Shown piece by piece: positions 1-64,000 of a stretch of DNA of 64,000 nucleotides. Source of the DNA: an uncultured virus (IMG/VR IMGVR_UViG_3300037508_001334) (lineage: Duplodnaviria > Heunggongvirae > Uroviricota > Caudoviricetes); IMG/VR virus record IMGVR_UViG_3300037508_001334. One strand, given 5' to 3'. The number at the start of each line of letters is the position of its first letter. The stretch's first letter is position 1. Below the pieces are notes generated by a model, which saw only the letters and a program-made list of their open reading frames with translations, was not told the origin of the DNA and made no database searches. The position numbers and the translations under genes were made by a program.

Positions 1-180
1 TGTGGAAAATGTGTTAAGTGATTATAATCAGTGTGCAATCGTGATTGATTCGTGATAGTTATCAGCAGTGTTTGCGATTTATTGTTGATTGTTTATATCG
101 GGCGTTGTTATTAAGCCCCCCCCCCCCTTATTAAAAAAGGCAAACTACCCTAACCTACAGAGGTGACAAATCGACCTCTA
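1..180. other. Non-coding control region (possible replication origin / transcription boundary)
   Basis: No credible ORF; G/T-rich 1-115 switching to A/C-rich; TGTGGAAAA at 1-9; C12 run at 116-127 flanked by TTATTAA on both sides; hairpin AGAGGT..ACCTCT at 159-179. Confidence 0.4.
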
Positions 181-184
181 AATA
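177..184 (+). promoter_or_regulatory. Putative late promoter (TCTAAATA variant)
   Basis: Variant of the T4 TATAAATA box about 30 nt before a GGAG-preceded ATG; the same variant precedes genes at 17351, 50669 and 60040. Confidence 0.5.
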
Positions 185-215
185 TCACTCTAATAAAAAA
201 TTTCCGGAGCAAAAA

Positions 216-296
216 ATGGGAGTCAAATGGATTCACAAAAATGGATACTCAAGACCAGACAAGAGGACTCTTAAAAAAGGTGGCAAAAAGAAATAA
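216..296 (+). CDS. 26-aa basic peptide MGVKWIHKNGYSRPDKRTLKKGGKKK (not in ORF track)
   Basis: GGAG at 206-209, ATG at 216, TAA at 294-296, downstream of a late-promoter-like box. Confidence 0.45.
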   Translation: MGVKWIHKNGYSRPDKRTLKKGGKKK

Positions 297-429
297 ACCC
301 CCATATTGGAATTTCTGGAAGGTTATTCTTGCAGGATGGATGATTCGGTATCCAAAGACAATGGCAAAGGTAGTGTTAATACCACTTACTTTTTTAATTG
401 TGCTCATATATAATGCAGTAACAAAATAA
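280..429 (+). CDS. Small membrane protein (about 49 aa)
   Basis: 3' part of ORF 163..429; GTG at 280 chosen as the likelier start; PYWNFWKVILAGW plus hydrophobic C-terminal helix. Confidence 0.55.
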   Translation: MAKRNKPPYWNFWKVILAGWMIRYPKTMAKVVLIPLTFLIVLIYNAVTK

Positions 430-464
430 GATTTGTTACAAAAAATTTTCGGAGATATTTTTGT

Positions 465-656
465 ATGGAAAAGATCTATCACATATATGCAAAAGATAGA
501 TGTTTGTTTCATTCAGTTAAAGAAGAAGATTTCCAAACAACGTGGAGCACCCTTAATAATATGGTTGGTATTATGAAAACTGACTATGTTATTGAAGATT
601 TGTCATATGAGGAACTGCTGATTAATAAAGAAGCAGCACTCAATTCTTCACATTGA
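465..656 (+). CDS. Hypothetical protein (63 aa)
   Basis: ORF with GGAG at 451-454, packed with neighbours. Confidence 0.7.
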   Translation: MEKIYHIYAKDRCLFHSVKEEDFQTTWSTLNNMVGIMKTDYVIEDLSYEELLINKEAALNSSH

Positions 657-681
657 CAAGTCATATATACAGTGTTAAAAT
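653..681 (+). promoter_or_regulatory. Sigma70-type (early/middle) promoter
   Basis: TTGACA (653-658), 17-nt spacer, TGn-extended TAAAAT (676-681), 25 nt upstream of the ATG at 707. Confidence 0.8.
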
Positions 682-706
682 TTGAACTGAAGGTTATTTT
701 AAACTT

Positions 707-1474
707 ATGGCAAAAGGATTTACAGTAAAAGCTTCTGCACCAAAATCTCAAAAACAAGAATGGGATATTGATTCAATTAAAGAAAGAATGAAAGGAAAGT
801 CAATTGTCTTTTGTCTTCCTGGCAGAGGATGTTCTTTTATTTTCTTAAAAGCATTTGTACAACTATGCTTTGATCTAGTACAAAATGGAATGAGTATTCA
901 AATTTCTCAAGATTACTCATCGATGGTTAACTTTGCACGGTGCAAATGCCTTGGTGCAAATGTACTTCGTGGACCAAAACAACTTCCTTGGGATGGAAAA
1001 CTTGAGTATGATTATCAACTTTGGATTGATAGTGATATTGTTTTTGATTCTAACAAGTTCTGGCAACTTTGTGATCTTGCTCTCTCAGAAGATGGCACAG
1101 AAAGAGAAGTAGTTGCTGGGTGGTATGCTACTGAAGATGGTCACACAACTTCTGTCGCACATTGGTTAGAAGAGGATGATTTCCGTAAGAATGGTGGAGT
1201 TATGAATCACGAAACCGTAGAATCAATTTCGAAACGTAAAAAACCTTTTACTGTTGATTATACTGGGTTTGGTTGGGTTCTGATTAAGAAAGGTGTCTTC
1301 GAGAATCTTGAGTATCCTTGGTTTGCACCTAAAATGCAAGTCTTTGAATCTGGTAATGTTCAAGACATGTGCGGAGAAGATGTCTCATTCTGTCTTGATG
1401 CAAAAGAAGCAGGTTTTGAAATCTGGTGCGATCCTCGTATTCGTGTAGGACACGAAAAAACTCGTATTATCTGA
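707..1474 (+). CDS. Glycosyltransferase-like protein (GT-A/GT2-like fold)
   Basis: WIDSD DxD motif, TGFGWVLIK, GEDVSFC and RVGH motifs typical of GT-A enzymes. Confidence 0.75.
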   Translation: MAKGFTVKASAPKSQKQEWDIDSIKERMKGKSIVFCLPGRGCSFIFLKAFVQLCFDLVQNGMSIQISQDYSSMVNFARCKCLGANVLRGPKQLPWDGKLEYDYQLWIDSDIVFDSNKFWQLCDLALSEDGTEREVVAGWYATEDGHTTSVAHWLEEDDFRKNGGVMNHETVESISKRKKPFTVDYTGFGWVLIKKGVFENLEYPWFAPKMQVFESGNVQDMCGEDVSFCLDAKEAGFEIWCDPRIRVGHEKTRII

Positions 1475-1623
1475 TGAAAAGATATAACATACTTTATCAA
1501 GGTCGTAAAATTTATATGAATCTCACTGCAGAAGAATGTAGTGAGATTCTTCAAGACTTCTCCGAAAAGTTTTATGATGGAGAGGAAATACGTCCAGAAT
1601 TAATTGAAATGGAGGAAATTTAA
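1474..1623 (+). CDS. Hypothetical acidic protein (49 aa, MKRYNILYQG...)
   Basis: TGATG overlap with the upstream stop; 3' part of ORF 1426..1623. Confidence 0.65.
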   Translation: MKRYNILYQGRKIYMNLTAEECSEILQDFSEKFYDGEEIRPELIEMEEI

Positions 1624-1766
1624 TGGCAAATCGTAAAAGTCTGAGTGGCTCAGCACAAATTGAGTCTCATCCAAAAAATACTCGGCAGGGACTCGGGAAG
1701 AATACAAAGTATGCTGCAACTAGCAGAAATAAAGCAAAAAAACCCTATAGAGGACAAGGTAAATAA
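1623..1766 (+). CDS. 47-aa basic protein ending ...KKPYRGQGK (not in ORF track)
   Basis: GGAGG RBS, TAATG overlap, MANRKSLSGSAQIESHPKNTRQGLGKNTKYAATSRNKAKKPYRGQGK, followed directly by a terminator. Confidence 0.75.
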   Translation: MANRKSLSGSAQIESHPKNTRQGLGKNTKYAATSRNKAKKPYRGQGK

Positions 1767-1770
1767 TTTT

Positions 1771-1804
1771 AAAACACTTAGAGTAACCTCTAGGTGTTTT
1801 TTTT
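1771..1804 (+). terminator. Rho-independent terminator
   Basis: AAAACACTTAGAG-TAAC-CTCTAGGTGTTTT stem (one G-U pair) running into a T tract. Confidence 0.8.
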
Positions 1805-1889
1805 ATATAACTAGTTACCGGAAGCGCCGTCGTTTCTCGTTTTGAAGGAAATCAAAACCCGAAAAAACCAAAACAGAAAAAATTTCCGA

Positions 1890-2573
1890 ATGTCTTACTT
1901 AAATCATAATCTTCCAACGATTACTTGCTATATTCGCAATGAATTTCTCTACAATCATAAAAAAGGGCACGGAGAGGTAACTTTGTGCGATGTACACTCT
2001 GTAGCATCCTTAGAGAAGCACGTACCCCTCTTTGAGTCGTTTTTAGAAAATGGAGTCAACTGGACAAGAAGACCGATTCATGCATTTTGTTGGAAACCTG
2101 ATGCACCAGTTCCTGAATTAGAAGAGTGTATGTGGTGGGATTGCTTTTCTCCTTATATTGATGTTCAAGTACGTTCAAGATTGTCTAATTTACGTGCCGA
2201 ACTAATCAATTATAAGGGAAAGAAGAATGAAGGAACCTATATGTTTACTCTTGATTGGTCATGGGAATCAAAATCAACACTGAATACTAACTTTAGTGAA
2301 ACTCCAGAGCACAAATGTGCCCATTTTTTCAAAATGGACAATGGAAACTTCTATGCATATCCTAATAACAAGATATTATGGTATGACGATGCATGGACTC
2401 GCAACAGAATTACTAAAAATCCGGGGTATGAAATCGACTCGACTGAATATTCTGTCGAAAATCGTCGTAAAATTGAAACATCTGACGATTTTATGTACGA
2501 AATTAAGAACATTCGGGATAGCAACCCCGTAAAAAGTTCTGATCTAACAAATCAGGAGCAAAACAATGACTAA
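1890..2573 (+). CDS. Conserved hypothetical phage protein (227 aa)
   Basis: ATG at 1890 (MSYLNHNLP) within ORF 1842..2573; aromatic-rich globular sequence. Confidence 0.75.
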   Translation: MSYLNHNLPTITCYIRNEFLYNHKKGHGEVTLCDVHSVASLEKHVPLFESFLENGVNWTRRPIHAFCWKPDAPVPELEECMWWDCFSPYIDVQVRSRLSNLRAELINYKGKKNEGTYMFTLDWSWESKSTLNTNFSETPEHKCAHFFKMDNGNFYAYPNNKILWYDDAWTRNRITKNPGYEIDSTEYSVENRRKIETSDDFMYEIKNIRDSNPVKSSDLTNQEQNND

Positions 2574-2820
2574 ACACATCGATAAAGACCAAAATTTTAT
2601 GAAAAATGAATGGGGAACTAAATTTTTGGCAACAGAATATGGTTGGGAAGAAAAAATTTTGAACCAAAAAATGCTTCGTGAAATCAACAATGATGACATT
2701 ACACCCAAAAAACACGATTTCTTTCATCAGAACGAAATTCACGAAAAAATTAGAAATGATGACGATTATGACGATTGGAATTATGGAACAGAACCCATTT
2801 ATGGATCCATAAAAGGGTAA
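2566..2820 (+). CDS. Hypothetical protein (84 aa)
   Basis: AGGAG RBS; FMKNEWGT motif; acidic C-terminus. Confidence 0.7.
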   Translation: MTKHIDKDQNFMKNEWGTKFLATEYGWEEKILNQKMLREINNDDITPKKHDFFHQNEIHEKIRNDDDYDDWNYGTEPIYGSIKG

Positions 2821-2826
2821 TAAATA
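2819..2826 (+). promoter_or_regulatory. Late promoter for the baseplate operon
   Basis: AATAAATA 20 nt upstream of gp25. Confidence 0.75.
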
Positions 2827-2846
2827 AGATAGAATTATAATATTAA

Positions 2847-3248
2847 ATGCCTTTAGAAAGGGTTAATCAAGGGTTTAAAGATATTAGTATGTCATTTCAG
2901 GTTAGTCCCCTGAATAGTGACTTGATTGCCCTTAAAAACGAAACTGCTATTTCTCGTTCAATTCGAAATATTGTATTTACAATTCCTGGAGAGAAATTTT
3001 TTAATGAAAATTTTGGTTCAAATATCTCTAGAACACTCTTCGAGAATATCGATGATATTTCTGCATCAATGATTGTCGATGAAATTAAACAATCCATACA
3101 AAATTATGAACCGAGAGTTCAATTGATTGATGTACAAGCATATCCAAACTATGATAATAACTCTTTCGATGTGAAAATAGTATACAATATTATTGGAGCA
3201 GATGTTCCTACACAACAATTACAATTTGTATTGCAACCAACTAGGTAA
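2847..3248 (+). CDS. gp25: Baseplate wedge subunit gp25
   Basis: FKDIS, SIRNIV..GEKFF..FGS and YEPRV motifs of the gp25 family; synteny. Confidence 0.93.
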   Translation: MPLERVNQGFKDISMSFQVSPLNSDLIALKNETAISRSIRNIVFTIPGEKFFNENFGSNISRTLFENIDDISASMIVDEIKQSIQNYEPRVQLIDVQAYPNYDNNSFDVKIVYNIIGADVPTQQLQFVLQPTR

Positions 3249-5177
3249 ATGCCATTAGTAAATTTTACGAATCTGGATTTTGACCAGATTAAAACCACAC
3301 TTAGAGATTACCTCAAAGCAAATTCAAATTTCACAGATTATGACTTTGAGGGGTCTAATCTTTCGACTATTCTTGATGTGTTGGCATATAATACCTATAT
3401 TACCTCATATAATGCAAATATGGTTGCAAATGAGGTATTCATCGATAGTGCAACACTTAGAGAAAATGTTGTTGCACTTGCAAGAAATATTGGATATATA
3501 CCCCGTTCAAAAAAAGCAGCAAGAGCAACAATAAGTTTTTTTGTAGATTGTTCAGATATTAAACCAACTCCAGTATCATTAACTCTCAAAAAAGGCCCTG
3601 TAGCGAGTACCTCCGGAACTTTTGGAAATCAGTCTTTTGTTTTTTCGATTTGGGATGATGTTACAGTTCCTGTTTTTGATAATATTGCATCATTCAATGA
3701 TATTCCAATTTATGAAGGAACGTTGCTAACATCTAATTTCACATATACCTCCAGAAATCCGAATCAAAAAATTATATTACCTAACATAGGAATTGATACA
3801 GATTTAATTTCTGTAATCATAAAAAATAATCAACAGTCATCAGTTTCTATAAAATATAATCGTCAAGATAGTCTTTTTGAAATAGATAAAGAATCTGAGA
3901 TTTATTTTTTGCAAGAAATTGAAGATGAAAGATATGAACTAATTTTTGGAGATAATGTTTTTGGGAAGGCCCTCCAAGACGGAAATTATATAGAAGTATC
4001 TTATATTGTTACAAATGGTGATTCTGCAAATGGAGTTGGACAGTTTTCTTACTCGGGAAGATTAACATATACAAGAAACTCTACAGAATATACGGTTACA
4101 TCTGGAGTATCTCTTTTAACTACTGGGTTAGTTGCTTCTGGTGGAGAAAATATTGAATCTGTAGAATCTATTAAAAAATATGCACCAAGAATATATTCTT
4201 CCCAAAACAGAGCAGTAACTGCAAATGACTATGAAACTTTAATACCATCAAAAATTTATCCAGAAACAGAATCTATATCTGTTTTTGGTGGTGAAGAATT
4301 AATTCCTCCACAGTATGGAAAAGTTTTTATTAGTATTAAACCGAGAAGTGGGGATTTTCTATCAAATTTAGTTAAAGAAAATATTAAACTTAAACTCAAA
4401 AAATATGCCGTAGCTGGTATTATTCCTGAAATTTTGGATTTAAAATATCTTTATATTGAAATCGATTCAAAAATTTATTATAACACAAATCTTGCTCCTA
4501 GTGCATCTTATGTTTCTAACATTGTACAATCAAATACAAATAAGTATGCAGAATCGACAGAATTAAACAAATATGGTGCTAGATTTAAATATAGTAAATT
4601 TTTAAAGATTATTGACGAAAGTCACGAATCTGTAACTTCAAATATTACAAATATTCAAATTAGAAGAGACTTGGGAGTTTCTTTGAATAGTTTTGCTGAA
4701 TATTCAATTGGATTTGGGAATGAATTTCATATTAATAGTATGAGTGGATATAATATAAAATCCACAGCATTCAGAGTAAGTGGAATTTCTCAAGATGTTT
4801 ACCTATCAGATATTCCAAATACAAATAGAACCACTGGTTCAATCTTTTTATTTAATGTTCCAAATATGTCCTCGACTACACCAACAATTTTGAGGAGAAA
4901 TGCTGGAACAATTAATTACACATCTGGGATTATTACTCTCAATCCCATTATTATTACTTCAGCAAAACAAAAAAATGGGCAACCTGTTATTGAGATATCA
5001 GTAACACCAAAATCAAATGACGTTATAGGATTGCAGGATTTATATTTGCAACTAGATATTAGTAAGAGTAATTTTGAAATGGTAGTGGATGAAATTTCAT
5101 CAGGATTAGATCCATCAGCATCAAATTACATTGTTTCATCAAGTTACACAAACAACGGGAATTTAGTAAGATCATAA
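3249..5177 (+). CDS. gp6: Baseplate wedge subunit gp6
   Basis: LDFDQIK, DYDFEGSNLS.ILDVLAYNT and QNRAVTANDY motifs. Confidence 0.95.
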   Translation: MPLVNFTNLDFDQIKTTLRDYLKANSNFTDYDFEGSNLSTILDVLAYNTYITSYNANMVANEVFIDSATLRENVVALARNIGYIPRSKKAARATISFFVDCSDIKPTPVSLTLKKGPVASTSGTFGNQSFVFSIWDDVTVPVFDNIASFNDIPIYEGTLLTSNFTYTSRNPNQKIILPNIGIDTDLISVIIKNNQQSSVSIKYNRQDSLFEIDKESEIYFLQEIEDERYELIFGDNVFGKALQDGNYIEVSYIVTNGDSANGVGQFSYSGRLTYTRNSTEYTVTSGVSLLTTGLVASGGENIESVESIKKYAPRIYSSQNRAVTANDYETLIPSKIYPETESISVFGGEELIPPQYGKVFISIKPRSGDFLSNLVKENIKLKLKKYAVAGIIPEILDLKYLYIEIDSKIYYNTNLAPSASYVSNIVQSNTNKYAESTELNKYGARFKYSKFLKIIDESHESVTSNITNIQIRRDLGVSLNSFAEYSIGFGNEFHINSMSGYNIKSTAFRVSGISQDVYLSDIPNTNRTTGSIFLFNVPNMSSTTPTILRRNAGTINYTSGIITLNPIIITSAKQKNGQPVIEISVTPKSNDVIGLQDLYLQLDISKSNFEMVVDEISSGLDPSASNYIVSSSYTNNGNLVRS

Positions 5178-5181
5178 ACAA

Positions 5182-8100
5182 ATGACAGAAAAGAGAGTTC
5201 AGTTCAGCAACATTGTTAAAAATCAACTTCCTTCTTATGTCAGAGAAGAGTTTCCATTAATATCAGAATTTCTTTCGCAATATTATATTTCGCAGGAATT
5301 TACAAGTGCTCCTGTTGATCTCATCCAAAACATAGATCAATATGTAAAAGTAGATAACTTAACAAATAGTACAGATTACGCCTTTCTTTCATCTACTATT
5401 TCAGATATCGATACAACTATTCCAATAGATTTGGGATTAAACAAAGAGGGAACATCAAACTTTCCAAAATCTTATGGGTTAATTCAAATTGATGACGAAA
5501 TAATTACATATACAGGAATTACGACCAGTTCTTTTACAGGATGTGTAAGAGGATTTAGTGGAATAACCTCTTACACGACACAAAATATTCCAGATCAGTT
5601 AACATTTAAATCCACTGAATCAGCAACACATTCTAAAGGAACCAAAATTATCAATTTAAGTTCTTTATTTCTTAAAGAATTTTTATCTAAAATAAAATAT
5701 CAACTTTCTCCTGGATTTGAAGATAGATCTTTATACACTGAATTGGATCAATCAATATTTTTAAAACAAATTAAAGATTTTTATCAGAGCAAAGGAACAG
5801 ATGAATCTTTTAAAATTTTATTTAAAGTTTTATATGGAAAGGAAGTTAAGGTTATTAACCCAAAAGAAAATCTTTTCAGGCCATCAGATGCTCATTATAG
5901 ACTAACTAATGATATAGTTGTTGAAAGTATTTTTGGCGATCCTTCAGATTTAACAAATCAAACTTTGTATCAGAATGACTATTTGAATATATCATATGCT
6001 CGCAGTCCAATAACTTATGTTGAAAAAATAATTTCAGGAATTGGTAATACTTATTATAAATTAAGTTTGGATTCTGGATATAATAGAGATTTGATTGCTA
6101 ATGGTGCAACTATTGGAAAATTCACTGTTCATCCCACAACAAAAATAGTTGGTCCTGTTTCCTCTGGTGCAACTGTTTTTGATGTTGATTCTACAGTAGG
6201 ATTCCCAATAAATGGAGAATTGTTGGTAAACTATGGAGATCAAACTACAGGTGTTGTTACTTACAGTTCAAAATCTTTAACACAATTTTTTGGTTGTTCG
6301 GGAGTAACTAAAACTATTCCAGATTTTGCATCAATTGGGATTAATACATATGCTCATGCATATAATACAGACGGATCTTTGGTAAAATTAAGAGTAACTT
6401 CTGTTTTAAACTCTACAGAAATTTTAGGAAATACGAGATATCATTACAAAAATGACACTTCTGTAATTAGGACTTTGGGAGTAAATTCTAATGATGTTTA
6501 TTCTAAAGATTGGTTCTTTAATATTCCAATATCATATAATGTAAAATCAATTCTTTCTCGTGGAACAGGTGATACTTATAATATAACTACAGAAAATAAA
6601 AATATATTTAAAATAGGAGATGAAATTAGTATAATTTCAAGTTCTGGATCAAAAATACTTTCGACAATTATTGATCTAATTTCAAGTTCTACTTTTACGA
6701 TAAAGGGTCAAGGTATTATAGATCTATCAGATAGATATACAATTAAAAAAAATATCTCAAAAACAAATTCAACGTATTTTTCTAACATTTCAAAAATAAA
6801 TTCAAATACACAGAATGTGTATAAATTGGGAGAAAAAACATTAATCACATCTCCATCCATACCATCATATTATAAACAAACACTAGATGCTACTGACAGA
6901 TCTATTGTTTTTTCTGGAACATTTTCTGGAAATGTTTTTACCATAACATCAAATTGGGATCATGGTTTTTATACTGGAGATTGCATTTATTATACTCCAG
7001 AAGTAATTTACGCACAAAGTACGGATTCTGAAGGAATTACTTCTACAATAAAAACTACTAAAAGTTTCTTGTTTGATGAAGGAATTTATTTCGTAAAAAG
7101 AATTGATGAAAATAGAATTAGTTTGGCAAAGAGTAGAACAAATATTTTCAATAATATATTCATATCTTTATTAGACAATACTACTGTAACTAACAATAAA
7201 ATTGAAATTTATGAATTTAAATTTAAAACTTTAAATACACAAAAACTTCTCAGAGAACTATCTTCGCCAATTGATGACGGTAATGTATATGATACAAAAC
7301 CAGGATTTACCGGAATTTTACTTAATGGTGTAGAAATTTTAAATTACAAATCCAGTGAATCCATATATTATGGAAAAATAGAAGAAATAGAAGTAACTGC
7401 ATCCGGATCCAATTATGATGTCATTAATCCACCAATTTTAAGTATAACAGATTCAATTGGCACTGGAGCAACTGGATTTTGTGCTGTTAGAGGATCACTT
7501 CAAGAAATTAGAATTATAGATCCAGGATTTGACTATCTAGATACTCCCATAATCAAAGTAACAGGTGGAAATGGTATTGGTGCCAAAGCATATGCAAATA
7601 TGAAGTTGGTCGAACACGAGTCTATTTTTAATTCTCAAGGAAATGCAAATTTAATTGGCATTGGAAGTGCATTATCGACAATTGGATTTACAACTTATCA
7701 TAAGTTTAGAAATGCAGAAAGAGTAATTTACAAAACAGATGGGCAAAGAGGTGTTGGAGGATTGTCTACGGATGCATCATATTTTGTTTCCATAATAGAC
7801 GATTTCACAATTAAACTTCATAAAAATTTAGATGATGCTATTGTTGGAATTAATACAATTACTCTATTATCCTATGGCATAGGTAATCATAAAATTAAAT
7901 CATATGATCAAAAATCGATTATTGGGTCTATTAATATCGAAAATCCAGGATCTGGATATGAAAATAAAAAAAGAACGACAACACATATTGGGATTAATAC
8001 ATCATTATCTCAAATTGAAATAAAAAATCATAATTATAATTCTGGAGAAAAAGTTGTATATACGACAGATTTTACTCCTATTGGTGGCCTAACAACAAAT

Positions 8101-11100
8101 ACAGAATATATTGTAACAAAAATCAATGATGATTCTTTTAAATTATCTGCCATTGGAATTGGTAGTGTAAATTATGATTTTTATTATAATACCAAACAAT
8201 ATATTAAATTTAATTCATCTGGATTAGGAACTCATGTATTCAATTACCCAGAAATTAAAGTAGAAATTATAGGTAATATTGGGATTTCATCTATAGGAAA
8301 TAAGTCTTTTAATGCTGAAGTCCAACCAATTTTTAGGGGACAAATTACATCTGTCCATTTAACTTCGGGTGGAATTGGATATGGATCCTCGGAAATAATT
8401 AATTTTTATAGGCAACCATCTTTTGTTTTAAAATCTGGAAAATCTGCACAGTTAAATCCCATCGTTTCTACTGACGGGAAAATTACTGAAGTGTTAATTG
8501 ATAATACTGGATCAGAATATAATTCTCCTCCAAGTTTAATAATAAATGGAACAGGAACTGGCGCTGTTTTAACTCCAATAATCACCAATAATCAATTGAC
8601 ATCTGTAAAAGTAATTGAAAATGGGATAGGATATTCACCAGAATCAACCTCTGTAGATATAATTCCTTCAGGTTCTTCGGCAGAATTTGTAGCAAAGATA
8701 CAATCTTGGACAATTAATTTATTTAAAAAATATTATTCTTCAATAACTTCTGATGATGGTATTATTTCCAATGGGTTAAATGAGAGCTTTGGACTTCAAT
8801 ATTCCCATTTATATGCTCCAAGAAAATTAAGAGAGATAATTCAACCATCAGATCAGAGTGGAAATAAAGTATATGGAAAAACTGATTTAATAAAGCAAAA
8901 TAATGTAGAAGTAGATACAACAAGTCATTCTCCCATTATTGGGTGGGCATATGATGGTAATCCAATTTATGGTCCATATGGGTATATAACAAAAACGGGA
9001 GGAGTTGTCACTCAACTTAAGTCCGGATATGATCGTGATGAATCTCCAAAACCAAATAGGCCATCTATAAATTCTTTCGATCTTGGTTTTTTTGTAGAAG
9101 ATTTTACCTTTTATAAAAAAAGTGATGATAGATTTCTTGATGAGAATAATGGAAGATTTTGCGTTACTCCAGAATTTCCAGAAGGAACTTATGCATACTT
9201 TTCTACTTTAGAAGAATTTTCTGATAGTAGTGGAAAATTTGCAACTTACAAGCAACCAAAATTTCCATATTTAATTGGTAATTACTTTAAATCAAAACCA
9301 ATAGAATTTAATTTTGCAAAAAAATCAAATCAGGATGATATTGACTTAAATGAGACTGGGTGGTTAAGAAACACTTATTTTTATAATTTAATAAATGATG
9401 AAGCTTCATATTCATACATAACTGCACCAAACAATTTAAATCAAACAATAGATGTTGAATTTGCATCTCCTGGTTCAGTAGAATCAATAGGAATTGTAAC
9501 GGGAGGGCAAAACTATAAAGTTAATGATTCTATTATTTTTAATAATACAGGTACTCAAGGTTATAATTTAAGTGCCAAAATTTCCAAAATTGAGGGAAAA
9601 TATGTATCTTCAGTAAGTGTTGCATCTAGTACTATTTCTAATGCAGAAATATACCCAACAGGAAATAATGGTGATTACATAATTATTGCAAATGAACCAC
9701 ATAATTTTAAAAATGGTGACTTTGTGTCTGTTTATGGATTAAATACAACATCTTCTTTGATAGAGGGGTCATATAAAGCAGGAATATCAACAAATATTCT
9801 AAGTGTTATAAATTCAGGAACTGTGGTCACTGGCATTGAAAGTGCTGGAGTGACTGGAATTATTACTTACATCAAGGTTTCTGGTAATTTAAAATATCCA
9901 AATATAAAAGAAAATGATATTCTTTCTATTGAGAATGAAAAATTAAAAGTCCTCAATGTTGATAGTCTAAATTCAAGAATTAGAGTTATTCGATCATATC
10001 AGGGGACAATTGGTTCTGCTCATACATCATCAACTCAACTCAAGGAGGATTCGAGAAAATTAATTATTAATGTAGGTTATAAAACTTCTTATGATTATCG
10101 AATTAATACCGAATTATATTTTGATCCAATAGATTCTGTTGGACTTGGATCTCTATCTGGAGTTGGTATTGGTACAACTATCACATTTAGCAATCCTGGA
10201 GCAGGAATAACTCAAATTTTTATTCCAACTAAAACAATTTATATTCCAAATCACGGACTAGAGACTGGTGATCTTGTTACCTATTCAAACAATGGTGGAT
10301 TATCTTTAGTAGTTTCATCAACAGGAATTGGAACTACCACTCTTGCCAACCAATCAAACGTTTATGTTGCAAAAATTTCTAATGATTTGATTGGTATATC
10401 TACGGTTCAAGTTGGACTTGGATCTACTGGTACTTTTGTTGGTATTGCTAGTACTCAAAGATCTCAATCTACATTATATTTTATGGGATTGGGATCTGGA
10501 GTCTATCATAGCTTTAAAACTAATTTTGATGTAATTTCTGGAACAATTGAAAGAAATCTTGTTACAGTTTCTTGCTCATCAACTCACGGATTGAATAATA
10601 ATGATACCGTTTATGTTAACGTTAATCCATCAATTTCGACGACATTTACTGTAAAATATAATGATTACAATAGAAAAATAGGAATCAATCCAAAGACGTT
10701 TGTTTCTGTCGGTGTCAATACATTTACGAATACTATCACCATACAAGATCACCAGTTATATAACGGACAAAAGGTAATACATACATCATCTTCACCCGCG
10801 GGTGGTTTACAAAGTGAGAAAGAATATTATGTAATAAGAGTAGATAAAAATAATATCAAATTATCCGATACTTTTTATACTGCAACGATAATAAAACCAA
10901 TACCTGTAGGAATTACAAGTTCTTCATTTGGAACGATTTTACCAGTTAATCCACCAATAACACTCTATAAAAATTCAACTGCTATTTTTGATTTAGCAGA
11001 TTCTTCTCTTTCTTATGCGAATCAATCTCAAAGATATCCAGCATTTAGTTTAGATTTTTATAAAGACAGCAATTTTACTCAAAAATTTGAATCAAGTAAG

Positions 11101-14100
11101 AAAAAAAATCAATTCGAAGTTCAAAAAACGGGAATAGTTGGAGTTACAAGTGATGCAAAGGTTACTTTAACTATTAATGATGATATTCCAAACAAGTTAT
11201 ATTATAAATTAACTCCAGTTTATGACGATGTTCTTCCAGAAGAAAAGAAAAAAATTAATATAGATTCTGAGGTAATTTTTAATAATCAAATTGAAATTAC
11301 TTCCAGTAAGTATAATGGAAAACAAACAATAACTTCTCTTTCATCTACATCATTTACATATACATTACCACAAACACCAGAAAATATTTTTTATGCCGAT
11401 TCCTCTTCAAATATTGAATATAACACAGATTCAATAAATGCTCTTGGTCCAATATTTGAAGTAGAAATAGTTAATAAGGGCAGAAATTATTATGCTTTGC
11501 CTGGAATTTCTACGATTGTTTCTCAATTCGGGAAAAATGCTCTGTTAGAGGCATCGAGTTATTCGATCGGAAATATTAAAAAAACAAAAATTAATGATAT
11601 TGGATTTGATTTTCCAAGTGATTTTACTCTAAGACCAAGTATTTCATTAAATCAAATTGTAAAGATAGAACCTTTATCATCACTTAAATCCGTAGGAATT
11701 AATTCTTTTGGTAGAGGTTATAATACATCACCAAAACTTTTAGTATTTGATGGAAAAACAAACGAACTTATTCCAGAAATTGATCTAAAATATACTTTAG
11801 GAAGCAATGATGTAGAAATACGCAAAAATGCATATAGTTTAAGTAATGTCTCTCCAATTATTTTACCCATACAAAATTCAAATGGTGTTGGTATAGGATC
11901 TATAAAGTATAATTCACTAAACAAAGAAGTAACTGTTACTTTATCTGTTGGATTTAGTACATCAGATTCATTCCCATTTAAAGTGAATGACAAAGTTATG
12001 ATCGAAAATGTTAGTGTGGGAGTAGGTTCGACTGGTATTGGCTATAATTCCGAAAATTATAATTATAAATTGTTCACTCTCACTTCTGTGACTGAAAATA
12101 GAGGTGGAATAGGATCTGTATCTTATAGTTTAAATGGTTTATTGTCCGAATCACAAGTTCCAGGAAATTATGATCCTGTTAATTCGTCGGGAAGAATAAT
12201 TCCTGAAAAATATTTTCCAACTTTTAATGTCGAACTGCAAAAAAATAATTACTTTATTGGGGAAAATATTAAATCTAATTCTACTTTTGGTTATGTTGAT
12301 GGGTGGAACCCAATAACAAATCAATTAAGAGCAGTATCAAAAGAAAATTTTATTCCAGGAGAGATTGTTGAAGGATTAACTTCAAAAACTCAAGGAATAG
12401 CAAGTTTAGTGGATACAACAGATTCATTTTTTAATTTAGACTCTTCATCATTAGTTAATAATGGATGGCAAACGAGTGCTGGATTCTTAAATCTCAACTC
12501 CGAAAGAATTCAGGATAGTGATTTCTATCAAAATTTCTCATATTCAATTAAATCTTCAGTAAGTTATGATTCTTGGAAAGATGCGGTTAGTACTTTAAAT
12601 CATACAACTGGATTTAAAAAGTTTTCGGAATATCAATTAGAAACAAAAAATTCTAATTCTATGTCCATAGGAATTTCTACAGAAAAAACTTATGTAGATG
12701 TTGTTGTAGATATAGTTGGATCTGCGGATTTGAATTGTGTAACAGATTTTGATTTAGTAAAAGAAAATTCTCTTTCAATTTCCGAAAGATATTTTTCTGA
12801 TGAAATCACATTTTCCAGTAGAATTCTAACTGATTATTTTGAATCTATTGGTAATAGAGTTTTATCAATTGATGATATAAGTTCACAATTTAGCAGCAAT
12901 CCAAGATTTACAAGATTTTCTGAAGTTCATAGATTTTCACTTTTTAATGCAAGAGCACAAAAATATGTTACTTTTGTAAGTGATAGAAGATTTACTGGAC
13001 AAAGACAATTAATGTTAGTTTCTTTGCTACATTCTAAAGGAGTTGGGTATCTTAATCAATATGCAAGATTAGAATCTTCATATGATTTGGGGTCTTTCGA
13101 CTTTTTTATTGAAGGAACTGAAGGAGTTCTAACCTTTAATCCAGTAAAATATTCGATTAATAATTATAATATTACTACATTATCATACAATCTAAAAGAT
13201 TCAATGCTAGGAATTGGTACATCTAGTTTTGGAGATTTTGTAATAATAAAAACTAGTAGTGAATTTGTATCTTCTGGATCAACAAGCATTGTTGGAATTG
13301 GAACAACATATAATTCTGCAAAAGTTTTAGTTGAAATTGCAGGTTCTAATGGACAATATGAATTTGATGAACTTAATATCGTACACGATGGAATTAACGT
13401 TGAATTATTGCAATATGGCCAAATTACAAATGATTCATTAAACCCATATTCTAGTTCTGGATTGGGAACTTATCATCCCTATATTTCGGGATCAGAATTA
13501 AAAATTGATTTTTATCCAAATACAGGAATTGCAGTAACGATTAATACTTTCCAAACATTATTGGGAGGAACTTTTTTCGGAATTGATGCATATGATATGA
13601 AACACGCCGAACTTCAAGGTATTTCAACTTCAATATTATCATCTATATCCCCAACTGAAACTCCTATAATTGAATATCTAAAAGATTACGATTGTTCATA
13701 TTGTTTAATTCAAGTTGCTGATACTACAAATAATAGGTATCAATTATCTGAAATTGTTCTTTTGGACGATCAAACTGATGAAAACCCAGGTGAAACGTAT
13801 ATTCTTGAATTTGGAAACATTGAAACCAATTCTGGATTGGGAACTTTTGGATTCAGAAAAAATGGTTTAGTAACAGAACTTACTTTCACTCCATTACCAA
13901 ATATTGATACTAGAATTGTTGGATTTTCTAACGCATTAAGACATCAAGATGATGAAAAAGATATATTATCACTTAATAATGGAAGTATAGAAACAAATTA
14001 TGGAACCTATTTTGGAACCGAGAGTGATATTAAACGTGATTTCCCTTTGAACCACAAAGGAAATCAAATTTTCAAAAGAGATTTTGACGGAAGTAGTCCG

Positions 14101-17100
14101 CTTATTGTAAACACTTCTTTGGATACTATCACTATTCCCAATCACTTTTTTGTTACTGGAGAAAAAATTACTTATACAAATCCAGGTGCAGGAACAACTC
14201 AATCTATAGGTATAGGTACAACTGATTTTGGTGTTGGAATAGGAATTACTAATAAATTACCATCAACAGTTTATATTGTGAAGGTTAATGAAAATACAAT
14301 TAAATTGGCAAAAAGTGCAGAAGATGCTTTAAAATTCATACCAAAAATTTTAGATTTAACGTCTGTTGGAATAGGAACTACTCATACATTTACTGCAAAT
14401 AATCAAAATGCTAAAGCGATAATTGCAATTGATAATATTATACAATCACCAATTACATCAACAGCCCAAACAACAATATTATCAAAAAATGTATTTACTA
14501 CGGACGATTTGATATATGTTGCAGGAATAACTTCATTTTTTGGTGGAGACTTGATTAAGATTGGTAATGAAATTATGAAAATTGAATCTGTTGGAGTGGC
14601 GAATACAAATATTTTTAGAGTTAGAAGACCTTGGATGGGAACGACTATTGCAGGATATTCAACGGGAACACTTGTTACAAAAGTTGTAGGAAATTATAAT
14701 ATTATAGATAATACGCTAAATTTTTCAGAAGCTCCTTATGGAAATGTTCCCCTTTCAAATTCTACAGAAAGCCCAGATGAAAGGGATTGGGTAGGGATAA
14801 CAACTAGTTCCAAATTTCAAGGGAGAACATTCCTAAAATCTGGAATATCTGATAGTGCAAATGAGACATATTACAGAAATTATATATTTGATGATATTTC
14901 GGAACAGTTTAATGGAAAAACTAAATCATTTACTTTAAAATCAAATGGATCAAATACTTCTGACATTTCATCTGAAAATTCCATCATTTTAATTAATGAC
15001 ATTTTTCAAGGTCCAGGATTAACAAATAATTATTATCTTACAGAATCTATTGGGATAACGTCTATTACCTTCGTTGGTGGTGCAACGTCAATTGCATATG
15101 ATGTTAATACTGCATCTATACCCGCTGGTGGTATAATTATTTCGGTTGGTTCTACTGAAGGTTTTGGATATCAACCTTTAGTATCTGCTGGTGGGACTGC
15201 GATTGTTTCTGGTTTGGGCACGATTTCATCTGTCAGCATTGGTAATAGTGGTTCTGGGTATAGATCTGGTCTTCAGACAGTAAGAGTTGGTGTTGCAACA
15301 TCAAGTACAGATACACTCTCAATACAATTCATTGGAACTGCAATTGTAAATAATGGGCACATTGTTGGAGTTTCAATTACAAATCCAGGAACAGGATATA
15401 CTTCTTCAAACCCACCATATGTAATAATCGATGATCCACTTTCTTATTCGGATCTGCCACTAATCTATAGTGCCGATTCTTTATCTGGATTGGGAAGTCA
15501 GGCAACTATTGATGTGGTAGTTGGACAAGGGTCAAGTGTGATAGATTTTGAAATTAAAAATCTTGGATATGGATATGGTCAGGGAGAAATACTTACAGTT
15601 TCTGTTGGTGGAACTGTTGGCATTCCTACAGATCCAACAAAAACTTTCAAAGAATTTCAAATTTCTATTCAAAAAACTATTACTGATAAGTTTACTGGAT
15701 GGTCAATCGGAGAACTTCAGGTTTTAGATACTCCTGAAAATTTATTTGATGGTTCTAGAACTATTTTCCCACTATTAGTTGCAGGATCATTGATTTCATT
15801 AAGATCTGCAATAGGATCAAACATTAATATTCAAGATAATCTTTTGGTATTTTTAAATGATGTATTACAAGTTCCTGGAATTGGGTTTGAATTTGCCGGT
15901 GGCAGTGTAATTACATTTACAGAACCTCCAAGAATTGGTGATACTTGTAAGATTATTTTTTATAAAGGAACTGGATCAGTAGATGTCATCGAAAGAAATA
16001 TTTTAGAAACTATTAAATCTGGCGATGAATTGACGATTGGTTATGATGCAATTTTAGGCCAAACCGAATTGTTACAAGAAACAGAAAGAACTGTCGATTT
16101 TCTAAAATCAGTAGATTTAGTTAAAACCTTACCTTACTATGGCCCAGGTTTATCAAATGATTCAAGATTAGTTAGACCAGTTACTTGGTGTAGACAAACT
16201 GAAGATAAAATTATCAACGAGAAGGAAGTAGGAAAAGATAGGGAATTATATGAACCAATTATTAATCCTTTTGCATATATTATTAAATCTGTTGGCATTG
16301 GTTCAACAACAATTTATGTTGATAATTTGAAACCATTCTTTGACTCTCAAAATGAAAATGATGTTTCTTTAACTTTTCAAAAGAGTATAAAACTAATATC
16401 ACAGGATCCTAAATCGGGTGCAATTGGAACTGCTATTGTTTCTGGAATGGGTACAATTTTATCTGTTGCTATTTCTGATGGTGGTGTTGGATATACAACT
16501 GCTACAGTTAGTTTCGGATCAACTATTGGAGTTAATACTTCAACTCAGGCATTTGGTTCTGCAATTATTAGTGCTGCTGGGACTGTGGCAGGAATCTCAA
16601 TTACAAATCCAGGATCTGGATATACAAGTACAAATCCACCATCTGTCCTTATATCATCACCAACACCAATTATTGAAACTAATCAGGTTTCTTCATACTC
16701 CGGAGATTCTGGAATTATAGTTGGATTTGGAACAACGACACAAGATTCAATCGATAAATTTATTTTTGATTTGTATATTCCCGAAGATTCTTTCCTCAGA
16801 AATCAATCTTTAGTAGGAACTGCAATTACTATAAGTTCACTTAATGTTAATGATTATTTTGTAGTTTACGATTCAAATGTTGGATTAGCATCAACATCAA
16901 TAAAATCATTAGATTTTGATACTAATGTTATTGGTGTAGGCACTCAATTCATAGATAATGTCTATCAGGTTGATAGTATTTTTGTTACAGAAACTGATGT
17001 GGTTGGTATTGGTACAACTTTTGTAAAACGAATCTATACTAGAATTACTGGAATTGGAATAACTATAGATTTTAGTTCTACAAATATTACTTTTGATTCT

Positions 17101-17325
17101 GAAGTATTTAAATTTGATTCTCTTAAAACTTCTGGATCTGGGTATACTGGAATTATTACAACATCACCTTCTTTTGGTAATTTTAGTTGGGGTAAAATTG
17201 ATTTAAAAAATAGAAGTGAAGAAAATCAATTTAATTTCTACGGAAATATGGGAATTGGTGGAATTACTACTTCGGCAGTAGTTCAAAGAACATCATCACT
17301 AAAATTCAGAAATTACATAGTCTAA
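5182..17325 (+). CDS. gp7: Giant baseplate wedge initiator, gp7-like (4047 aa)
   Basis: QLPSYVREEFP..FLSQYY and IKDFYQSKGT.ESFKILF N-terminus; position between gp6 and gp8; many GSGY and HG..GD.V repeats. Confidence 0.78.
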   Translation: MTEKRVQFSNIVKNQLPSYVREEFPLISEFLSQYYISQEFTSAPVDLIQNIDQYVKVDNLTNSTDYAFLSSTISDIDTTIPIDLGLNKEGTSNFPKSYGLIQIDDEIITYTGITTSSFTGCVRGFSGITSYTTQNIPDQLTFKSTESATHSKGTKIINLSSLFLKEFLSKIKYQLSPGFEDRSLYTELDQSIFLKQIKDFYQSKGTDESFKILFKVLYGKEVKVINPKENLFRPSDAHYRLTNDIVVESIFGDPSDLTNQTLYQNDYLNISYARSPITYVEKIISGIGNTYYKLSLDSGYNRDLIANGATIGKFTVHPTTKIVGPVSSGATVFDVDSTVGFPINGELLVNYGDQTTGVVTYSSKSLTQFFGCSGVTKTIPDFASIGINTYAHAYNTDGSLVKLRVTSVLNSTEILGNTRYHYKNDTSVIRTLGVNSNDVYSKDWFFNIPISYNVKSILSRGTGDTYNITTENKNIFKIGDEISIISSSGSKILSTIIDLISSSTFTIKGQGIIDLSDRYTIKKNISKTNSTYFSNISKINSNTQNVYKLGEKTLITSPSIPSYYKQTLDATDRSIVFSGTFSGNVFTITSNWDHGFYTGDCIYYTPEVIYAQSTDSEGITSTIKTTKSFLFDEGIYFVKRIDENRISLAKSRTNIFNNIFISLLDNTTVTNNKIEIYEFKFKTLNTQKLLRELSSPIDDGNVYDTKPGFTGILLNGVEILNYKSSESIYYGKIEEIEVTASGSNYDVINPPILSITDSIGTGATGFCAVRGSLQEIRIIDPGFDYLDTPIIKVTGGNGIGAKAYANMKLVEHESIFNSQGNANLIGIGSALSTIGFTTYHKFRNAERVIYKTDGQRGVGGLSTDASYFVSIIDDFTIKLHKNLDDAIVGINTITLLSYGIGNHKIKSYDQKSIIGSINIENPGSGYENKKRTTTHIGINTSLSQIEIKNHNYNSGEKVVYTTDFTPIGGLTTNTEYIVTKINDDSFKLSAIGIGSVNYDFYYNTKQYIKFNSSGLGTHVFNYPEIKVEIIGNIGISSIGNKSFNAEVQPIFRGQITSVHLTSGGIGYGSSEIINFYRQPSFVLKSGKSAQLNPIVSTDGKITEVLIDNTGSEYNSPPSLIINGTGTGAVLTPIITNNQLTSVKVIENGIGYSPESTSVDIIPSGSSAEFVAKIQSWTINLFKKYYSSITSDDGIISNGLNESFGLQYSHLYAPRKLREIIQPSDQSGNKVYGKTDLIKQNNVEVDTTSHSPIIGWAYDGNPIYGPYGYITKTGGVVTQLKSGYDRDESPKPNRPSINSFDLGFFVEDFTFYKKSDDRFLDENNGRFCVTPEFPEGTYAYFSTLEEFSDSSGKFATYKQPKFPYLIGNYFKSKPIEFNFAKKSNQDDIDLNETGWLRNTYFYNLINDEASYSYITAPNNLNQTIDVEFASPGSVESIGIVTGGQNYKVNDSIIFNNTGTQGYNLSAKISKIEGKYVSSVSVASSTISNAEIYPTGNNGDYIIIANEPHNFKNGDFVSVYGLNTTSSLIEGSYKAGISTNILSVINSGTVVTGIESAGVTGIITYIKVSGNLKYPNIKENDILSIENEKLKVLNVDSLNSRIRVIRSYQGTIGSAHTSSTQLKEDSRKLIINVGYKTSYDYRINTELYFDPIDSVGLGSLSGVGIGTTITFSNPGAGITQIFIPTKTIYIPNHGLETGDLVTYSNNGGLSLVVSSTGIGTTTLANQSNVYVAKISNDLIGISTVQVGLGSTGTFVGIASTQRSQSTLYFMGLGSGVYHSFKTNFDVISGTIERNLVTVSCSSTHGLNNNDTVYVNVNPSISTTFTVKYNDYNRKIGINPKTFVSVGVNTFTNTITIQDHQLYNGQKVIHTSSSPAGGLQSEKEYYVIRVDKNNIKLSDTFYTATIIKPIPVGITSSSFGTILPVNPPITLYKNSTAIFDLADSSLSYANQSQRYPAFSLDFYKDSNFTQKFESSKKKNQFEVQKTGIVGVTSDAKVTLTINDDIPNKLYYKLTPVYDDVLPEEKKKINIDSEVIFNNQIEITSSKYNGKQTITSLSSTSFTYTLPQTPENIFYADSSSNIEYNTDSINALGPIFEVEIVNKGRNYYALPGISTIVSQFGKNALLEASSYSIGNIKKTKINDIGFDFPSDFTLRPSISLNQIVKIEPLSSLKSVGINSFGRGYNTSPKLLVFDGKTNELIPEIDLKYTLGSNDVEIRKNAYSLSNVSPIILPIQNSNGVGIGSIKYNSLNKEVTVTLSVGFSTSDSFPFKVNDKVMIENVSVGVGSTGIGYNSENYNYKLFTLTSVTENRGGIGSVSYSLNGLLSESQVPGNYDPVNSSGRIIPEKYFPTFNVELQKNNYFIGENIKSNSTFGYVDGWNPITNQLRAVSKENFIPGEIVEGLTSKTQGIASLVDTTDSFFNLDSSSLVNNGWQTSAGFLNLNSERIQDSDFYQNFSYSIKSSVSYDSWKDAVSTLNHTTGFKKFSEYQLETKNSNSMSIGISTEKTYVDVVVDIVGSADLNCVTDFDLVKENSLSISERYFSDEITFSSRILTDYFESIGNRVLSIDDISSQFSSNPRFTRFSEVHRFSLFNARAQKYVTFVSDRRFTGQRQLMLVSLLHSKGVGYLNQYARLESSYDLGSFDFFIEGTEGVLTFNPVKYSINNYNITTLSYNLKDSMLGIGTSSFGDFVIIKTSSEFVSSGSTSIVGIGTTYNSAKVLVEIAGSNGQYEFDELNIVHDGINVELLQYGQITNDSLNPYSSSGLGTYHPYISGSELKIDFYPNTGIAVTINTFQTLLGGTFFGIDAYDMKHAELQGISTSILSSISPTETPIIEYLKDYDCSYCLIQVADTTNNRYQLSEIVLLDDQTDENPGETYILEFGNIETNSGLGTFGFRKNGLVTELTFTPLPNIDTRIVGFSNALRHQDDEKDILSLNNGSIETNYGTYFGTESDIKRDFPLNHKGNQIFKRDFDGSSPLIVNTSLDTITIPNHFFVTGEKITYTNPGAGTTQSIGIGTTDFGVGIGITNKLPSTVYIVKVNENTIKLAKSAEDALKFIPKILDLTSVGIGTTHTFTANNQNAKAIIAIDNIIQSPITSTAQTTILSKNVFTTDDLIYVAGITSFFGGDLIKIGNEIMKIESVGVANTNIFRVRRPWMGTTIAGYSTGTLVTKVVGNYNIIDNTLNFSEAPYGNVPLSNSTESPDERDWVGITTSSKFQGRTFLKSGISDSANETYYRNYIFDDISEQFNGKTKSFTLKSNGSNTSDISSENSIILINDIFQGPGLTNNYYLTESIGITSITFVGGATSIAYDVNTASIPAGGIIISVGSTEGFGYQPLVSAGGTAIVSGLGTISSVSIGNSGSGYRSGLQTVRVGVATSSTDTLSIQFIGTAIVNNGHIVGVSITNPGTGYTSSNPPYVIIDDPLSYSDLPLIYSADSLSGLGSQATIDVVVGQGSSVIDFEIKNLGYGYGQGEILTVSVGGTVGIPTDPTKTFKEFQISIQKTITDKFTGWSIGELQVLDTPENLFDGSRTIFPLLVAGSLISLRSAIGSNINIQDNLLVFLNDVLQVPGIGFEFAGGSVITFTEPPRIGDTCKIIFYKGTGSVDVIERNILETIKSGDELTIGYDAILGQTELLQETERTVDFLKSVDLVKTLPYYGPGLSNDSRLVRPVTWCRQTEDKIINEKEVGKDRELYEPIINPFAYIIKSVGIGSTTIYVDNLKPFFDSQNENDVSLTFQKSIKLISQDPKSGAIGTAIVSGMGTILSVAISDGGVGYTTATVSFGSTIGVNTSTQAFGSAIISAAGTVAGISITNPGSGYTSTNPPSVLISSPTPIIETNQVSSYSGDSGIIVGFGTTTQDSIDKFIFDLYIPEDSFLRNQSLVGTAITISSLNVNDYFVVYDSNVGLASTSIKSLDFDTNVIGVGTQFIDNVYQVDSIFVTETDVVGIGTTFVKRIYTRITGIGITIDFSSTNITFDSEVFKFDSLKTSGSGYTGIITTSPSFGNFSWGKIDLKNRSEENQFNFYGNMGIGGITTSAVVQRTSSLKFRNYIV

Positions 17326-17328
17326 ATA
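17321..17328 (+). promoter_or_regulatory. Late promoter (TCTAAATA)
   Basis: Overlaps the gp7 stop, 22 nt upstream of the next ATG. Confidence 0.65.
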
Positions 17329-17350
17329 TTTCTACAATAAAGTCGCAGTA

Positions 17351-20122
17351 ATGGCAAGACTAGGAATAAACACTGGTGCTATAGGAAATGATGGAACGGG
17401 AGACTCCCTACGTGCTGCTGGCGGAAAAATCAATAGTAATTTTCTAGAACTTTATACTTATTTGGGTGCAGGAAGTACTGACACACTTTCTGCACCTATC
17501 TGGGATAAGACAATTTCTGGTATTAACACATTAAGCAATGTTGGTATTGGCACAATTGATCCAAGATTTTCTTTAGAAGTTGGTTCGGTAGGTGCATCGG
17601 GAACTTCTTTGTGGGTTAATGGAGACGCAAGAATAACTGGAATTCTTACGGTTGGGACATCATCAATAACATTAGATGGAACAAATAATACAATTACTGT
17701 TGGTTTAGGGGTAACTATTGACGGAAATTCTGGAGTTATAAATGCTTCTTCTATTAATTTAGGGGGTGCAACTTTAACTGGAGCTGCAGTAACTTATATT
17801 ACTGCAGGTTCTGGAATTTCTGTTGATCAATCAACTGGCAATGTTACGATTACTGCAACTGGTGGTGGGGGAGGTTCTCAAACTCTCAATGATACATTAG
17901 GACTTGGCAATACCTCAAGTTTTGGAATGAGTGTTGGAGTTGTAACTGCATCTTCATTTGTAAAGACTGGAGGAACTTCAAGTCAATTTTTAAAGGCAGA
18001 TGGATCTGTTGATACGTCTACATATGCAACAGAAACTTATGTTGGTTTAGCAACTACAGGATTATTAAGTTCTACTGGAAACGGATCTTCATTAACAGGA
18101 ATTGTAACTTATATTGAAGCAGGTTCTGGAGTCTCTATAGACCAGAGTACTGGTAAAGTTACTATTACTAGTACAGGTGGAGGTGGTTCTGGAGAATCAT
18201 ATTGGGTATCAACAAACGCAGGAATTCATACACTTTCTAATGTTGGAATAGGAACCACAAATCCAACAAGCACCCTTACTGTTAATGGTAATGCATTAAT
18301 TTCTGGAGTAGTTACTGCCACAACATTTGTAGGAAACTTTTCGGGATCTATCACAGATGCAACTAATCTTACTGGTGGAACAGCAAATGCATCATCATTG
18401 AATGTCTCTGGTATTACTACAATTTCTCAAGGAAGAATTCAAGCGGATGCTAGTTCTAACTTGAGATTTGGTAATCTACCTACAGGTTCTGGAAGTGGAA
18501 GAAATATTGCAATTGGAGATCAAGTTCTTGTATCTTTGAGTGGAGGATCTGGTAGAAATATTGGTATTGGAGAACTTTCATACTATGATACAACCACTGG
18601 TCAATATAACATTGGTATTGGTGAGAGAGCAGGGCAGAAGGTTTCTACAGGTTCATATAATGTAATTCTTGGTGCCTATGATGGAAACTCTGGAAATCTA
18701 GACATCCGTACATCATCAAACAATGTAGTTATTGCTGATGGTCAAGGAAATATTCGTCAGTATATCAATTCAAGTGGCAATGTAGGTATCAAGACCACAA
18801 TAGTTACAGAAGCACTCACAGTTGCTGGTGTTGTATCTGCGACTAGTTTCCATGGAACATTAAATGCAAGTCAATTAACTGGTGCCCTTCCAGCTATTGA
18901 TGGATCTGCATTGATTAATGTAACTGGTTCTGGAAGTGGTGTTGTAGTTCGAGAAGATGGAACACCAGTTGGAACCGCTGGAACTATTGACTTTGGAAAT
19001 AATGTCAGTGTTTCTTTTGCTTCAGGTATTGCCACTGTTTCTGGTGCAAGTTCAGTATCTGCTGCAACAACTGCTTATGCACTTGCGGGAACTCCAAACC
19101 TTAATGTTGGAGTTGTTACTGCTTCCAGATTAATCAGTAATTCTTCAATTGGAATTGGCACTACAAATCCAAATGAAGAAATCCATATTTATGGCTCGGC
19201 TCCCGACATTCATATTCAATCTTCATCATCCACTGGTGCAGGACAACTTTATTTTACAAACAATTCTGGTGGAGTTGGATTCCTTGCAAAAGTTGGTTCT
19301 TCTTATAATAATATCAATTATCCCACAGTTTCTTCAAATTCACTCTCACTGTTTAATATTGATAATGCTCCATTAATTTTAGGAACCAATGATTTAGAAA
19401 GATTTAGAATTGTAGGATCTGGAAATGCTGGATTTGGGACAACAAATCCAACATCAAAACTTACAGTTTCTGGTGATACATTAGTTTCTGGTATAGTTAC
19501 GGCATCATCATTCTCTGGATCTGGTTCAGGACTCACTAATCTACCAGCAGGACAATTGACGGGATCACTTCCTGCTATTGATGGTTCTGCATTATTAAAT
19601 GTTACCGCTGCGGGAACTGGAATCGCAATTAGAGATGATAATACTCCAGTTGGATCCGCAGTAACAGTTAATTTTGGAACTGGACTTGATGTTACATTTA
19701 ATTCGGGTATTGCAACAATTACTGCTTCTGGCGGTTCTTTACAATCAAGAACCACAGTCACTGGAGTTACGACTTCAATAGTAAATAATGGAATTGGAAA
19801 TACCAACATCACTGGATTTAAGTCATATGCTCTGATGAAAGTTGGTTTATCCACTGCAGGATGGTTAAGACTATATACTGATAGCACATCAAGATCAAAT
19901 GATGCATCCAGAAGTGTTGGTATTGATCCATCACCTGGAAGTGGAGTGATTGCTGAAGTTGTTACAACAGGTATTTCAACAACTCAGATTATTTCTCCTT
20001 TTGTAATGGGCGGTAATTTAGATAATCCTGCTGATACCACAATTTATGCAGCAATCACAAATCTTTCTGGTTCTACTCAAGCAATCACAGCAAACCTAAC
20101 CATTCTTCAACTGGAGGCATAA
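17351..20122 (+). CDS. Tail-fibre-like protein with gp9/gp10-type N-terminal domain (923 aa)
   Basis: INTG..GNDGTGDSLR..G.KINSNF.ELY N-terminus; repeated NVGIGTTNP; Gly/Ser/Thr-rich internal duplications. Confidence 0.75.
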   Translation: MARLGINTGAIGNDGTGDSLRAAGGKINSNFLELYTYLGAGSTDTLSAPIWDKTISGINTLSNVGIGTIDPRFSLEVGSVGASGTSLWVNGDARITGILTVGTSSITLDGTNNTITVGLGVTIDGNSGVINASSINLGGATLTGAAVTYITAGSGISVDQSTGNVTITATGGGGGSQTLNDTLGLGNTSSFGMSVGVVTASSFVKTGGTSSQFLKADGSVDTSTYATETYVGLATTGLLSSTGNGSSLTGIVTYIEAGSGVSIDQSTGKVTITSTGGGGSGESYWVSTNAGIHTLSNVGIGTTNPTSTLTVNGNALISGVVTATTFVGNFSGSITDATNLTGGTANASSLNVSGITTISQGRIQADASSNLRFGNLPTGSGSGRNIAIGDQVLVSLSGGSGRNIGIGELSYYDTTTGQYNIGIGERAGQKVSTGSYNVILGAYDGNSGNLDIRTSSNNVVIADGQGNIRQYINSSGNVGIKTTIVTEALTVAGVVSATSFHGTLNASQLTGALPAIDGSALINVTGSGSGVVVREDGTPVGTAGTIDFGNNVSVSFASGIATVSGASSVSAATTAYALAGTPNLNVGVVTASRLISNSSIGIGTTNPNEEIHIYGSAPDIHIQSSSSTGAGQLYFTNNSGGVGFLAKVGSSYNNINYPTVSSNSLSLFNIDNAPLILGTNDLERFRIVGSGNAGFGTTNPTSKLTVSGDTLVSGIVTASSFSGSGSGLTNLPAGQLTGSLPAIDGSALLNVTAAGTGIAIRDDNTPVGSAVTVNFGTGLDVTFNSGIATITASGGSLQSRTTVTGVTTSIVNNGIGNTNITGFKSYALMKVGLSTAGWLRLYTDSTSRSNDASRSVGIDPSPGSGVIAEVVTTGISTTQIISPFVMGGNLDNPADTTIYAAITNLSGSTQAITANLTILQLEA

Positions 20123-20129
20123 GTAACAA

Positions 20130-21557
20130 ATGGCAATTACAACAACTACAATTTCAAAATCAGCAGGATGGGCAAGAACTGATGTTGTTCTACAACTTGA
20201 AGAAGCATTTACTTGGTTAGGTTGGCACGGAGGAACTCAAACTGGCATTGTAACAGGTATTAGTGCTTATAGTGGTGGTGGAATAGTTGGAACTTCAAAC
20301 ACAGATTATTATGATGTTTTTCCTGCGACAACTACAGGTATCGGGACTGGAGCAAGTTTTGCTGTTTATAGAAATAATGGGCCAGTAAATGCAATTTATG
20401 TTAATCGTCCTGGATATGGTTATACTGATGGAGAATATGTGACATTATCCGCAGAGGATATCGGTGGATCTGCAAATGGTGCTACTGGAATTGGAATTAC
20501 TGTTCAAGTTGCTGGTGGTGTTTCTCCAGTTGGATATGGATCTACCAATACCTTTTACGATAAAGATGTGACTGCAGGATCATTATATCCTTGGGGAGTT
20601 GTAAGACATACAATTCAGTCTAATAAAAACTTTGGAAATACTTATAGAGGATTTCAACCGACTTCGAATACTCAAATGTATATAATGAGTGGATCTGGAT
20701 TTCATCCTTGGGACACTACTAATACCTCTGACAGAGGAAATTCCTACAAAAATCGTTGGGCAGGGAATCAGTATTTTGATATACAGAATCAACCTATAGG
20801 CTCTAATTTAGAACTTTCCTCCTCTAGTCTTAATGGTGCAAATGTAGTTCAATCTATTACTTTTGCATCATCCAATTCTTATCAGTTAGATTTAAACTTA
20901 TATCGTTCTGGAATTGATCCAAACTTTGCCGTGTTTGCTTATAAACAACCAACTTTATCTTCTACAGATTTAAGTGACAATAATTTTCAGGTGTTTTTCT
21001 TTCATAATTTTACGACACCTATTTGGGATTTAGATTATTTGTATCTTGGTGGAGCAACATTTATTACTCCAGATACTAATCCATCAAGTTCTCCAGGAAT
21101 TACATTTAATACTTATTTGCATCCAGATGCAGTACCTGGATATGGCAAAAGATCTGCTGAATGGGGTTATAGTTCTTCAGGATCTTCTATTTATAAAACT
21201 AGTGTTTATGAGTCTTCATCATATCCAAATAGTGTTATAGATGAAACAACACTTTATTATAGAACCGCAGCAAATTCTCTAGGTGGGCAAAGCGTAACAA
21301 CTGACACATTAAATTCAAATACATTTTATAATGCAGTCATCAAAGGAATTCCACTTTCTACACAAATGATGCCAATTCCTTATTACTTACCTGATGATTT
21401 TGTTCTTATTGATTTCCAAATCAATACTCCATCGGTGAATGTCCAACAAGGAGATACAATTACTATTAGTGGTTCCGAAGTTTATACTGTAATTACTGGT
21501 TCTTATAATCAAACCGCAACAACTCGTGGTATTGCATTCTGTGCGAGGACAGTCTGA
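20130..21557 (+). CDS. Putative virion structural / fibre-associated protein (475 aa)
   Basis: Co-transcribed with the fibre gene; G/S/T/Y-rich; NRPGYGY repeat-type motif. Confidence 0.6.
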   Translation: MAITTTTISKSAGWARTDVVLQLEEAFTWLGWHGGTQTGIVTGISAYSGGGIVGTSNTDYYDVFPATTTGIGTGASFAVYRNNGPVNAIYVNRPGYGYTDGEYVTLSAEDIGGSANGATGIGITVQVAGGVSPVGYGSTNTFYDKDVTAGSLYPWGVVRHTIQSNKNFGNTYRGFQPTSNTQMYIMSGSGFHPWDTTNTSDRGNSYKNRWAGNQYFDIQNQPIGSNLELSSSSLNGANVVQSITFASSNSYQLDLNLYRSGIDPNFAVFAYKQPTLSSTDLSDNNFQVFFFHNFTTPIWDLDYLYLGGATFITPDTNPSSSPGITFNTYLHPDAVPGYGKRSAEWGYSSSGSSIYKTSVYESSSYPNSVIDETTLYYRTAANSLGGQSVTTDTLNSNTFYNAVIKGIPLSTQMMPIPYYLPDDFVLIDFQINTPSVNVQQGDTITISGSEVYTVITGSYNQTATTRGIAFCARTV

Positions 21558-21790
21558 TGGCAGATTATACCATTCCTGGATTAACTTCTGCAGTTGTTGG
21601 AATTGCATCTACAGTTGCATTTTTATCGCAGTCCCAAAATAGTGTAGATAATGTAACTGGAACTAATGGAACTATATCTGCGGGTAATATTGATTTAAGT
21701 AATGATGTTACGGATACTGTTCCTGGATGGCTAACTGGAAGAAGGCCAGTAAGTGGTCAGGTATTTCCTCGTGGTGTTTATAATAAATAG
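21557..21790 (+). CDS. Small hypothetical protein (77 aa)
   Basis: TGATG overlap; ends PGWLTGRRPVSGQVFPRGVYNK. Confidence 0.65.
   Translation: MADYTIPGLTSAVVGIASTVAFLSQSQNSVDNVTGTNGTISAGNIDLSNDVTDTVPGWLTGRRPVSGQVFPRGVYNK
21782..21789 (+). promoter_or_regulatory. Late promoter for gp8
   Basis: AATAAATA 20 nt upstream of the ATG at 21810. Confidence 0.7.
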
Positions 21791-21809
21791 ATAATAAAAA
21801 CTCTGTAAA

Positions 21810-23360
21810 ATGGCAGCAATTATAACTGATCAAATTAGAATATTGAATGCAAAGAATTTTGTCGCAGGAGTAAGTTCTTTCGGCAATTCATACTATTCTT
21901 TCGTTGGGTTACCAAATCCAACTGAAATTCAGTCTAATTGGGATACAAATCCACCAACACCAAAAGACTCTTTTGACGAAGAGAATAGTTATTGGGATAC
22001 TATGATTGCATTGAAGAAAATTAATGCGTCTGATGTGAGACAAGTTATTCAAAAAAGATTCTGGTCATCTGGAACAACTTATGATATGTATAGACACGAC
22101 TATAGTAGATCAAATACTGCTAAAGTGTCTGGTGCCACTAATTTGTATTCCGCATCTTTTTATGTAATAAACAGTGATTATAGAGTTTATATTTGTTTGC
22201 AAAATGGTACTACTCCAGATACATCTAATGGGAAACCATCATTAGATGAACCAACATTTACAGATTTAGAACCAAGATCTGCTGGAACAAGTGGAGATGG
22301 TTATATTTGGAAGTATCTTTATACATTAAAACCATCTGAAGTTGCAAAATTTGAAACTTCAGATTTTATTCCAGTTCCCGCAAATTGGGAAACTTCAACA
22401 GATAATGCTGCAGTAAGAAATAATGCGATAGATGGGTCAATTAAAATTGTAACTATTACAAATAGGGGAGTTGGGTTAGGAACGGCAAATAGAACTTATA
22501 CTAGAGTTCCCATTAAAGGTGATGGTACTGGCGCTGAATGTACAATAATTATCAATAATGATCAAAAAGTTGAATCCATTATAGTTTCAAGACAAGGATC
22601 TGGATATACTTATGGAAATGTAGATTTAGTTTCTGGAAATGTCCCAACAGGAACAACTATACCAACTTTTGATGTAATTATTTCACCTAAAGGTGGCCAC
22701 GGTGCAGATATATATCGTGAACTTGGTGCATATAACGTTCTTCTTTATTCTAGAATTGAAAATGACAATCAAAATCCAGATTTTATAACAGGAAATCAAA
22801 TTGCTAGAATTGGAATAGTTGAGAATCCAAGAGTAAGTTCTGGAAGTTTACTTACTTCAGATAAAGCAAGTGCTCTTTATGCGTTAAGACTTACGGGAAC
22901 GGGATATAGTTCAGCATCTTTTACTGCAGATTCATATTTTACACAAACAGTTGCGACAGGGACTACTGCAGTAGGGAGAGTTGTTAGTTATGATCAAACC
23001 ACAGGAGTTCTCAAATATTGGCAAGATCGTTCTCTTGCAGGATTTACTACCGTAGGCGCGGCAGTCACAAATCCATCATACGGGTTTGATTTGACTGAAT
23101 TTACAAGTTCTCCTGCAACTGGGGGAAGTTTAATGATTATACCTTCATCCGGATCAAATTTATCAATAAATACGTCATTTTCGGGTATATCAACAGTAAT
23201 AAATAATAGAATATATTATCTTGGTCAAGAATTTACAAATGGTATTGCTTCTCCTGAGGTTAAAAAATATTCAGGAAACATAATTTATGTGGACAATCGT
23301 CCGGCAATTACCAGATCCTCAAACCAAAAAGAAGATATTAAAGTCATTTTGCAGTTCTAA
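21810..23360 (+). CDS. gp8: Baseplate wedge subunit gp8
   Basis: MAAIITDQIRILNAKNF, W.SGTTYDMYRHDY, YRVYICL.N and DGYIWKYLY motifs. Confidence 0.92.
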   Translation: MAAIITDQIRILNAKNFVAGVSSFGNSYYSFVGLPNPTEIQSNWDTNPPTPKDSFDEENSYWDTMIALKKINASDVRQVIQKRFWSSGTTYDMYRHDYSRSNTAKVSGATNLYSASFYVINSDYRVYICLQNGTTPDTSNGKPSLDEPTFTDLEPRSAGTSGDGYIWKYLYTLKPSEVAKFETSDFIPVPANWETSTDNAAVRNNAIDGSIKIVTITNRGVGLGTANRTYTRVPIKGDGTGAECTIIINNDQKVESIIVSRQGSGYTYGNVDLVSGNVPTGTTIPTFDVIISPKGGHGADIYRELGAYNVLLYSRIENDNQNPDFITGNQIARIGIVENPRVSSGSLLTSDKASALYALRLTGTGYSSASFTADSYFTQTVATGTTAVGRVVSYDQTTGVLKYWQDRSLAGFTTVGAAVTNPSYGFDLTEFTSSPATGGSLMIIPSSGSNLSINTSFSGISTVINNRIYYLGQEFTNGIASPEVKKYSGNIIYVDNRPAITRSSNQKEDIKVILQF

Positions 23361-23366
23361 AGAATT

Positions 23367-26300
23367 ATGTCTCAAGAAACTAATCTTAATGTATCTCCAT
23401 ACTTTGATGATTTTGATGCTAATAATGACTATTATAAGGTTCTTTTTAAACCGGGTTATCCAGTACAAGCAAGAGAACTAACAACTTTACAATCAATATT
23501 ACAAAATCAAATTGAAAAATTTGGTCAGCACTTTTTTAAAGAGGGGGCCAAAGTAATTCCAGGTAATACTGGATATACTCAATTGTACTATGCAGTAGAA
23601 CTTCAAAATACTTATCTAGGAATTCCTGTTTCTGCATATGCCGACCAATTAATAGGAACAAAAATAACAGGACAAACTTCAGGAGTAACTGCAGTAGTTG
23701 ATAAGATTTTACTACCAGCAGATTCTGAAAGAGGTAATTTAACATTGTATGTAAATTACTTAGCATCCAACACTCAAAATAACTCAACACAACAATTTGC
23801 CGATGGAGAACTTTTATCTTCCAATACGCAAATTACATCAGGTCTTCTTGGCAATTCTCTAATTTCTGTTGGACAACCATTTGCATCTACGATTGCGCAA
23901 AATGCAACTTCAATTGGATCCGCATTTTCGATTACAAATGGAGTTTATTTTATACGAGGGCATTTTGTAACTGTTGAAAGTGAAACTTTAATTTTAGATC
24001 AATATTCAAATAAACCAAATTATAGAGTTGGTCTATTTGTCAATGAGGAAATTGTCACATCTGATCTTGATGAATCACTAAATGATAATTCTCAGGGATT
24101 TAATAATTATTCTGCGCCAGGAGCAGATAGATTAAAAATCACAGTATCATTATTTAAAAAATCGTTAACTGATTTTGATGATGGAAGTTTTATTGAATTG
24201 GCAACAATTAAGGAAGGAATAATCCGTTCTCAACAAACAACTGGATATAATTCCATTACTGATGAATTGGCAAGAAGAACTTATGCAGAATCTGGAGACT
24301 ATTATGTAATTCCGTTTGATGCTGCATTAAAAGAATCATTAAATGATAATTTAGGAAATAACGGCATCTTTAATGTAGGACAGTTTACTTATGGTGGATC
24401 TACTCCATCAAATGATTTATCCATTTATCAAATTTCTCCAGGTAAAGCATTTGTTAGAGGATACGAATGCGAAACAATAAGTTCTACATTTTTAGATTGT
24501 CCCAAACCAAGAACAACTAAAACTTTAGAAAATCAATCATTAAATTACAATACCGGACCCACTTTTAAATTAAATAGAGTTTATGGATCTCCTAAAATAG
24601 GGATTGGAAATACTTACATATTAAGTCTTCGTGACTCAAGAGTTGGATCATCTCAAACTACATCTGCAGGAAAAGAAATTGGTGTAGCGAGAGTTTATGA
24701 TTTTAGATTAGAATCGGGATCATATGACACATCCAATTCAAATTTGAATCAGTGGAATATTTCTTTGTATGACATTCAAACAATCACTGAAATTACTTTA
24801 AACGAGCCAATTACTCTTTCTGTTCCGACTTTTATTAGGGGTAAAAATAGTGGTGCTACCGCATTCATAAAAACTGCAGTTACGGCAGGAACTGCAGTTA
24901 CTGTTTATGAAAAAACAGGAGATTTTATACTCAATGAGTCTTTTATTATTGATGGTATTGAAAATTCGAGGGTAGCAATTGCAATTACTTCATACGGAAT
25001 TTCTGATGTAAAATCAGTATATGGAATTGTTGGTTCAGCATCAACTTTTTCCGCAGATACGGTTCAATCATTGGGATTTAATGTCGGTATTGCTACAATC
25101 AGTACTTCATCCGGTGGGGTCAGTACTGTAACGAGCCCCAATTCACTATTTCCGGGAAAAATTGTCAAACTTGGTAATTTAGTACAATATAGTGATCCCT
25201 CAAGTAGAGACCCAATCATTGCAAAAGTGGTAGGATTAGGAAATACAACAATTTCCATTACTGGTGTTACTGGAGTGTCTGGAATTTCTTCAGGATTTTT
25301 ACCATCTTCAACTTTAAATGCAACTGATTTTAAAATTTTAACAACAAATTTAGAGACTTCAACAGACAATACTTTATATACTAGACTTCCCAAAGTTAAT
25401 ATTTCTAATGTCGATTTGACAAACGCAGTTTTGGGAATTAGAACAGTATTTTCTGTCAATATTTCGGGAAATCAAACTACAACGGTTACTGCAGGACCAA
25501 ATGAAACATTTTTACCTTTTGATGAGGAAAGATATGCTTTAATTACATCAAGTGGACAAACTGAGGTTTTGACTTCAGATAAACTTCAAATCGATTCTAC
25601 TGGATCCCAATTAGCAATTTATAATTTATCAACTTCTTCTGATACTGGTGCTACATTAATTGCAACTACTAGAAAAATAAAACCAAAAGCAAAATTAAAA
25701 AGAAAAAATAAAGTAAATTCAATTATAGTAGATAAGTCAAAATATCAAGGATCTGGAATAGGTTCTACAACTTTAAATGATGGATTGACTTATGGCAAAT
25801 ACCCATTTGGAACTAGAGTTCAAGATGAAATTATCTCTTTAAATACGTCAGATATTATAGAAATTCACGGAATTTTTGAATCTGCAAATACTTCAGATGC
25901 ATCGGCACCAACATTAGATCTTTCCTCGATCAGTGGTCCAACTGCAACAACTTCAGATTTAATTGTTGGGGAAAGATTAATAGGACAAACTAGCGGGGCT
26001 GTTGCCATCTTTACAGAAAAACTTAATGATACAAAAATATCTTTTATATACAAAAATCAAAATATATTTAAAGAAGGAGAAACTTTAAAATTTGAAGAAT
26101 CTAAAATTCAATCTATTATACAAGCAATAGACTCTCCAAGTTTTGATGTATCGTCGAATTTTACTTTTACGAATGGGCAAGAATCTACTTTTTACGATTA
26201 CGGAACGGTAAAAAGAAAATTTAATTTACAAGAACCAACTAAAAAATTAAAAATATATTTTTCTAATGGATATTATGAATCTAATGATGATGGAGATATA

Positions 26301-29300
26301 ACAACTGTAAATTCATATAATACTTTTGATTATGGAAAAGAAATACAAACAGTAAATGGAATAAGAAATTCTGATATTATTGATATTAGACCAAAAACTT
26401 CTACTTATAATGTTATTGAAAATTCTCCATCACCATTAGAATTTTATGGAAGAACTTTTGATGTATCAGGAAATTCTGCTAAAAATATTTTAGCATCTGA
26501 TGAATCTATTACAACCACATTTTCATTCTATCTTGGAAGAATTGATAGAATTTATTTGACTAAAGATGGAAAATTTCAGGTTAAGTATGGAGTTCCATCA
26601 GAAAGACCAGAAAAACCTGTTTCTATAGATGATGCACTAGAAATTGCAACTATAGATTTGCCAGCTTATTTGTATAATACTACTCAGGCTACCATTCAAT
26701 TCTTAGAACATAAGAGATATAGAATGGTTGATATTAAGCAATTGGAAAATAGAATTAAAAATCTTGAGTATTATACTGCCCTTTCTTTACTCGAATCAAA
26801 TACAGCAAATCTTTTTATTCCCGATGGAGACGGTTTAAATAGATTTAAGTCTGGTTTCTTTGTCGATAATTTTACATCATTACTTGCACAAGAAGATTCA
26901 ATTTTTTATAAAAATAGTATTGATATTGCAAACAAACAGTTAAGACCAAGACATTATACAAATTCTATCGATTTAATTTCTGGCCCGGTAACAGGTGTAG
27001 ATCCAACGGAAGATTTAGCATTTACCCCAATTGAAGGTATAAATGTTAGAAAGTCAAAAGATGTAGTTACATTAGATTATGCGGAAGTTGAATGGTTAAA
27101 GCAATCATTTGCAACTAGATCTGAAAGTGTTACTCCTTTCTTAATTAGTTTTTGGCAGGGAACGTTAGAACTTACTCCAGCAACGGACACCTGGGTTGAT
27201 ACTGTAAGATTAGAAGCAAAAGTCATTCAAGCTGAGGGAAATTATGCGCAAACTCTTGCAAATGCTGTCAGAACATTAAATGTAGATCCACAGACAGGAT
27301 TTGCTCCTATAGTTTGGAATGCTTGGCAAACAAACTGGACTGGCCAAGAAGTTATTAACTCAACTAGAGTAAGAACTGAAACTGAAACAGGATCAACTTT
27401 TGGTGTTGGTGGATGGATTAATGGTGGAAGTGGAGTTGCTCAACTTAGAAGAATCGAAACAACATCTGTTATTCAAGATAATTTAAGAGAAACTAGAGAA
27501 ACTGGAGTTCAATCAAGAACTGGTTTAAGAACCATAGTAACTGAACAATTTGATAATACTTCTGTTGGTGATCGAGTCGTAAGTAGAAATCTCATTCCAT
27601 ATATGAGATCTAGAAATATTCAGTTTGTTTCTAAAAAACTTAAACCATTAACTCAAATTTATACTTTCTTTGATGGAGTTGATGTAACTAAATATTGTGT
27701 TCCAAAATTATTAGAAATTTCGATGATTTCTGGAACTTTTGAAGTTGGCGAAAAAGTATTAGGAATAATTCAAAATACAGGATTAAATCCAAGTATTGGG
27801 CAAGTTCTGACAAGAATCTCATTTAGAGTTGCACAGTCTAATCACAAAGAAGGTCCTTATAACGCAGCAACAATTACTTATCCAAATAATCCATATACAG
27901 GACAAATCTTACAACCAACTTATTCGTCAACATCAAATATTTTGAATGTTGATACATTTTCACTTTCAAACCAACCACAAGGAGAGTATAGTGGATGGGT
28001 AGAATCTGGAATGATATTAGTAGGTCAAACTAGTGGCGCACAAGCAACTATCACTAATGTGAGATTAGTTTCAGATTTATCGGCAACATTGATTGGAAGT
28101 TTCTTTGTCCCAAATCCAAATACAAATATTCATCCAAAATTTGAAACTGGAACAAAAACATTTACCTTAGTAAACAACAATTTAAATGATCAAAACGCTG
28201 CAACTACAATTGCTGAAGAAGGGTTTGTTTCAAGTGGAACTTTAGAGACAGTTCAAGAAAATATTATTTCAGTAAGAAATGCTAGAATTCAAAACAAACA
28301 AGAATTTGAAGAAAGGGCAGTATCTAGAACTACAGGAACTCAAGTTGTAGGTGGCACAACTTTGTCCCAATCGAGAAGAGATGTTTTGGTTGGTTGGTAT
28401 GATCCCCTTGCCCAATCTTTCTTAGTTGATGATGAAACGGGAGTTTTCTTAACCAAATGTGAGGTTTTCTTCAAATCTAAAGATGATATGGATATCCCTG
28501 TCACCTTCCAACTGAGAACGATGCAAAATGGATTCCCAACTCAAAGAATTCTTCCATTCTCAGAAATTACTTTAGATCCTGGAGATATTCAAACATCTGC
28601 AGATGGATCTGTAGCTACTACGTTTAATTTTGATGCTCCAGTTTACTTAGAGGGTGGAAAAGAATATTGCATATGTCTTGCATCAAACTCAACTAAGTAT
28701 AGTGTTTATATCTCAAGAATTGGCGAAAATGATCTTCTAACACAGACATTTATATCAAATCAACCATATCTTGGATCTTTATTTAAGTCTCAAAATGCTT
28801 CAACTTGGGAAGCAAGTCAATGGGAAGATCTTAAATTTACTCTTTATAGAGCAGATTTCTTAAATTCCGGAACAGTTGATTTCTATAATCCAGAATTAAG
28901 TCGAGGAAATAAACAAATTCCAACATTAATGCCAAATTCTCTCAGTCTGATTTCTAAAAAAATTAGAGTTGGACTTGGATCAACAGTGCAAGATTCTGGA
29001 CTAATCTTAGGAAATACTGTTATTCAGCAAGGCACTAATGCAACTGCAAATTATGTTGGATCTGCTGGGAGCGCATCTGGAACTTTAACTGTAATTAATT
29101 CTGGAATTGGATATACTCCATCTAGTGGTGGATTATCAATTAATAACATCAATCTTGTTACAGTCACTGGTAGTGGTAAAAATGCAACAGCAAATGTAAC
29201 TGTTTCTAATGGTGTTGCTATTGCTGCAACAATTACAAATGGTGGAGTTGGTTATCAAGTTGGTGATGTAGTTGGAATTAGCACATTTGGTTCTGTTCCT

Positions 29301-30842
29301 GTTGGGAGGAACGCAAGATTTTCGATCGTTTCAATTGCAAGCACAAATCAATTAATACTTGATAATGTACAAGGCGATTTTGTTGTTGGGGCAGCAAAAA
29401 CAGTTCAATACATTAATAGTTCTGGTATAACGACAACTTTAAATTCTTCAACTGGTGGCGGTGTACTTATAAATTCTATAGAAACAATCAGTGATGGACT
29501 GCATATTAAAGTAAACCATCAAAATCATGGAATGTACTCCAGTGAAAATTATGTTACCATTTTCGATGCACAATCGGATATTAATCCAACAAAATTAAGC
29601 ATTGCATACAATATAAACTCATCTGGATCAATTAGTGTTGATAACGCATCTAATTTTGCAACTTTTGAAAATGTTGGTGTTGGAACAACTAACCCGGGTT
29701 ATCTATTAATAGGTGATGAAATTATCAAATATACTTCAGTTTCTGGTAATTTAATTGGTGGTGATATCTCTAGAGGGACAAATTCAATGAATTACCCAAC
29801 AGGAACTCCAGTTTACAAATATGAGCTGGGAGGAGTCTCTTTAAAAAGAATTAATAAGACCCATTATTTAAATGATGTTACTGTTTCAGATGCAATAACA
29901 TTCGATTCTTATCATATAAAACTTGATATGGGAGATATGGGCCAAAATGGCATTGGTAGAACTGACGGTGTTGGTTATCCGCAACTTTATATCAATCAAA
30001 CTAAATCTGCTGGTGGATATAAAACTAAAGCAACACAAAATATGCCTTATGAAATAGTTACTCCTATTGTTCAGAATTTAACAGTAAGAGGAACTTCTTT
30101 AAGTGCTTCCCTAAGAACAGTTACAGCATCAAGTATAAGTGGAAATGAAATTCCATTCATTGATAATGGATTTGAAACTATTAGTATTGGAAAACCCAAT
30201 TATTTGGATAGCACAAGAATAATATGTTCCAGAGTTAATGAAAATTTAAAATTATTAAATCTTCCCGGAAACAAATCAATGAATCTTAGATTACAACTTG
30301 ATACGGTAGATTCTAGACTAACTCCAGTTCTTGATACACAAAGAATAAGTACAATATTAACTTCAAACAGAGTTAACAACGTTATTTCAAATTATGCAAC
30401 TGATTCTAGAGTCAATACAGTTGATCAAGATCCCACCGCATTCCAATATATTTCAAAAGAAATTAATTTGGAAAATGGAGCAAGTTCCATCAAAATTCTG
30501 TTAAATGCTCATATTAATCAGTATTGCGATATAAGAGCTTTATATGCTATTAGTGAAAAACCAAACTTCAATCCAGTTTTCATACCATTCCCAGGATATA
30601 TGAATTTAAATACTAAAAATGAAATTATAAATTTTGCCGATAGTGACGGGAGATCTGATGTATTTGTAACCCCAACTCAATCATTGGGATTTGAAACTTC
30701 TGAGATAGAATTCAAAGAATACTCATTCACTATAGATAAATTGCCATCATTTAAATCATATAGAATTAAATTAGTTCTAACATCAACAAATCAAGTTTAT
30801 GTTCCAAGAATTAAAGATTTGAGAGTAATTGCTTTGGCATAA
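23367..30842 (+). CDS. Large virion structural protein (DUF4815/VrlC-like, 2491 aa)
   Basis: NVSPYFDDF, LFKPGYPVQARELTTLQS, APGADR, RFKSGFFVDNF, DPLAQSF, GSLFKSQN..TW and P.IKDLRVIALA motifs. Confidence 0.85.
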   Translation: MSQETNLNVSPYFDDFDANNDYYKVLFKPGYPVQARELTTLQSILQNQIEKFGQHFFKEGAKVIPGNTGYTQLYYAVELQNTYLGIPVSAYADQLIGTKITGQTSGVTAVVDKILLPADSERGNLTLYVNYLASNTQNNSTQQFADGELLSSNTQITSGLLGNSLISVGQPFASTIAQNATSIGSAFSITNGVYFIRGHFVTVESETLILDQYSNKPNYRVGLFVNEEIVTSDLDESLNDNSQGFNNYSAPGADRLKITVSLFKKSLTDFDDGSFIELATIKEGIIRSQQTTGYNSITDELARRTYAESGDYYVIPFDAALKESLNDNLGNNGIFNVGQFTYGGSTPSNDLSIYQISPGKAFVRGYECETISSTFLDCPKPRTTKTLENQSLNYNTGPTFKLNRVYGSPKIGIGNTYILSLRDSRVGSSQTTSAGKEIGVARVYDFRLESGSYDTSNSNLNQWNISLYDIQTITEITLNEPITLSVPTFIRGKNSGATAFIKTAVTAGTAVTVYEKTGDFILNESFIIDGIENSRVAIAITSYGISDVKSVYGIVGSASTFSADTVQSLGFNVGIATISTSSGGVSTVTSPNSLFPGKIVKLGNLVQYSDPSSRDPIIAKVVGLGNTTISITGVTGVSGISSGFLPSSTLNATDFKILTTNLETSTDNTLYTRLPKVNISNVDLTNAVLGIRTVFSVNISGNQTTTVTAGPNETFLPFDEERYALITSSGQTEVLTSDKLQIDSTGSQLAIYNLSTSSDTGATLIATTRKIKPKAKLKRKNKVNSIIVDKSKYQGSGIGSTTLNDGLTYGKYPFGTRVQDEIISLNTSDIIEIHGIFESANTSDASAPTLDLSSISGPTATTSDLIVGERLIGQTSGAVAIFTEKLNDTKISFIYKNQNIFKEGETLKFEESKIQSIIQAIDSPSFDVSSNFTFTNGQESTFYDYGTVKRKFNLQEPTKKLKIYFSNGYYESNDDGDITTVNSYNTFDYGKEIQTVNGIRNSDIIDIRPKTSTYNVIENSPSPLEFYGRTFDVSGNSAKNILASDESITTTFSFYLGRIDRIYLTKDGKFQVKYGVPSERPEKPVSIDDALEIATIDLPAYLYNTTQATIQFLEHKRYRMVDIKQLENRIKNLEYYTALSLLESNTANLFIPDGDGLNRFKSGFFVDNFTSLLAQEDSIFYKNSIDIANKQLRPRHYTNSIDLISGPVTGVDPTEDLAFTPIEGINVRKSKDVVTLDYAEVEWLKQSFATRSESVTPFLISFWQGTLELTPATDTWVDTVRLEAKVIQAEGNYAQTLANAVRTLNVDPQTGFAPIVWNAWQTNWTGQEVINSTRVRTETETGSTFGVGGWINGGSGVAQLRRIETTSVIQDNLRETRETGVQSRTGLRTIVTEQFDNTSVGDRVVSRNLIPYMRSRNIQFVSKKLKPLTQIYTFFDGVDVTKYCVPKLLEISMISGTFEVGEKVLGIIQNTGLNPSIGQVLTRISFRVAQSNHKEGPYNAATITYPNNPYTGQILQPTYSSTSNILNVDTFSLSNQPQGEYSGWVESGMILVGQTSGAQATITNVRLVSDLSATLIGSFFVPNPNTNIHPKFETGTKTFTLVNNNLNDQNAATTIAEEGFVSSGTLETVQENIISVRNARIQNKQEFEERAVSRTTGTQVVGGTTLSQSRRDVLVGWYDPLAQSFLVDDETGVFLTKCEVFFKSKDDMDIPVTFQLRTMQNGFPTQRILPFSEITLDPGDIQTSADGSVATTFNFDAPVYLEGGKEYCICLASNSTKYSVYISRIGENDLLTQTFISNQPYLGSLFKSQNASTWEASQWEDLKFTLYRADFLNSGTVDFYNPELSRGNKQIPTLMPNSLSLISKKIRVGLGSTVQDSGLILGNTVIQQGTNATANYVGSAGSASGTLTVINSGIGYTPSSGGLSINNINLVTVTGSGKNATANVTVSNGVAIAATITNGGVGYQVGDVVGISTFGSVPVGRNARFSIVSIASTNQLILDNVQGDFVVGAAKTVQYINSSGITTTLNSSTGGGVLINSIETISDGLHIKVNHQNHGMYSSENYVTIFDAQSDINPTKLSIAYNINSSGSISVDNASNFATFENVGVGTTNPGYLLIGDEIIKYTSVSGNLIGGDISRGTNSMNYPTGTPVYKYELGGVSLKRINKTHYLNDVTVSDAITFDSYHIKLDMGDMGQNGIGRTDGVGYPQLYINQTKSAGGYKTKATQNMPYEIVTPIVQNLTVRGTSLSASLRTVTASSISGNEIPFIDNGFETISIGKPNYLDSTRIICSRVNENLKLLNLPGNKSMNLRLQLDTVDSRLTPVLDTQRISTILTSNRVNNVISNYATDSRVNTVDQDPTAFQYISKEINLENGASSIKILLNAHINQYCDIRALYAISEKPNFNPVFIPFPGYMNLNTKNEIINFADSDGRSDVFVTPTQSLGFETSEIEFKEYSFTIDKLPSFKSYRIKLVLTSTNQVYVPRIKDLRVIALA

Positions 30843-30848
30843 AATATT

Positions 30849-31073
30849 ATGGAATATTTAAAAGTTGAAGGATATTCGCATTTAGTAAGAGATAAATGCA
30901 CAAATTCAATTATTAATACAAATATGTCAGAATATCAAGAATATATTTCTAGAAAAAATGCAAAAAATATGGAGAATCAAAAAGTACAGAATTTAGAAAA
31001 AGATCTTGCTAATATGAAGGAAGATATTAATGAAATTAAAAATTTACTTCGGAGTTTAATAAATGAATCCTGA
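30849..31073 (+). CDS. Hypothetical coiled-coil protein (74 aa)
   Basis: KVEG..LVRD...SIIN N-terminus, heptad C-terminus. Confidence 0.75.
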   Translation: MEYLKVEGYSHLVRDKCTNSIINTNMSEYQEYISRKNAKNMENQKVQNLEKDLANMKEDINEIKNLLRSLINES

Positions 31074-31236
31074 TCAAATTAAGTTGGATGATTTATCTAA
31101 AAGTTTTGAATATACAAAATCTTGCATTGAAATAGATTGCATAGAAGATATTGAACAGATTAAAATAATCGCAAAATCTTATATTAAATTATACTTAAAG
31201 CAACAAGAAGTTTTGAAAGACTTAATTAAACTATAA
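31063..31236 (+). CDS. 57-aa helical protein, possibly NblA-like (not in ORF track)
   Basis: GGAG at 31051-31054; MNPDQIKLDDLSKSFEYTKSCIEIDCIEDIEQIKIIAKSYIKLYLKQQEVLKDLIKL fills the gap before gp13; confidence refers to the CDS, not the function. Confidence 0.7.
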   Translation: MNPDQIKLDDLSKSFEYTKSCIEIDCIEDIEQIKIIAKSYIKLYLKQQEVLKDLIKL

Positions 31237-31239
31237 ATA
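31232..31239 (+). promoter_or_regulatory. Late promoter for gp13
   Basis: Exact TATAAATA 18 nt upstream of the ATG. Confidence 0.85.
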
Positions 31240-31257
31240 TTTTAAAAAGTAGAAAAT

Positions 31258-32103
31258 ATGGCGCAACCATCTACTAGACAAGAATTGATTGATTATTGTA
31301 AAAGAAAATTGGGAGCTCCAGTTTTAGAAATTAACGTTGCAGATGAACAAATTGAGGATTTGGTCGATGATGCTATTCAATTTTTTCAAGAAAGACATTT
31401 TGATGGAGTATATCCAACTTTTTATAAGTATAAATTAACACAGTTTGATATAGACAGAGGAAGGTCTAGGGGTGGAGATTCTGCAGTTGGACTTTCTACT
31501 ATATCGGTTACAGCAAATATAGTCGGAACTGCAACTACATTTAAATATGAAGAAAATAGTAATTATTTACAAGTTCCACCAAATATTATAGGAGTAAATA
31601 AAATTTTCCATTTTGATGGATCAAATTCAATTACTCATAATATGTTTAGTGTTAAATATCAATTATTTTTAAATGATATCTATTACTGGGGAGCAACAGA
31701 ATTATTAAGCTATGCAATGGTTAAAACATATCTTGAAGACCTTGATTTTTTATTGACAACACAAAAGCAAATTAGATTTAACAAAAGGCAAGATAGACTT
31801 TACTTGGATATAGATTGGGGATCAGTAAAATCTGGGCAATATATTATTATTGATTGTTACAGCACTCTTGACCCAAATGATTATTCGAAAGTTTGGAATG
31901 ATTCGTTTTTAAAACCATATTTAACCTCATTAATTAAACGTCAATGGGGGCAAAATATGATGAAATTTACTGGGGTTAAACTTCCTGGTGGAGTAGAACT
32001 TAATGGTAGACAAATGTATGATGATGCGCAGAGAGAAATTGATATTTTAATGGAAAAAATGTCAAATACTTATGAACTTCCACCTTTTGATATGATAGGA
32101 TGA
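31258..32103 (+). CDS. gp13: Neck protein gp13
   Basis: P.TRQELIDYC.RKLGAPVLEINV, KRQWGQN..KF.GVKLPGGV.LNG. Confidence 0.95.
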   Translation: MAQPSTRQELIDYCKRKLGAPVLEINVADEQIEDLVDDAIQFFQERHFDGVYPTFYKYKLTQFDIDRGRSRGGDSAVGLSTISVTANIVGTATTFKYEENSNYLQVPPNIIGVNKIFHFDGSNSITHNMFSVKYQLFLNDIYYWGATELLSYAMVKTYLEDLDFLLTTQKQIRFNKRQDRLYLDIDWGSVKSGQYIIIDCYSTLDPNDYSKVWNDSFLKPYLTSLIKRQWGQNMMKFTGVKLPGGVELNGRQMYDDAQREIDILMEKMSNTYELPPFDMIG

Positions 32104-32107
32104 TAAG

Positions 32108-33523
32108 ATGCTCAATCCATTTTTTTTACAAGGATCCAAGGGGGAACAGGGATTAATACAGGATTTAATCAATGAACAACTTCGTATGTATGGAGTTGAA
32201 ATTTATTATTTGCCAAGAAAATATTTAACAGAAAAAAAAGTTCTAAGAGAAGTTATAGAATCTGCATTTGACGATGCATATCCATTAGAAGCTTATATTG
32301 AAAATTATGAGGGATATGGAGACAACACAACTATACTTTCAAAATTTGGTATTCAGGCATTAAATGAATTGTCTATTACAATATCCAAAGAAAGATTTGA
32401 GACTTATATTTCACCATTAATCAAAGGAAAACCAAATATTAAATTATCAACGAGACCTAAAGAAGGAGATTTAATATATTTTCCTTTAGGGGATAGATTA
32501 TTTGAAGTAAAATTCGTAGAACACGAACAACCATTTTATCAATTACAAAAAACTTATGTATATACATTAAAATGCGAACTCTTTAGATATGAAGATGAAG
32601 TTATTGATACCGGTATTGAAGAAATAGATGATACAAATGTTGGTGGAGGAGTTACTGATAGTGGTATTGGTGGTGGTATTGCAGTTACTCAAATTCTTAC
32701 GATGGTTGGTTTTGGATCAACAGCATCTGCAACAACCACACTGTTAAATGGTGGAGTTAGATATATTACAGTAACAAATAGAGGTGGTGGGTATTCAAGT
32801 ACTCCAAATGTAGCAATATCTTCTGCGCCATATGGAGGATTAACGGCAAAGGCCATTGCATCTATGATTAGTGGTATAGTAGTATGCAATGATAACGTAA
32901 ATCCGCAAAATAAATCGGTTCAAAGTGTCCTTTTAACTAATCCTGGATATGGATATACTATAACTCCAGGAGTAAAGTTTATTGGTGGAGGTGGATCTGG
33001 TGCGAATGCAACAGCAACTATAGGAACTGGAATTATAGGACCTATTGTAGTTACTAATGCTGGATCTGGATATACATATGCTCCAACTATAACATTTGTT
33101 GGAATTGCTTCAGTTTCTGCTGCAGCAACTGCAATTGTAAGTGCTGCAGGATCAATTACTGCAATTAGAATAACTAATGCCGGACTAGGATATACTCAAG
33201 CACCATCAATAACAATATCATCACCATCGTTTGTTGGAATTGGAACTTATCAATATAATGAAATAATTACAGGAAGTATTAGTGGAGTCACTGCAAGAGT
33301 AAGATCTTGGAATTCTGTTACAAGTACTTTAGAAATTTCAAACGAAACTGGATCCTTCATAAGAGGAGAAAATATTGTAGGGTCTGCTTCTTCCGCATCA
33401 TATGTTTTATCATCAATAGGTGATTATTTTATTGAAAATGCATATGCTGATAATTTAGATATAGAACTTGAGGCAGACGGAATAGTAGATTTTACAGAAT
33501 CAAATCCTTTTGGAATGCCATAA
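32108..33523 (+). CDS. gp14: Neck protein gp14 (with inserted GxGY repeats)
   Basis: EQ.LIQDLINEQL.MYG, RPKEGDLIYFP, EHEQPFYQL, DFTESNPFG. Confidence 0.93.
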   Translation: MLNPFFLQGSKGEQGLIQDLINEQLRMYGVEIYYLPRKYLTEKKVLREVIESAFDDAYPLEAYIENYEGYGDNTTILSKFGIQALNELSITISKERFETYISPLIKGKPNIKLSTRPKEGDLIYFPLGDRLFEVKFVEHEQPFYQLQKTYVYTLKCELFRYEDEVIDTGIEEIDDTNVGGGVTDSGIGGGIAVTQILTMVGFGSTASATTTLLNGGVRYITVTNRGGGYSSTPNVAISSAPYGGLTAKAIASMISGIVVCNDNVNPQNKSVQSVLLTNPGYGYTITPGVKFIGGGGSGANATATIGTGIIGPIVVTNAGSGYTYAPTITFVGIASVSAAATAIVSAAGSITAIRITNAGLGYTQAPSITISSPSFVGIGTYQYNEIITGSISGVTARVRSWNSVTSTLEISNETGSFIRGENIVGSASSASYVLSSIGDYFIENAYADNLDIELEADGIVDFTESNPFGMP

Positions 33524-33526
33524 ATA
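33519..33526 (+). promoter_or_regulatory. Late promoter for gp15
   Basis: CATAAATA overlapping the gp14 stop; a second GTAAATA at 33541. Confidence 0.6.
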
Positions 33527-33568
33527 TAATTTATATTTGAGTAAATAGTACTGTACGGAACTACTAAA

Positions 33569-34570
33569 ATGTTTGAGTATTTTTATAACGAAATTTTAAG
33601 AAAAACAGTCATATCTTTCGGATCTCTGTTTAATAACATATCAATCAAACATACCAACAATTCAAATGAAGTCATTGATGTTATAAAAGTTCCATTAGCT
33701 TATGGTCCAACTCAGAAATTTTTAGCAAGACTTGAGCAATCTCCAGATTTAAACAAACCAGTTCAAATTACATTACCAAGAATGTCTTTTGAATTTACTG
33801 GATTGACTTATGATGCTTCAAGAAAGGTAACTACAACTCAATCATTTACTGTAAAGTCATCAACAGATGGATCTGTAGTTAAGAAAACTTATATGCCAGT
33901 TCCATACAATTTACAATTTGAATTGGCAATTATGGCAAAATTAAACGATGATGCTTTACAGATAGTTGAACAAATTTTACCATATTTTCAACCGTCTTAT
34001 ACTTTAACCATTGAACTTGTTGATGGAATTAATGAAAAAAGAGATATTCCTATAATTTTAGAAAATGTAACCTTTCAAGATGATTATGAAGGAAATTTTA
34101 CAACTAGAAGAGTATTGATTTATACTTTAAGGTTTACCGCAAAAACGTATCTTTTTGGTCCAACTCAAACAGCAACAAAAGATATTATCAAAAAATCTAC
34201 GATCAGTTATATATCTGGAGATTCAACAACTACGCCAATCAGAGAAGTTATATATTCATCCGATGTACGTGCAATTAAAAATTATACGGGAATAGTCTTA
34301 ACAAATCTCGCAAAAGATGTTACAACTGAAGATATTTTATTTGAAGTAAATGATGCTTCTACTATATCTGCAGACACATATTTGGATATTGAAGGTGAGG
34401 AAATTTATGTCAAATTAAAAACTGGAAATGTTCTTACTGTGGATAGGGGAAGAGATAACACAACAATTACATCGCATTTATCTGGAGCCGAAATAAAATC
34501 TATTACTACTACTGATAATACTTTAGTTGAATCCGGAGATGATTTTGGATTTGACGGTCAAACCGTATAA
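33569..34570 (+). CDS. gp15: Tail sheath stabiliser / terminator gp15
   Basis: YFYNEILRK..FG.LFN, VPLAYGP.QKFLARL, LPRMSFE, EQILPYFQP. Confidence 0.95.
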   Translation: MFEYFYNEILRKTVISFGSLFNNISIKHTNNSNEVIDVIKVPLAYGPTQKFLARLEQSPDLNKPVQITLPRMSFEFTGLTYDASRKVTTTQSFTVKSSTDGSVVKKTYMPVPYNLQFELAIMAKLNDDALQIVEQILPYFQPSYTLTIELVDGINEKRDIPIILENVTFQDDYEGNFTTRRVLIYTLRFTAKTYLFGPTQTATKDIIKKSTISYISGDSTTTPIREVIYSSDVRAIKNYTGIVLTNLAKDVTTEDILFEVNDASTISADTYLDIEGEEIYVKLKTGNVLTVDRGRDNTTITSHLSGAEIKSITTTDNTLVESGDDFGFDGQTV

Positions 34571-34574
34571 AAAG

Positions 34575-35015
34575 ATGGCAAAAAAATTTGATAAACTAAA
34601 TGACACGTTTAATGTTTCGGGTAAAATAATTTCTGCAAGCTCTGTAGAAAGTTCATTAGAATCTGAAATAGATAAAGTTTCATCCCCAATTAATGATATA
34701 AAAAAAGATTATGAATATACTAGAGGAAATTTATATTCATTGATTGAAAAAGGTCAAGAAGCAATCAATGGAATTTTAGAACTTGCACAAGAAAGTGAAA
34801 TGCCAAGGGCATATGAAGTTGCTGGACAATTAATAAAAAGTGTAGCAGATGCAACAGACAAATTGATGGACCTTCAGAAAAAATTAAAAGATATTGAAGA
34901 AGAAAAAATAAGTAAAGGTCCAACCACCGTCAATAATGCACTTTTTGTTGGATCAACTGCAGATTTGGCAAAATTTTTAAAACAACAATCTCAAGGAAAT
35001 GATGAAAACATTTAG
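34575..35015 (+). CDS. gp16: Terminase small subunit gp16
   Basis: DYEYTRGNLY, PRAYEVAGQLIK, NNALFVGSTADL; start reassigned to the ATG at 34575. Confidence 0.92.
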   Translation: MAKKFDKLNDTFNVSGKIISASSVESSLESEIDKVSSPINDIKKDYEYTRGNLYSLIEKGQEAINGILELAQESEMPRAYEVAGQLIKSVADATDKLMDLQKKLKDIEEEKISKGPTTVNNALFVGSTADLAKFLKQQSQGNDENI

Positions 35016-35136
35016 ACAGTTTCAAGAAGAGTGGAGTAATAAATATAAAAAGAGTATTAATTGCTCAAATCCAAAAGGATTTTCTCAACGTGCTTATTGT
35101 GCGGGAAGAAAAAGAGCAAAAAGTGAAAAAAATTAA
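35002..35136 (+). CDS. 44-aa putative internal head peptide (not in ORF track)
   Basis: AAGGA RBS; MKTFRQFQEE-WSNKYKKSINCSNPKGFSQRAYCAGRKRAKSEKN; N-terminus resembles the T4 capsid targeting sequence. Confidence 0.7.
   Translation: MKTFRQFQEEWSNKYKKSINCSNPKGFSQRAYCAGRKRAKSEKN
35038..35045 (+). promoter_or_regulatory. Possible late promoter inside the 44-aa ORF
   Basis: AATAAATA upstream of the 630-aa gene and gp17. Confidence 0.45.
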
Positions 35137-35153
35137 ATTAACCCTAATGAATA

Positions 35154-37046
35154 ATGCCCAACCAAATCAAGACACATAAAACAGTTGAACAAATTGCAAA
35201 AAAGCATCGTCTTGAGGTTGCTTTTATACAAAAGCAACTTGAAATGGGTGAACCAATTGAGCACGAGCATACTCAAGATCACGATTTAGCAAAAAACATT
35301 GCTCTTCAACATCTGGATGAAATTCCTGATTATTACACTCGTTTGAAAAAGATGGAAGCAGATGCTAAAAAACATCATAAAAAATTTAAAGATGTTACTG
35401 AAGAAGGTCTTAGAGATTGGTTTGGAAAATCTAAATCAAAAGATGGAAAATCTGGATGGGTCAATGTTGTGACTGGTGGAACTTGTGCAAGTGATGAACC
35501 AAGAGAAGGAACTCCCAAATGTGTTTCTTCTACAAAAAGAGCAAGTATGAGTCCTGCGGAACGGCGTTCGGCAGCAAGAAGAAAAAAGGCAGCAGATCCA
35601 GAACAACAACAAAAAACAGATGCTGCAAAACCAACATATGTTTCTACAGATAAACCTAAAAAGAAAATGAACGAAGAAACGGACAAAAAAGGTAAAGGTA
35701 GTGGCAAAAAAGATGCTTGCTACCATAAAGTAAAGTCTAGATATGATGTTTGGCCAAGTGCATATGCTTCTGGAGCACTGGTTAAATGCCGTAAGGTTGG
35801 TGCTGCAAATTGGGGAACGAAATCAGAATCAACTATGAACGAAGAAGAAAGATATTGTCCTTTATGCGATAAAAGAGAAACAAGATCTGATTGTTCTTAT
35901 GGTGGAAAAGCATGGGATAAAGTTTCTATAAAAGATCACGAATATTCAATGGTTCGTTCTGAACTTGAAACATTGATGAATGCTGCACAAAGACTTAAGG
36001 CAAAAGTTGAAAATGGTGAGGGCAGTTTAGAAGCATGGGTTCAATCCAAAATTACCAAAGCAGCAGATTATATTGATACTGCAGCAGATTATGTCGCAAG
36101 TGGAGAAATGGAGGAATCTGTAAGTCATACAATCAATCCCTCTGCACACAAAACTGCCCAAAAAAGAGAAAAAATTAGAAATATTGCAGTTAAAGGATCA
36201 ACTGGTGGAGAGAGATCTGTTGCATCTTCAAAATTAGGAGCAACTGCAGAACTACCAACGATTAAAAAAGAAGAAAAACTGGTTAGTAAAATTAAAAATG
36301 AAATTCTTGATGAAAAGTGTTGGCCAGGATATAAGAAAAAAGGAATGAAGACGATGTTTGGTAAAAAATATCCAAACTGTGTTAAAGCAGAGGAAAGTAT
36401 TACTATCGAAGATGCTAATGGAAATACTTTTGCTGAAGTTGTAGATTTAATTAAACCGGAACCAATCAAAGGATTTAAATGCCAAATTGATGAAGTAACA
36501 CGTCTCCAATCACAGTCAGGAAATATTATTGCAATTACTTTACTTTGGAGAGGAAAATATTACGGTATTAGAATGTTTTTTCCACAAATAAAAACTCCAT
36601 CTCGTCAAGAAGTGAATGACGAAATTCAAAAAGTATATCCTGGGGCAAAGGTAGTATTTCACACAATTTCAGAATTTACTCCTGGACAACCTTTGATTCA
36701 AGCAGGATTTCAAGGAGGAAGTTCCGGAAAACTTGGTTTTAATAAAAACTATGTAAAACCTATGGGAGAAGAAGTTGAGATTAATGAAGATTGGCAAAGA
36801 GTCAATCGTCAAGATAAAACGGATGGTTTAAGTCCTGCTGCGGTTAAGGCATATCGTCGTGAAAATCCCGGATCAAAACTCCAAACTGCAGTAACCGAAA
36901 AGAACCCAACAGGAAAAAGAGCAAATCGTCGTAAATCATTTTGTAAACGTATGTCTGGAATGAAGTCCAAGTTAACTTCCACTAAAACTGCAAGAGATCC
37001 AGATTCAAGAATTAATAAAGCACTTCGTCGTTGGAATTGTAACTGA
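35154..37046 (+). CDS. Modular basic protein, putative protease-processed internal head polyprotein (630 aa)
   Basis: Lys/Arg-rich Cys-paired modules separated by VTE, MNE, MNE, MEE, LDE, IDE and INE sites; lies between gp16 and gp17. Confidence 0.7.
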   Translation: MPNQIKTHKTVEQIAKKHRLEVAFIQKQLEMGEPIEHEHTQDHDLAKNIALQHLDEIPDYYTRLKKMEADAKKHHKKFKDVTEEGLRDWFGKSKSKDGKSGWVNVVTGGTCASDEPREGTPKCVSSTKRASMSPAERRSAARRKKAADPEQQQKTDAAKPTYVSTDKPKKKMNEETDKKGKGSGKKDACYHKVKSRYDVWPSAYASGALVKCRKVGAANWGTKSESTMNEEERYCPLCDKRETRSDCSYGGKAWDKVSIKDHEYSMVRSELETLMNAAQRLKAKVENGEGSLEAWVQSKITKAADYIDTAADYVASGEMEESVSHTINPSAHKTAQKREKIRNIAVKGSTGGERSVASSKLGATAELPTIKKEEKLVSKIKNEILDEKCWPGYKKKGMKTMFGKKYPNCVKAEESITIEDANGNTFAEVVDLIKPEPIKGFKCQIDEVTRLQSQSGNIIAITLLWRGKYYGIRMFFPQIKTPSRQEVNDEIQKVYPGAKVVFHTISEFTPGQPLIQAGFQGGSSGKLGFNKNYVKPMGEEVEINEDWQRVNRQDKTDGLSPAAVKAYRRENPGSKLQTAVTEKNPTGKRANRRKSFCKRMSGMKSKLTSTKTARDPDSRINKALRRWNCN

Positions 37047-37061
37047 TAGGTAGGATTTATT

Positions 37062-38705
37062 ATGAGTGATGTATATTTAGGTAATCCTCTTTTAAAGAAA
37101 GCAAATACTCCTATTGAATTTACACAAGAACAAATTATTGAATTTTTAAAGTGTAAAGATGATCCAGTATATTTTGCAAAAAATTATGTAAAAATTGTAA
37201 CTCTCGATAAGGGATTGCAACCATTTCAAATGTATCCCTTTCAAGAGAAATTAGTTAACAATTTCCATAATCATAGATTTAATATATGCAAGATGCCAAG
37301 ACAGACTGGAAAGTCTACAACCGTGGTGTCATTTCTTCTACATTATGCAGTATTCAATGATAATGTAAATATCGGTATTCTTGCTAACAAAGCCGCCACC
37401 GCAAGAGAACTTTTAGATCGTTTGCAAACTGCATATGAAAACCTACCAAAATGGATGCAACAGGGAATCATTTCTTGGAATAAGGGATCATTGGAATTGG
37501 AGAATGGAAGTAAAATCTTGGCTGCTTCTACTTCTGCTTCTGCGGTTCGTGGTATGTCTTTCAATATCCTCTTTTTGGACGAATTTGCGTTTGTTCCAAA
37601 TCACATCGCAGATTCATTTTTTGCGTCGGTTTATCCTACAATTACTTCAGGTAAAAGTACAAAAGTAATTATTGTTTCTACCCCACACGGTATGAACCAT
37701 TTTTACCGAATGTGGCATGATGCAGAAAAAGGTAAAAATGAATATTTATTTACAGATGTTCATTGGAGTGAAGTTCCAGGAAGAGATGAGGCATGGAAAG
37801 CACAAACTATTGCAAACACTTCTGAACAACAATTTAAAGTTGAGTTTGAATGTGAATTTTTAGGATCTGTTGACACTTTAATTGCACCATCCAAACTAAG
37901 AAACCTTGTATACGATGCTCCTAAGACTCGCAGTGCTGGTCTAGATGTTTATGAAGATCCAATAGAAGAACATGATTATCTCATCACTGTAGATGTTGCT
38001 AGGGGTGTTGGAAATGACTATTCAGCTTTTACTGTGATTGATATAACACAGTTTCCACATAAAGTTGTAGGAAAATATAGAAATAATGAAATCAAACCTA
38101 TGCTTTTTCCGAGTATTATTGAGGAGATTGGAAAAAATTATAATGAAGCATATATCTTATGCGAAGTTAATGATGTTGGAGATCAAGTAGCTAGTATCCT
38201 TCAATACGATTTAGAATATAAAAATCTTCTCATGTGTTCTATGAGAGGAAGAGCAGGACAAATTGTAGGGCAAGGATTTTCTGGAAAGAAAACTCAACTT
38301 GGAGTAAAAATGTCCAAGACGGTTAAAAAAGTTGGGTGCTTCAACCTTAAGACAATGATTGAGGAAGATAAGCTATATTTAAACGACTATGAGATAATAT
38401 CCGAACTTACGACATTTATTCAAAAGCATAATTCATTTGAAGCTGAAGAAGGTTGTAATGATGATCTTGCAATGTGCTTAGTAATTTATGCATGGTTGGT
38501 TGCACAAGACTATTTTAAAGAGCTTACTGACCAAGATGTTAGAAAAAGATTATATGAAGAACAAAAAAATCAAATTGAACAAGATATGGCACCATTTGGA
38601 TTCGTTTCTGATGGTATTGGTGAAAACAGTTTTGTTGATCAAGATGGAGATAGATGGTTTTTAGATGAATATGGGGATCGTTCTTATATGTGGGAATATA
38701 TGTAA
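37062..38705 (+). CDS. gp17: Terminase large subunit gp17
   Basis: YLGNP.LK, PRQTGKST (Walker A), LFLDEFAF (Walker B), VDVARG and DDLAM nuclease motifs. Confidence 0.97.
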   Translation: MSDVYLGNPLLKKANTPIEFTQEQIIEFLKCKDDPVYFAKNYVKIVTLDKGLQPFQMYPFQEKLVNNFHNHRFNICKMPRQTGKSTTVVSFLLHYAVFNDNVNIGILANKAATARELLDRLQTAYENLPKWMQQGIISWNKGSLELENGSKILAASTSASAVRGMSFNILFLDEFAFVPNHIADSFFASVYPTITSGKSTKVIIVSTPHGMNHFYRMWHDAEKGKNEYLFTDVHWSEVPGRDEAWKAQTIANTSEQQFKVEFECEFLGSVDTLIAPSKLRNLVYDAPKTRSAGLDVYEDPIEEHDYLITVDVARGVGNDYSAFTVIDITQFPHKVVGKYRNNEIKPMLFPSIIEEIGKNYNEAYILCEVNDVGDQVASILQYDLEYKNLLMCSMRGRAGQIVGQGFSGKKTQLGVKMSKTVKKVGCFNLKTMIEEDKLYLNDYEIISELTTFIQKHNSFEAEEGCNDDLAMCLVIYAWLVAQDYFKELTDQDVRKRLYEEQKNQIEQDMAPFGFVSDGIGENSFVDQDGDRWFLDEYGDRSYMWEYM

Positions 38706-38706
38706 A

Positions 38707-38937
38707 ATGGAATTAGATAAACAAATAAAATTAGGACATTTATTATTAGTAGATAGAAAATGTAGAGTATGCAATGAAATAAAAAATTTAATAGATGGAT
38801 TTTATCAAACACGTAAAGATAAGGGCAACGTATCATCATCATATTCTTATGAATGTAAAGAATGTACAATAAAAAGAATCATAAATTCTAAAAAAAATAA
38901 TAAATTTATATGTAAATGGGAGTATCCTGACTGGTAA
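38707..38937 (+). CDS. Small zinc-finger protein (76 aa)
   Basis: CRVC...FY...YSYECKEC; ends WEYPDW; ATG at 38707. Confidence 0.7.
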   Translation: MELDKQIKLGHLLLVDRKCRVCNEIKNLIDGFYQTRKDKGNVSSSYSYECKECTIKRIINSKKNNKFICKWEYPDW

Positions 38938-38977
38938 TTAATTCACGTCACATTTCCCCAGTGTAAAGTATATTTTT

Positions 38978-38985
38978 AATAAATA
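38978..38985 (+). promoter_or_regulatory. Late promoter for gp18
   Basis: AATAAATA 35 nt upstream of the ATG; GGAG RBS. Confidence 0.75.
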
Positions 38986-39020
38986 TTTTTTAGATAAACT
39001 GAGATTTAACGGAGAAAAAC

Positions 39021-41204
39021 ATGGCGACTCCTCAATTATCTCCTGGAGTATTAGTCAGAGAGGTTGATTTAACGGTAGGAAGAGCTGATAATGTTTTAGA
39101 TAACATTGGTGCAATTGCAGGACCTTTTCCAATTGGACCTGTTGATCATCCAATTGACATAACAACAGAACAAGATTTAATTAATGTATTTGGTAAACCA
39201 ATTTCAACTGATTCGCAATATGAATATTGGATGAGTGCTTCATCATATCTTTCATATGGTGGTGTTTTAAAGGTTGTAAGAACTGGTGGATCAACCTTAA
39301 ACAATGCCAATGCTGGAGTTTCAGTTGCTTCAACAACAAGTTTAAAAATTGACAATTACGATGATTATTTAAATAATCACTCAGAAGGTACAAATTATAC
39401 ATACTCAGCAAAGAACCCAGGAAGTTGGGCAAATGGATTAAAAGTTTGTTTTATTGATGATTTAGCAGATCAAACATTGGGGATTACCACAACCAGTCTC
39501 GTTGCTCTTGGAGTAACAGTTGGATATGGAGTTACGGTTTCTCTTTCCAATCAAGTAATTGCAGGATCTGGAAGTACTTCCCTGTTTACTGGATACCTGA
39601 AAGGTATTATCACTGGAGTAACAACAGATTCAACAAACGGAAACAGTACAGTTGATGTAAAGATTTTTTCAAGAGTTTCCAGTACAGGAACTGAAACTCC
39701 AATTACTTATGCAGAAGGTTCTACTACTGCTGCATTTGCTGCATCAAGTACAATTAACTTTATTAACAATTCGGGAGCTCAATCTGGATCTGCAACCGTT
39801 GCTTCTATTTCTGATTGGTATGATAACCAAACTCTTGGTTTAACCAATACAACAATTTATTGGAAATCCATAGCACCAAAACCAGTTTCTAATAGATATG
39901 TTCTTGATAGAAACGGCAAAAATGACGGATTGCATATAGTTGTCGTTGATGATCTTGGAACTATTACAGGAAATCAAGGAACGCTTATTGAAAAACATAT
40001 AGGTCTTTCAAAAGCATTTGATTCAATTTCTGCAGTTAATTCTCCACAAAAAATTTGGTACAAACAGTATCTTGCTGATTTTTCTGCGCAAATTTACGCA
40101 GGTAATAATCCATCAAGTTCTGCAGATTCTTATTGGAACACTGCACCAAGAGCAACTGGATTTTCCGCGGCATTTACTGCGGTTACAACTGCAGATGGAC
40201 TTTGGGGACAAAATGCTCAAGGAATAACTTATAGTGCAATTGGTAATAAGACTTATGCATTAGGTGGTGGTGTTGATTATTCTGCCTCTGGTGGAATGAA
40301 AGCAACTTTAGGGGACTTGATTACATCATACGAATTATTCTCAAATAAAGATGAAATTCAAGTTGATTATTTAATTATGGGTCCAGGATTAGATTCGGAA
40401 TCAGATTCTCAAGCAAAGGCAAATTATCTTATCTCTACGGCAGGAAATAGACAAGATTGTATTGCTTGCATTGGTCCTCATAGAGCAAATTTAATTGGAA
40501 TTACAAATACTACTACACAAACTAATAACTTAATCAAGTATTTCAGTCCACTTTCATCTTCTTCATATGCAGTATTTGATAGTGGATATAAGTATACTTA
40601 TGATAGATTTAATAATAAGTTTGTTTACATTCCTTGCAATGCTGATATTGCTGGTTTAATGACAAGAACGAATATTATTTCATATCCTTGGTTCTCTCCA
40701 GCAGGTCAACAACGTGGAATTCTTAATAATGCAATTAAACTTGCATATAATCCAAACAAAGCACAAAGAGACCAACTATATCCACTGAGAATTAATTCAA
40801 TTGTAACTCAACCTGGTGTTGGAACTCTTCTTTTTGGAGATAAAACTGCTCTCACCTATGCATCTGCGTTTGATAGAATCAATGTTCGTCGTTTGTTCCT
40901 TACAATTGAACAGGCACTTCAAAGAGCTGCTCAGGCACAACTCTTTGAATTGAACGATGAACTTACAAGAGCAAACTTTAAGAACATTGTTGAACCTTAC
41001 CTCCGTGATGTTCAGGCAAAGAGAGGACTTTATGGATTCTTAGTTGTTTGTGATACATCAAACAATACTCCTGATGTGATTGATAATAATGAATTTAGAG
41101 CAGACATTTATCTGAAGCCTGCTAAGTCTATTAATTATGTAACACTTACTTTTGTTGCTACCCGCACTGGCATATCTTTTGAAGAAGTAGCCGGTACAGT
41201 TTGA
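39021..41204 (+). CDS. gp18: Tail sheath protein gp18
   Basis: SPGVLVREVDLT, PWFSPAG..RG, FDRINVRRLF, KPAKSINYV.L.F. Confidence 0.97.
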   Translation: MATPQLSPGVLVREVDLTVGRADNVLDNIGAIAGPFPIGPVDHPIDITTEQDLINVFGKPISTDSQYEYWMSASSYLSYGGVLKVVRTGGSTLNNANAGVSVASTTSLKIDNYDDYLNNHSEGTNYTYSAKNPGSWANGLKVCFIDDLADQTLGITTTSLVALGVTVGYGVTVSLSNQVIAGSGSTSLFTGYLKGIITGVTTDSTNGNSTVDVKIFSRVSSTGTETPITYAEGSTTAAFAASSTINFINNSGAQSGSATVASISDWYDNQTLGLTNTTIYWKSIAPKPVSNRYVLDRNGKNDGLHIVVVDDLGTITGNQGTLIEKHIGLSKAFDSISAVNSPQKIWYKQYLADFSAQIYAGNNPSSSADSYWNTAPRATGFSAAFTAVTTADGLWGQNAQGITYSAIGNKTYALGGGVDYSASGGMKATLGDLITSYELFSNKDEIQVDYLIMGPGLDSESDSQAKANYLISTAGNRQDCIACIGPHRANLIGITNTTTQTNNLIKYFSPLSSSSYAVFDSGYKYTYDRFNNKFVYIPCNADIAGLMTRTNIISYPWFSPAGQQRGILNNAIKLAYNPNKAQRDQLYPLRINSIVTQPGVGTLLFGDKTALTYASAFDRINVRRLFLTIEQALQRAAQAQLFELNDELTRANFKNIVEPYLRDVQAKRGLYGFLVVCDTSNNTPDVIDNNEFRADIYLKPAKSINYVTLTFVATRTGISFEEVAGTV

Positions 41205-41236
41205 TTTAATTAAAACACAACAAGGAGGATCTAAAA

Positions 41237-41806
41237 ATGGCACACAGTATTCAAGATTTTAAAGCAGCACTCAAAGGTGGTGGTGCTCGCTCCAATCTAT
41301 TTGAAGTTGTTTTAACTAACTTCCCAGGCGGGGCAGAGTTTGATGCTAATGAATTTTCGGTTTTATGTAAAGCAGCAAATTTACCTGCGTCAAATATTGC
41401 ATCTATTGATGTTCCTTTTAGAGGAAGAACTTTTAAAGTAGCAGGGGATCGTACATTTGATCCTTGGACAATTACAGTTATTAATGATGAAGACTTTAAA
41501 ATCAGAAAAGCAATGGAAGCTTGGATGCAATTTGTTGGTCAATATGCTGATGGAAGTGGTGCAACCAATCCAAATAGTTATATGGTTGATGCATTAGTCA
41601 GACAACTCAAAAGAAATCCAAGTGTCGTTGGTGGAAATAATGTTGTAGGAAGTGGTCTTGACGTTGCTGCGCAGTATAAGTTCTATAGTATTTTCCCAAC
41701 AACTATCTCCGCAATTGATCTTTCATATGATAGTGCGGACACAATTGAAGAATTTACCGTAGATTTCCAAGTACAATACTGGTCACCATATACAGGTGAA
41801 AATTGA
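41237..41806 (+). CDS. gp19: Tail tube protein gp19
   Basis: GGARSNLFEV, VPFRGR..KVAGDRTF..W.ITVIND, IEEFTV.F. Confidence 0.96.
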   Translation: MAHSIQDFKAALKGGGARSNLFEVVLTNFPGGAEFDANEFSVLCKAANLPASNIASIDVPFRGRTFKVAGDRTFDPWTITVINDEDFKIRKAMEAWMQFVGQYADGSGATNPNSYMVDALVRQLKRNPSVVGGNNVVGSGLDVAAQYKFYSIFPTTISAIDLSYDSADTIEEFTVDFQVQYWSPYTGEN

Positions 41807-41809
41807 TAG

Positions 41810-41817
41810 AATAAATA
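41810..41817 (+). promoter_or_regulatory. Late promoter for gp20
   Basis: AATAAATA in the gp19-gp20 spacer. Confidence 0.75.
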
Positions 41818-41843
41818 TATCAAGGATCAAAATAAAATAAATT

Positions 41844-43532
41844 ATGGCAAAGTTATTTGGATTTTCTATTGAAGATAGTGAACCATTATCTCCGAGTGTA
41901 GTTTCTCCCGTTGCACCTAATAGTGAAGATGGGAGTGATTTTTATCTATCTAGTGGATTTTTTGGATCATACGTAGATATTGAAGGCGTTTATAGAACCG
42001 AATTTGATTTAATTAAAAGATATCGTGAAATGTCGCTTCATCCAGAGTGTGATAGCGCCATTGAGGATATTGTTAACGAAGCAATTGTAAGTGACACTAA
42101 TGATAGTCCAGTATCAATTGAACTATCAAATTTGAATGCAAGTGATGCGATAAAGAAAAAAATTAGAGATGAATTTAGATATATTTTAGAACTATTGGAT
42201 TTTGATAGAAAATCTCACGAAATCTACAGAAATTGGTATGTTGATGGAAGACTCTACTATCATAAAGTAATTGATTTAAAAAACCCACACGAAGGAATTA
42301 AAGAACTTCGTTACATAGATGCAATGAAAATGCGTTATGTGCGTCAACAAAGACAAACGGAAAAGGATAAAAAAATTTATAGATTAGCGAATGTAAATAT
42401 TGATGATCCAATGTCTTATGAATTTCCAGAAATTGAGGAATATTACGTTTATAATCCAAAAATGACTTATCCAACAACCAACCCATCTTCTTTGGGTGGA
42501 ACTGGAGGCATTAAGTTTTCAAAAGACTCTATTACATACTGTACTTCAGGTCTTGTAGATAGAAACAAAGGTTCAACTCTTTCATATCTACACAAAGCAA
42601 TTAAATCCCTCAATCAACTTCGTATGATTGAAGATAGTCTCGTCATTTATAGATTGTCTCGTGCTCCAGAAAGAAGAATTTTTTATATTGATGTTGGAAA
42701 TCTACCAAAAGTAAAAGCAGAGCAATATCTCCGTGATGTAATGATGCGTTATAGAAATAAGATGGTCTATGACGCAAACACTGGAGAAATTCGTGACGAT
42801 AAAAAATTTATGGCAATGCTTGAAGATTTTTGGCTTCCAAGAAGAGAAGGTGGTAGAGGCACTGAAATTTCCACTCTTCCTGGAGGACAAAATCTTGGAG
42901 AAATTACAGATATTGAATATTTTAAGAAAAAACTCTATCGTTCATTGAATGTTCCCCCATCAAGAATGGATGGAGAAGGTGGATTTAATCTTGGTCGTTC
43001 ATCTGAAATTCTTCGTGATGAAGTTAAATTCAGTAAATTCGTTGCACGTTTAAGAAAAAGATTTTCTTATATGTTCAATGATATGTTAAAGACACAATTG
43101 ATTTTAAAGAATATCATTACTCCAGAAGATTGGGAGATGATGGATGAACATATTCAGTATGATTTTCTTTATGATAATCATTTTGCAGAACTTAAAGATG
43201 CTGAACTTTTAAATGAGAGATTGAGTATGGTTCAAGTTGCAGAACCATATGTCGGAAAATATTTTTCTCAAGATTATGTGAGAAGAAAAATTCTTCGTCA
43301 AACTGATGAAGAAATTGTTGAGCAAGATAAAATTATTAAGAAAGAAATTAAAGATGGGGTGATTCCGGATCCAAATGTTCCGGTAGATCCAACAACAGGA
43401 ATGCCTTTAGGACCAGAAACATCACAGATGGATTTAGGTAAGCCAGTGATGGAGCCAAATCTTGATGCTGATGGTGCTGCAACAGAAGTAAATGCAAAAG
43501 TTGCAGAAATGCCCAAGGGTGGAGAGATATAA
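41844..43532 (+). CDS. gp20: Portal protein gp20
   Basis: YRLSRAPERRIFYIDVGNLPK.KAEQYL, EDFWLPRREGGRGTEI. Confidence 0.97.
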   Translation: MAKLFGFSIEDSEPLSPSVVSPVAPNSEDGSDFYLSSGFFGSYVDIEGVYRTEFDLIKRYREMSLHPECDSAIEDIVNEAIVSDTNDSPVSIELSNLNASDAIKKKIRDEFRYILELLDFDRKSHEIYRNWYVDGRLYYHKVIDLKNPHEGIKELRYIDAMKMRYVRQQRQTEKDKKIYRLANVNIDDPMSYEFPEIEEYYVYNPKMTYPTTNPSSLGGTGGIKFSKDSITYCTSGLVDRNKGSTLSYLHKAIKSLNQLRMIEDSLVIYRLSRAPERRIFYIDVGNLPKVKAEQYLRDVMMRYRNKMVYDANTGEIRDDKKFMAMLEDFWLPRREGGRGTEISTLPGGQNLGEITDIEYFKKKLYRSLNVPPSRMDGEGGFNLGRSSEILRDEVKFSKFVARLRKRFSYMFNDMLKTQLILKNIITPEDWEMMDEHIQYDFLYDNHFAELKDAELLNERLSMVQVAEPYVGKYFSQDYVRRKILRQTDEEIVEQDKIIKKEIKDGVIPDPNVPVDPTTGMPLGPETSQMDLGKPVMEPNLDADGAATEVNAKVAEMPKGGEI

Positions 43533-43535
43533 ATA
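43528..43535 (+). promoter_or_regulatory. Late promoter
   Basis: Exact TATAAATA overlapping the gp20 stop. Confidence 0.8.
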
Positions 43536-43562
43536 AAAACGATTAACTAAAGGTATTAAAAA

Positions 43563-43739
43563 ATGGATGATCTTCTGGATATGATTGTTGCTGACGAATC
43601 ACCGTCTCAAGTAAGTGATAAGATTAAAGAGCTTCTTTTTGCAAAGTCTGCAGAAAAAATTGATTCTTTTAGACCAGCAGTAGCAAATTCTATGTTTGAT
43701 GTTGCAGATGAATATACATATGCAGATGAGGAAGAGTGA
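43563..43739 (+). CDS. Small acidic prohead-core-like protein (58 aa; gp67 position; not in ORF track)
   Basis: MDDLLDMIVADESPSQVSDKIKELLFAKSAEKIDSFRPAVANSMF...EEE directly after gp20 and a late promoter. Confidence 0.75.
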   Translation: MDDLLDMIVADESPSQVSDKIKELLFAKSAEKIDSFRPAVANSMFDVADEYTYADEEE

Positions 43740-43742
43740 TAG

Positions 43743-44651
43743 GTGGATGATTTTGGAGTTAAAATAGATTTATCAGACTTTTTTTCTTCTATAAGTAACG
43801 AGAAGAAAAAGAAAAAGGAAGAATTTAACTCAATTGTTGGTGAATTAAATTTAAATATTATCTTTGAAGAAGTAACTACTTTAAAAAAGAAAAATAAAAT
43901 TAAAAAAAAGAAAGAAGAAAAGACTCTTGAATCTTTTGAAAATTGGTTGTATTCCACTAATGTAAAAGAACAATCAATAGAGGAAGTTCAAGAAATTGTA
44001 GAAGAAGTCATTGAAGAAGTTCAGGAAATAGTAGACAATATAGTAGAGGAAAAAAAAGAAGGATCGACATTAATTGAAAAATCTTTAGGACTTCTTTCTG
44101 AACCTTCAAATACTAAAGTTCAAAATGATCCACTTACACCTTTGGATCAAAAGTTTGCAACACTTGACGATCTTCAAAAGCATTACAACTTATTCATAAC
44201 AAGAATTCAACAACAACTTTCCACATTAGGTGGAAGTGGCGAAACTCATCTTGAGTTCCTTGATGATGTTGACAGAGATAGTGTAAAAAGAGACAATTAT
44301 TTTCTCAAATACGATGCATCGATAAACAAATGGGTTGGTGATGATGGTGGTGGGGTTGGTATTACCAGCATTGTATTCATAACTGGAGTTACTACCTATT
44401 ATGCTGCAACAAGAGATGTTGATTATATTGGAGTCAGTGCTGATGTTCCAGTCACAATTGATTTACCAACTAACGCAGATCCAGGAAAACAAATTATTAT
44501 AAAAGATGAGGGTAATAAAATATCTACATATAATATCACAGTTCGTGCTGGTATTGGGGCGAGTGTTGAAAATGACACTTCAGTTCTGATGAAAATCAAT
44601 CACGAAAGTTTTACTTATTTTTACAATGGATATAACTGGTATATAATCTAA
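43743..44651 (+). CDS. Hypothetical protein: charged N-terminus, fibre-like C-terminal domain (302 aa)
   Basis: GTG start; K/E-rich coil, GGSGE..LEFLDDVD..FLKYD...KW linker, beta-rich tail (DYIGV..VTIDLP..GKQIIIKDE). Confidence 0.65.
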   Translation: MDDFGVKIDLSDFFSSISNEKKKKKEEFNSIVGELNLNIIFEEVTTLKKKNKIKKKKEEKTLESFENWLYSTNVKEQSIEEVQEIVEEVIEEVQEIVDNIVEEKKEGSTLIEKSLGLLSEPSNTKVQNDPLTPLDQKFATLDDLQKHYNLFITRIQQQLSTLGGSGETHLEFLDDVDRDSVKRDNYFLKYDASINKWVGDDGGGVGITSIVFITGVTTYYAATRDVDYIGVSADVPVTIDLPTNADPGKQIIIKDEGNKISTYNITVRAGIGASVENDTSVLMKINHESFTYFYNGYNWYII

Positions 44652-46651
44652 TGTCTTTTAATCCCCTTCCACAACCAGCAACCGCAGTAGTTCTTACAGG
44701 CATATCTACTACACCAGTTTCTTTTGATAACCCATTTCCAGTATCTCTTGGAAGTTCAAATATTACAATTAATGGTGATGTGAGTATTGGAGCAACTGTG
44801 AATGTTGCAAGTTCCCCAGCAAATCCAGTCCATACTCATATCACCGAAGTTGGAACAACTGATATTCTAACTGTTCCTTATATGCCTGTTGGTATTGGGA
44901 CTAATAATTTAAATCTCACATATCTTCCTGTTGGTATTTCTTCACTACTGAATACTGTATCAATTGCTAATACAGTTTCCATATCTAATACTTCGTTTTA
45001 TGTAACCAATCCAGTAACATCAGTAACTGTTGGTGGAACAGTATCAATAGGAAATACAGTTTCCATATCTAATACTTCATTCTACATAACCAATCCAGTA
45101 ACATCAGTAACTGTTGGTGGAACTGTTTCTATTGCTAATACAGTTTCCATATCTAATACAAGTTTTTATGTAACCAATCCGGTTACTTCTGTAACTGTTG
45201 GTGGAACAGTATCAATAGGAAATACAGTTTCCATATCTAATACTTCATTCTACATAACCAATCCAGTCACAACAGTCGCAGTATCAGGTATTGGTTCTAC
45301 TGTTACAGTTCAAGGAACAGTAGGAATTGGAACAACAGGGCAAGTATCACTCAATCTCAATAATGCTCCTGTAAGTTCTAGTAATCCCCTACCAGTTACG
45401 GGAACAGTATCAATTTCCACATCATCAGCAGCAGCATCTATTACATTTCCCCCAATAGCAACTGATGCATTTGGTCGTTTAAGAACTTCAACTCCACTTA
45501 CACTTTTTGATAGTTCCCACAGATACAAGGACAATAATCTTTGGAGTGGTTTAGTTGTAGGAACTGGTTCAACAGTTGGATTTGTAACAACACAAGGTTT
45601 AGTCAATATTAGTATAGGAACTACTGCTGGATGTTCTGCGATTAGGGAAACCACAAAAGTATTCTCTTATCAACCAGGAAAATCATTACAAGTGATGAAT
45701 ACTTTTGTAATGAACCCAGCAAAAGCAAATCTTCGTCAAAGAGTAGGATACTTTGGTGCAGATAATGGAATGTATCTAGAACTTGATGGAAGTACTTTAT
45801 ATTTTGTAGAAAGAAGTTTATCTACTGGAATAACAACACAAATTTCGCAAAATAACTGGAATATTGATACGATGCTTGGTGCAGGGCATCTCAATCCATC
45901 TGGTGTTACATTAGATATTTCCAAAGCACAAATTTTGTGGATGGATATTGAATGGTTGGGAGTTGGAACAGTTAGGTTGGGTTTTGTAGTTGATGGGAAA
46001 TTTATTCACTGCCATTCATTCCATCACGCAAACTTAATCACTTCAACTTATATTACAACAGCATCACTTCCAGTAAGATATGAGATTGCAAATACTGGAA
46101 TTACAACAAGTTCAAGCACATTGAAACAAGTTTGTTCTAGTGTAATTTCAGAGGGTGGTTATGAACTTCGTGGATTACAACAGGCAATAGGAACACCAAT
46201 CACGGCACCAAGAACTCTTACTGTTGCCGGAACATTTTATCCGATAATTTCTTTAAAATTAAAATCTAATTATTTGGATGCGATTGTTATTATGACAGCA
46301 CTCTCAATCATGGGAGTAAATAATGGAGTTAATTATAATTGGCAAGTAAGAGCATCTGGAACTACAACAGGTGGAAGTTGGGTGAGTGCTGGTGCTGATA
46401 GTGCCGTAGATTACAATATTACAGGAACTTCTTATACTGGTGGAAGAATACTTGCAAGTGGATTTTTTAATTCGGCAAATCAAGGTTCACCATCAATCAA
46501 CATTCTAAAAGAAGCTTTATTTAAGTTTCAACTTGAAAGAGATGGATTGACTAGAACATCTTACGAACTAACACTTGTTGTCGCTGCTTCACCGATATCT
46601 AGTTCAGAAAGTGTTTATGCTGCTATGGACTGGGAAGAAATTAGCAGATAA
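44651..46651 (+). CDS. Putative virion structural protein with tandem repeats (666 aa)
   Basis: TAATG overlap; S/T/V-rich stalk then a globular domain starting DAFGRLRTSTPLTLFD. Confidence 0.7.
   Translation: MSFNPLPQPATAVVLTGISTTPVSFDNPFPVSLGSSNITINGDVSIGATVNVASSPANPVHTHITEVGTTDILTVPYMPVGIGTNNLNLTYLPVGISSLLNTVSIANTVSISNTSFYVTNPVTSVTVGGTVSIGNTVSISNTSFYITNPVTSVTVGGTVSIANTVSISNTSFYVTNPVTSVTVGGTVSIGNTVSISNTSFYITNPVTTVAVSGIGSTVTVQGTVGIGTTGQVSLNLNNAPVSSSNPLPVTGTVSISTSSAAASITFPPIATDAFGRLRTSTPLTLFDSSHRYKDNNLWSGLVVGTGSTVGFVTTQGLVNISIGTTAGCSAIRETTKVFSYQPGKSLQVMNTFVMNPAKANLRQRVGYFGADNGMYLELDGSTLYFVERSLSTGITTQISQNNWNIDTMLGAGHLNPSGVTLDISKAQILWMDIEWLGVGTVRLGFVVDGKFIHCHSFHHANLITSTYITTASLPVRYEIANTGITTSSSTLKQVCSSVISEGGYELRGLQQAIGTPITAPRTLTVAGTFYPIISLKLKSNYLDAIVIMTALSIMGVNNGVNYNWQVRASGTTTGGSWVSAGADSAVDYNITGTSYTGGRILASGFFNSANQGSPSINILKEALFKFQLERDGLTRTSYELTLVVAASPISSSESVYAAMDWEEISR
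44957..45270 (+). repeat. 84-bp (28-aa) coding tandem repeat, about 3.7 copies
   Basis: Units start at 44957, 45041, 45125 and 45209: VSI(A/G)NTVSISNTSFY(V/I)TNPVTSVTVGGT. Confidence 0.92.
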
Positions 46652-46658
46652 ACAAAAT

Positions 46659-46666
46659 AATAAATA
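46659..46666 (+). promoter_or_regulatory. Late promoter
   Basis: AATAAATA 24 nt upstream of the ATG at 46691. Confidence 0.7.
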
Positions 46667-46690
46667 ACTATTAAATGTATTATAAGAATA

Positions 46691-47239
46691 ATGACTCATA
46701 GACCAGTTGGTGCAGGTTCATCATTTGCATTTAGTGCAGGAACTGCTACCACATCATCAGCATTTACTGTTCAATCAGATACATTGAGAGTTGTTGCAAC
46801 CGGCGCAGCATTTATTTCTGTGGGAGCAACTCCTTTTGCAACTTCTGCTGATTACTATGTTATTGCAAATACTCCAGCAACAATTGCTTTAACAAAAGCA
46901 TCAAATAGAGTTGTTGGAGTTACAACAGGAACCACCACGATTGTTACGGTTCCAGAAGGAACTCAAGTTCCATTTGGTGTTGGCGATTATGTAACTCTCA
47001 CTGCAAGTGGACAGTCATATTATAACTTTACTCATCAAAGAGTAATTTCAGTTGATACGACTTCAAATGTTGGTGGATATTATCAAACAAGAATGACGGT
47101 TGATTATAATTCAAGTGGCATCGTAACGGCATTTTCTTCATCGGATGCAACCGTTACTGCATCAAATAAAGTTTCTGCTTACGGTGTAGGAGCAGGAGCA
47201 CTTTATTACCAACAAGTACAAATTTCAGGACAAGCATAA
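46691..47239 (+). CDS. Hypothetical virion-associated protein (182 aa)
   Basis: Late promoter; translationally coupled to gp21 (TAATG); beta-rich A/S/T composition. Confidence 0.7.
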   Translation: MTHRPVGAGSSFAFSAGTATTSSAFTVQSDTLRVVATGAAFISVGATPFATSADYYVIANTPATIALTKASNRVVGVTTGTTTIVTVPEGTQVPFGVGDYVTLTASGQSYYNFTHQRVISVDTTSNVGGYYQTRMTVDYNSSGIVTAFSSSDATVTASNKVSAYGVGAGALYYQQVQISGQA

Positions 47240-47889
47240 TGAAACTCATCACAGAAGAAATAGAAAAGGTTGAAGTTATTGCAGAAGGAACTGGAAAAAA
47301 TCAAAAACTTTATATTAAGGGTCCGTTCCTTCAAGCAGAATGTGTGAACCGTAATGGACGTATGTATCCTCTTTCAATTATGGAAAGAGAAGTAAAACGT
47401 TATACAGAACAATATGTGAATAAAGGTCGTGCTTTAGGTGAACTTGGACATCCAGACGGACCTACTGTAAATCTTGATAGAGTTTCTCATAAAATTACTG
47501 AACTTTATCGTGATGGCAATAACTTTATTGGCAAAGCTCAAATTTTATCTACTCCAATGGGTAAAATTGCAGAATCTCTTTTACGAGAAGGTGTTTGTCT
47601 CGGTGTTTCTTCTCGTGGTATTGGATCTTTAAGAGAAAACAATAAAGGATACAAAGAAGTTGGTGAAGATTTTATGCTTGCAACGGCTGCTGATATTGTT
47701 GCCGATCCTTCTGCTCCTGATGCTTTTGTTCAAGGAATTATGGAAGGTAAAGAATGGATATGGGATGGTGGTATGTTAAAGGAAAAAGTTGCAGAGAATA
47801 CAAAAAAGAGAATAAATACTTTAGTTGATGAAGGTATTCTTGAAGAATATAAGTTATCATTATTCAATGAGTTCATAAACTCATTGTAA
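47239..47889 (+). CDS. gp21: Prohead protease gp21
   Basis: MKLITEEI, NRNGRMYP, ALGELGHP, GVSSRGIGS, DIVADPSAPDA. Confidence 0.97.
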   Translation: MKLITEEIEKVEVIAEGTGKNQKLYIKGPFLQAECVNRNGRMYPLSIMEREVKRYTEQYVNKGRALGELGHPDGPTVNLDRVSHKITELYRDGNNFIGKAQILSTPMGKIAESLLREGVCLGVSSRGIGSLRENNKGYKEVGEDFMLATAADIVADPSAPDAFVQGIMEGKEWIWDGGMLKEKVAENTKKRINTLVDEGILEEYKLSLFNEFINSL

Positions 47890-47899
47890 ATTATTAAAT

Positions 47900-47911
47900 T
47901 ATAAATAAATA
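47900..47911 (+). promoter_or_regulatory. Late promoter(s) for gp22-gp23
   Basis: Overlapping TATAAATA and AATAAATA boxes. Confidence 0.85.
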
Positions 47912-47943
47912 TAGATTTACTACAGGAAAATCGGAGAGTTCAA

Positions 47944-49110
47944 ATGTCTCGTGGAGATTTACAAGAAATGGAAGTAGGCACTAAGCAATCCAAAACTGCT
48001 GTTAATGCCAATGCGAAAGCAGCAGATTCAATGCCTAAATTATCTGGCAATATTCCAGATGGGCAAACTGCTAGTTGGGAAGATTTGGGTGGACCTGATC
48101 CATCAAATTATCGTCCAGATGATGATTCAGCAAAATTGAAAACTCCCGGAGCAACCCTCAAGCAAGTTAAGGATGTTGTTAATAAAGGAGCTAAATCAGC
48201 TGATGAAATGAAAGGAATGAAAGAAGAAGAAGATCTAGAAGATGAAAATCTGATCGAAGAAGAAACCGAAGAAGAGGAAGAACTCGAAGATGAAGAGGTA
48301 GTTTCGGAATCAAAACACAAAAAAGAAGAAGATGAGGAAAAAGAAGATGAAGATGAAGATGAAGATGAGGAAGAAATGGAAGAATCTTTTGGTATTGAAG
48401 AAGATGTAAATGCTCTTCTATCTGGTGAAGATCTTTCTGAAGAATTCCAAGAAAAAGCACGTACAATCTTTGAAGCTGCTCTCCGTTCTAAGGTTGGGGA
48501 AATCAAAGAAGCACTTGAAGAAGAGTATGCAGTTGCTCTTGCTGAGGAAGTTGAAGAAATTAAATCAATCCTCAGTGATCGTGTTGACGCTTATTTAGAG
48601 TATGTTGCTGATGAGTGGATGCAAGAAAATTCACTCGTCATTGAAAACGGTCTTAAGACTGAAATGACCGAATCTTTCCTCTCTGGCATGAAAAATCTTT
48701 TTGAAGCACATTATGTATCAATCCCTGAAGATAAATATGATGTTCTTGAGAGTATGGTAGAAAAACTTGATGAAATGGAAACAAAACTCAACGAGCAAAT
48801 TGAGAAAAATGTTTCCCTAAACAAACGTCTCGCAGAGTCGGTTGCAGAAGGAATCTTTGAAAAAGTCTCTGATGGTCTTGCAGACACTCAGAAAGACAAG
48901 CTCGCTTCACTTGCCGAAAGTGTTGAGTTTGAAAGTGAATCCGATTATCGTGAAAAACTGGAGACTTTAAGGGAATCATATTTCCCCTCAAGAGTAGTTT
49001 CTCCTAATGCAAAAACTGAAACATTGTCTGAAAGTGTAGATAGTTCCCCAGAAACCATTTCTGGAACAATGTCCGCATATTTGAAGACTCTTTCAGCATT
49101 TCGCAAATAA
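47944..49110 (+). CDS. gp22: Prohead core scaffold gp22
   Basis: Glu-rich; LSEEF.EKA.TIFEAA, VD.YLEYVADEW..EN; lies between gp21 and gp23. Confidence 0.94.
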   Translation: MSRGDLQEMEVGTKQSKTAVNANAKAADSMPKLSGNIPDGQTASWEDLGGPDPSNYRPDDDSAKLKTPGATLKQVKDVVNKGAKSADEMKGMKEEEDLEDENLIEEETEEEEELEDEEVVSESKHKKEEDEEKEDEDEDEDEEEMEESFGIEEDVNALLSGEDLSEEFQEKARTIFEAALRSKVGEIKEALEEEYAVALAEEVEEIKSILSDRVDAYLEYVADEWMQENSLVIENGLKTEMTESFLSGMKNLFEAHYVSIPEDKYDVLESMVEKLDEMETKLNEQIEKNVSLNKRLAESVAEGIFEKVSDGLADTQKDKLASLAESVEFESESDYREKLETLRESYFPSRVVSPNAKTETLSESVDSSPETISGTMSAYLKTLSAFRK

Positions 49111-49165
49111 TTGAATTTAATATAATTCAAACACAAAAACACACTTTAGTAAAAGGTAAAAGCAA

Positions 49166-50602
49166 ATGTTTCATTCAGAACATCTGCAGGAAAAGTGGGC
49201 ACCTCTCTTAGATTATCAGGGTCTTGATCCAATCAAAGATTCTCATCGTAGAGCTGTAACTGCTGTCCTGTTAGAAAATCAAGAAAAATTTTTAAGAGAA
49301 GAGCAAGCATTCCAAGTTGGAAATTTATCCAACTTAATGGAATCTCCAACCAATAGTGCAAATGTTGCTGGTGGTTCTGGTGGTTTTGGTGGTACTGCTG
49401 CTCCTGGCGGTCCTACTGCAGGTTTCGATCCTGTTCTAATTTCCCTCATTCGCCGTTCAATGCCAAACTTGGTCGCTTATGACCTTGCTGGTGTTCAACC
49501 AATGAGTGGTCCAACTGGACTCATTTTTGCAATGCGTTCACGTTACACTAATCAGAGTGGCACTGAAGCATTCTACAATGAAGTAGATACTGCATTCTCG
49601 GGACAAGATGCAGGACTTGATGAACCCGCAGGATTTTCTGATGGTGCTGTTGGTTTTGGTACTACTGCGCAGTCAGGTTCCAATCCTTCAGTTCTAAATC
49701 CAGTTGGCACTGCTACAACCAATCCTTCACCATATAACGTTGGTCAGGGAATGGCAACTGGAGATGCTGAAAATCTTGATGGCAACAGCACTGATGCCTT
49801 CAATCAGATGGCATTCTCGATCGAGAAAGTCACTGTTACTGCAAAGTCACGTGCTCTGAAGGCTGAGTACTCACTTGAGCTTGCTCAGGACCTCAAGGCA
49901 ATCCACGGTTTAAATGCAGAAGCGGAATTAGCAAACATTCTTTCAACTGAGATTCTTGCTGAAATCAACCGTGAAGTTATCAGAACCATTTATAAGGTTG
50001 CTGAGCAAGGTGCTGTTCAAAACGTTGCAACTCCTGGAATCTTCGACCTCGATATCGATTCAAACGGACGTTGGAGTGTTGAGAAGTTCAAGGGTCTGCT
50101 GTTCCAAATCGAAAGAGATGCGAACGCAATTGCTCAGAGAACTCGTAGAGGGAAGGGCAACATCATTATGTGCTCAGCTGACGTTGCCTCTGCATTGACA
50201 ATGGCTGGTGTTCTTGATTACACCCCCGCACTCAATGCTAACCTTTCAGTCGATGACACCGGCAATACTTTTGCTGGTACTCTGATGGGTAAATTCCGTG
50301 TCTACATTGATCCATATGCTGCTAACCTGACTTCTGCTAACGGAACTCCAGGTAATCAGTACTATGTTGTTGGTTACAAAGGTGTTAGCCCATACGATGC
50401 AGGTCTCTTCTATTGCCCATACGTTCCTCTCCAAATGGTTCGTGCCGTTGGTGAGAACTCCTTCCAACCAAAAATTGGCTTTAAGACCCGTTATGGTCTT
50501 GTTGCTAACCCATTTGCAGAAGGAACCACTCAGGGTCTTGGAAGATTACAACTCAATGCGAACAGATATTATCGTAGAGTTGCTGTTAAGAACTTAATGT
50601 GA
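49166..50602 (+). CDS. gp23: Major capsid protein gp23
   Basis: EKWAPLL, GVQPMSGPTGLIFAMR, SRALKAEYS.ELAQDLKAIHGL, FQPKIGFKTRYG. Confidence 0.98.
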   Translation: MFHSEHLQEKWAPLLDYQGLDPIKDSHRRAVTAVLLENQEKFLREEQAFQVGNLSNLMESPTNSANVAGGSGGFGGTAAPGGPTAGFDPVLISLIRRSMPNLVAYDLAGVQPMSGPTGLIFAMRSRYTNQSGTEAFYNEVDTAFSGQDAGLDEPAGFSDGAVGFGTTAQSGSNPSVLNPVGTATTNPSPYNVGQGMATGDAENLDGNSTDAFNQMAFSIEKVTVTAKSRALKAEYSLELAQDLKAIHGLNAEAELANILSTEILAEINREVIRTIYKVAEQGAVQNVATPGIFDLDIDSNGRWSVEKFKGLLFQIERDANAIAQRTRRGKGNIIMCSADVASALTMAGVLDYTPALNANLSVDDTGNTFAGTLMGKFRVYIDPYAANLTSANGTPGNQYYVVGYKGVSPYDAGLFYCPYVPLQMVRAVGENSFQPKIGFKTRYGLVANPFAEGTTQGLGRLQLNANRYYRRVAVKNLM

Positions 50603-50624
50603 TTTAATATCACATTGTTTATTC

Positions 50625-50650
50625 AGAGGGTCTTCGGACCCTCTTTTTTT
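50625..50650 (+). terminator. Rho-independent terminator with cUUCGg tetraloop
   Basis: AGAGGGTC-TTCG-GACCCTCT followed by a T tract, after gp23. Confidence 0.93.
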
Positions 50651-50651
50651 A

Positions 50652-50659
50652 TCTAAATA
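50652..50659 (+). promoter_or_regulatory. Late promoter for gp3
   Basis: TCTAAATA immediately after the terminator. Confidence 0.65.
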
Positions 50660-50668
50660 TTTAAAAAA

Positions 50669-51223
50669 ATGGCAAGAGATTCTCAGATAGAAAATAGAAA
50701 TTTTTTATCACCAACAGGATTTAAATTTACATTAACAAGATTTCCAAAAGTATCATTTTTTTGCAACGAAGCAAATATTCCAGATATTACTTTAGGCATT
50801 GCAAATCAACCATCATATTTAAAGGATATTGATATTCCTGGAGATAAAATTGTTTTTGGAGATTTCAATATAAAATTTTTGGTTGATGAAGATTTGGAAA
50901 ATTATAATACGATTCAAAATTGGATTCGTGGACTAGGATATCCAGAAAAACTAAGTCAATTTTCAGACTTGAATAATTCTGATGCGTATGGTGGAGCAAA
51001 TTATGTACAAAAGGGTTTAAACATATATTCTGATGCAACTCTACAAATTTTAAAAAGTAGTCAAATTGCAAATTTTCAAATAAAATTTAATGATTTATTT
51101 CCATATAGTTTGAGCACTCTTACATTTGACGCAACTCAAACAGATATTCAATACTTTACAGCAGACGTAGGTTTCAAGTATACTATCTACAACATACTTG
51201 ATTTGAGTGGAAATCCACTATGA
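50669..51223 (+). CDS. gp3: Tail completion protein gp3
   Basis: NFLSPTGFKF, ANIP.I.LG, PGDK, FLVDEDLENY, SDATL; synteny. Confidence 0.9.
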   Translation: MARDSQIENRNFLSPTGFKFTLTRFPKVSFFCNEANIPDITLGIANQPSYLKDIDIPGDKIVFGDFNIKFLVDEDLENYNTIQNWIRGLGYPEKLSQFSDLNNSDAYGGANYVQKGLNIYSDATLQILKSSQIANFQIKFNDLFPYSLSTLTFDATQTDIQYFTADVGFKYTIYNILDLSGNPL

Positions 51224-51657
51224 GCATTGATCTTGATAAAATTCAAGAAATGTGGGAAAAAGATTCAAAAATAGATCCGGATAATTTACATACCGAGTCT
51301 TTGAATATTCCAGTTCTTCACGCAAAATATTTTGATTTGTATAATACGATTTTTCTTTTGAGAAAAAAAGCAGAGCAACAAAAAAGAAATATTCGACACG
51401 AACGTTATGAATATTATTCCGGAAAATCAGATCCAGAAGTTTATGCAGAAAATCCTTTTCCCAAAAAGATCCGTGATAAAGATACTATGCAAAAGTATCT
51501 TGATGCAGATGAAAAACTTTCATCTGTGTGTTTAAAAATAGACTACTACGATACAATGCTTACTTACATTGAAAGCATTCTTAAAATGATACAAAACAGA
51601 ACATATCAAATTAAAAATTCAATTGAATTTATGAGATTTAATGCTGGACTGGGGTAA
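51220..51657 (+). CDS. uvsY: Recombination mediator UvsY
   Basis: W.KDS.ID, IP.LHAKY, YYSGK, YLDAD, R..QIKN.IE. Confidence 0.92.
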   Translation: MSIDLDKIQEMWEKDSKIDPDNLHTESLNIPVLHAKYFDLYNTIFLLRKKAEQQKRNIRHERYEYYSGKSDPEVYAENPFPKKIRDKDTMQKYLDADEKLSSVCLKIDYYDTMLTYIESILKMIQNRTYQIKNSIEFMRFNAGLG

Positions 51658-51664
51658 ATAAATA
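51657..51664 (+). promoter_or_regulatory. Late promoter for uvsW
   Basis: AATAAATA between uvsY and uvsW. Confidence 0.6.
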
Positions 51665-51685
51665 TTCACAGATGAATGAAGATAT

Positions 51686-53161
51686 GTGAGTGATAAAGCA
51701 GCAAATCTTGTAATATCAAAATCAAACGAAGTATTTCTTAAAATTAAAACAGAACCTCATATTGAATATGAGTTGAAAGATCACTTTAAATTTGATGTTC
51801 CAAATGCAAAATTTATGCCACAATATCGTGGCAGAAATTGGAATGGAGAAATTCATTTATATGATATGAGATCCAAACAAATCTATGTTGGATTGTTAGA
51901 CAAAATTGTTTCTTTTTGTAAGCAATATAATTATACTTATGAGTTTGAAGAGAATAAATTCTACGGACAACCTTTTGAGATTAATGAAGAAATATCTCTA
52001 GAAGGTGTTAAAGGTTATATGCAATCTATTTGCGTTCATACTCCTCGTTCATATCAAGTAGAGGGAGTATACGATGCTCTAAGACATAATCGAAAGCTAT
52101 TGATAAGTCCCACTGCATCAGGCAAATCTCTGATGATTTATTCGTTAGTGCGATACTATGTTGATAGGAACGAAAAAATACTTTTAGTTGTTCCCACGAC
52201 AAGCTTGGTAGAGCAAATGTATAAAGATTTTCAGGATTATGGTTGGGATGCTGAGACATATTGCCACCGAATATATTCGGGAAGAGAAAGAACAAATGAA
52301 TATTCAGTTACAATTACAACTTGGCAATCTGTATATAAACTAGAACGTTCATTTTTTGAAGAGTATGGTGTCATTATAGGTGATGAAGCACATTTATTCA
52401 AGAGTAAGTCATTAATACAAATTATGACTAAACTTCATCACGCAAAATATCGTTTTGGTTTTACTGGAACTTTAGATGGAACACAAACTCATAAGTGGGT
52501 ACTTGAAGGATTATTTGGTCCTTCATATAAAGTTACAAAAACTGATGAATTAATGAGACAAGGCCACTTATCACAACTTGATATTCGTTGTCTTGTACTT
52601 AAACATTCCCCACAAAAATTTGAAACTTATGAAGATGAAATTCAATATTTAATATCTCATGAGAGGAGAAATAAGTTTATTCAAAATCTTGCTTTAGATT
52701 TAAAAGGAAACACATTAATTCTTTTTTCCAGAGTAGAAGCACATGGGGCAATACTCTACGAAAAGATAAATAATAATAAGCGAGATGACCATAAAGTATT
52801 TTTTGTACATGGTGGAGTGGATACTGAAGAAAGAGAATTAGTTAGAGAGATTACGGAAAGAGAAAACAACGCAATTATTGTTGCTTCTTATGGAACTTTT
52901 TCTACTGGTATCAACATTAAAAACCTCCATAATGTTATCTTTGCCTCTCCAAGTAAATCAAGAATCCGTAATCTTCAAAGTATTGGACGAGTTCTTAGAA
53001 AAGGAAAAGATAAAGTAAAAGCAACTTTATATGATATTGCTGATGATTGTACATATAAGTCAAGAAAAAATTATACTCTAAATCATCTTATTGAAAGAAT
53101 TAAAATTTATAACGAAGAGAATTTTAATTATGAAATAATTACAATTCAATTAAAGCAATGA
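51686..53161 (+). CDS. uvsW: SF2 helicase UvsW
   Basis: SPTASGKS, DEAH, GFTGT and QSIGRVLR motifs. Confidence 0.96.
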   Translation: MSDKAANLVISKSNEVFLKIKTEPHIEYELKDHFKFDVPNAKFMPQYRGRNWNGEIHLYDMRSKQIYVGLLDKIVSFCKQYNYTYEFEENKFYGQPFEINEEISLEGVKGYMQSICVHTPRSYQVEGVYDALRHNRKLLISPTASGKSLMIYSLVRYYVDRNEKILLVVPTTSLVEQMYKDFQDYGWDAETYCHRIYSGRERTNEYSVTITTWQSVYKLERSFFEEYGVIIGDEAHLFKSKSLIQIMTKLHHAKYRFGFTGTLDGTQTHKWVLEGLFGPSYKVTKTDELMRQGHLSQLDIRCLVLKHSPQKFETYEDEIQYLISHERRNKFIQNLALDLKGNTLILFSRVEAHGAILYEKINNNKRDDHKVFFVHGGVDTEERELVREITERENNAIIVASYGTFSTGINIKNLHNVIFASPSKSRIRNLQSIGRVLRKGKDKVKATLYDIADDCTYKSRKNYTLNHLIERIKIYNEENFNYEIITIQLKQ

Positions 53162-53550
53162 TAGAAGAAGATTTTTATGCAACAGTTAAATTGAAAACCG
53201 GAGAGGAAATCTTCGCAAAAGTAGCAGCTTCTGAAGAAGAAGATCGAACTATGCTGCTAGTTTCAAATCCTGTAATTATATCTGAAATTAAAAATAATAA
53301 ACTTGAAGTAGTGGGATATAAAATAGAACCATGGTTGAAAACAACAAGTGAAGATCTATTAATTATAAATTTAGAAGATGTGATTACAATGACAGAATCT
53401 TCTGATATTGAAATGATTATCTTATATCAAAATTATATCAGGCAATCATCAAAAAAAGGTAATTCTTCTAAAATTAGTCGTAAAATGGGATACCTAGCAA
53501 ATGTCAATGATGCTAAAGAAATATTGGAAAAGATCTTTAAAAGTAGTTAA
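53158..53550 (+). CDS. Conserved hypothetical protein (130 aa)
   Basis: ATGA overlap; KLKTGEEI.AKV N-terminus; lies between uvsW and gp55. Confidence 0.75.
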   Translation: MIEEDFYATVKLKTGEEIFAKVAASEEEDRTMLLVSNPVIISEIKNNKLEVVGYKIEPWLKTTSEDLLIINLEDVITMTESSDIEMIILYQNYIRQSSKKGNSSKISRKMGYLANVNDAKEILEKIFKSS

Positions 53551-53578
53551 TACAATCCTTTTAACCCTGACAAAGGTT

Positions 53579-53607
53579 ATTGTACACACTTTTAAACACC
53601 TTGTCAA
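53579..53607 (-). promoter_or_regulatory. Antisense sigma70-type promoter
   Basis: Minus strand TTGACA (53607-53602), 17 nt, TACAAT (53584-53579). Confidence 0.55.
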
Positions 53608-53629
53608 GCACATATGAAAGTGTTATAAT
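53601..53629 (+). promoter_or_regulatory. Sigma70-type promoter for gp55
   Basis: TTGTCA, 17 nt, TGn-extended TATAAT (53624-53629). Confidence 0.8.
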
Positions 53630-53654
53630 ATCTACATAATAATGATAAGAATTT

Positions 53655-54149
53655 ATGATAACCACAGCAATTATGACCAAAAGAAAAAGGTCAGAGCATT
53701 ATGTCAATAACAAAGAGTTTCTTGCTGCTTTAATTAAATATCGTGAAGATAAAGAAATTGCAGAGATTCAAGGAAAACCAAAGCCTCCTATTCCACGATA
53801 CATTGGAGAGTGTTTTCTGAAAATTGCTAATCACTTATCCTTCAAACCAAACTTCGTGAATTATATGTTCAAGGAGGATATGATTTCTGATGGTATTGAA
53901 AATTGTGTTCAGTATATTCATAACTTCAATCCAGAGAAGTCTCAAAATCCTTTTGCATACTTCACTCAAATTATTCACTATGCTTTTCTTCGTCGTATTC
54001 AAAGAGAGAAGCGCCAGCTAGAAATCAAAAACAAAATTCTTGAAAGGTCTGGATTTTCTGAAGTATTTGACGATAACAGCCTTGACGGATCCAACTACAG
54101 CGACTACAATAGCATTAAGGATGCTGTACATAGTAAATTAAGGTATTGA
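53655..54149 (+). CDS. gp55: Late-transcription sigma factor gp55
   Basis: HYVNNKEF, IGECFLKIA..LS.KPNF.NY, DGIENC, NPFAYFTQI..AFLRRI.REK. Confidence 0.96.
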   Translation: MITTAIMTKRKRSEHYVNNKEFLAALIKYREDKEIAEIQGKPKPPIPRYIGECFLKIANHLSFKPNFVNYMFKEDMISDGIENCVQYIHNFNPEKSQNPFAYFTQIIHYAFLRRIQREKRQLEIKNKILERSGFSEVFDDNSLDGSNYSDYNSIKDAVHSKLRY

Positions 54150-54152
54150 TAA

Positions 54153-54160
54153 TATAAATA
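54153..54160 (+). promoter_or_regulatory. Late promoter for the homing endonuclease
   Basis: Exact TATAAATA 23 nt upstream of the ATG at 54184. Confidence 0.8.
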
Positions 54161-54183
54161 ACAGTATGATTATCGTGTGATTA

Positions 54184-54633
54184 ATGTCCAAAACTAATGC
54201 ACAAAAAGAAGCAAAAGAAAATGGTCTAACCCATTATATTTCTCAACGTCCATGTAAAAGATGTGGTGGACATCAAAGATATGCTGTTAGTGGTTGTTGT
54301 TCTAATTTAGAATGTAGAAGAACATATGAAAAGGAATGGACAAAAAATAATCCAGAAAAAAGACATTTATATAATAAGAAAAGGAGATTGAAAGCAAATT
54401 TTAATTTGTCTTGTGAAGAATATGATAAAATGTATGAGCAACAAAATAGGGGATGTGCTATTTGTGGTGCAGAAAAAAGTGAGATGGGAAGAATATTGGC
54501 GGTAGACCATAATCATTCTACAGGAAAGATAAGAGGATTATTGTGCAATAAATGTAATCAAGGTTTAGGATTTTTTAATGACAGTGTTGACTTGTTGCAA
54601 TCTGCTGTGGTATACTTGAATTCAAATATATAA
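54184..54633 (+). CDS. Endonuclease VII-family (HNH-like) free-standing homing endonuclease
   Basis: Q..GCAIC...LAVDHNH.TGKIRGLLC.KCN.GLG.F.D; N-terminal Cys-rich domain (PCKRCGGH..RY). Confidence 0.85.
   Translation: MSKTNAQKEAKENGLTHYISQRPCKRCGGHQRYAVSGCCSNLECRRTYEKEWTKNNPEKRHLYNKKRRLKANFNLSCEEYDKMYEQQNRGCAICGAEKSEMGRILAVDHNHSTGKIRGLLCNKCNQGLGFFNDSVDLLQSAVVYLNSNI
54587..54616 (+). promoter_or_regulatory. Sigma70-type promoter for gp47 within the endonuclease 3' end
   Basis: TTGACT, 18 nt, TGn-extended TATACT (54611-54616). Confidence 0.6.
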
Positions 54634-54637
54634 AACC

Positions 54638-55678
54638 ATGCAAATTGCAATTATTACAGACACTCATTACGGTGCTCGTAAAAATTCTAAACTTTTTCAT
54701 GATTATTTTAAAAAGTTTTATGATAATGTTTTTTTTCCGACAATAGATGAAAAAGGAATTAAAACAATTGTTCATATGGGAGACGCTTTTGATAGTCGTA
54801 AAGGTATTGATTTTTCTGCCCTATCTTGGGCTAAAGATAATATTTTTGATCCCATAAAGCAAAGAGGTATCAATTTACATTTAATTGTTGGTAACCATGA
54901 TAGTTACTATAAGAATACTAACGAAGTAAATGCTGTGGATTTGTTGCTTCGTGAGTATAGTAATGTAACAGTTTATTCAGAACCAACTGAAGTAATGCTG
55001 GGTCAGTTACCAACACTTTTTATACCTTGGATTAACCAAGAAAATGAAGAGAATACTCTCAAGATGATTCAAAAGTCATTATCTAAATGTGCGATGGGAC
55101 ACCTTGAACTTCAAGGATTTAGAGTTAATAAACAACTCGTAATGGAGCACGGATTAGAAAGTAAAGTATTTAATAAATTCAAACTTGTTTTTTCGGGACA
55201 TTATCACACTCGTTCTGACAATGGAACTGTTTTTTACTTGGGTAATCCCTATGAGATGTTTTGGAACGATGTAAATGACGAAAGAGGATTTCATCTTTTT
55301 GATACGGAAACTTTAGAAAAAACTGCAATTAATAATCCTTATCGTTTGTTCTATAACATTTATTATGAAGATACGGATTATCAGACTTTTGATACAAGAG
55401 AGTATGAAAATAAAATTGTAAGAGTTATCGTTCGTAAAAAAACTGACATTAAAAAGTTTGAAAAATTTATTGATAAATTGTATGCCTCCAATATTGCAGA
55501 ACTAAAAATTATTGAAAATTTTGCGGTTCAGGAACTTGAAGATTTTGAGGCATTTGAATCGGAAGATACTTTGTCTATTCTGAACAGATACGTTGAGGAA
55601 GCAGAAATTAATCTTGATAAATCAATTATTCAAAAAATGATTCAAGAAATCTATCAAGAAGCTTGCGAGTTAGTATAA
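54638..55678 (+). CDS. gp47: Recombination nuclease gp47 (Mre11/SbcD-like)
   Basis: DTHYG, GD.FD, GNHD, GHLE and SGHYH phosphoesterase motifs. Confidence 0.96.
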   Translation: MQIAIITDTHYGARKNSKLFHDYFKKFYDNVFFPTIDEKGIKTIVHMGDAFDSRKGIDFSALSWAKDNIFDPIKQRGINLHLIVGNHDSYYKNTNEVNAVDLLLREYSNVTVYSEPTEVMLGQLPTLFIPWINQENEENTLKMIQKSLSKCAMGHLELQGFRVNKQLVMEHGLESKVFNKFKLVFSGHYHTRSDNGTVFYLGNPYEMFWNDVNDERGFHLFDTETLEKTAINNPYRLFYNIYYEDTDYQTFDTREYENKIVRVIVRKKTDIKKFEKFIDKLYASNIAELKIIENFAVQELEDFEAFESEDTLSILNRYVEEAEINLDKSIIQKMIQEIYQEACELV

Positions 55679-55950
55679 TGTTTATTCTAACAATTGAGGG
55701 TAAAGAAAAAGAAGGTGCTTATTCTGTAACTGACGATAATGGTGAGCAAATAATTTATTTGTTTGAAGAAGAAGACGATGCAATGAGATATGCTATGATG
55801 TTGGAGGAAGATGGATATCCTGAAATGCATGTAATTGAAATTGAAGATGAAGTTATCATAAAAACTTGTGAAAGTTATGGGTATCAGTATACTATAATTA
55901 CTGAAAATGACATTGTAATTCCTCCCGAAACTGATTATGATTTTATTTAA
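55678..55950 (+). CDS. Hypothetical acidic protein (90 aa)
   Basis: TAATG overlap; LFEEEDDA.RYA..L motif; lies between gp47 and gp46. Confidence 0.75.
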   Translation: MFILTIEGKEKEGAYSVTDDNGEQIIYLFEEEDDAMRYAMMLEEDGYPEMHVIEIEDEVIIKTCESYGYQYTIITENDIVIPPETDYDFI

Positions 55951-57649
55951 AACAATACGGTGGAAAAATTTTCTTTCTACTGGGCAACATTTTACTGAAA
56001 TTGATTTTACTCAAAATTCTACCAACTTAATCATTGGTACAAATGGTGCCGGAAAAAGCACAGTGCTTGATGCTCTTACTTTTTCTTTGTTTGGAAAACC
56101 TTTTCGTAGAATCAATAAACCTCAACTTGTTAACTCTGTAAATGAAAAAGATTGTAAGGTTGAAGTTGAATTTTCAGTTGGTAATGTTGAATGGAAAGTT
56201 GTAAGAGGAATTAAACCTGCTATTTTTGAAATCTGGAGAAATGGTGTTTCTCTGGATCAATCTGCCGCTGCATTAGATCAGCAAAAATGGTTGGAGCAAA
56301 ATGTCCTTAAAATGAACTATAAGTCTTTCACTCAAATTGTAATTTTGGGTAGTAGTACTTTTGTTCCTTTTATGCAACTTTCAGCATCCCATCGTCGTGA
56401 AGTGATTGAAGATTTGCTTGATATTAAAATATTTTCCTCTATGAATGTTTTAATTAAAGAAAAAATCCGTTTGCTTAGAGAAGATGTTAAGGTTTTGGAA
56501 CTTAAAAAGGAATCCTTTCTTGATAAAGTTAAGATGCAACAAAACTTTATTGAAGAACTTGAAAATCGTGGAAATGCCAATATCAATGCCAACAAAGAAA
56601 AAATTGCTAATTTAAATTCTGAGATTGGTAATTATATGGAAGAAAACTCTTCTTTAGAAAAACCTCTCCGAGAACATATTCATGAGCAAGATAAGATTAC
56701 TGGATATGCAGAGAAACTTCGTAAATTAGTAAATCTTAAAGGTAAGATATCACAGAGGGTTTCTACAATTAGTGAGGAACACAAATTTTTTACTGAGAAT
56801 ACGGTGTGTCCTACCTGCACACAAGAAATTGATGACTCTTTCAGAATAAATAAGATTGAAGACGCTCAAAATAAAGCAAAGGAGTTGCAATCTGGTTATC
56901 AAGAACTAGAGGAAGCAATCAAAGAGGAAGAAAATCGAGAGCGTCAATTCAATAATTTATCGAAGGAGATTTCAAAACTAACGAATGGCATTTCTCAAAA
57001 CAATATTAAGATTCATGGATTACGAAGACAAGTCCAAAATCTTGAATCAGAAATTCAAACTCTTACCGAGAACCTTGCAAACAGAAATTCTGAACATGAG
57101 AAATTAGAAACATTCAAAGACAGTTTAAAATCCACTTATGATGATCTTGTTTCTAAAAAAGATTTAATTAACTATTATGATTTTACTTATAGTTTGCTTA
57201 AAGACAGTGGAGTAAAATCTAAGATTATCAAAAAGTATCTTCCGTTGATCAATCAACAAGTGAATCGTTATTTGCAGATGATGGACTTCTATATTAATTT
57301 CACTCTTGATGAAGAGTTTAATGAAACAGTCAAATCACCGATTCACGAAGATTTTTCTTATGCTTCCTTTAGTGAAGGTGAAAAAATGAGAATTGATTTA
57401 TCACTTCTTTTTACTTGGAGAGAAGTTGCGAGAATGAAAAATTCTGTGAATACAAATCTTCTCATTATGGATGAAGTATTTGATAGCTCACTTGATGGAT
57501 TTGGAACAGAAGAGTTTCTTAAGATTATCCGTTATGTGATTAAAGATGCTAATATTTTTGTTATTTCCCATAAAACAGGATTAGAGGACAAATTTGAATC
57601 TGTCCTACGTTTTGAGAAAGTCAAAGGTTTTTCACGTATGGTGTCTTGA
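55937..57649 (+). CDS. gp46: Recombination ATPase gp46 (Rad50/SbcC-like)
   Basis: GTNGAGKS, CPTC zinc hook, FSEGE signature, LIMDEVFD, ISH. Confidence 0.97.
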   Translation: MILFKTIRWKNFLSTGQHFTEIDFTQNSTNLIIGTNGAGKSTVLDALTFSLFGKPFRRINKPQLVNSVNEKDCKVEVEFSVGNVEWKVVRGIKPAIFEIWRNGVSLDQSAAALDQQKWLEQNVLKMNYKSFTQIVILGSSTFVPFMQLSASHRREVIEDLLDIKIFSSMNVLIKEKIRLLREDVKVLELKKESFLDKVKMQQNFIEELENRGNANINANKEKIANLNSEIGNYMEENSSLEKPLREHIHEQDKITGYAEKLRKLVNLKGKISQRVSTISEEHKFFTENTVCPTCTQEIDDSFRINKIEDAQNKAKELQSGYQELEEAIKEEENRERQFNNLSKEISKLTNGISQNNIKIHGLRRQVQNLESEIQTLTENLANRNSEHEKLETFKDSLKSTYDDLVSKKDLINYYDFTYSLLKDSGVKSKIIKKYLPLINQQVNRYLQMMDFYINFTLDEEFNETVKSPIHEDFSYASFSEGEKMRIDLSLLFTWREVARMKNSVNTNLLIMDEVFDSSLDGFGTEEFLKIIRYVIKDANIFVISHKTGLEDKFESVLRFEKVKGFSRMVS

Positions 57650-57663
57650 TACACCAAAGAACA

Positions 57664-57870
57664 ATGAACACTCCAAACTGGCAACACAACTCTGGGAAAC
57701 CCCAGAAACGAAAATTAAAACCGCAAGCACTGAGGCAAGCTAAAGCACGACTTGCCCAGTTTAAAAAGCGTCATATGGGTCGTCCAAAGGACGACCTTTC
57801 TTCGTATTATGGGTTCATACGAAAGAAGTCTAATGCCTGTCCGTCACGAAATCAAATCTCAACTTGCTAA
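57664..57870 (+). CDS. Small basic hypothetical protein
   Basis: MNTPNWQHNSGKPQKRKLKPQALRQAKAR; the 3' part runs through the next promoter and overlaps the next gene. Confidence 0.55.
   Translation: MNTPNWQHNSGKPQKRKLKPQALRQAKARLAQFKKRHMGRPKDDLSSYYGFIRKKSNACPSRNQISTC
57756..57810 (+). promoter_or_regulatory. Putative early promoter with upstream motif and hairpin
   Basis: CCAGTT..AAAGCGTC, hairpin GGTCGTCC-AAA-GGACGACC, -10 TATTAT at 57805; same layout as 60724-60778. Confidence 0.6.
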
Positions 57871-60016
57871 GTTGCTTGCCACTGAAGATTTGGTGGTTGA
57901 GCATAAAAAAGTTTCTACTGCTTGTTTTAATGTTCATACTCGTGTATTGACTTTACCTCTATGGGAGAAAGCAAGCAATACTGTATACGATTTACTTGTT
58001 GGGCACGAAGTTGGACACGCGCTTTTTACTCCAGATGAGGACTGGACTCAATCTGCAAAAATTCCTCCCCAATTTGTAAATGTAGTTGAGGATGCTCGCA
58101 TTGAAAAATTGATGAAACGCAAGTATATGGGACTTGCAAAAACCTTCTTCAACGGATACAAAGAATTGAACGATCAAGATTTCTTTCAGTTGAATGATGA
58201 AAATCTGTCTAAATTCAATCTTGCCGATCGTGCAAATTTGTGGTTTAAAGTTGGTAACTATATTGATGTTCCCATCCAGAAGGGTAAAGAAATTGAAATT
58301 ATAAACCTAATTGCTGATACTGAAACTTTTGCTGATGTTTTGGTTGCTGCAGAAAAACTTTATAAGTATTGTAAGGAAGAAAAGGAACAACAGCAAAAAG
58401 TTCCTGACTTTGATTCTCATGAGCAACAAGGTGATTCTCAATCTTCTACTAATCAACCAGTAGAAACCGATGACTCCTCTTCAGAAGAAGAAGGTGAGAG
58501 TGATAAGTCACAACCAAATCCCGATGAATCTTACGGTGGCACTTCTCAAGGTGATGAGGTTCAAAATATTGTCAATGATGAAAAAGAACCTGAAGTTCTT
58601 ACTGCAGATTCCTTGGAAAATAAACTTCGTGACTTGATTAATCATGATGGATATGAAAACGTTTATGTTGAGATTCCTCAAGTCAATCTTGAGACTGTGA
58701 TTGGTAAAAACGCAGATGTTCATAAGGATATTGATTCTGCTTTTAATCATCAGCAAGAAAAAAATAATCAACTTTGCGATGAAAGAGGTTGGGATCGTGT
58801 AGATCTTTTTAAATATGCAGATGAGGATTATAAAAAGTTTAAACTATCTGCTCAGAAGGAAGTCAACTATCTGGTGAAGGAGTTTGAGTGTCGTAAGGCA
58901 GCAGATTCTTATGCTCGTGCTACTACTGCTCGCACAGGTGTTCTTAATACATCTCGTCTTCATTCTTACAAATATGCGGAAGATTTGTTCAAGAAAGTAT
59001 CTGTGATTCCTGATGGTAAAAATCACGGGCTTGTCTTTATTCTTGATTGGTCTGGATCTATGTCTCACGTTCTTCAAGATACTTGCAAACAACTTTTTAA
59101 TCTTGTTTGGTTTTGTAAAAAAGTTGCGATTCCCTTTGAAGTTTATGCTTTTACAAATGAATGGCGTCGTGGTGAATATGATTACGAAACTCAAACTTAT
59201 AGTCCAGCTGATCGAACTTCTCATTATGAAGCAAAGGAAGGATTGATTCAAGTTGAAGAATCATTTGCTTTGATGAATCTTCTTACCAGTAAAGTTTCTG
59301 GTAAAGAGTTGGAGCATCAAATGCTTAATGTTTGGCGTCTTGCCGTTTGTTTCGGAGATTCTTATCGTGCTCAATACACATATTCAAATCGTTTGGCTCT
59401 TTCTGGAACTCCTTTGAATGAAGCATTAATGAGTCTTCATCAAATTCTTCCTAAGTTTCAAAAAGAAAATAAACTTCAAAAAGTTCAGTGCATCGTGTTG
59501 ACTGATGGTGAGGCAAATTATCCTCCCTATCACGTAGAAATCAAACGTGGATATGATTCTGATTCTTACATTGGCACTCGTGGTATTAATCCAGATAAAA
59601 CTTTTCTTAGGGATCGTAAACTTGGAATCACCTATAAGTTTGATTATGGATATCATCAATTTACTGAGGTTCTCCTTCGTAACTTGAAAGATAAGTTTCC
59701 ATCTGTAAACTTTATTGGAATTCGTGTTATTGAGGGACGTAACGCAAATCGTTTCATTAGTCTTTATCATAATCAAGGTGATAAACAATATGAAGTGATT
59801 CAAAATGATTGGAAAAAACTAAAAAGTTTCACTATCACTAACTCTGGTTATGATGCTTATTTTGGACTCTCTTCTTCTGCACTTTCTCAAGATGCAGAGT
59901 TTGATGTTGCTGATGATGCTACTAAATCACAAATCAAATCTGCTTTTGTTAAATCTCTAAAAACTAAAAAATTGAATAAAAAAGTTCTTGGGGAGTTTAT
60001 TTCTCTTGTTGTCTAA
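57833..60016 (+). CDS. HEXXH peptidase-like + vWA (MIDAS) protein, CobT-like partner of the MoxR ATPase
   Basis: HEVGH and VEDARIE N-terminal domain, acidic linker, LDWSGS...GTPL...LTDGE; start at ATG 57833. Confidence 0.85.
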   Translation: MPVRHEIKSQLAKLLATEDLVVEHKKVSTACFNVHTRVLTLPLWEKASNTVYDLLVGHEVGHALFTPDEDWTQSAKIPPQFVNVVEDARIEKLMKRKYMGLAKTFFNGYKELNDQDFFQLNDENLSKFNLADRANLWFKVGNYIDVPIQKGKEIEIINLIADTETFADVLVAAEKLYKYCKEEKEQQQKVPDFDSHEQQGDSQSSTNQPVETDDSSSEEEGESDKSQPNPDESYGGTSQGDEVQNIVNDEKEPEVLTADSLENKLRDLINHDGYENVYVEIPQVNLETVIGKNADVHKDIDSAFNHQQEKNNQLCDERGWDRVDLFKYADEDYKKFKLSAQKEVNYLVKEFECRKAADSYARATTARTGVLNTSRLHSYKYAEDLFKKVSVIPDGKNHGLVFILDWSGSMSHVLQDTCKQLFNLVWFCKKVAIPFEVYAFTNEWRRGEYDYETQTYSPADRTSHYEAKEGLIQVEESFALMNLLTSKVSGKELEHQMLNVWRLAVCFGDSYRAQYTYSNRLALSGTPLNEALMSLHQILPKFQKENKLQKVQCIVLTDGEANYPPYHVEIKRGYDSDSYIGTRGINPDKTFLRDRKLGITYKFDYGYHQFTEVLLRNLKDKFPSVNFIGIRVIEGRNANRFISLYHNQGDKQYEVIQNDWKKLKSFTITNSGYDAYFGLSSSALSQDAEFDVADDATKSQIKSAFVKSLKTKKLNKKVLGEFISLVV

Positions 60017-60019
60017 ATA
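60012..60019 (+). promoter_or_regulatory. Late promoter inside the early/replication region
   Basis: TCTAAATA 20 nt upstream of the ATG at 60040. Confidence 0.65.
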
Positions 60020-60039
60020 CCTAAAAAGTATCTGCTCAT

Positions 60040-60552
60040 ATGAAAACCTTTAAGGAATTTGTGGTAGAGTGCCATTCTATTCAAGAAACCTCTCTTACTC
60101 GTGTGATGAGAAAATCTCAAAAAGGTGGAATGGCAATTATGTCTGCTCAAAGAGGAGATAAATCTAAAGCAGAAAATAAAGCACGTTCAAGGCAACTTGA
60201 AAAAGATGTAAGAGGTGCTGGACTTCCTGGGCCTACTAAAGTTGCTGGTAGATATACCGAAAATCCAGGAACTCCTCAGGAGAAAAAAGTAGGAGAGAAA
60301 TCTCACATTATCACTCCTGGAAAAAAAGGTAAAAGAAAGTTTAAAAAGGCAATTGAAAAACTTGGTAAAAAGTATAATCAGGATTCTGTTCTGATTCAAC
60401 GTAAACCCAGTGGAAGTTCTACTCTCAAAGGGACTTCTAAAACATCTTGGCCTGGACAGGGAAAGAATGTTAAAATAGGTAGTATGAAACCAGGTAGAAC
60501 TGGTGAGTTTGATACCAAAGTTAAAAACAAAACATTTACAGTCGAACCTTAA
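60040..60552 (+). CDS. Putative internal head protein (170 aa, highly basic)
   Basis: MKTFKEF N-terminus, IQE|T putative gp21 site, late promoter, Lys/Arg-rich. Confidence 0.7.
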   Translation: MKTFKEFVVECHSIQETSLTRVMRKSQKGGMAIMSAQRGDKSKAENKARSRQLEKDVRGAGLPGPTKVAGRYTENPGTPQEKKVGEKSHIITPGKKGKRKFKKAIEKLGKKYNQDSVLIQRKPSGSSTLKGTSKTSWPGQGKNVKIGSMKPGRTGEFDTKVKNKTFTVEP

Positions 60553-60553
60553 A

Positions 60554-60739
60554 ATGAAATCCAAATTCCCACTCGAACACGTAGTTAAGTATGATACCAA
60601 AGAAGTTTGGGTAAAATGTGATAGTGTTATTACTGCAATGGGTATTTCTGCTATGGTAGAAAAATATTATCCTGGATATAAAGGACATATTGGCAGCACT
60701 GAGTATCTTGAGAAACTCGGGAACCAATTGGCAAACTGA
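60554..60739 (+). CDS. Hypothetical protein (61 aa)
   Basis: ATG at 60554 right after the upstream stop; 3' part of ORF 60503..60739. Confidence 0.65.
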   Translation: MKSKFPLEHVVKYDTKEVWVKCDSVITAMGISAMVEKYYPGYKGHIGSTEYLEKLGNQLAN

Positions 60740-60778
60740 CCACGGGGGGTCTTGGTGACCCCTTTTTTGTTTTATAAT
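60724..60778 (+). promoter_or_regulatory. Putative early promoter with upstream motif and terminator-like hairpin
   Basis: CCAATT..AAACTGACCAC, GGGGTC-TTGGT-GACCCC plus T tract, -10 TATAAT at 60773. Confidence 0.65.
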
Positions 60779-60806
60779 GACTTCAGTTGAAACAAACAAC
60801 CTGATT

Positions 60807-61940
60807 ATGCCTCGCACTCAAATGACCGACGATCAAATCCTTAACGATCTTAAAAACACCTTTGGTACTGAGTTTATTGCTGCCGATGTTCGTGGGTATT
60901 GTGCTTCTAAAAATGTTTCGTATCAAACTGTAACGAAGCGTCTTGAACCATTTAAAGTTGGTCGTGGAAAGTGGAATCTTGAAGTCACTCAACAAAAAGT
61001 TGAAGAAATCGAACGTACTTTTCAAGCTCCTGCTGTGATTCCTGCTGTAGAACAAACACTCATTCCTGAAAAAGATGATACCTTTGTCAAGTTTGGTAAC
61101 TTTAATGATATTAAAAAGATTATTCAGTCCCGTCTTTTTTATCCTACGTTCATTACGGGTCTTTCGGGTAATGGTAAAACGTTCAGTGTTGAGCAAGCGT
61201 GTGCTCAACTTAATCGTGAATTGATTCGTGTTAATATTACGATTGAGACTGACGAGGATGACCTGATTGGTGGTTTCCGCCTTGTGAATGGTGAAACTGC
61301 TTGGCATAACGGTCCAGTTATTGAATCCCTTGAGCGTGGTGCAATTTTGCTGTTGGATGAAATTGACCTTGCTTCTAACAAGATTCTGTGTCTGCAATCT
61401 GTTTTGGAAGGTAAAGGTGTCTTCCTAAAGAAGATCGGTCGTTTTGTAAAACCTGCTGCTGGTTTTAACGTTATTGCTACTGCAAACACCAAAGGTAAGG
61501 GTTCGGACGACGGTCGTTTTATTGGCACCAATGTGCTCAACGAAGCATTCCTTGAAAGGTTTCCCGTAACCTTTGAACAATCCTATCCTGCTCCTTCTGT
61601 TGAACAAAAAATTCTTGAAGGTATTGCTCTGGATCTTGGTGTGGAAGACCGTGACTTCTGCAAGCGGTTGGTTGATTGGGCAGATATCATCCGCAAAACC
61701 TTCTACGATGGTGGTATTGAGGAAATCATCAGCACCCGTCGTCTGGTCCATATCATCCGTGCATACAGCATCTTTCAAGATAAGGCAAAGGCAATCCAAG
61801 TGTGTGTGAACCGTTTTGATGAAGAAACCAAGCAAGCATTTCTTGAACTCTATGATAAAGTAGATGCTGACTTCCAAATGCCCACAGATTCCACAGAAGC
61901 AAAAGTTGCAGAAGCATTTGCATCTGACGAAGTATTCTGA
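60807..61940 (+). CDS. cobS: MoxR-type AAA+ ATPase ('CobS-like')
   Basis: GLSGNGKT (Walker A), LLLDEID (Walker B), ATANTKGKG, NEAFLERF, ISTRRL; start moved downstream of the promoter. Confidence 0.9.
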   Translation: MPRTQMTDDQILNDLKNTFGTEFIAADVRGYCASKNVSYQTVTKRLEPFKVGRGKWNLEVTQQKVEEIERTFQAPAVIPAVEQTLIPEKDDTFVKFGNFNDIKKIIQSRLFYPTFITGLSGNGKTFSVEQACAQLNRELIRVNITIETDEDDLIGGFRLVNGETAWHNGPVIESLERGAILLLDEIDLASNKILCLQSVLEGKGVFLKKIGRFVKPAAGFNVIATANTKGKGSDDGRFIGTNVLNEAFLERFPVTFEQSYPAPSVEQKILEGIALDLGVEDRDFCKRLVDWADIIRKTFYDGGIEEIISTRRLVHIIRAYSIFQDKAKAIQVCVNRFDEETKQAFLELYDKVDADFQMPTDSTEAKVAEAFASDEVF

Positions 61941-61946
61941 TAGAAT
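61918..61946 (+). promoter_or_regulatory. Sigma70-type promoter
   Basis: TTGCAT, 17 nt, TGn-extended TAGAAT (61941-61946). Confidence 0.55.
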
Positions 61947-61951
61947 ATACT

Positions 61952-61982
61952 GAGGTAAACGTGCCTCCTCTTTTTGTTTTTT
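61952..61982 (+). terminator. Hairpin plus T tract after cobS
   Basis: GAGGTA-AACG-TGCCTC then CTCTTTTTGTTTTTT. Confidence 0.45.
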
Positions 61983-61985
61983 ACT

Positions 61986-62498
61986 ATGAAATCTATGTCC
62001 GAAAATTTTGAAAGCACTTATGAAAGTACAATTCCCAATCAAGACTTTTGGGAAAATGATGGTATTAGTTTGACTGGAAATCCTTATTATTCGTCAGACA
62101 GTATTGTTTTTACGGGTTCTCATCTTCTTGGCGGTCTTGGAGAAGATCATATTTCATTTAATACTTCTCCTGCCCTTAGTGTTAAGGTATCAGATAACAA
62201 CTTTTGGAAATTTGGTGAAAATAAAACACTAAAGGCAGTCGAAGATTACATCAAGAGCACTTATAATTCTCACTATGCATCGGAGAATTCAAAAGTTCAA
62301 GTTCTTGATATTATTGATGCAATTGGTGATGGTGTTCCCTTTTGCCGAGATAATCTCATCAAATATTCTTCTCGTTTTGGTAAAAAAGACGGAATGTCTA
62401 AACTTGATGCATTAAAGATTATTCATTACGGAATTCTTCTTTATAACTTTGCTGGATTTAATAATGAAACTGCGAAATCAAACTATGAAACTTTCTGA
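61986..62498 (+). CDS. DUF3310-like protein
   Basis: YI.STY.SHY, FC.DN.IKY.SRFGKK.G...DALK.IHY C-terminal domain; start at 61986 or 61995. Confidence 0.7.
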   Translation: MKSMSENFESTYESTIPNQDFWENDGISLTGNPYYSSDSIVFTGSHLLGGLGEDHISFNTSPALSVKVSDNNFWKFGENKTLKAVEDYIKSTYNSHYASENSKVQVLDIIDAIGDGVPFCRDNLIKYSSRFGKKDGMSKLDALKIIHYGILLYNFAGFNNETAKSNYETF

Positions 62499-63150
62499 TA
62501 AGACTCTCTCTGTTCTAAAAAACTTCTCTTCAATTAATCAATCCATTCTTTTTAAACAGGGAAATAAACTTCGCACTATCAGTGTGATGAAGAATATTCT
62601 TGCAGAAGCAACAATTACAGAGGAGTTTTCTAAAGACTTTGGTATCTATGATTTGAACCAATTTCTTAACGGATTGAATCTGCATAAAACACCAGAACTT
62701 GATTTTGCTAATGATGGATATGTGGTCATCAAAGAAGGAAAGTCTCGTTCTAAGTATTTCTTTGCTGATCCTAACGTTATCATTACTCCTCCTGACAAAG
62801 CAATCAATCTTCCCAGTGAAGATGTTTGTTTTGAGTTGAGTACTGAGCAACTGGATAAACTTTTGAAAGCTGCTGCAGTTTATCAACTTCCAGATGTCTC
62901 TGCCGTTGGTGAAGCAGGTGTTGTGAAACTGGTTGTTCGTGACAAAAAGAACGACACATCAAACGACTTTTCGATTGTTGTTGGTGAAACGAATTCTGTG
63001 TTTGTCTTCAACTTCAAGGTAGAAAATATTAAGATTCTTCCTGGAACCTATGAAGTCGTTGTGTCGCAAAAACTTTTGTCACGATTCACTTCTAAGAACC
63101 ACGATCTCTGCTATTATATTGCTCTGGAACCTGATTCAACATTTGAATGA
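62485..63150 (+). CDS. gp45: Sliding clamp gp45
   Basis: MKLS..TL..LKNFSSINQSI, FGIYDLN.FL, YYIALE. Confidence 0.95.
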   Translation: MKLSDKTLSVLKNFSSINQSILFKQGNKLRTISVMKNILAEATITEEFSKDFGIYDLNQFLNGLNLHKTPELDFANDGYVVIKEGKSRSKYFFADPNVIITPPDKAINLPSEDVCFELSTEQLDKLLKAAAVYQLPDVSAVGEAGVVKLVVRDKKNDTSNDFSIVVGETNSVFVFNFKVENIKILPGTYEVVVSQKLLSRFTSKNHDLCYYIALEPDSTFE

Positions 63151-63656
63151 ATATTTTCGTCACAAATCAATTTCCTGCCGAAAGTGCTATCTGTCTTCCT
63201 GACAAACACATAGTTAAAATGCCACTTGAGTGTTGCCAGATGTTATCCATCGTAGCATCCAAGTGGTATCACAATTATGGCCCAGTTCACAAAGCAGATG
63301 GCAATCCGTATGCAACTGAAAAAGGTGCTTTTCGTAATCATCCTTGTACTCAGTGGGCAGCAAAAACAATCGACAATGCTTATTGGTTGATTAAGTGGGG
63401 AATGAATCTTTGTGATGAATATTCCGTCCGTTACGGTAAAACTCATTCGTGCTATAATACTCTTTTGGAGGCATACTATTTGTTTCCAAAAGGAAAATTA
63501 ACAAATGTAACTCCATTTGCTCGTGCTATGCCCGATGAATGGAAATATGACAATACTATTGATACCTTTGAGGCATATAAAAGATACATTGCATCCAAAT
63601 CTTGGGTAGCATCTAACTATCTTCGTATGCCAGAACGCAAACCTTCTTGGGTCTAA
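63147..63656 (+). CDS. Pyrimidine-dimer DNA glycosylase-like (DenV-like) protein
   Basis: MNIF...DKHIVKMPLE..QML, HPCT.W, LC.EY..RYGK.H, AMPDE.K. Confidence 0.72.
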   Translation: MNIFVTNQFPAESAICLPDKHIVKMPLECCQMLSIVASKWYHNYGPVHKADGNPYATEKGAFRNHPCTQWAAKTIDNAYWLIKWGMNLCDEYSVRYGKTHSCYNTLLEAYYLFPKGKLTNVTPFARAMPDEWKYDNTIDTFEAYKRYIASKSWVASNYLRMPERKPSWV

Positions 63657-63659
63657 ATT

Positions 63660-64000
63660 ATGGCAAGTGATTTTCTTTTTGTGGAAAAATATCGTCCTCA
63701 AGTGATTGATGATTGTATTCTTCCCGATGAAACTAAAAAAACATTTAAGGAGTTCGTTGAGAAAGGAGAGATCCCAAATCTTCTTCTTGCTGGACCTCCT
63801 GGTATTGGTAAAACAACTATTGCAAAGGCACTATGTAATGAACTGGGGGCAGATTTTTATGTCATCAATGGATCCGACGAAGGACGTTTCTTGGATACTG
63901 TACGGAACCAGGCAAAAAACTTTGCTTCGACCGTTTCACTTACGGGATCTTCTAAACACAAAGTCATCATCATCGATGAGGCTGATAACACGGGGAACGA
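63660..64000 (+). CDS. gp44: Clamp loader large subunit gp44 (truncated by window end; not in ORF track)
   Basis: FVEKYRPQVIDDCILP, GPPGIGKTT, INGSDEG, VIIIDEAD. Confidence 0.95.
   Translation, partial: MASDFLFVEKYRPQVIDDCILPDETKKTFKEFVEKGEIPNLLLAGPPGIGKTTIAKALCNELGADFYVINGSDEGRFLDTVRNQAKNFASTVSLTGSSKHKVIIIDEADNTGN

Follow-up and report, generated by a model that had tools for sequence, protein, structure and literature searches.

The window analyzed here is a 64,000-nucleotide stretch of DNA from an uncultured caudovirus, in which the terminase genes of a T4-like cyanomyophage flank a single large open reading frame. The gene for gp16, the small terminase (g16; 34527..35015, forward strand, assigned by domain and homology matches), lies upstream and that for gp17, the large terminase (g17; 37062..38705, forward), lies downstream of an ORF at 35154..37046 on the forward strand, whose product (P0001) is 630 residues long with a pI of 9.5. 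The nearby genes, gp13 to gp20, represent the late structural set of a T4-like cyanophage, with neck and sheath genes adjoining the slot. Also on the forward strand are the genes for gp21, the prohead core serine protease of the Peptidase_S77 family and the proposed processing enzyme (47239..47889), the gp22 scaffold, whose N-terminal half is very acidic (47944..49110), and the gp23 major capsid protein (49166..50602).

The C-terminal part of P0001 (residues 553-627) matches the Pfam family PF19846 (DUF6321) at 55.4 bits (cut-off 28.5), and S-SM2_109, which is labelled T4-GC119, matches P0001; by these sequence matches the protein belongs to the T4-GC119/DUF6321 family. This is a huge family, with 10,593 representative clusters (50% identity, E <= 0.001), and our literature search recovered no paper using DUF6321 as a term. 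A T4-GC119 gene is likewise found between an upstream g16 and a downstream g17 in S-SM2, S-CREM2 and S-SCSM1, and after g16 in S-SRM01 and S-SM1. Sullivan et al. 2010 (PMC3037559) found genes of this group, 276 to 2985 nt in size, in 15 of 16 cyanophages and described the g16–g17 region as a hot spot of gene flux. Their T4-GC119 shares with P0001 the slot after g16 and the C-terminal DUF6321, and has been detected in S-SM1 particles; the accessible portion of that paper treats it as a hypothetical of variable size and describes neither modules, shuffling nor linker motifs. The earlier proposal of a variable slot between the two terminase genes is thus borne out.

Along P0001, all on the forward strand, we delineated a series of small modules. 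M0 (35187..35357, residues 12-68) is a helical DUF5661 domain with a net charge of about zero (Pfam, 48.9 bits; cut-off 27). M1 (35409..35648, residues 86-165), preceded by HKKFKDVTE83E, features GWVNV, C111 and PKC123 with a basic tail. M2 (35700..35825, residues 183-224) features DAC189YHK and SAYASGALVKC212RK and shows a weak likeness to DUF5872 that lies under the cut-off (E 0.022). M3a (35850..35930, residues 233-259) is a predicted beta-hairpin with C235-x2-C238-x8-C247; these three cysteines are invariant across 50 close homologs and may belong to a zinc knuckle, as suggested earlier, though such a knuckle has four ligands and we found no fourth invariant metal ligand among those homologs and no Pfam match. 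It is followed by the acidic M3b with two long helices (35931..36107, residues 260-318) and a variable segment, helical in P0001 (36114..36302, residues 321-383), with a mean gap fraction of 0.58 over residues 320-371 in the 50 close homologs. M5 (36315..36389, residues 388-412) is a beta-hairpin with KC389WPGY and PNC409VK, M6 (36399..36473, residues 416-440) has a low-confidence fold, and M7 (36498..36704, residues 449-517) is the best-predicted unit, an alpha/beta domain with a pLDDT of about 90 that matched no known fold in Foldseek against the PDB or in VIA. The terminal M9 (36789..37043) is the DUF6321 module, with a net charge of +16 and C597/C629. All the cysteines listed in the first-pass annotation are present, along with C443, which it had not listed. 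It had called most of the pieces between its borders rich in Lys and Arg; six of the eight are basic (pI 8.5-11.2), residues 1-83 are neutral and 231-321 acidic.

Three independent lines of analysis support the module borders. The AlphaFold model of P0001 has a pTM of 0.30 and no global fold. Its pLDDT falls below 50 at residues 75-85, 151-185, 320-324, 364-380, 414-419, 426-450 and 519-544, stretches that coincide with the proposed module borders. Among the best 150 of the 10,593 representatives (the top-scoring relatives, not a random sample), BLAST breakpoints cluster around residues 76-85, 166-180, 221-235, 256-262, 316-325, 371-388, 411-420, 436-440 and 511-550, and in the 50 close homologs indels occur after residues 81-84 and 175, at 228-229 and at 320-387. 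In hhalign comparisons of all 45 pairs formed by the nine modules and a small upstream ORF, the probability was below 2% throughout, and therefore no repeat family is detectable with these shallow profiles.

Profiles of the nine modules recovered 108 distinct orders among the best 150 of the 10,593 representatives, with 86 of the 150 differing in order from P0001. Relatives begin at or near module borders, as P0175 does at residue 228 and P0145 at 385; in the best 150, M1 lies within the first 12 residues of its host protein in 13 of 111 instances, and stand-alone modules also occur among the relatives. The exception to this fluidity is DUF6321, which is the final module in all 123 of its holders among the best 150 and ends within 5 residues of the C-terminus in 113 of them. 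At the level of sequence comparison, these patterns show that phages freely acquire, drop and rearrange modules; to the question raised earlier, whether the modules are shuffled or stand alone, the answer is that they do both.

Structural and profile searches yielded few clues to function. Pfam detected only DUF5661 and DUF6321 in P0001, and per-module scans with E up to 10 gave sub-threshold noise beside the M2 likeness already mentioned. Searching PDB sequences with a profile of the family returned a sole chance match (E 0.74), Foldseek found nothing in the PDB at E <= 0.001, the BFVD matches were confined to uncharacterised family members, and residues 384-520 gave no usable match in the ESM Atlas. 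The wide VIA search, run on the whole 630-residue model rather than on singly folded domains, reached a best Z of 4.6, and therefore no fold was assigned. With no enzymatic or known fold found, nothing indicates the host-takeover or anti-defense effector role that had been suggested.

Mass spectrometry places members of the family in virions. For T4-GC119, 13 peptide counts were recorded from particles of S-SM1, against 18 for the portal (PMC3037559); the detected protein, S-SM1_115, has the modules M3a, M1, M2, M5 and M9. In S-CREM2 particles, gp137 was detected through 4 unique peptides covering 4.1% of it and gp160 through 7 peptides covering 13.1%. The record of S-SCSM1_29 is labelled 'virion protein', and the S-SCSM1 supplement has ORF29 as a hypothetical only, without peptide data. 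The anticipated presence in virions thus holds for relatives in S-SM1 and S-CREM2 but not for Syn9, whose family gene is present with its protein undetected in the particles (PMC3037559). Judged by these relatives, a modular virion-associated protein is a well-supported description of P0001. The small numbers of peptides speak against a protein that condenses DNA in bulk, and we saw no sign of such condensation.

Outside these phages, stand-alone DUF6321 genes occur in the podoviruses P-SCSP1a, directly after the major capsid gene, and pelagiphage Greip, amid small non-structural genes. Podoviruses of this type are not known to have a gp21-type protease, and the end module should therefore be independent of such processing. 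The P-SCSP1u cryo-EM paper mentions neither gp14, mass spectrometry nor the word 'hypothetical'. We considered DUF6321 as a capsid anchor and set this idea aside, its basis being the terminal position and one podovirus gene order, with a non-structural context in Greip.

The first-pass annotation had further proposed that each border falls at a hydrophobic-X-Glu tripeptide of the kind cut by prohead proteases. All seven tripeptides that it named (VTE83, MNE174, MNE230, MEE321, LDE387, IDE447 and INE545) are present in P0001, with further [ILVM]xE sites at MGE33, LDE56, ISE507, MGE539 and VTE582. Within P0001, however, their number is at chance level, with 12 [ILVM]xE sites versus 8.6±2.6 in shuffles and 5 [IL]xE sites versus 4.6±2.0, and the borders at about 259/260 and 413-415 (AEE) lack the motif. 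Of the 12 sites, six lie where pLDDT is below 50, which is true of 21.6% of the residues.

The claim fares better in the linkers of the family as a whole. Across 440 linkers from the best 150 of the 10,593 representatives, [ILVM]xE occurs 438 times versus 198±12 in within-linker shuffles, a 2.2-fold excess, while the reversed Ex[ILVM] occurs 211 times versus 198±12 and [ILVM]xD 56 times versus 79 expected, in linkers composed of 17.1% E and 6.9% D. The linker z-values are inflated because the shuffles count related linkers as independent; with one linker per junction type, the count is 41 versus 16.6±3.5, with sites in 34 of the 47 types. In the same 150 relatives, the motif is depleted in module interiors (221 versus 367±16), and its excess stays at distances of at least 8 residues from any module (65 versus 38.5±5.2). 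The remaining proteins of the window have no such motif asymmetry. The excess is thus a property of the family only, and is directional and Glu-specific.

The sites also keep company with particular modules. In the best 150, a site lies within 12 residues upstream of M1 in 86 of 110 cases, M2 in 101 of 112, M3a in 30 of 54, M5 in 112 of 133, M7 in 63 of 68 and M9 in 89 of 111, and the motif is present before modules even where the register has shifted. In the 50 close homologs, P3 and P1 of the linker sites are conserved as P2 drifts; at E447, P1 is Glu in all 50, P3 is I (23), V (23), M (3) or L (1), and the most frequent P2 residues are E (24), D (15), K (4) and N (4). Conservation at the borders is nevertheless uneven, with MNE230 in register in just 3 of 54 relatives from the best 150. 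Among these 150, the 110 instances before M1 have E at P1 in 78 cases, D in 21 and something else in 11; P1 is E in 73, D in 20, K in 18 and Q in 13 of 133 before M5, and E in 55 and A in 45 of 111 before M9. Asp at P1 stops processing in T4 (PMC9026906). P3 is often V or M in the best 150, in comparison to the L/I of T4. The capsid protein of the window has the matching sequence noted earlier, LME59↓S (L57-M58-E59↓S60), which in a MAFFT alignment lies within about 6 residues of LTE65↓A in T4 gp23.

A second type of evidence comes from the N-terminal leaders that target T4 proteins to the capsid. P0001 starts with MPNQIKTHKT and is without such a leader, as are the virion-detected S-CREM2 gp137 and S-SM1_115. 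Scanning the window for the full pattern M-K-x-[FY]-x-x-F-aliphatic-x-E, we obtained a sole match (versus 0.01-0.04 expected), a SAM lyase (60040..60552, forward) with the leader MKTFKEFVVE and then IQE↓TSL; its homologs retain [IL]-[QE]-E↓[ST]SL behind a T4-like leader. This lyase serves as the phage's own comparison for a targeting leader combined with a gp21-type site. To judge from these conserved sites, packaged cargo in this lineage seems to undergo gp21-type processing. Two candidates were rejected: the loose form M[KRQ].[FY]..F is no marker, with 3 observed versus about 2 expected in six frames, and HKKFKDVTEE (residues 75-84), considered as an internal targeting signal, is not general before M1 in diverse relatives.

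Immediately ahead of P0001, a 45-residue ORF (34999..35136, forward) has the leader MMKTFRQFQEE and, behind it, a basic module with the Cys pair C..PKGFSQRA.C. Its leader fits positions 1-7 and 10 of the pattern, with Q at position 8, and its start MKTFRQF is close to the MKTFKEF of T4 IPI. In relatives, the counterpart is either a 51-residue gene whose stop overlaps the ATG of the main gene or, alternatively, a module at the N-terminus of the main protein itself. Other small genes of the g16–g17 slot also bear T4-like head-targeting leaders. More generally, enzymes packaged in cyanomyophage virions are marked by the leader MKxFxxFφxE: in the proteomes of two cyanophages, it singles out a SAM lyase, an NMNAT/cytidylyltransferase and a kinase. 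The pattern may therefore allow injected proteins to be predicted with nothing more than their sequence. The literature combining 'capsid targeting sequence' and 'cyanophage' comprised a T4 review alone.

The reading that we tentatively favor, at slightly less than even chances, is that P0001 is a virion-associated beads-on-a-string protein, some of whose linkers are cut by gp21 in the prohead. Under this proposal, about nine small, independently folding modules, most of them basic and several with a conserved Cys pair, would be strung on flexible acidic linkers ahead of a constant, very basic DUF6321 at the C-terminus. The protein would be produced late and enter the prohead, with three candidate routes of entry: charge attraction to the very acidic gp22, the C-terminal DUF6321, or the small upstream protein with its leader. 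There, gp21 would cut at least some of the linkers after the Glu of aliphatic-X-Glu, and the separate basic modules would therefore remain in the head with the DNA. We infer the location inside the head, the cleavage and a post-ejection role; the processing by the prohead protease is plausible, though we would stop just short of calling it probable.

There are precedents for parts of this scheme. The T4 proteins IPI, IPII, IPIII and Alt are late basic head proteins trimmed by gp21 after aliphatic-X-Glu, and the internal proteins are highly variable among related phages (PMC9026906). P0001 differs from them in being leaderless and multi-modular, with many candidate internal sites instead of one propeptide, and we found no sequence similarity between it and the T4 internal proteins. 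Head proteins of phiKZ, 201phi2-1 and SPN3US undergo several post-Glu cuts by a gp21-related protease, with redundant cleavage sites in the removed regions (PMC9026906). These giant phages are a different group, with cleavage established by mass spectrometry, whereas that of P0001 is proposed from sequence motifs. Their cleavage motif is small-X-Glu, not aliphatic-X-Glu. The polyvalent proteins of Iyer et al. 2017 (PMC5512222), with 2-15 domains in variable architectures, are encoded beside virion genes, and their packaging and occasional processing have been predicted. However, they feature several recognisable enzymatic or anti-defense domains, such as ART or nuclease domains, and frequently a MuF domain or a peptidase of their own, none of which the P0001 modules match; that paper nowhere mentions cyanophage, Synechococcus or DUF5661 (PMC5512222).

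It is possible, but unlikely, that P0001 is packaged intact, the linker motif serving as a scaffold or capsid contact or as a helix cap. This would accommodate the large minority of sites in the best 150 with Asp, Lys, Gln or Ala in place of Glu, the good helix caps N/D/S/T at P2 in 149 of about 373 motifs, and the helices that AlphaFold places right after the motif (e.g., 86-91 and 547-552). It would also fit proteins that retain the motif just 1-4 residues from where they begin (MINEEGLRDWF), as trimming there would achieve little. Yet K is the commonest P2 residue in the best 150, the 438:56 preference for Glu over Asp given the linker composition is unexpected for charge or capping, and persistence with a moving register is typical of a short recognition motif.

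We consider it rather improbable that P0001 is not head cargo and never meets gp21, being instead a minor neck or tail protein or a terminase-linked packaging accessory whose basic modules would bind DNA or some other part of the virion outside the interior of the head. Its place between the terminase genes and beside neck and sheath genes, the missing leader, peptide counts that are low and comparable to those of the S-SM1 portal (PMC3037559), and the Greip gene context all accord with such a role. On the other hand, it leaves the linker motif pattern unexplained and sits poorly with the P-SCSP1a gene right behind the major capsid gene and the head-targeting leaders of the small slot neighbors. 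Least probable is that the motifs are functionless scars (start codons plus acidic N-termini) of small genes fused by recombination in a hyperplastic region: although Met occupies the first position at four P0001 borders (M172, M228, M319 and M537) and P3 of 83 of 373 motifs in the best 150, with relatives starting near borders in a gene-flux hot spot (PMC3037559), the other 290 P3 residues are V/I/L and cannot be start-codon relics, linker interiors show an excess of the motif and modules a deficit, and P3 and P1 are conserved as P2 drifts.

If the linkers are cut, as in the reading that we favor, one common and variable family would give each capsid its phage-specific small basic peptides, and module shuffling would be a cheap means of evolving new injected cargo; the size of the DUF6321 family gives this testable mechanism its reach. 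A broader and more speculative possibility, to which we give less credence, is that the g16–g17 slot is the cyanophage equivalent of the T-even internal-protein locus, a rapidly evolving reserve of head cargo that would combine leader-bearing small genes and enzymes with a library of DUF6321 polyproteins whose basic modules gp21 would release within the head at the Glu-specific motifs of the linkers. Were this so, each phage would pack its own mix of small peptides and deliver them to the host together with its genome. T4-like cyanophages rank with the ocean's most abundant viruses.

The 630-aa protein is encoded at 35154–37046 (+), among the late structural genes of a T4-like cyanomyophage. 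Its gene lies between those for the small terminase gp16 (34527–35015) and the large terminase gp17 (37062–38705), downstream of the genes for a gp13-like protein (starting at 31258), the neck protein gp14 (32108–33523, +) and gp15 (starting at 33569). Beyond gp17 are the genes for the gp18 sheath (39021–41204), the gp19 tube (41237–41806), the gp20 portal (41844–43532) and, downstream of gp20, the gp21 prohead protease (47239–47889), with the gp22 scaffold and gp23 capsid protein further downstream. A 90-aa endonuclease VII-like ORF (38665–38937, +; phrog_4723) overlaps the 3' end of the gp17 gene by about 40 nt, and an endonuclease VII gene occupies the equivalent place in S-SRM01 and S-SM2. 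The C-terminal extension of gp14 (aa 260–430) matches repeat domains from large proteins described as 'virion structural' or as parts of the baseplate or fibre (phrog_701 and phrog_708 among others), and a 2491-aa ORF (23367–30842, +) lies upstream of the neck genes.

The protein falls in a previously described family with no assigned function. Pfam recognizes DUF5661 at aa 12–68 and DUF6321 at aa 553–627, and the S-SM2 homologue bears the label T4-GC119. Relatives were recovered by tblastn from 511 phage records, almost all cyanophages, the closest being S-SRM01 (60% identity). One family search placed 8000 of 8000 scored candidates at E ≤ 0.001, and the other yielded 10,593 representatives at that cut-off, with 4579 at ≤ 1e-10 and 770 at ≤ 1e-30.

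The first-pass annotation had described a string of unrelated modules, and the residues it named are all correct; its account of the pieces as mostly basic holds for six of the eight, whereas piece 1–83 is neutral and piece 231–321 acidic. We drew module borders from three lines of evidence: BLAST breakpoints in the best 150 of the 10,593 representatives, indels in 50 close homologues, and AlphaFold confidence. The AlphaFold model (78-sequence alignment; mean pLDDT 67.4, pTM 0.30) is not one integrated fold, with pLDDT < 50 at 75–85, 151–185, 320–324, 364–380, 414–419, 426–450 and 519–544. Nine module profiles built from the close homologues and run over the same best 150 of 10,593 revealed 108 distinct orders, 89 of them occurring once, which bears out the suspected shuffling; the order is unlike that of the window protein in 86 of the 150, its full architecture is matched by only one, and DUF6321 is last in all 123 carriers. 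Relatives also feature extra modules missing from the window protein (KGFSQRAHC, CxxGYYYC, SKKQQ.FFG and others), and modules also stand alone, as in the BFVD DUF6321 proteins of 94–132 aa, P0232 (166 aa) and P0267 (185 aa). No similarity between modules was detectable (hhalign, all 45 pairs, probability < 2%), and none matched solved structures or curated families. All 50 close homologues keep the pairs C111/C123, C189/C212, C389/C409 and C597/C629 and the trio C235/C238/C247; C443 varies among them. Both MNEE borders (35667–35678 and 35835–35846) have the same 12 nt, ATGAACGAAGAA, which could be micro-homology for module exchange or a mere consequence of the peptide.

Members of this family are found in virions. 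Sullivan et al. 2010 (PMC3037559) list T4-GC119 as a structural protein; 15 of 16 cyanophages have the gene, which is 276 to 2985 nt long. Purified S-SM1 particles yielded 13 peptide counts for the protein (gp23, 119; portal, 18); in Syn9 the gene is present and the protein undetected in particles, and S-PM2 lacks it. The S-SM1 protein holds window modules M3a, M1, M2, M5 and M9 (DUF6321) in a different order. Two members are among the S-CREM2 particle proteins (PMC10665884, Table 3): gp137, which ends in DUF6321 and is coded between the terminase genes (4 unique peptides, 4.1% coverage), and gp160, comprising M1, M5 and M2 (7 peptides, 13.1% coverage). The S-SCSM1_29 record bears the annotation 'virion protein'; CsCl-purified S-SCSM1 particles were analysed by mass spectrometry (PMC9602691). 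Altogether, a modular, shuffled and virion-associated protein is well supported.

In the window protein alone, the candidate prohead-protease motif is at chance level, with 12 [ILVM]xE sites versus 8.6±2.6 in shuffled sequences, and 5 [IL]xE sites versus 4.6±2.0. The seven sites that had been proposed to mark module boundaries were drawn from these 12, and all exist. The borders near 259/260 and 413 have no [ILVM]xE site. Across 440 inter-module linkers (median 14 aa; 17% Glu, 15% Lys) from the best 150 of 10,593 representatives, a non-random sample from the top of the ranking, we observed 438 [ILVM]xE sites versus 198±12 after shuffling, z-values overstating independence because linkers share descent. 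The reverse motif Ex[ILVM] occurs 211 times (shuffled 198±12), [ILVM]xD 56 times (79±8), and [ILVM]xE in module bodies 221 times (367±16). In linker parts at least 8 aa from any module, the edges of which as drawn may trim conserved flanks, 65 sites were observed versus 38.5±5.2; taking one linker for each of 47 junction types gave 41 versus 16.6±3.5, with at least one site in 34 of the 47. Other window proteins and their Glu-rich 15-mers, used as a control, showed no comparable excess or asymmetry.

Conservation of the individual border sites is uneven among diverse relatives: VTE83 is in register in 64/110, MNE174 in 66/112, MNE230 in only 3/54, MEE321 in 28/78, LDE387 in 61/133, IDE447 in 56/68 and INE545 in 37/111. 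Any [ILVM]xE within 12 aa of the module edge is found, in the same order, in 86/110, 101/112, 30/54, 68/78, 112/133, 63/68 and 89/111, where chance would give about a quarter as estimated from the shuffled density. Close homologues conserve P3 (the aliphatic residue) and P1 (the Glu) and vary at P2, and Glu is substituted in a sizeable minority of sites among relatives. Judged by these patterns, the element behaves like a short recognition motif, and its form (aliphatic-X-Glu, with Glu favoured over Asp beyond composition) is that of T4 gp21, for which the cleavage consensus is L/I-X-E. Cleavage after Glu by gp21 and its giant-phage relatives is described in PMC9026906, as is the control of IPIII processing by leader residues 8 and 10, Asp at 10 blocking it. 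Part of the signal may instead represent start-codon relics, since Met accounts for 83 of 373 P3 residues and some relatives begin at or close to module borders. Processing of the window protein by the prohead protease is a reasonable and statistically supported, if unproven, proposal, which we place just short of probable.

T4 head cargo enters via an N-terminal capsid-targeting sequence, which, translated from the T4 record, begins MKTYQEFIAE in the internal proteins IPII and IPIII and reads MKTFKEFTST...ITE in IPI. The N-terminus of the window protein has no T4-type leader start. Directly upstream, a 45-aa basic ORF (34999–35136, +), below the 50-aa ORF listing, has a similar start (MMKTFRQFQEE) followed by a basic Cys-pair module. 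Of 80 related IMG/VR loci, 69 have the motif C..P.GFS, mostly in a 51-aa gene that starts MKTFKQFQE[DE]W and has a stop overlapping the main gene ATG; the two are apparently translationally coupled in most of the 80. The window version is shortened to 45 aa by an earlier stop, with a gap of 17 nt to the main gene. In several loci (L010–L016, L018) the motif is within the main protein, in L024 the module is fused in frame to its N-terminus, and in distant relatives a leaderless version is its first module. The leaderless modular protein might enter the head by charge attraction to the gp22 scaffold, which is extremely acidic, via its DUF6321 end, or via the small upstream partner.

A full leader is found on the SAM lyase (PF23780) coded at 60040–60552 (+), which has a 32-residue N-terminal extension before the domain. 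The extension starts MKTFKEFVVE, almost identical to the IPI and IPIII leaders, and a conserved IQE|TSL site follows. Homologues retain the leader and [IL]-[QE]-E|[ST]SL, as in P-TIM68 (MKTYKEFIQD...IQE|SSL) and S-CREM2 gp6 (MKDFDSFLEE...LEE|SSL), the latter with 19 peptides in particles (PMC10665884, Table 3). The window enzyme is probably an anti-restriction enzyme that is head-packaged and injected. We scanned whole genomes for ORFs ≥ 40 aa that have [MVL][KQRN].[FYL]..F[FILVM].E at the start codon. S-CREM2 (L100–L108) gave exactly five matches, namely gp6, gp13, the gp14 kinase, gp136 and the gp154 cytidylyltransferase, and every one belongs to the 52 proteins that Table 3 reports from particles; the pattern was shaped after viewing gp6, gp14 and gp136, which leaves gp13 and gp154 as the only out-of-sample cases. 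S-SCSM1 (L109–L120) has two: an NMNAT, which bears the virion-protein label and is mentioned by name in PMC9602691, and ORF30 without that label; the window has one, the SAM lyase. A looser 7-residue pattern is not uncommon by chance. Given the matches in the S-CREM2 particle proteome and S-SCSM1, a T4-type targeting leader seems to be conserved in cyanomyophages. The text of PMC10665884 lacks the terms targeting, propeptide, N-terminal and internal protein, a search for capsid targeting sequences in a cyanophage context turned up only a T4 review, and we found no prior description of such a leader in the literature searched. S-CREM2 gp12 (L089 7704–10313, −), a virion-detected Cas9-like nuclease, has a leader-like LRFASFMAE|A at residues 17–25, away from the annotated start; its real start may be elsewhere, or the signal may act internally.

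Family and structure searches gave no indication of an enzyme or known effector identity for the window protein. The low counts (13 in S-SM1; 4 and 7 peptides in S-CREM2) argue against bulk DNA condensation, with the caveat that Lys/Arg-rich sequences yield few detectable tryptic peptides. The podovirus P-SCSP1a has a stand-alone DUF6321 gene immediately 3' of its capsid gene; in the pelagiphage Greip, such a gene is found amid small non-structural genes. Both the effector and the condensation roles are speculation.

The gp16–gp17 interval is called a hot spot of variable genes in PMC3037559, which credits Millard et al. 2009. In S-SM1, the position directly 3' of g16 is occupied by SSM1_114 (L124 1499–2035; T4-GC403), an abundant particle protein (60 counts) without a leader or similarity to genes of the window, and the slot is thus highly variable. 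Full leaders are carried by small neighbouring genes of other cyanophages, namely S-SCSM1_30 (MKTFKQFMSE), one in S-B43 (MKSFQDFLQE), S-SM2_108 (MKTLKQFLKE) and S-CREM2 gp136 (MQTFSMFFSE; 8 peptides in particles), which gives the g16–g17 slot the appearance of a reservoir of head proteins with leaders.
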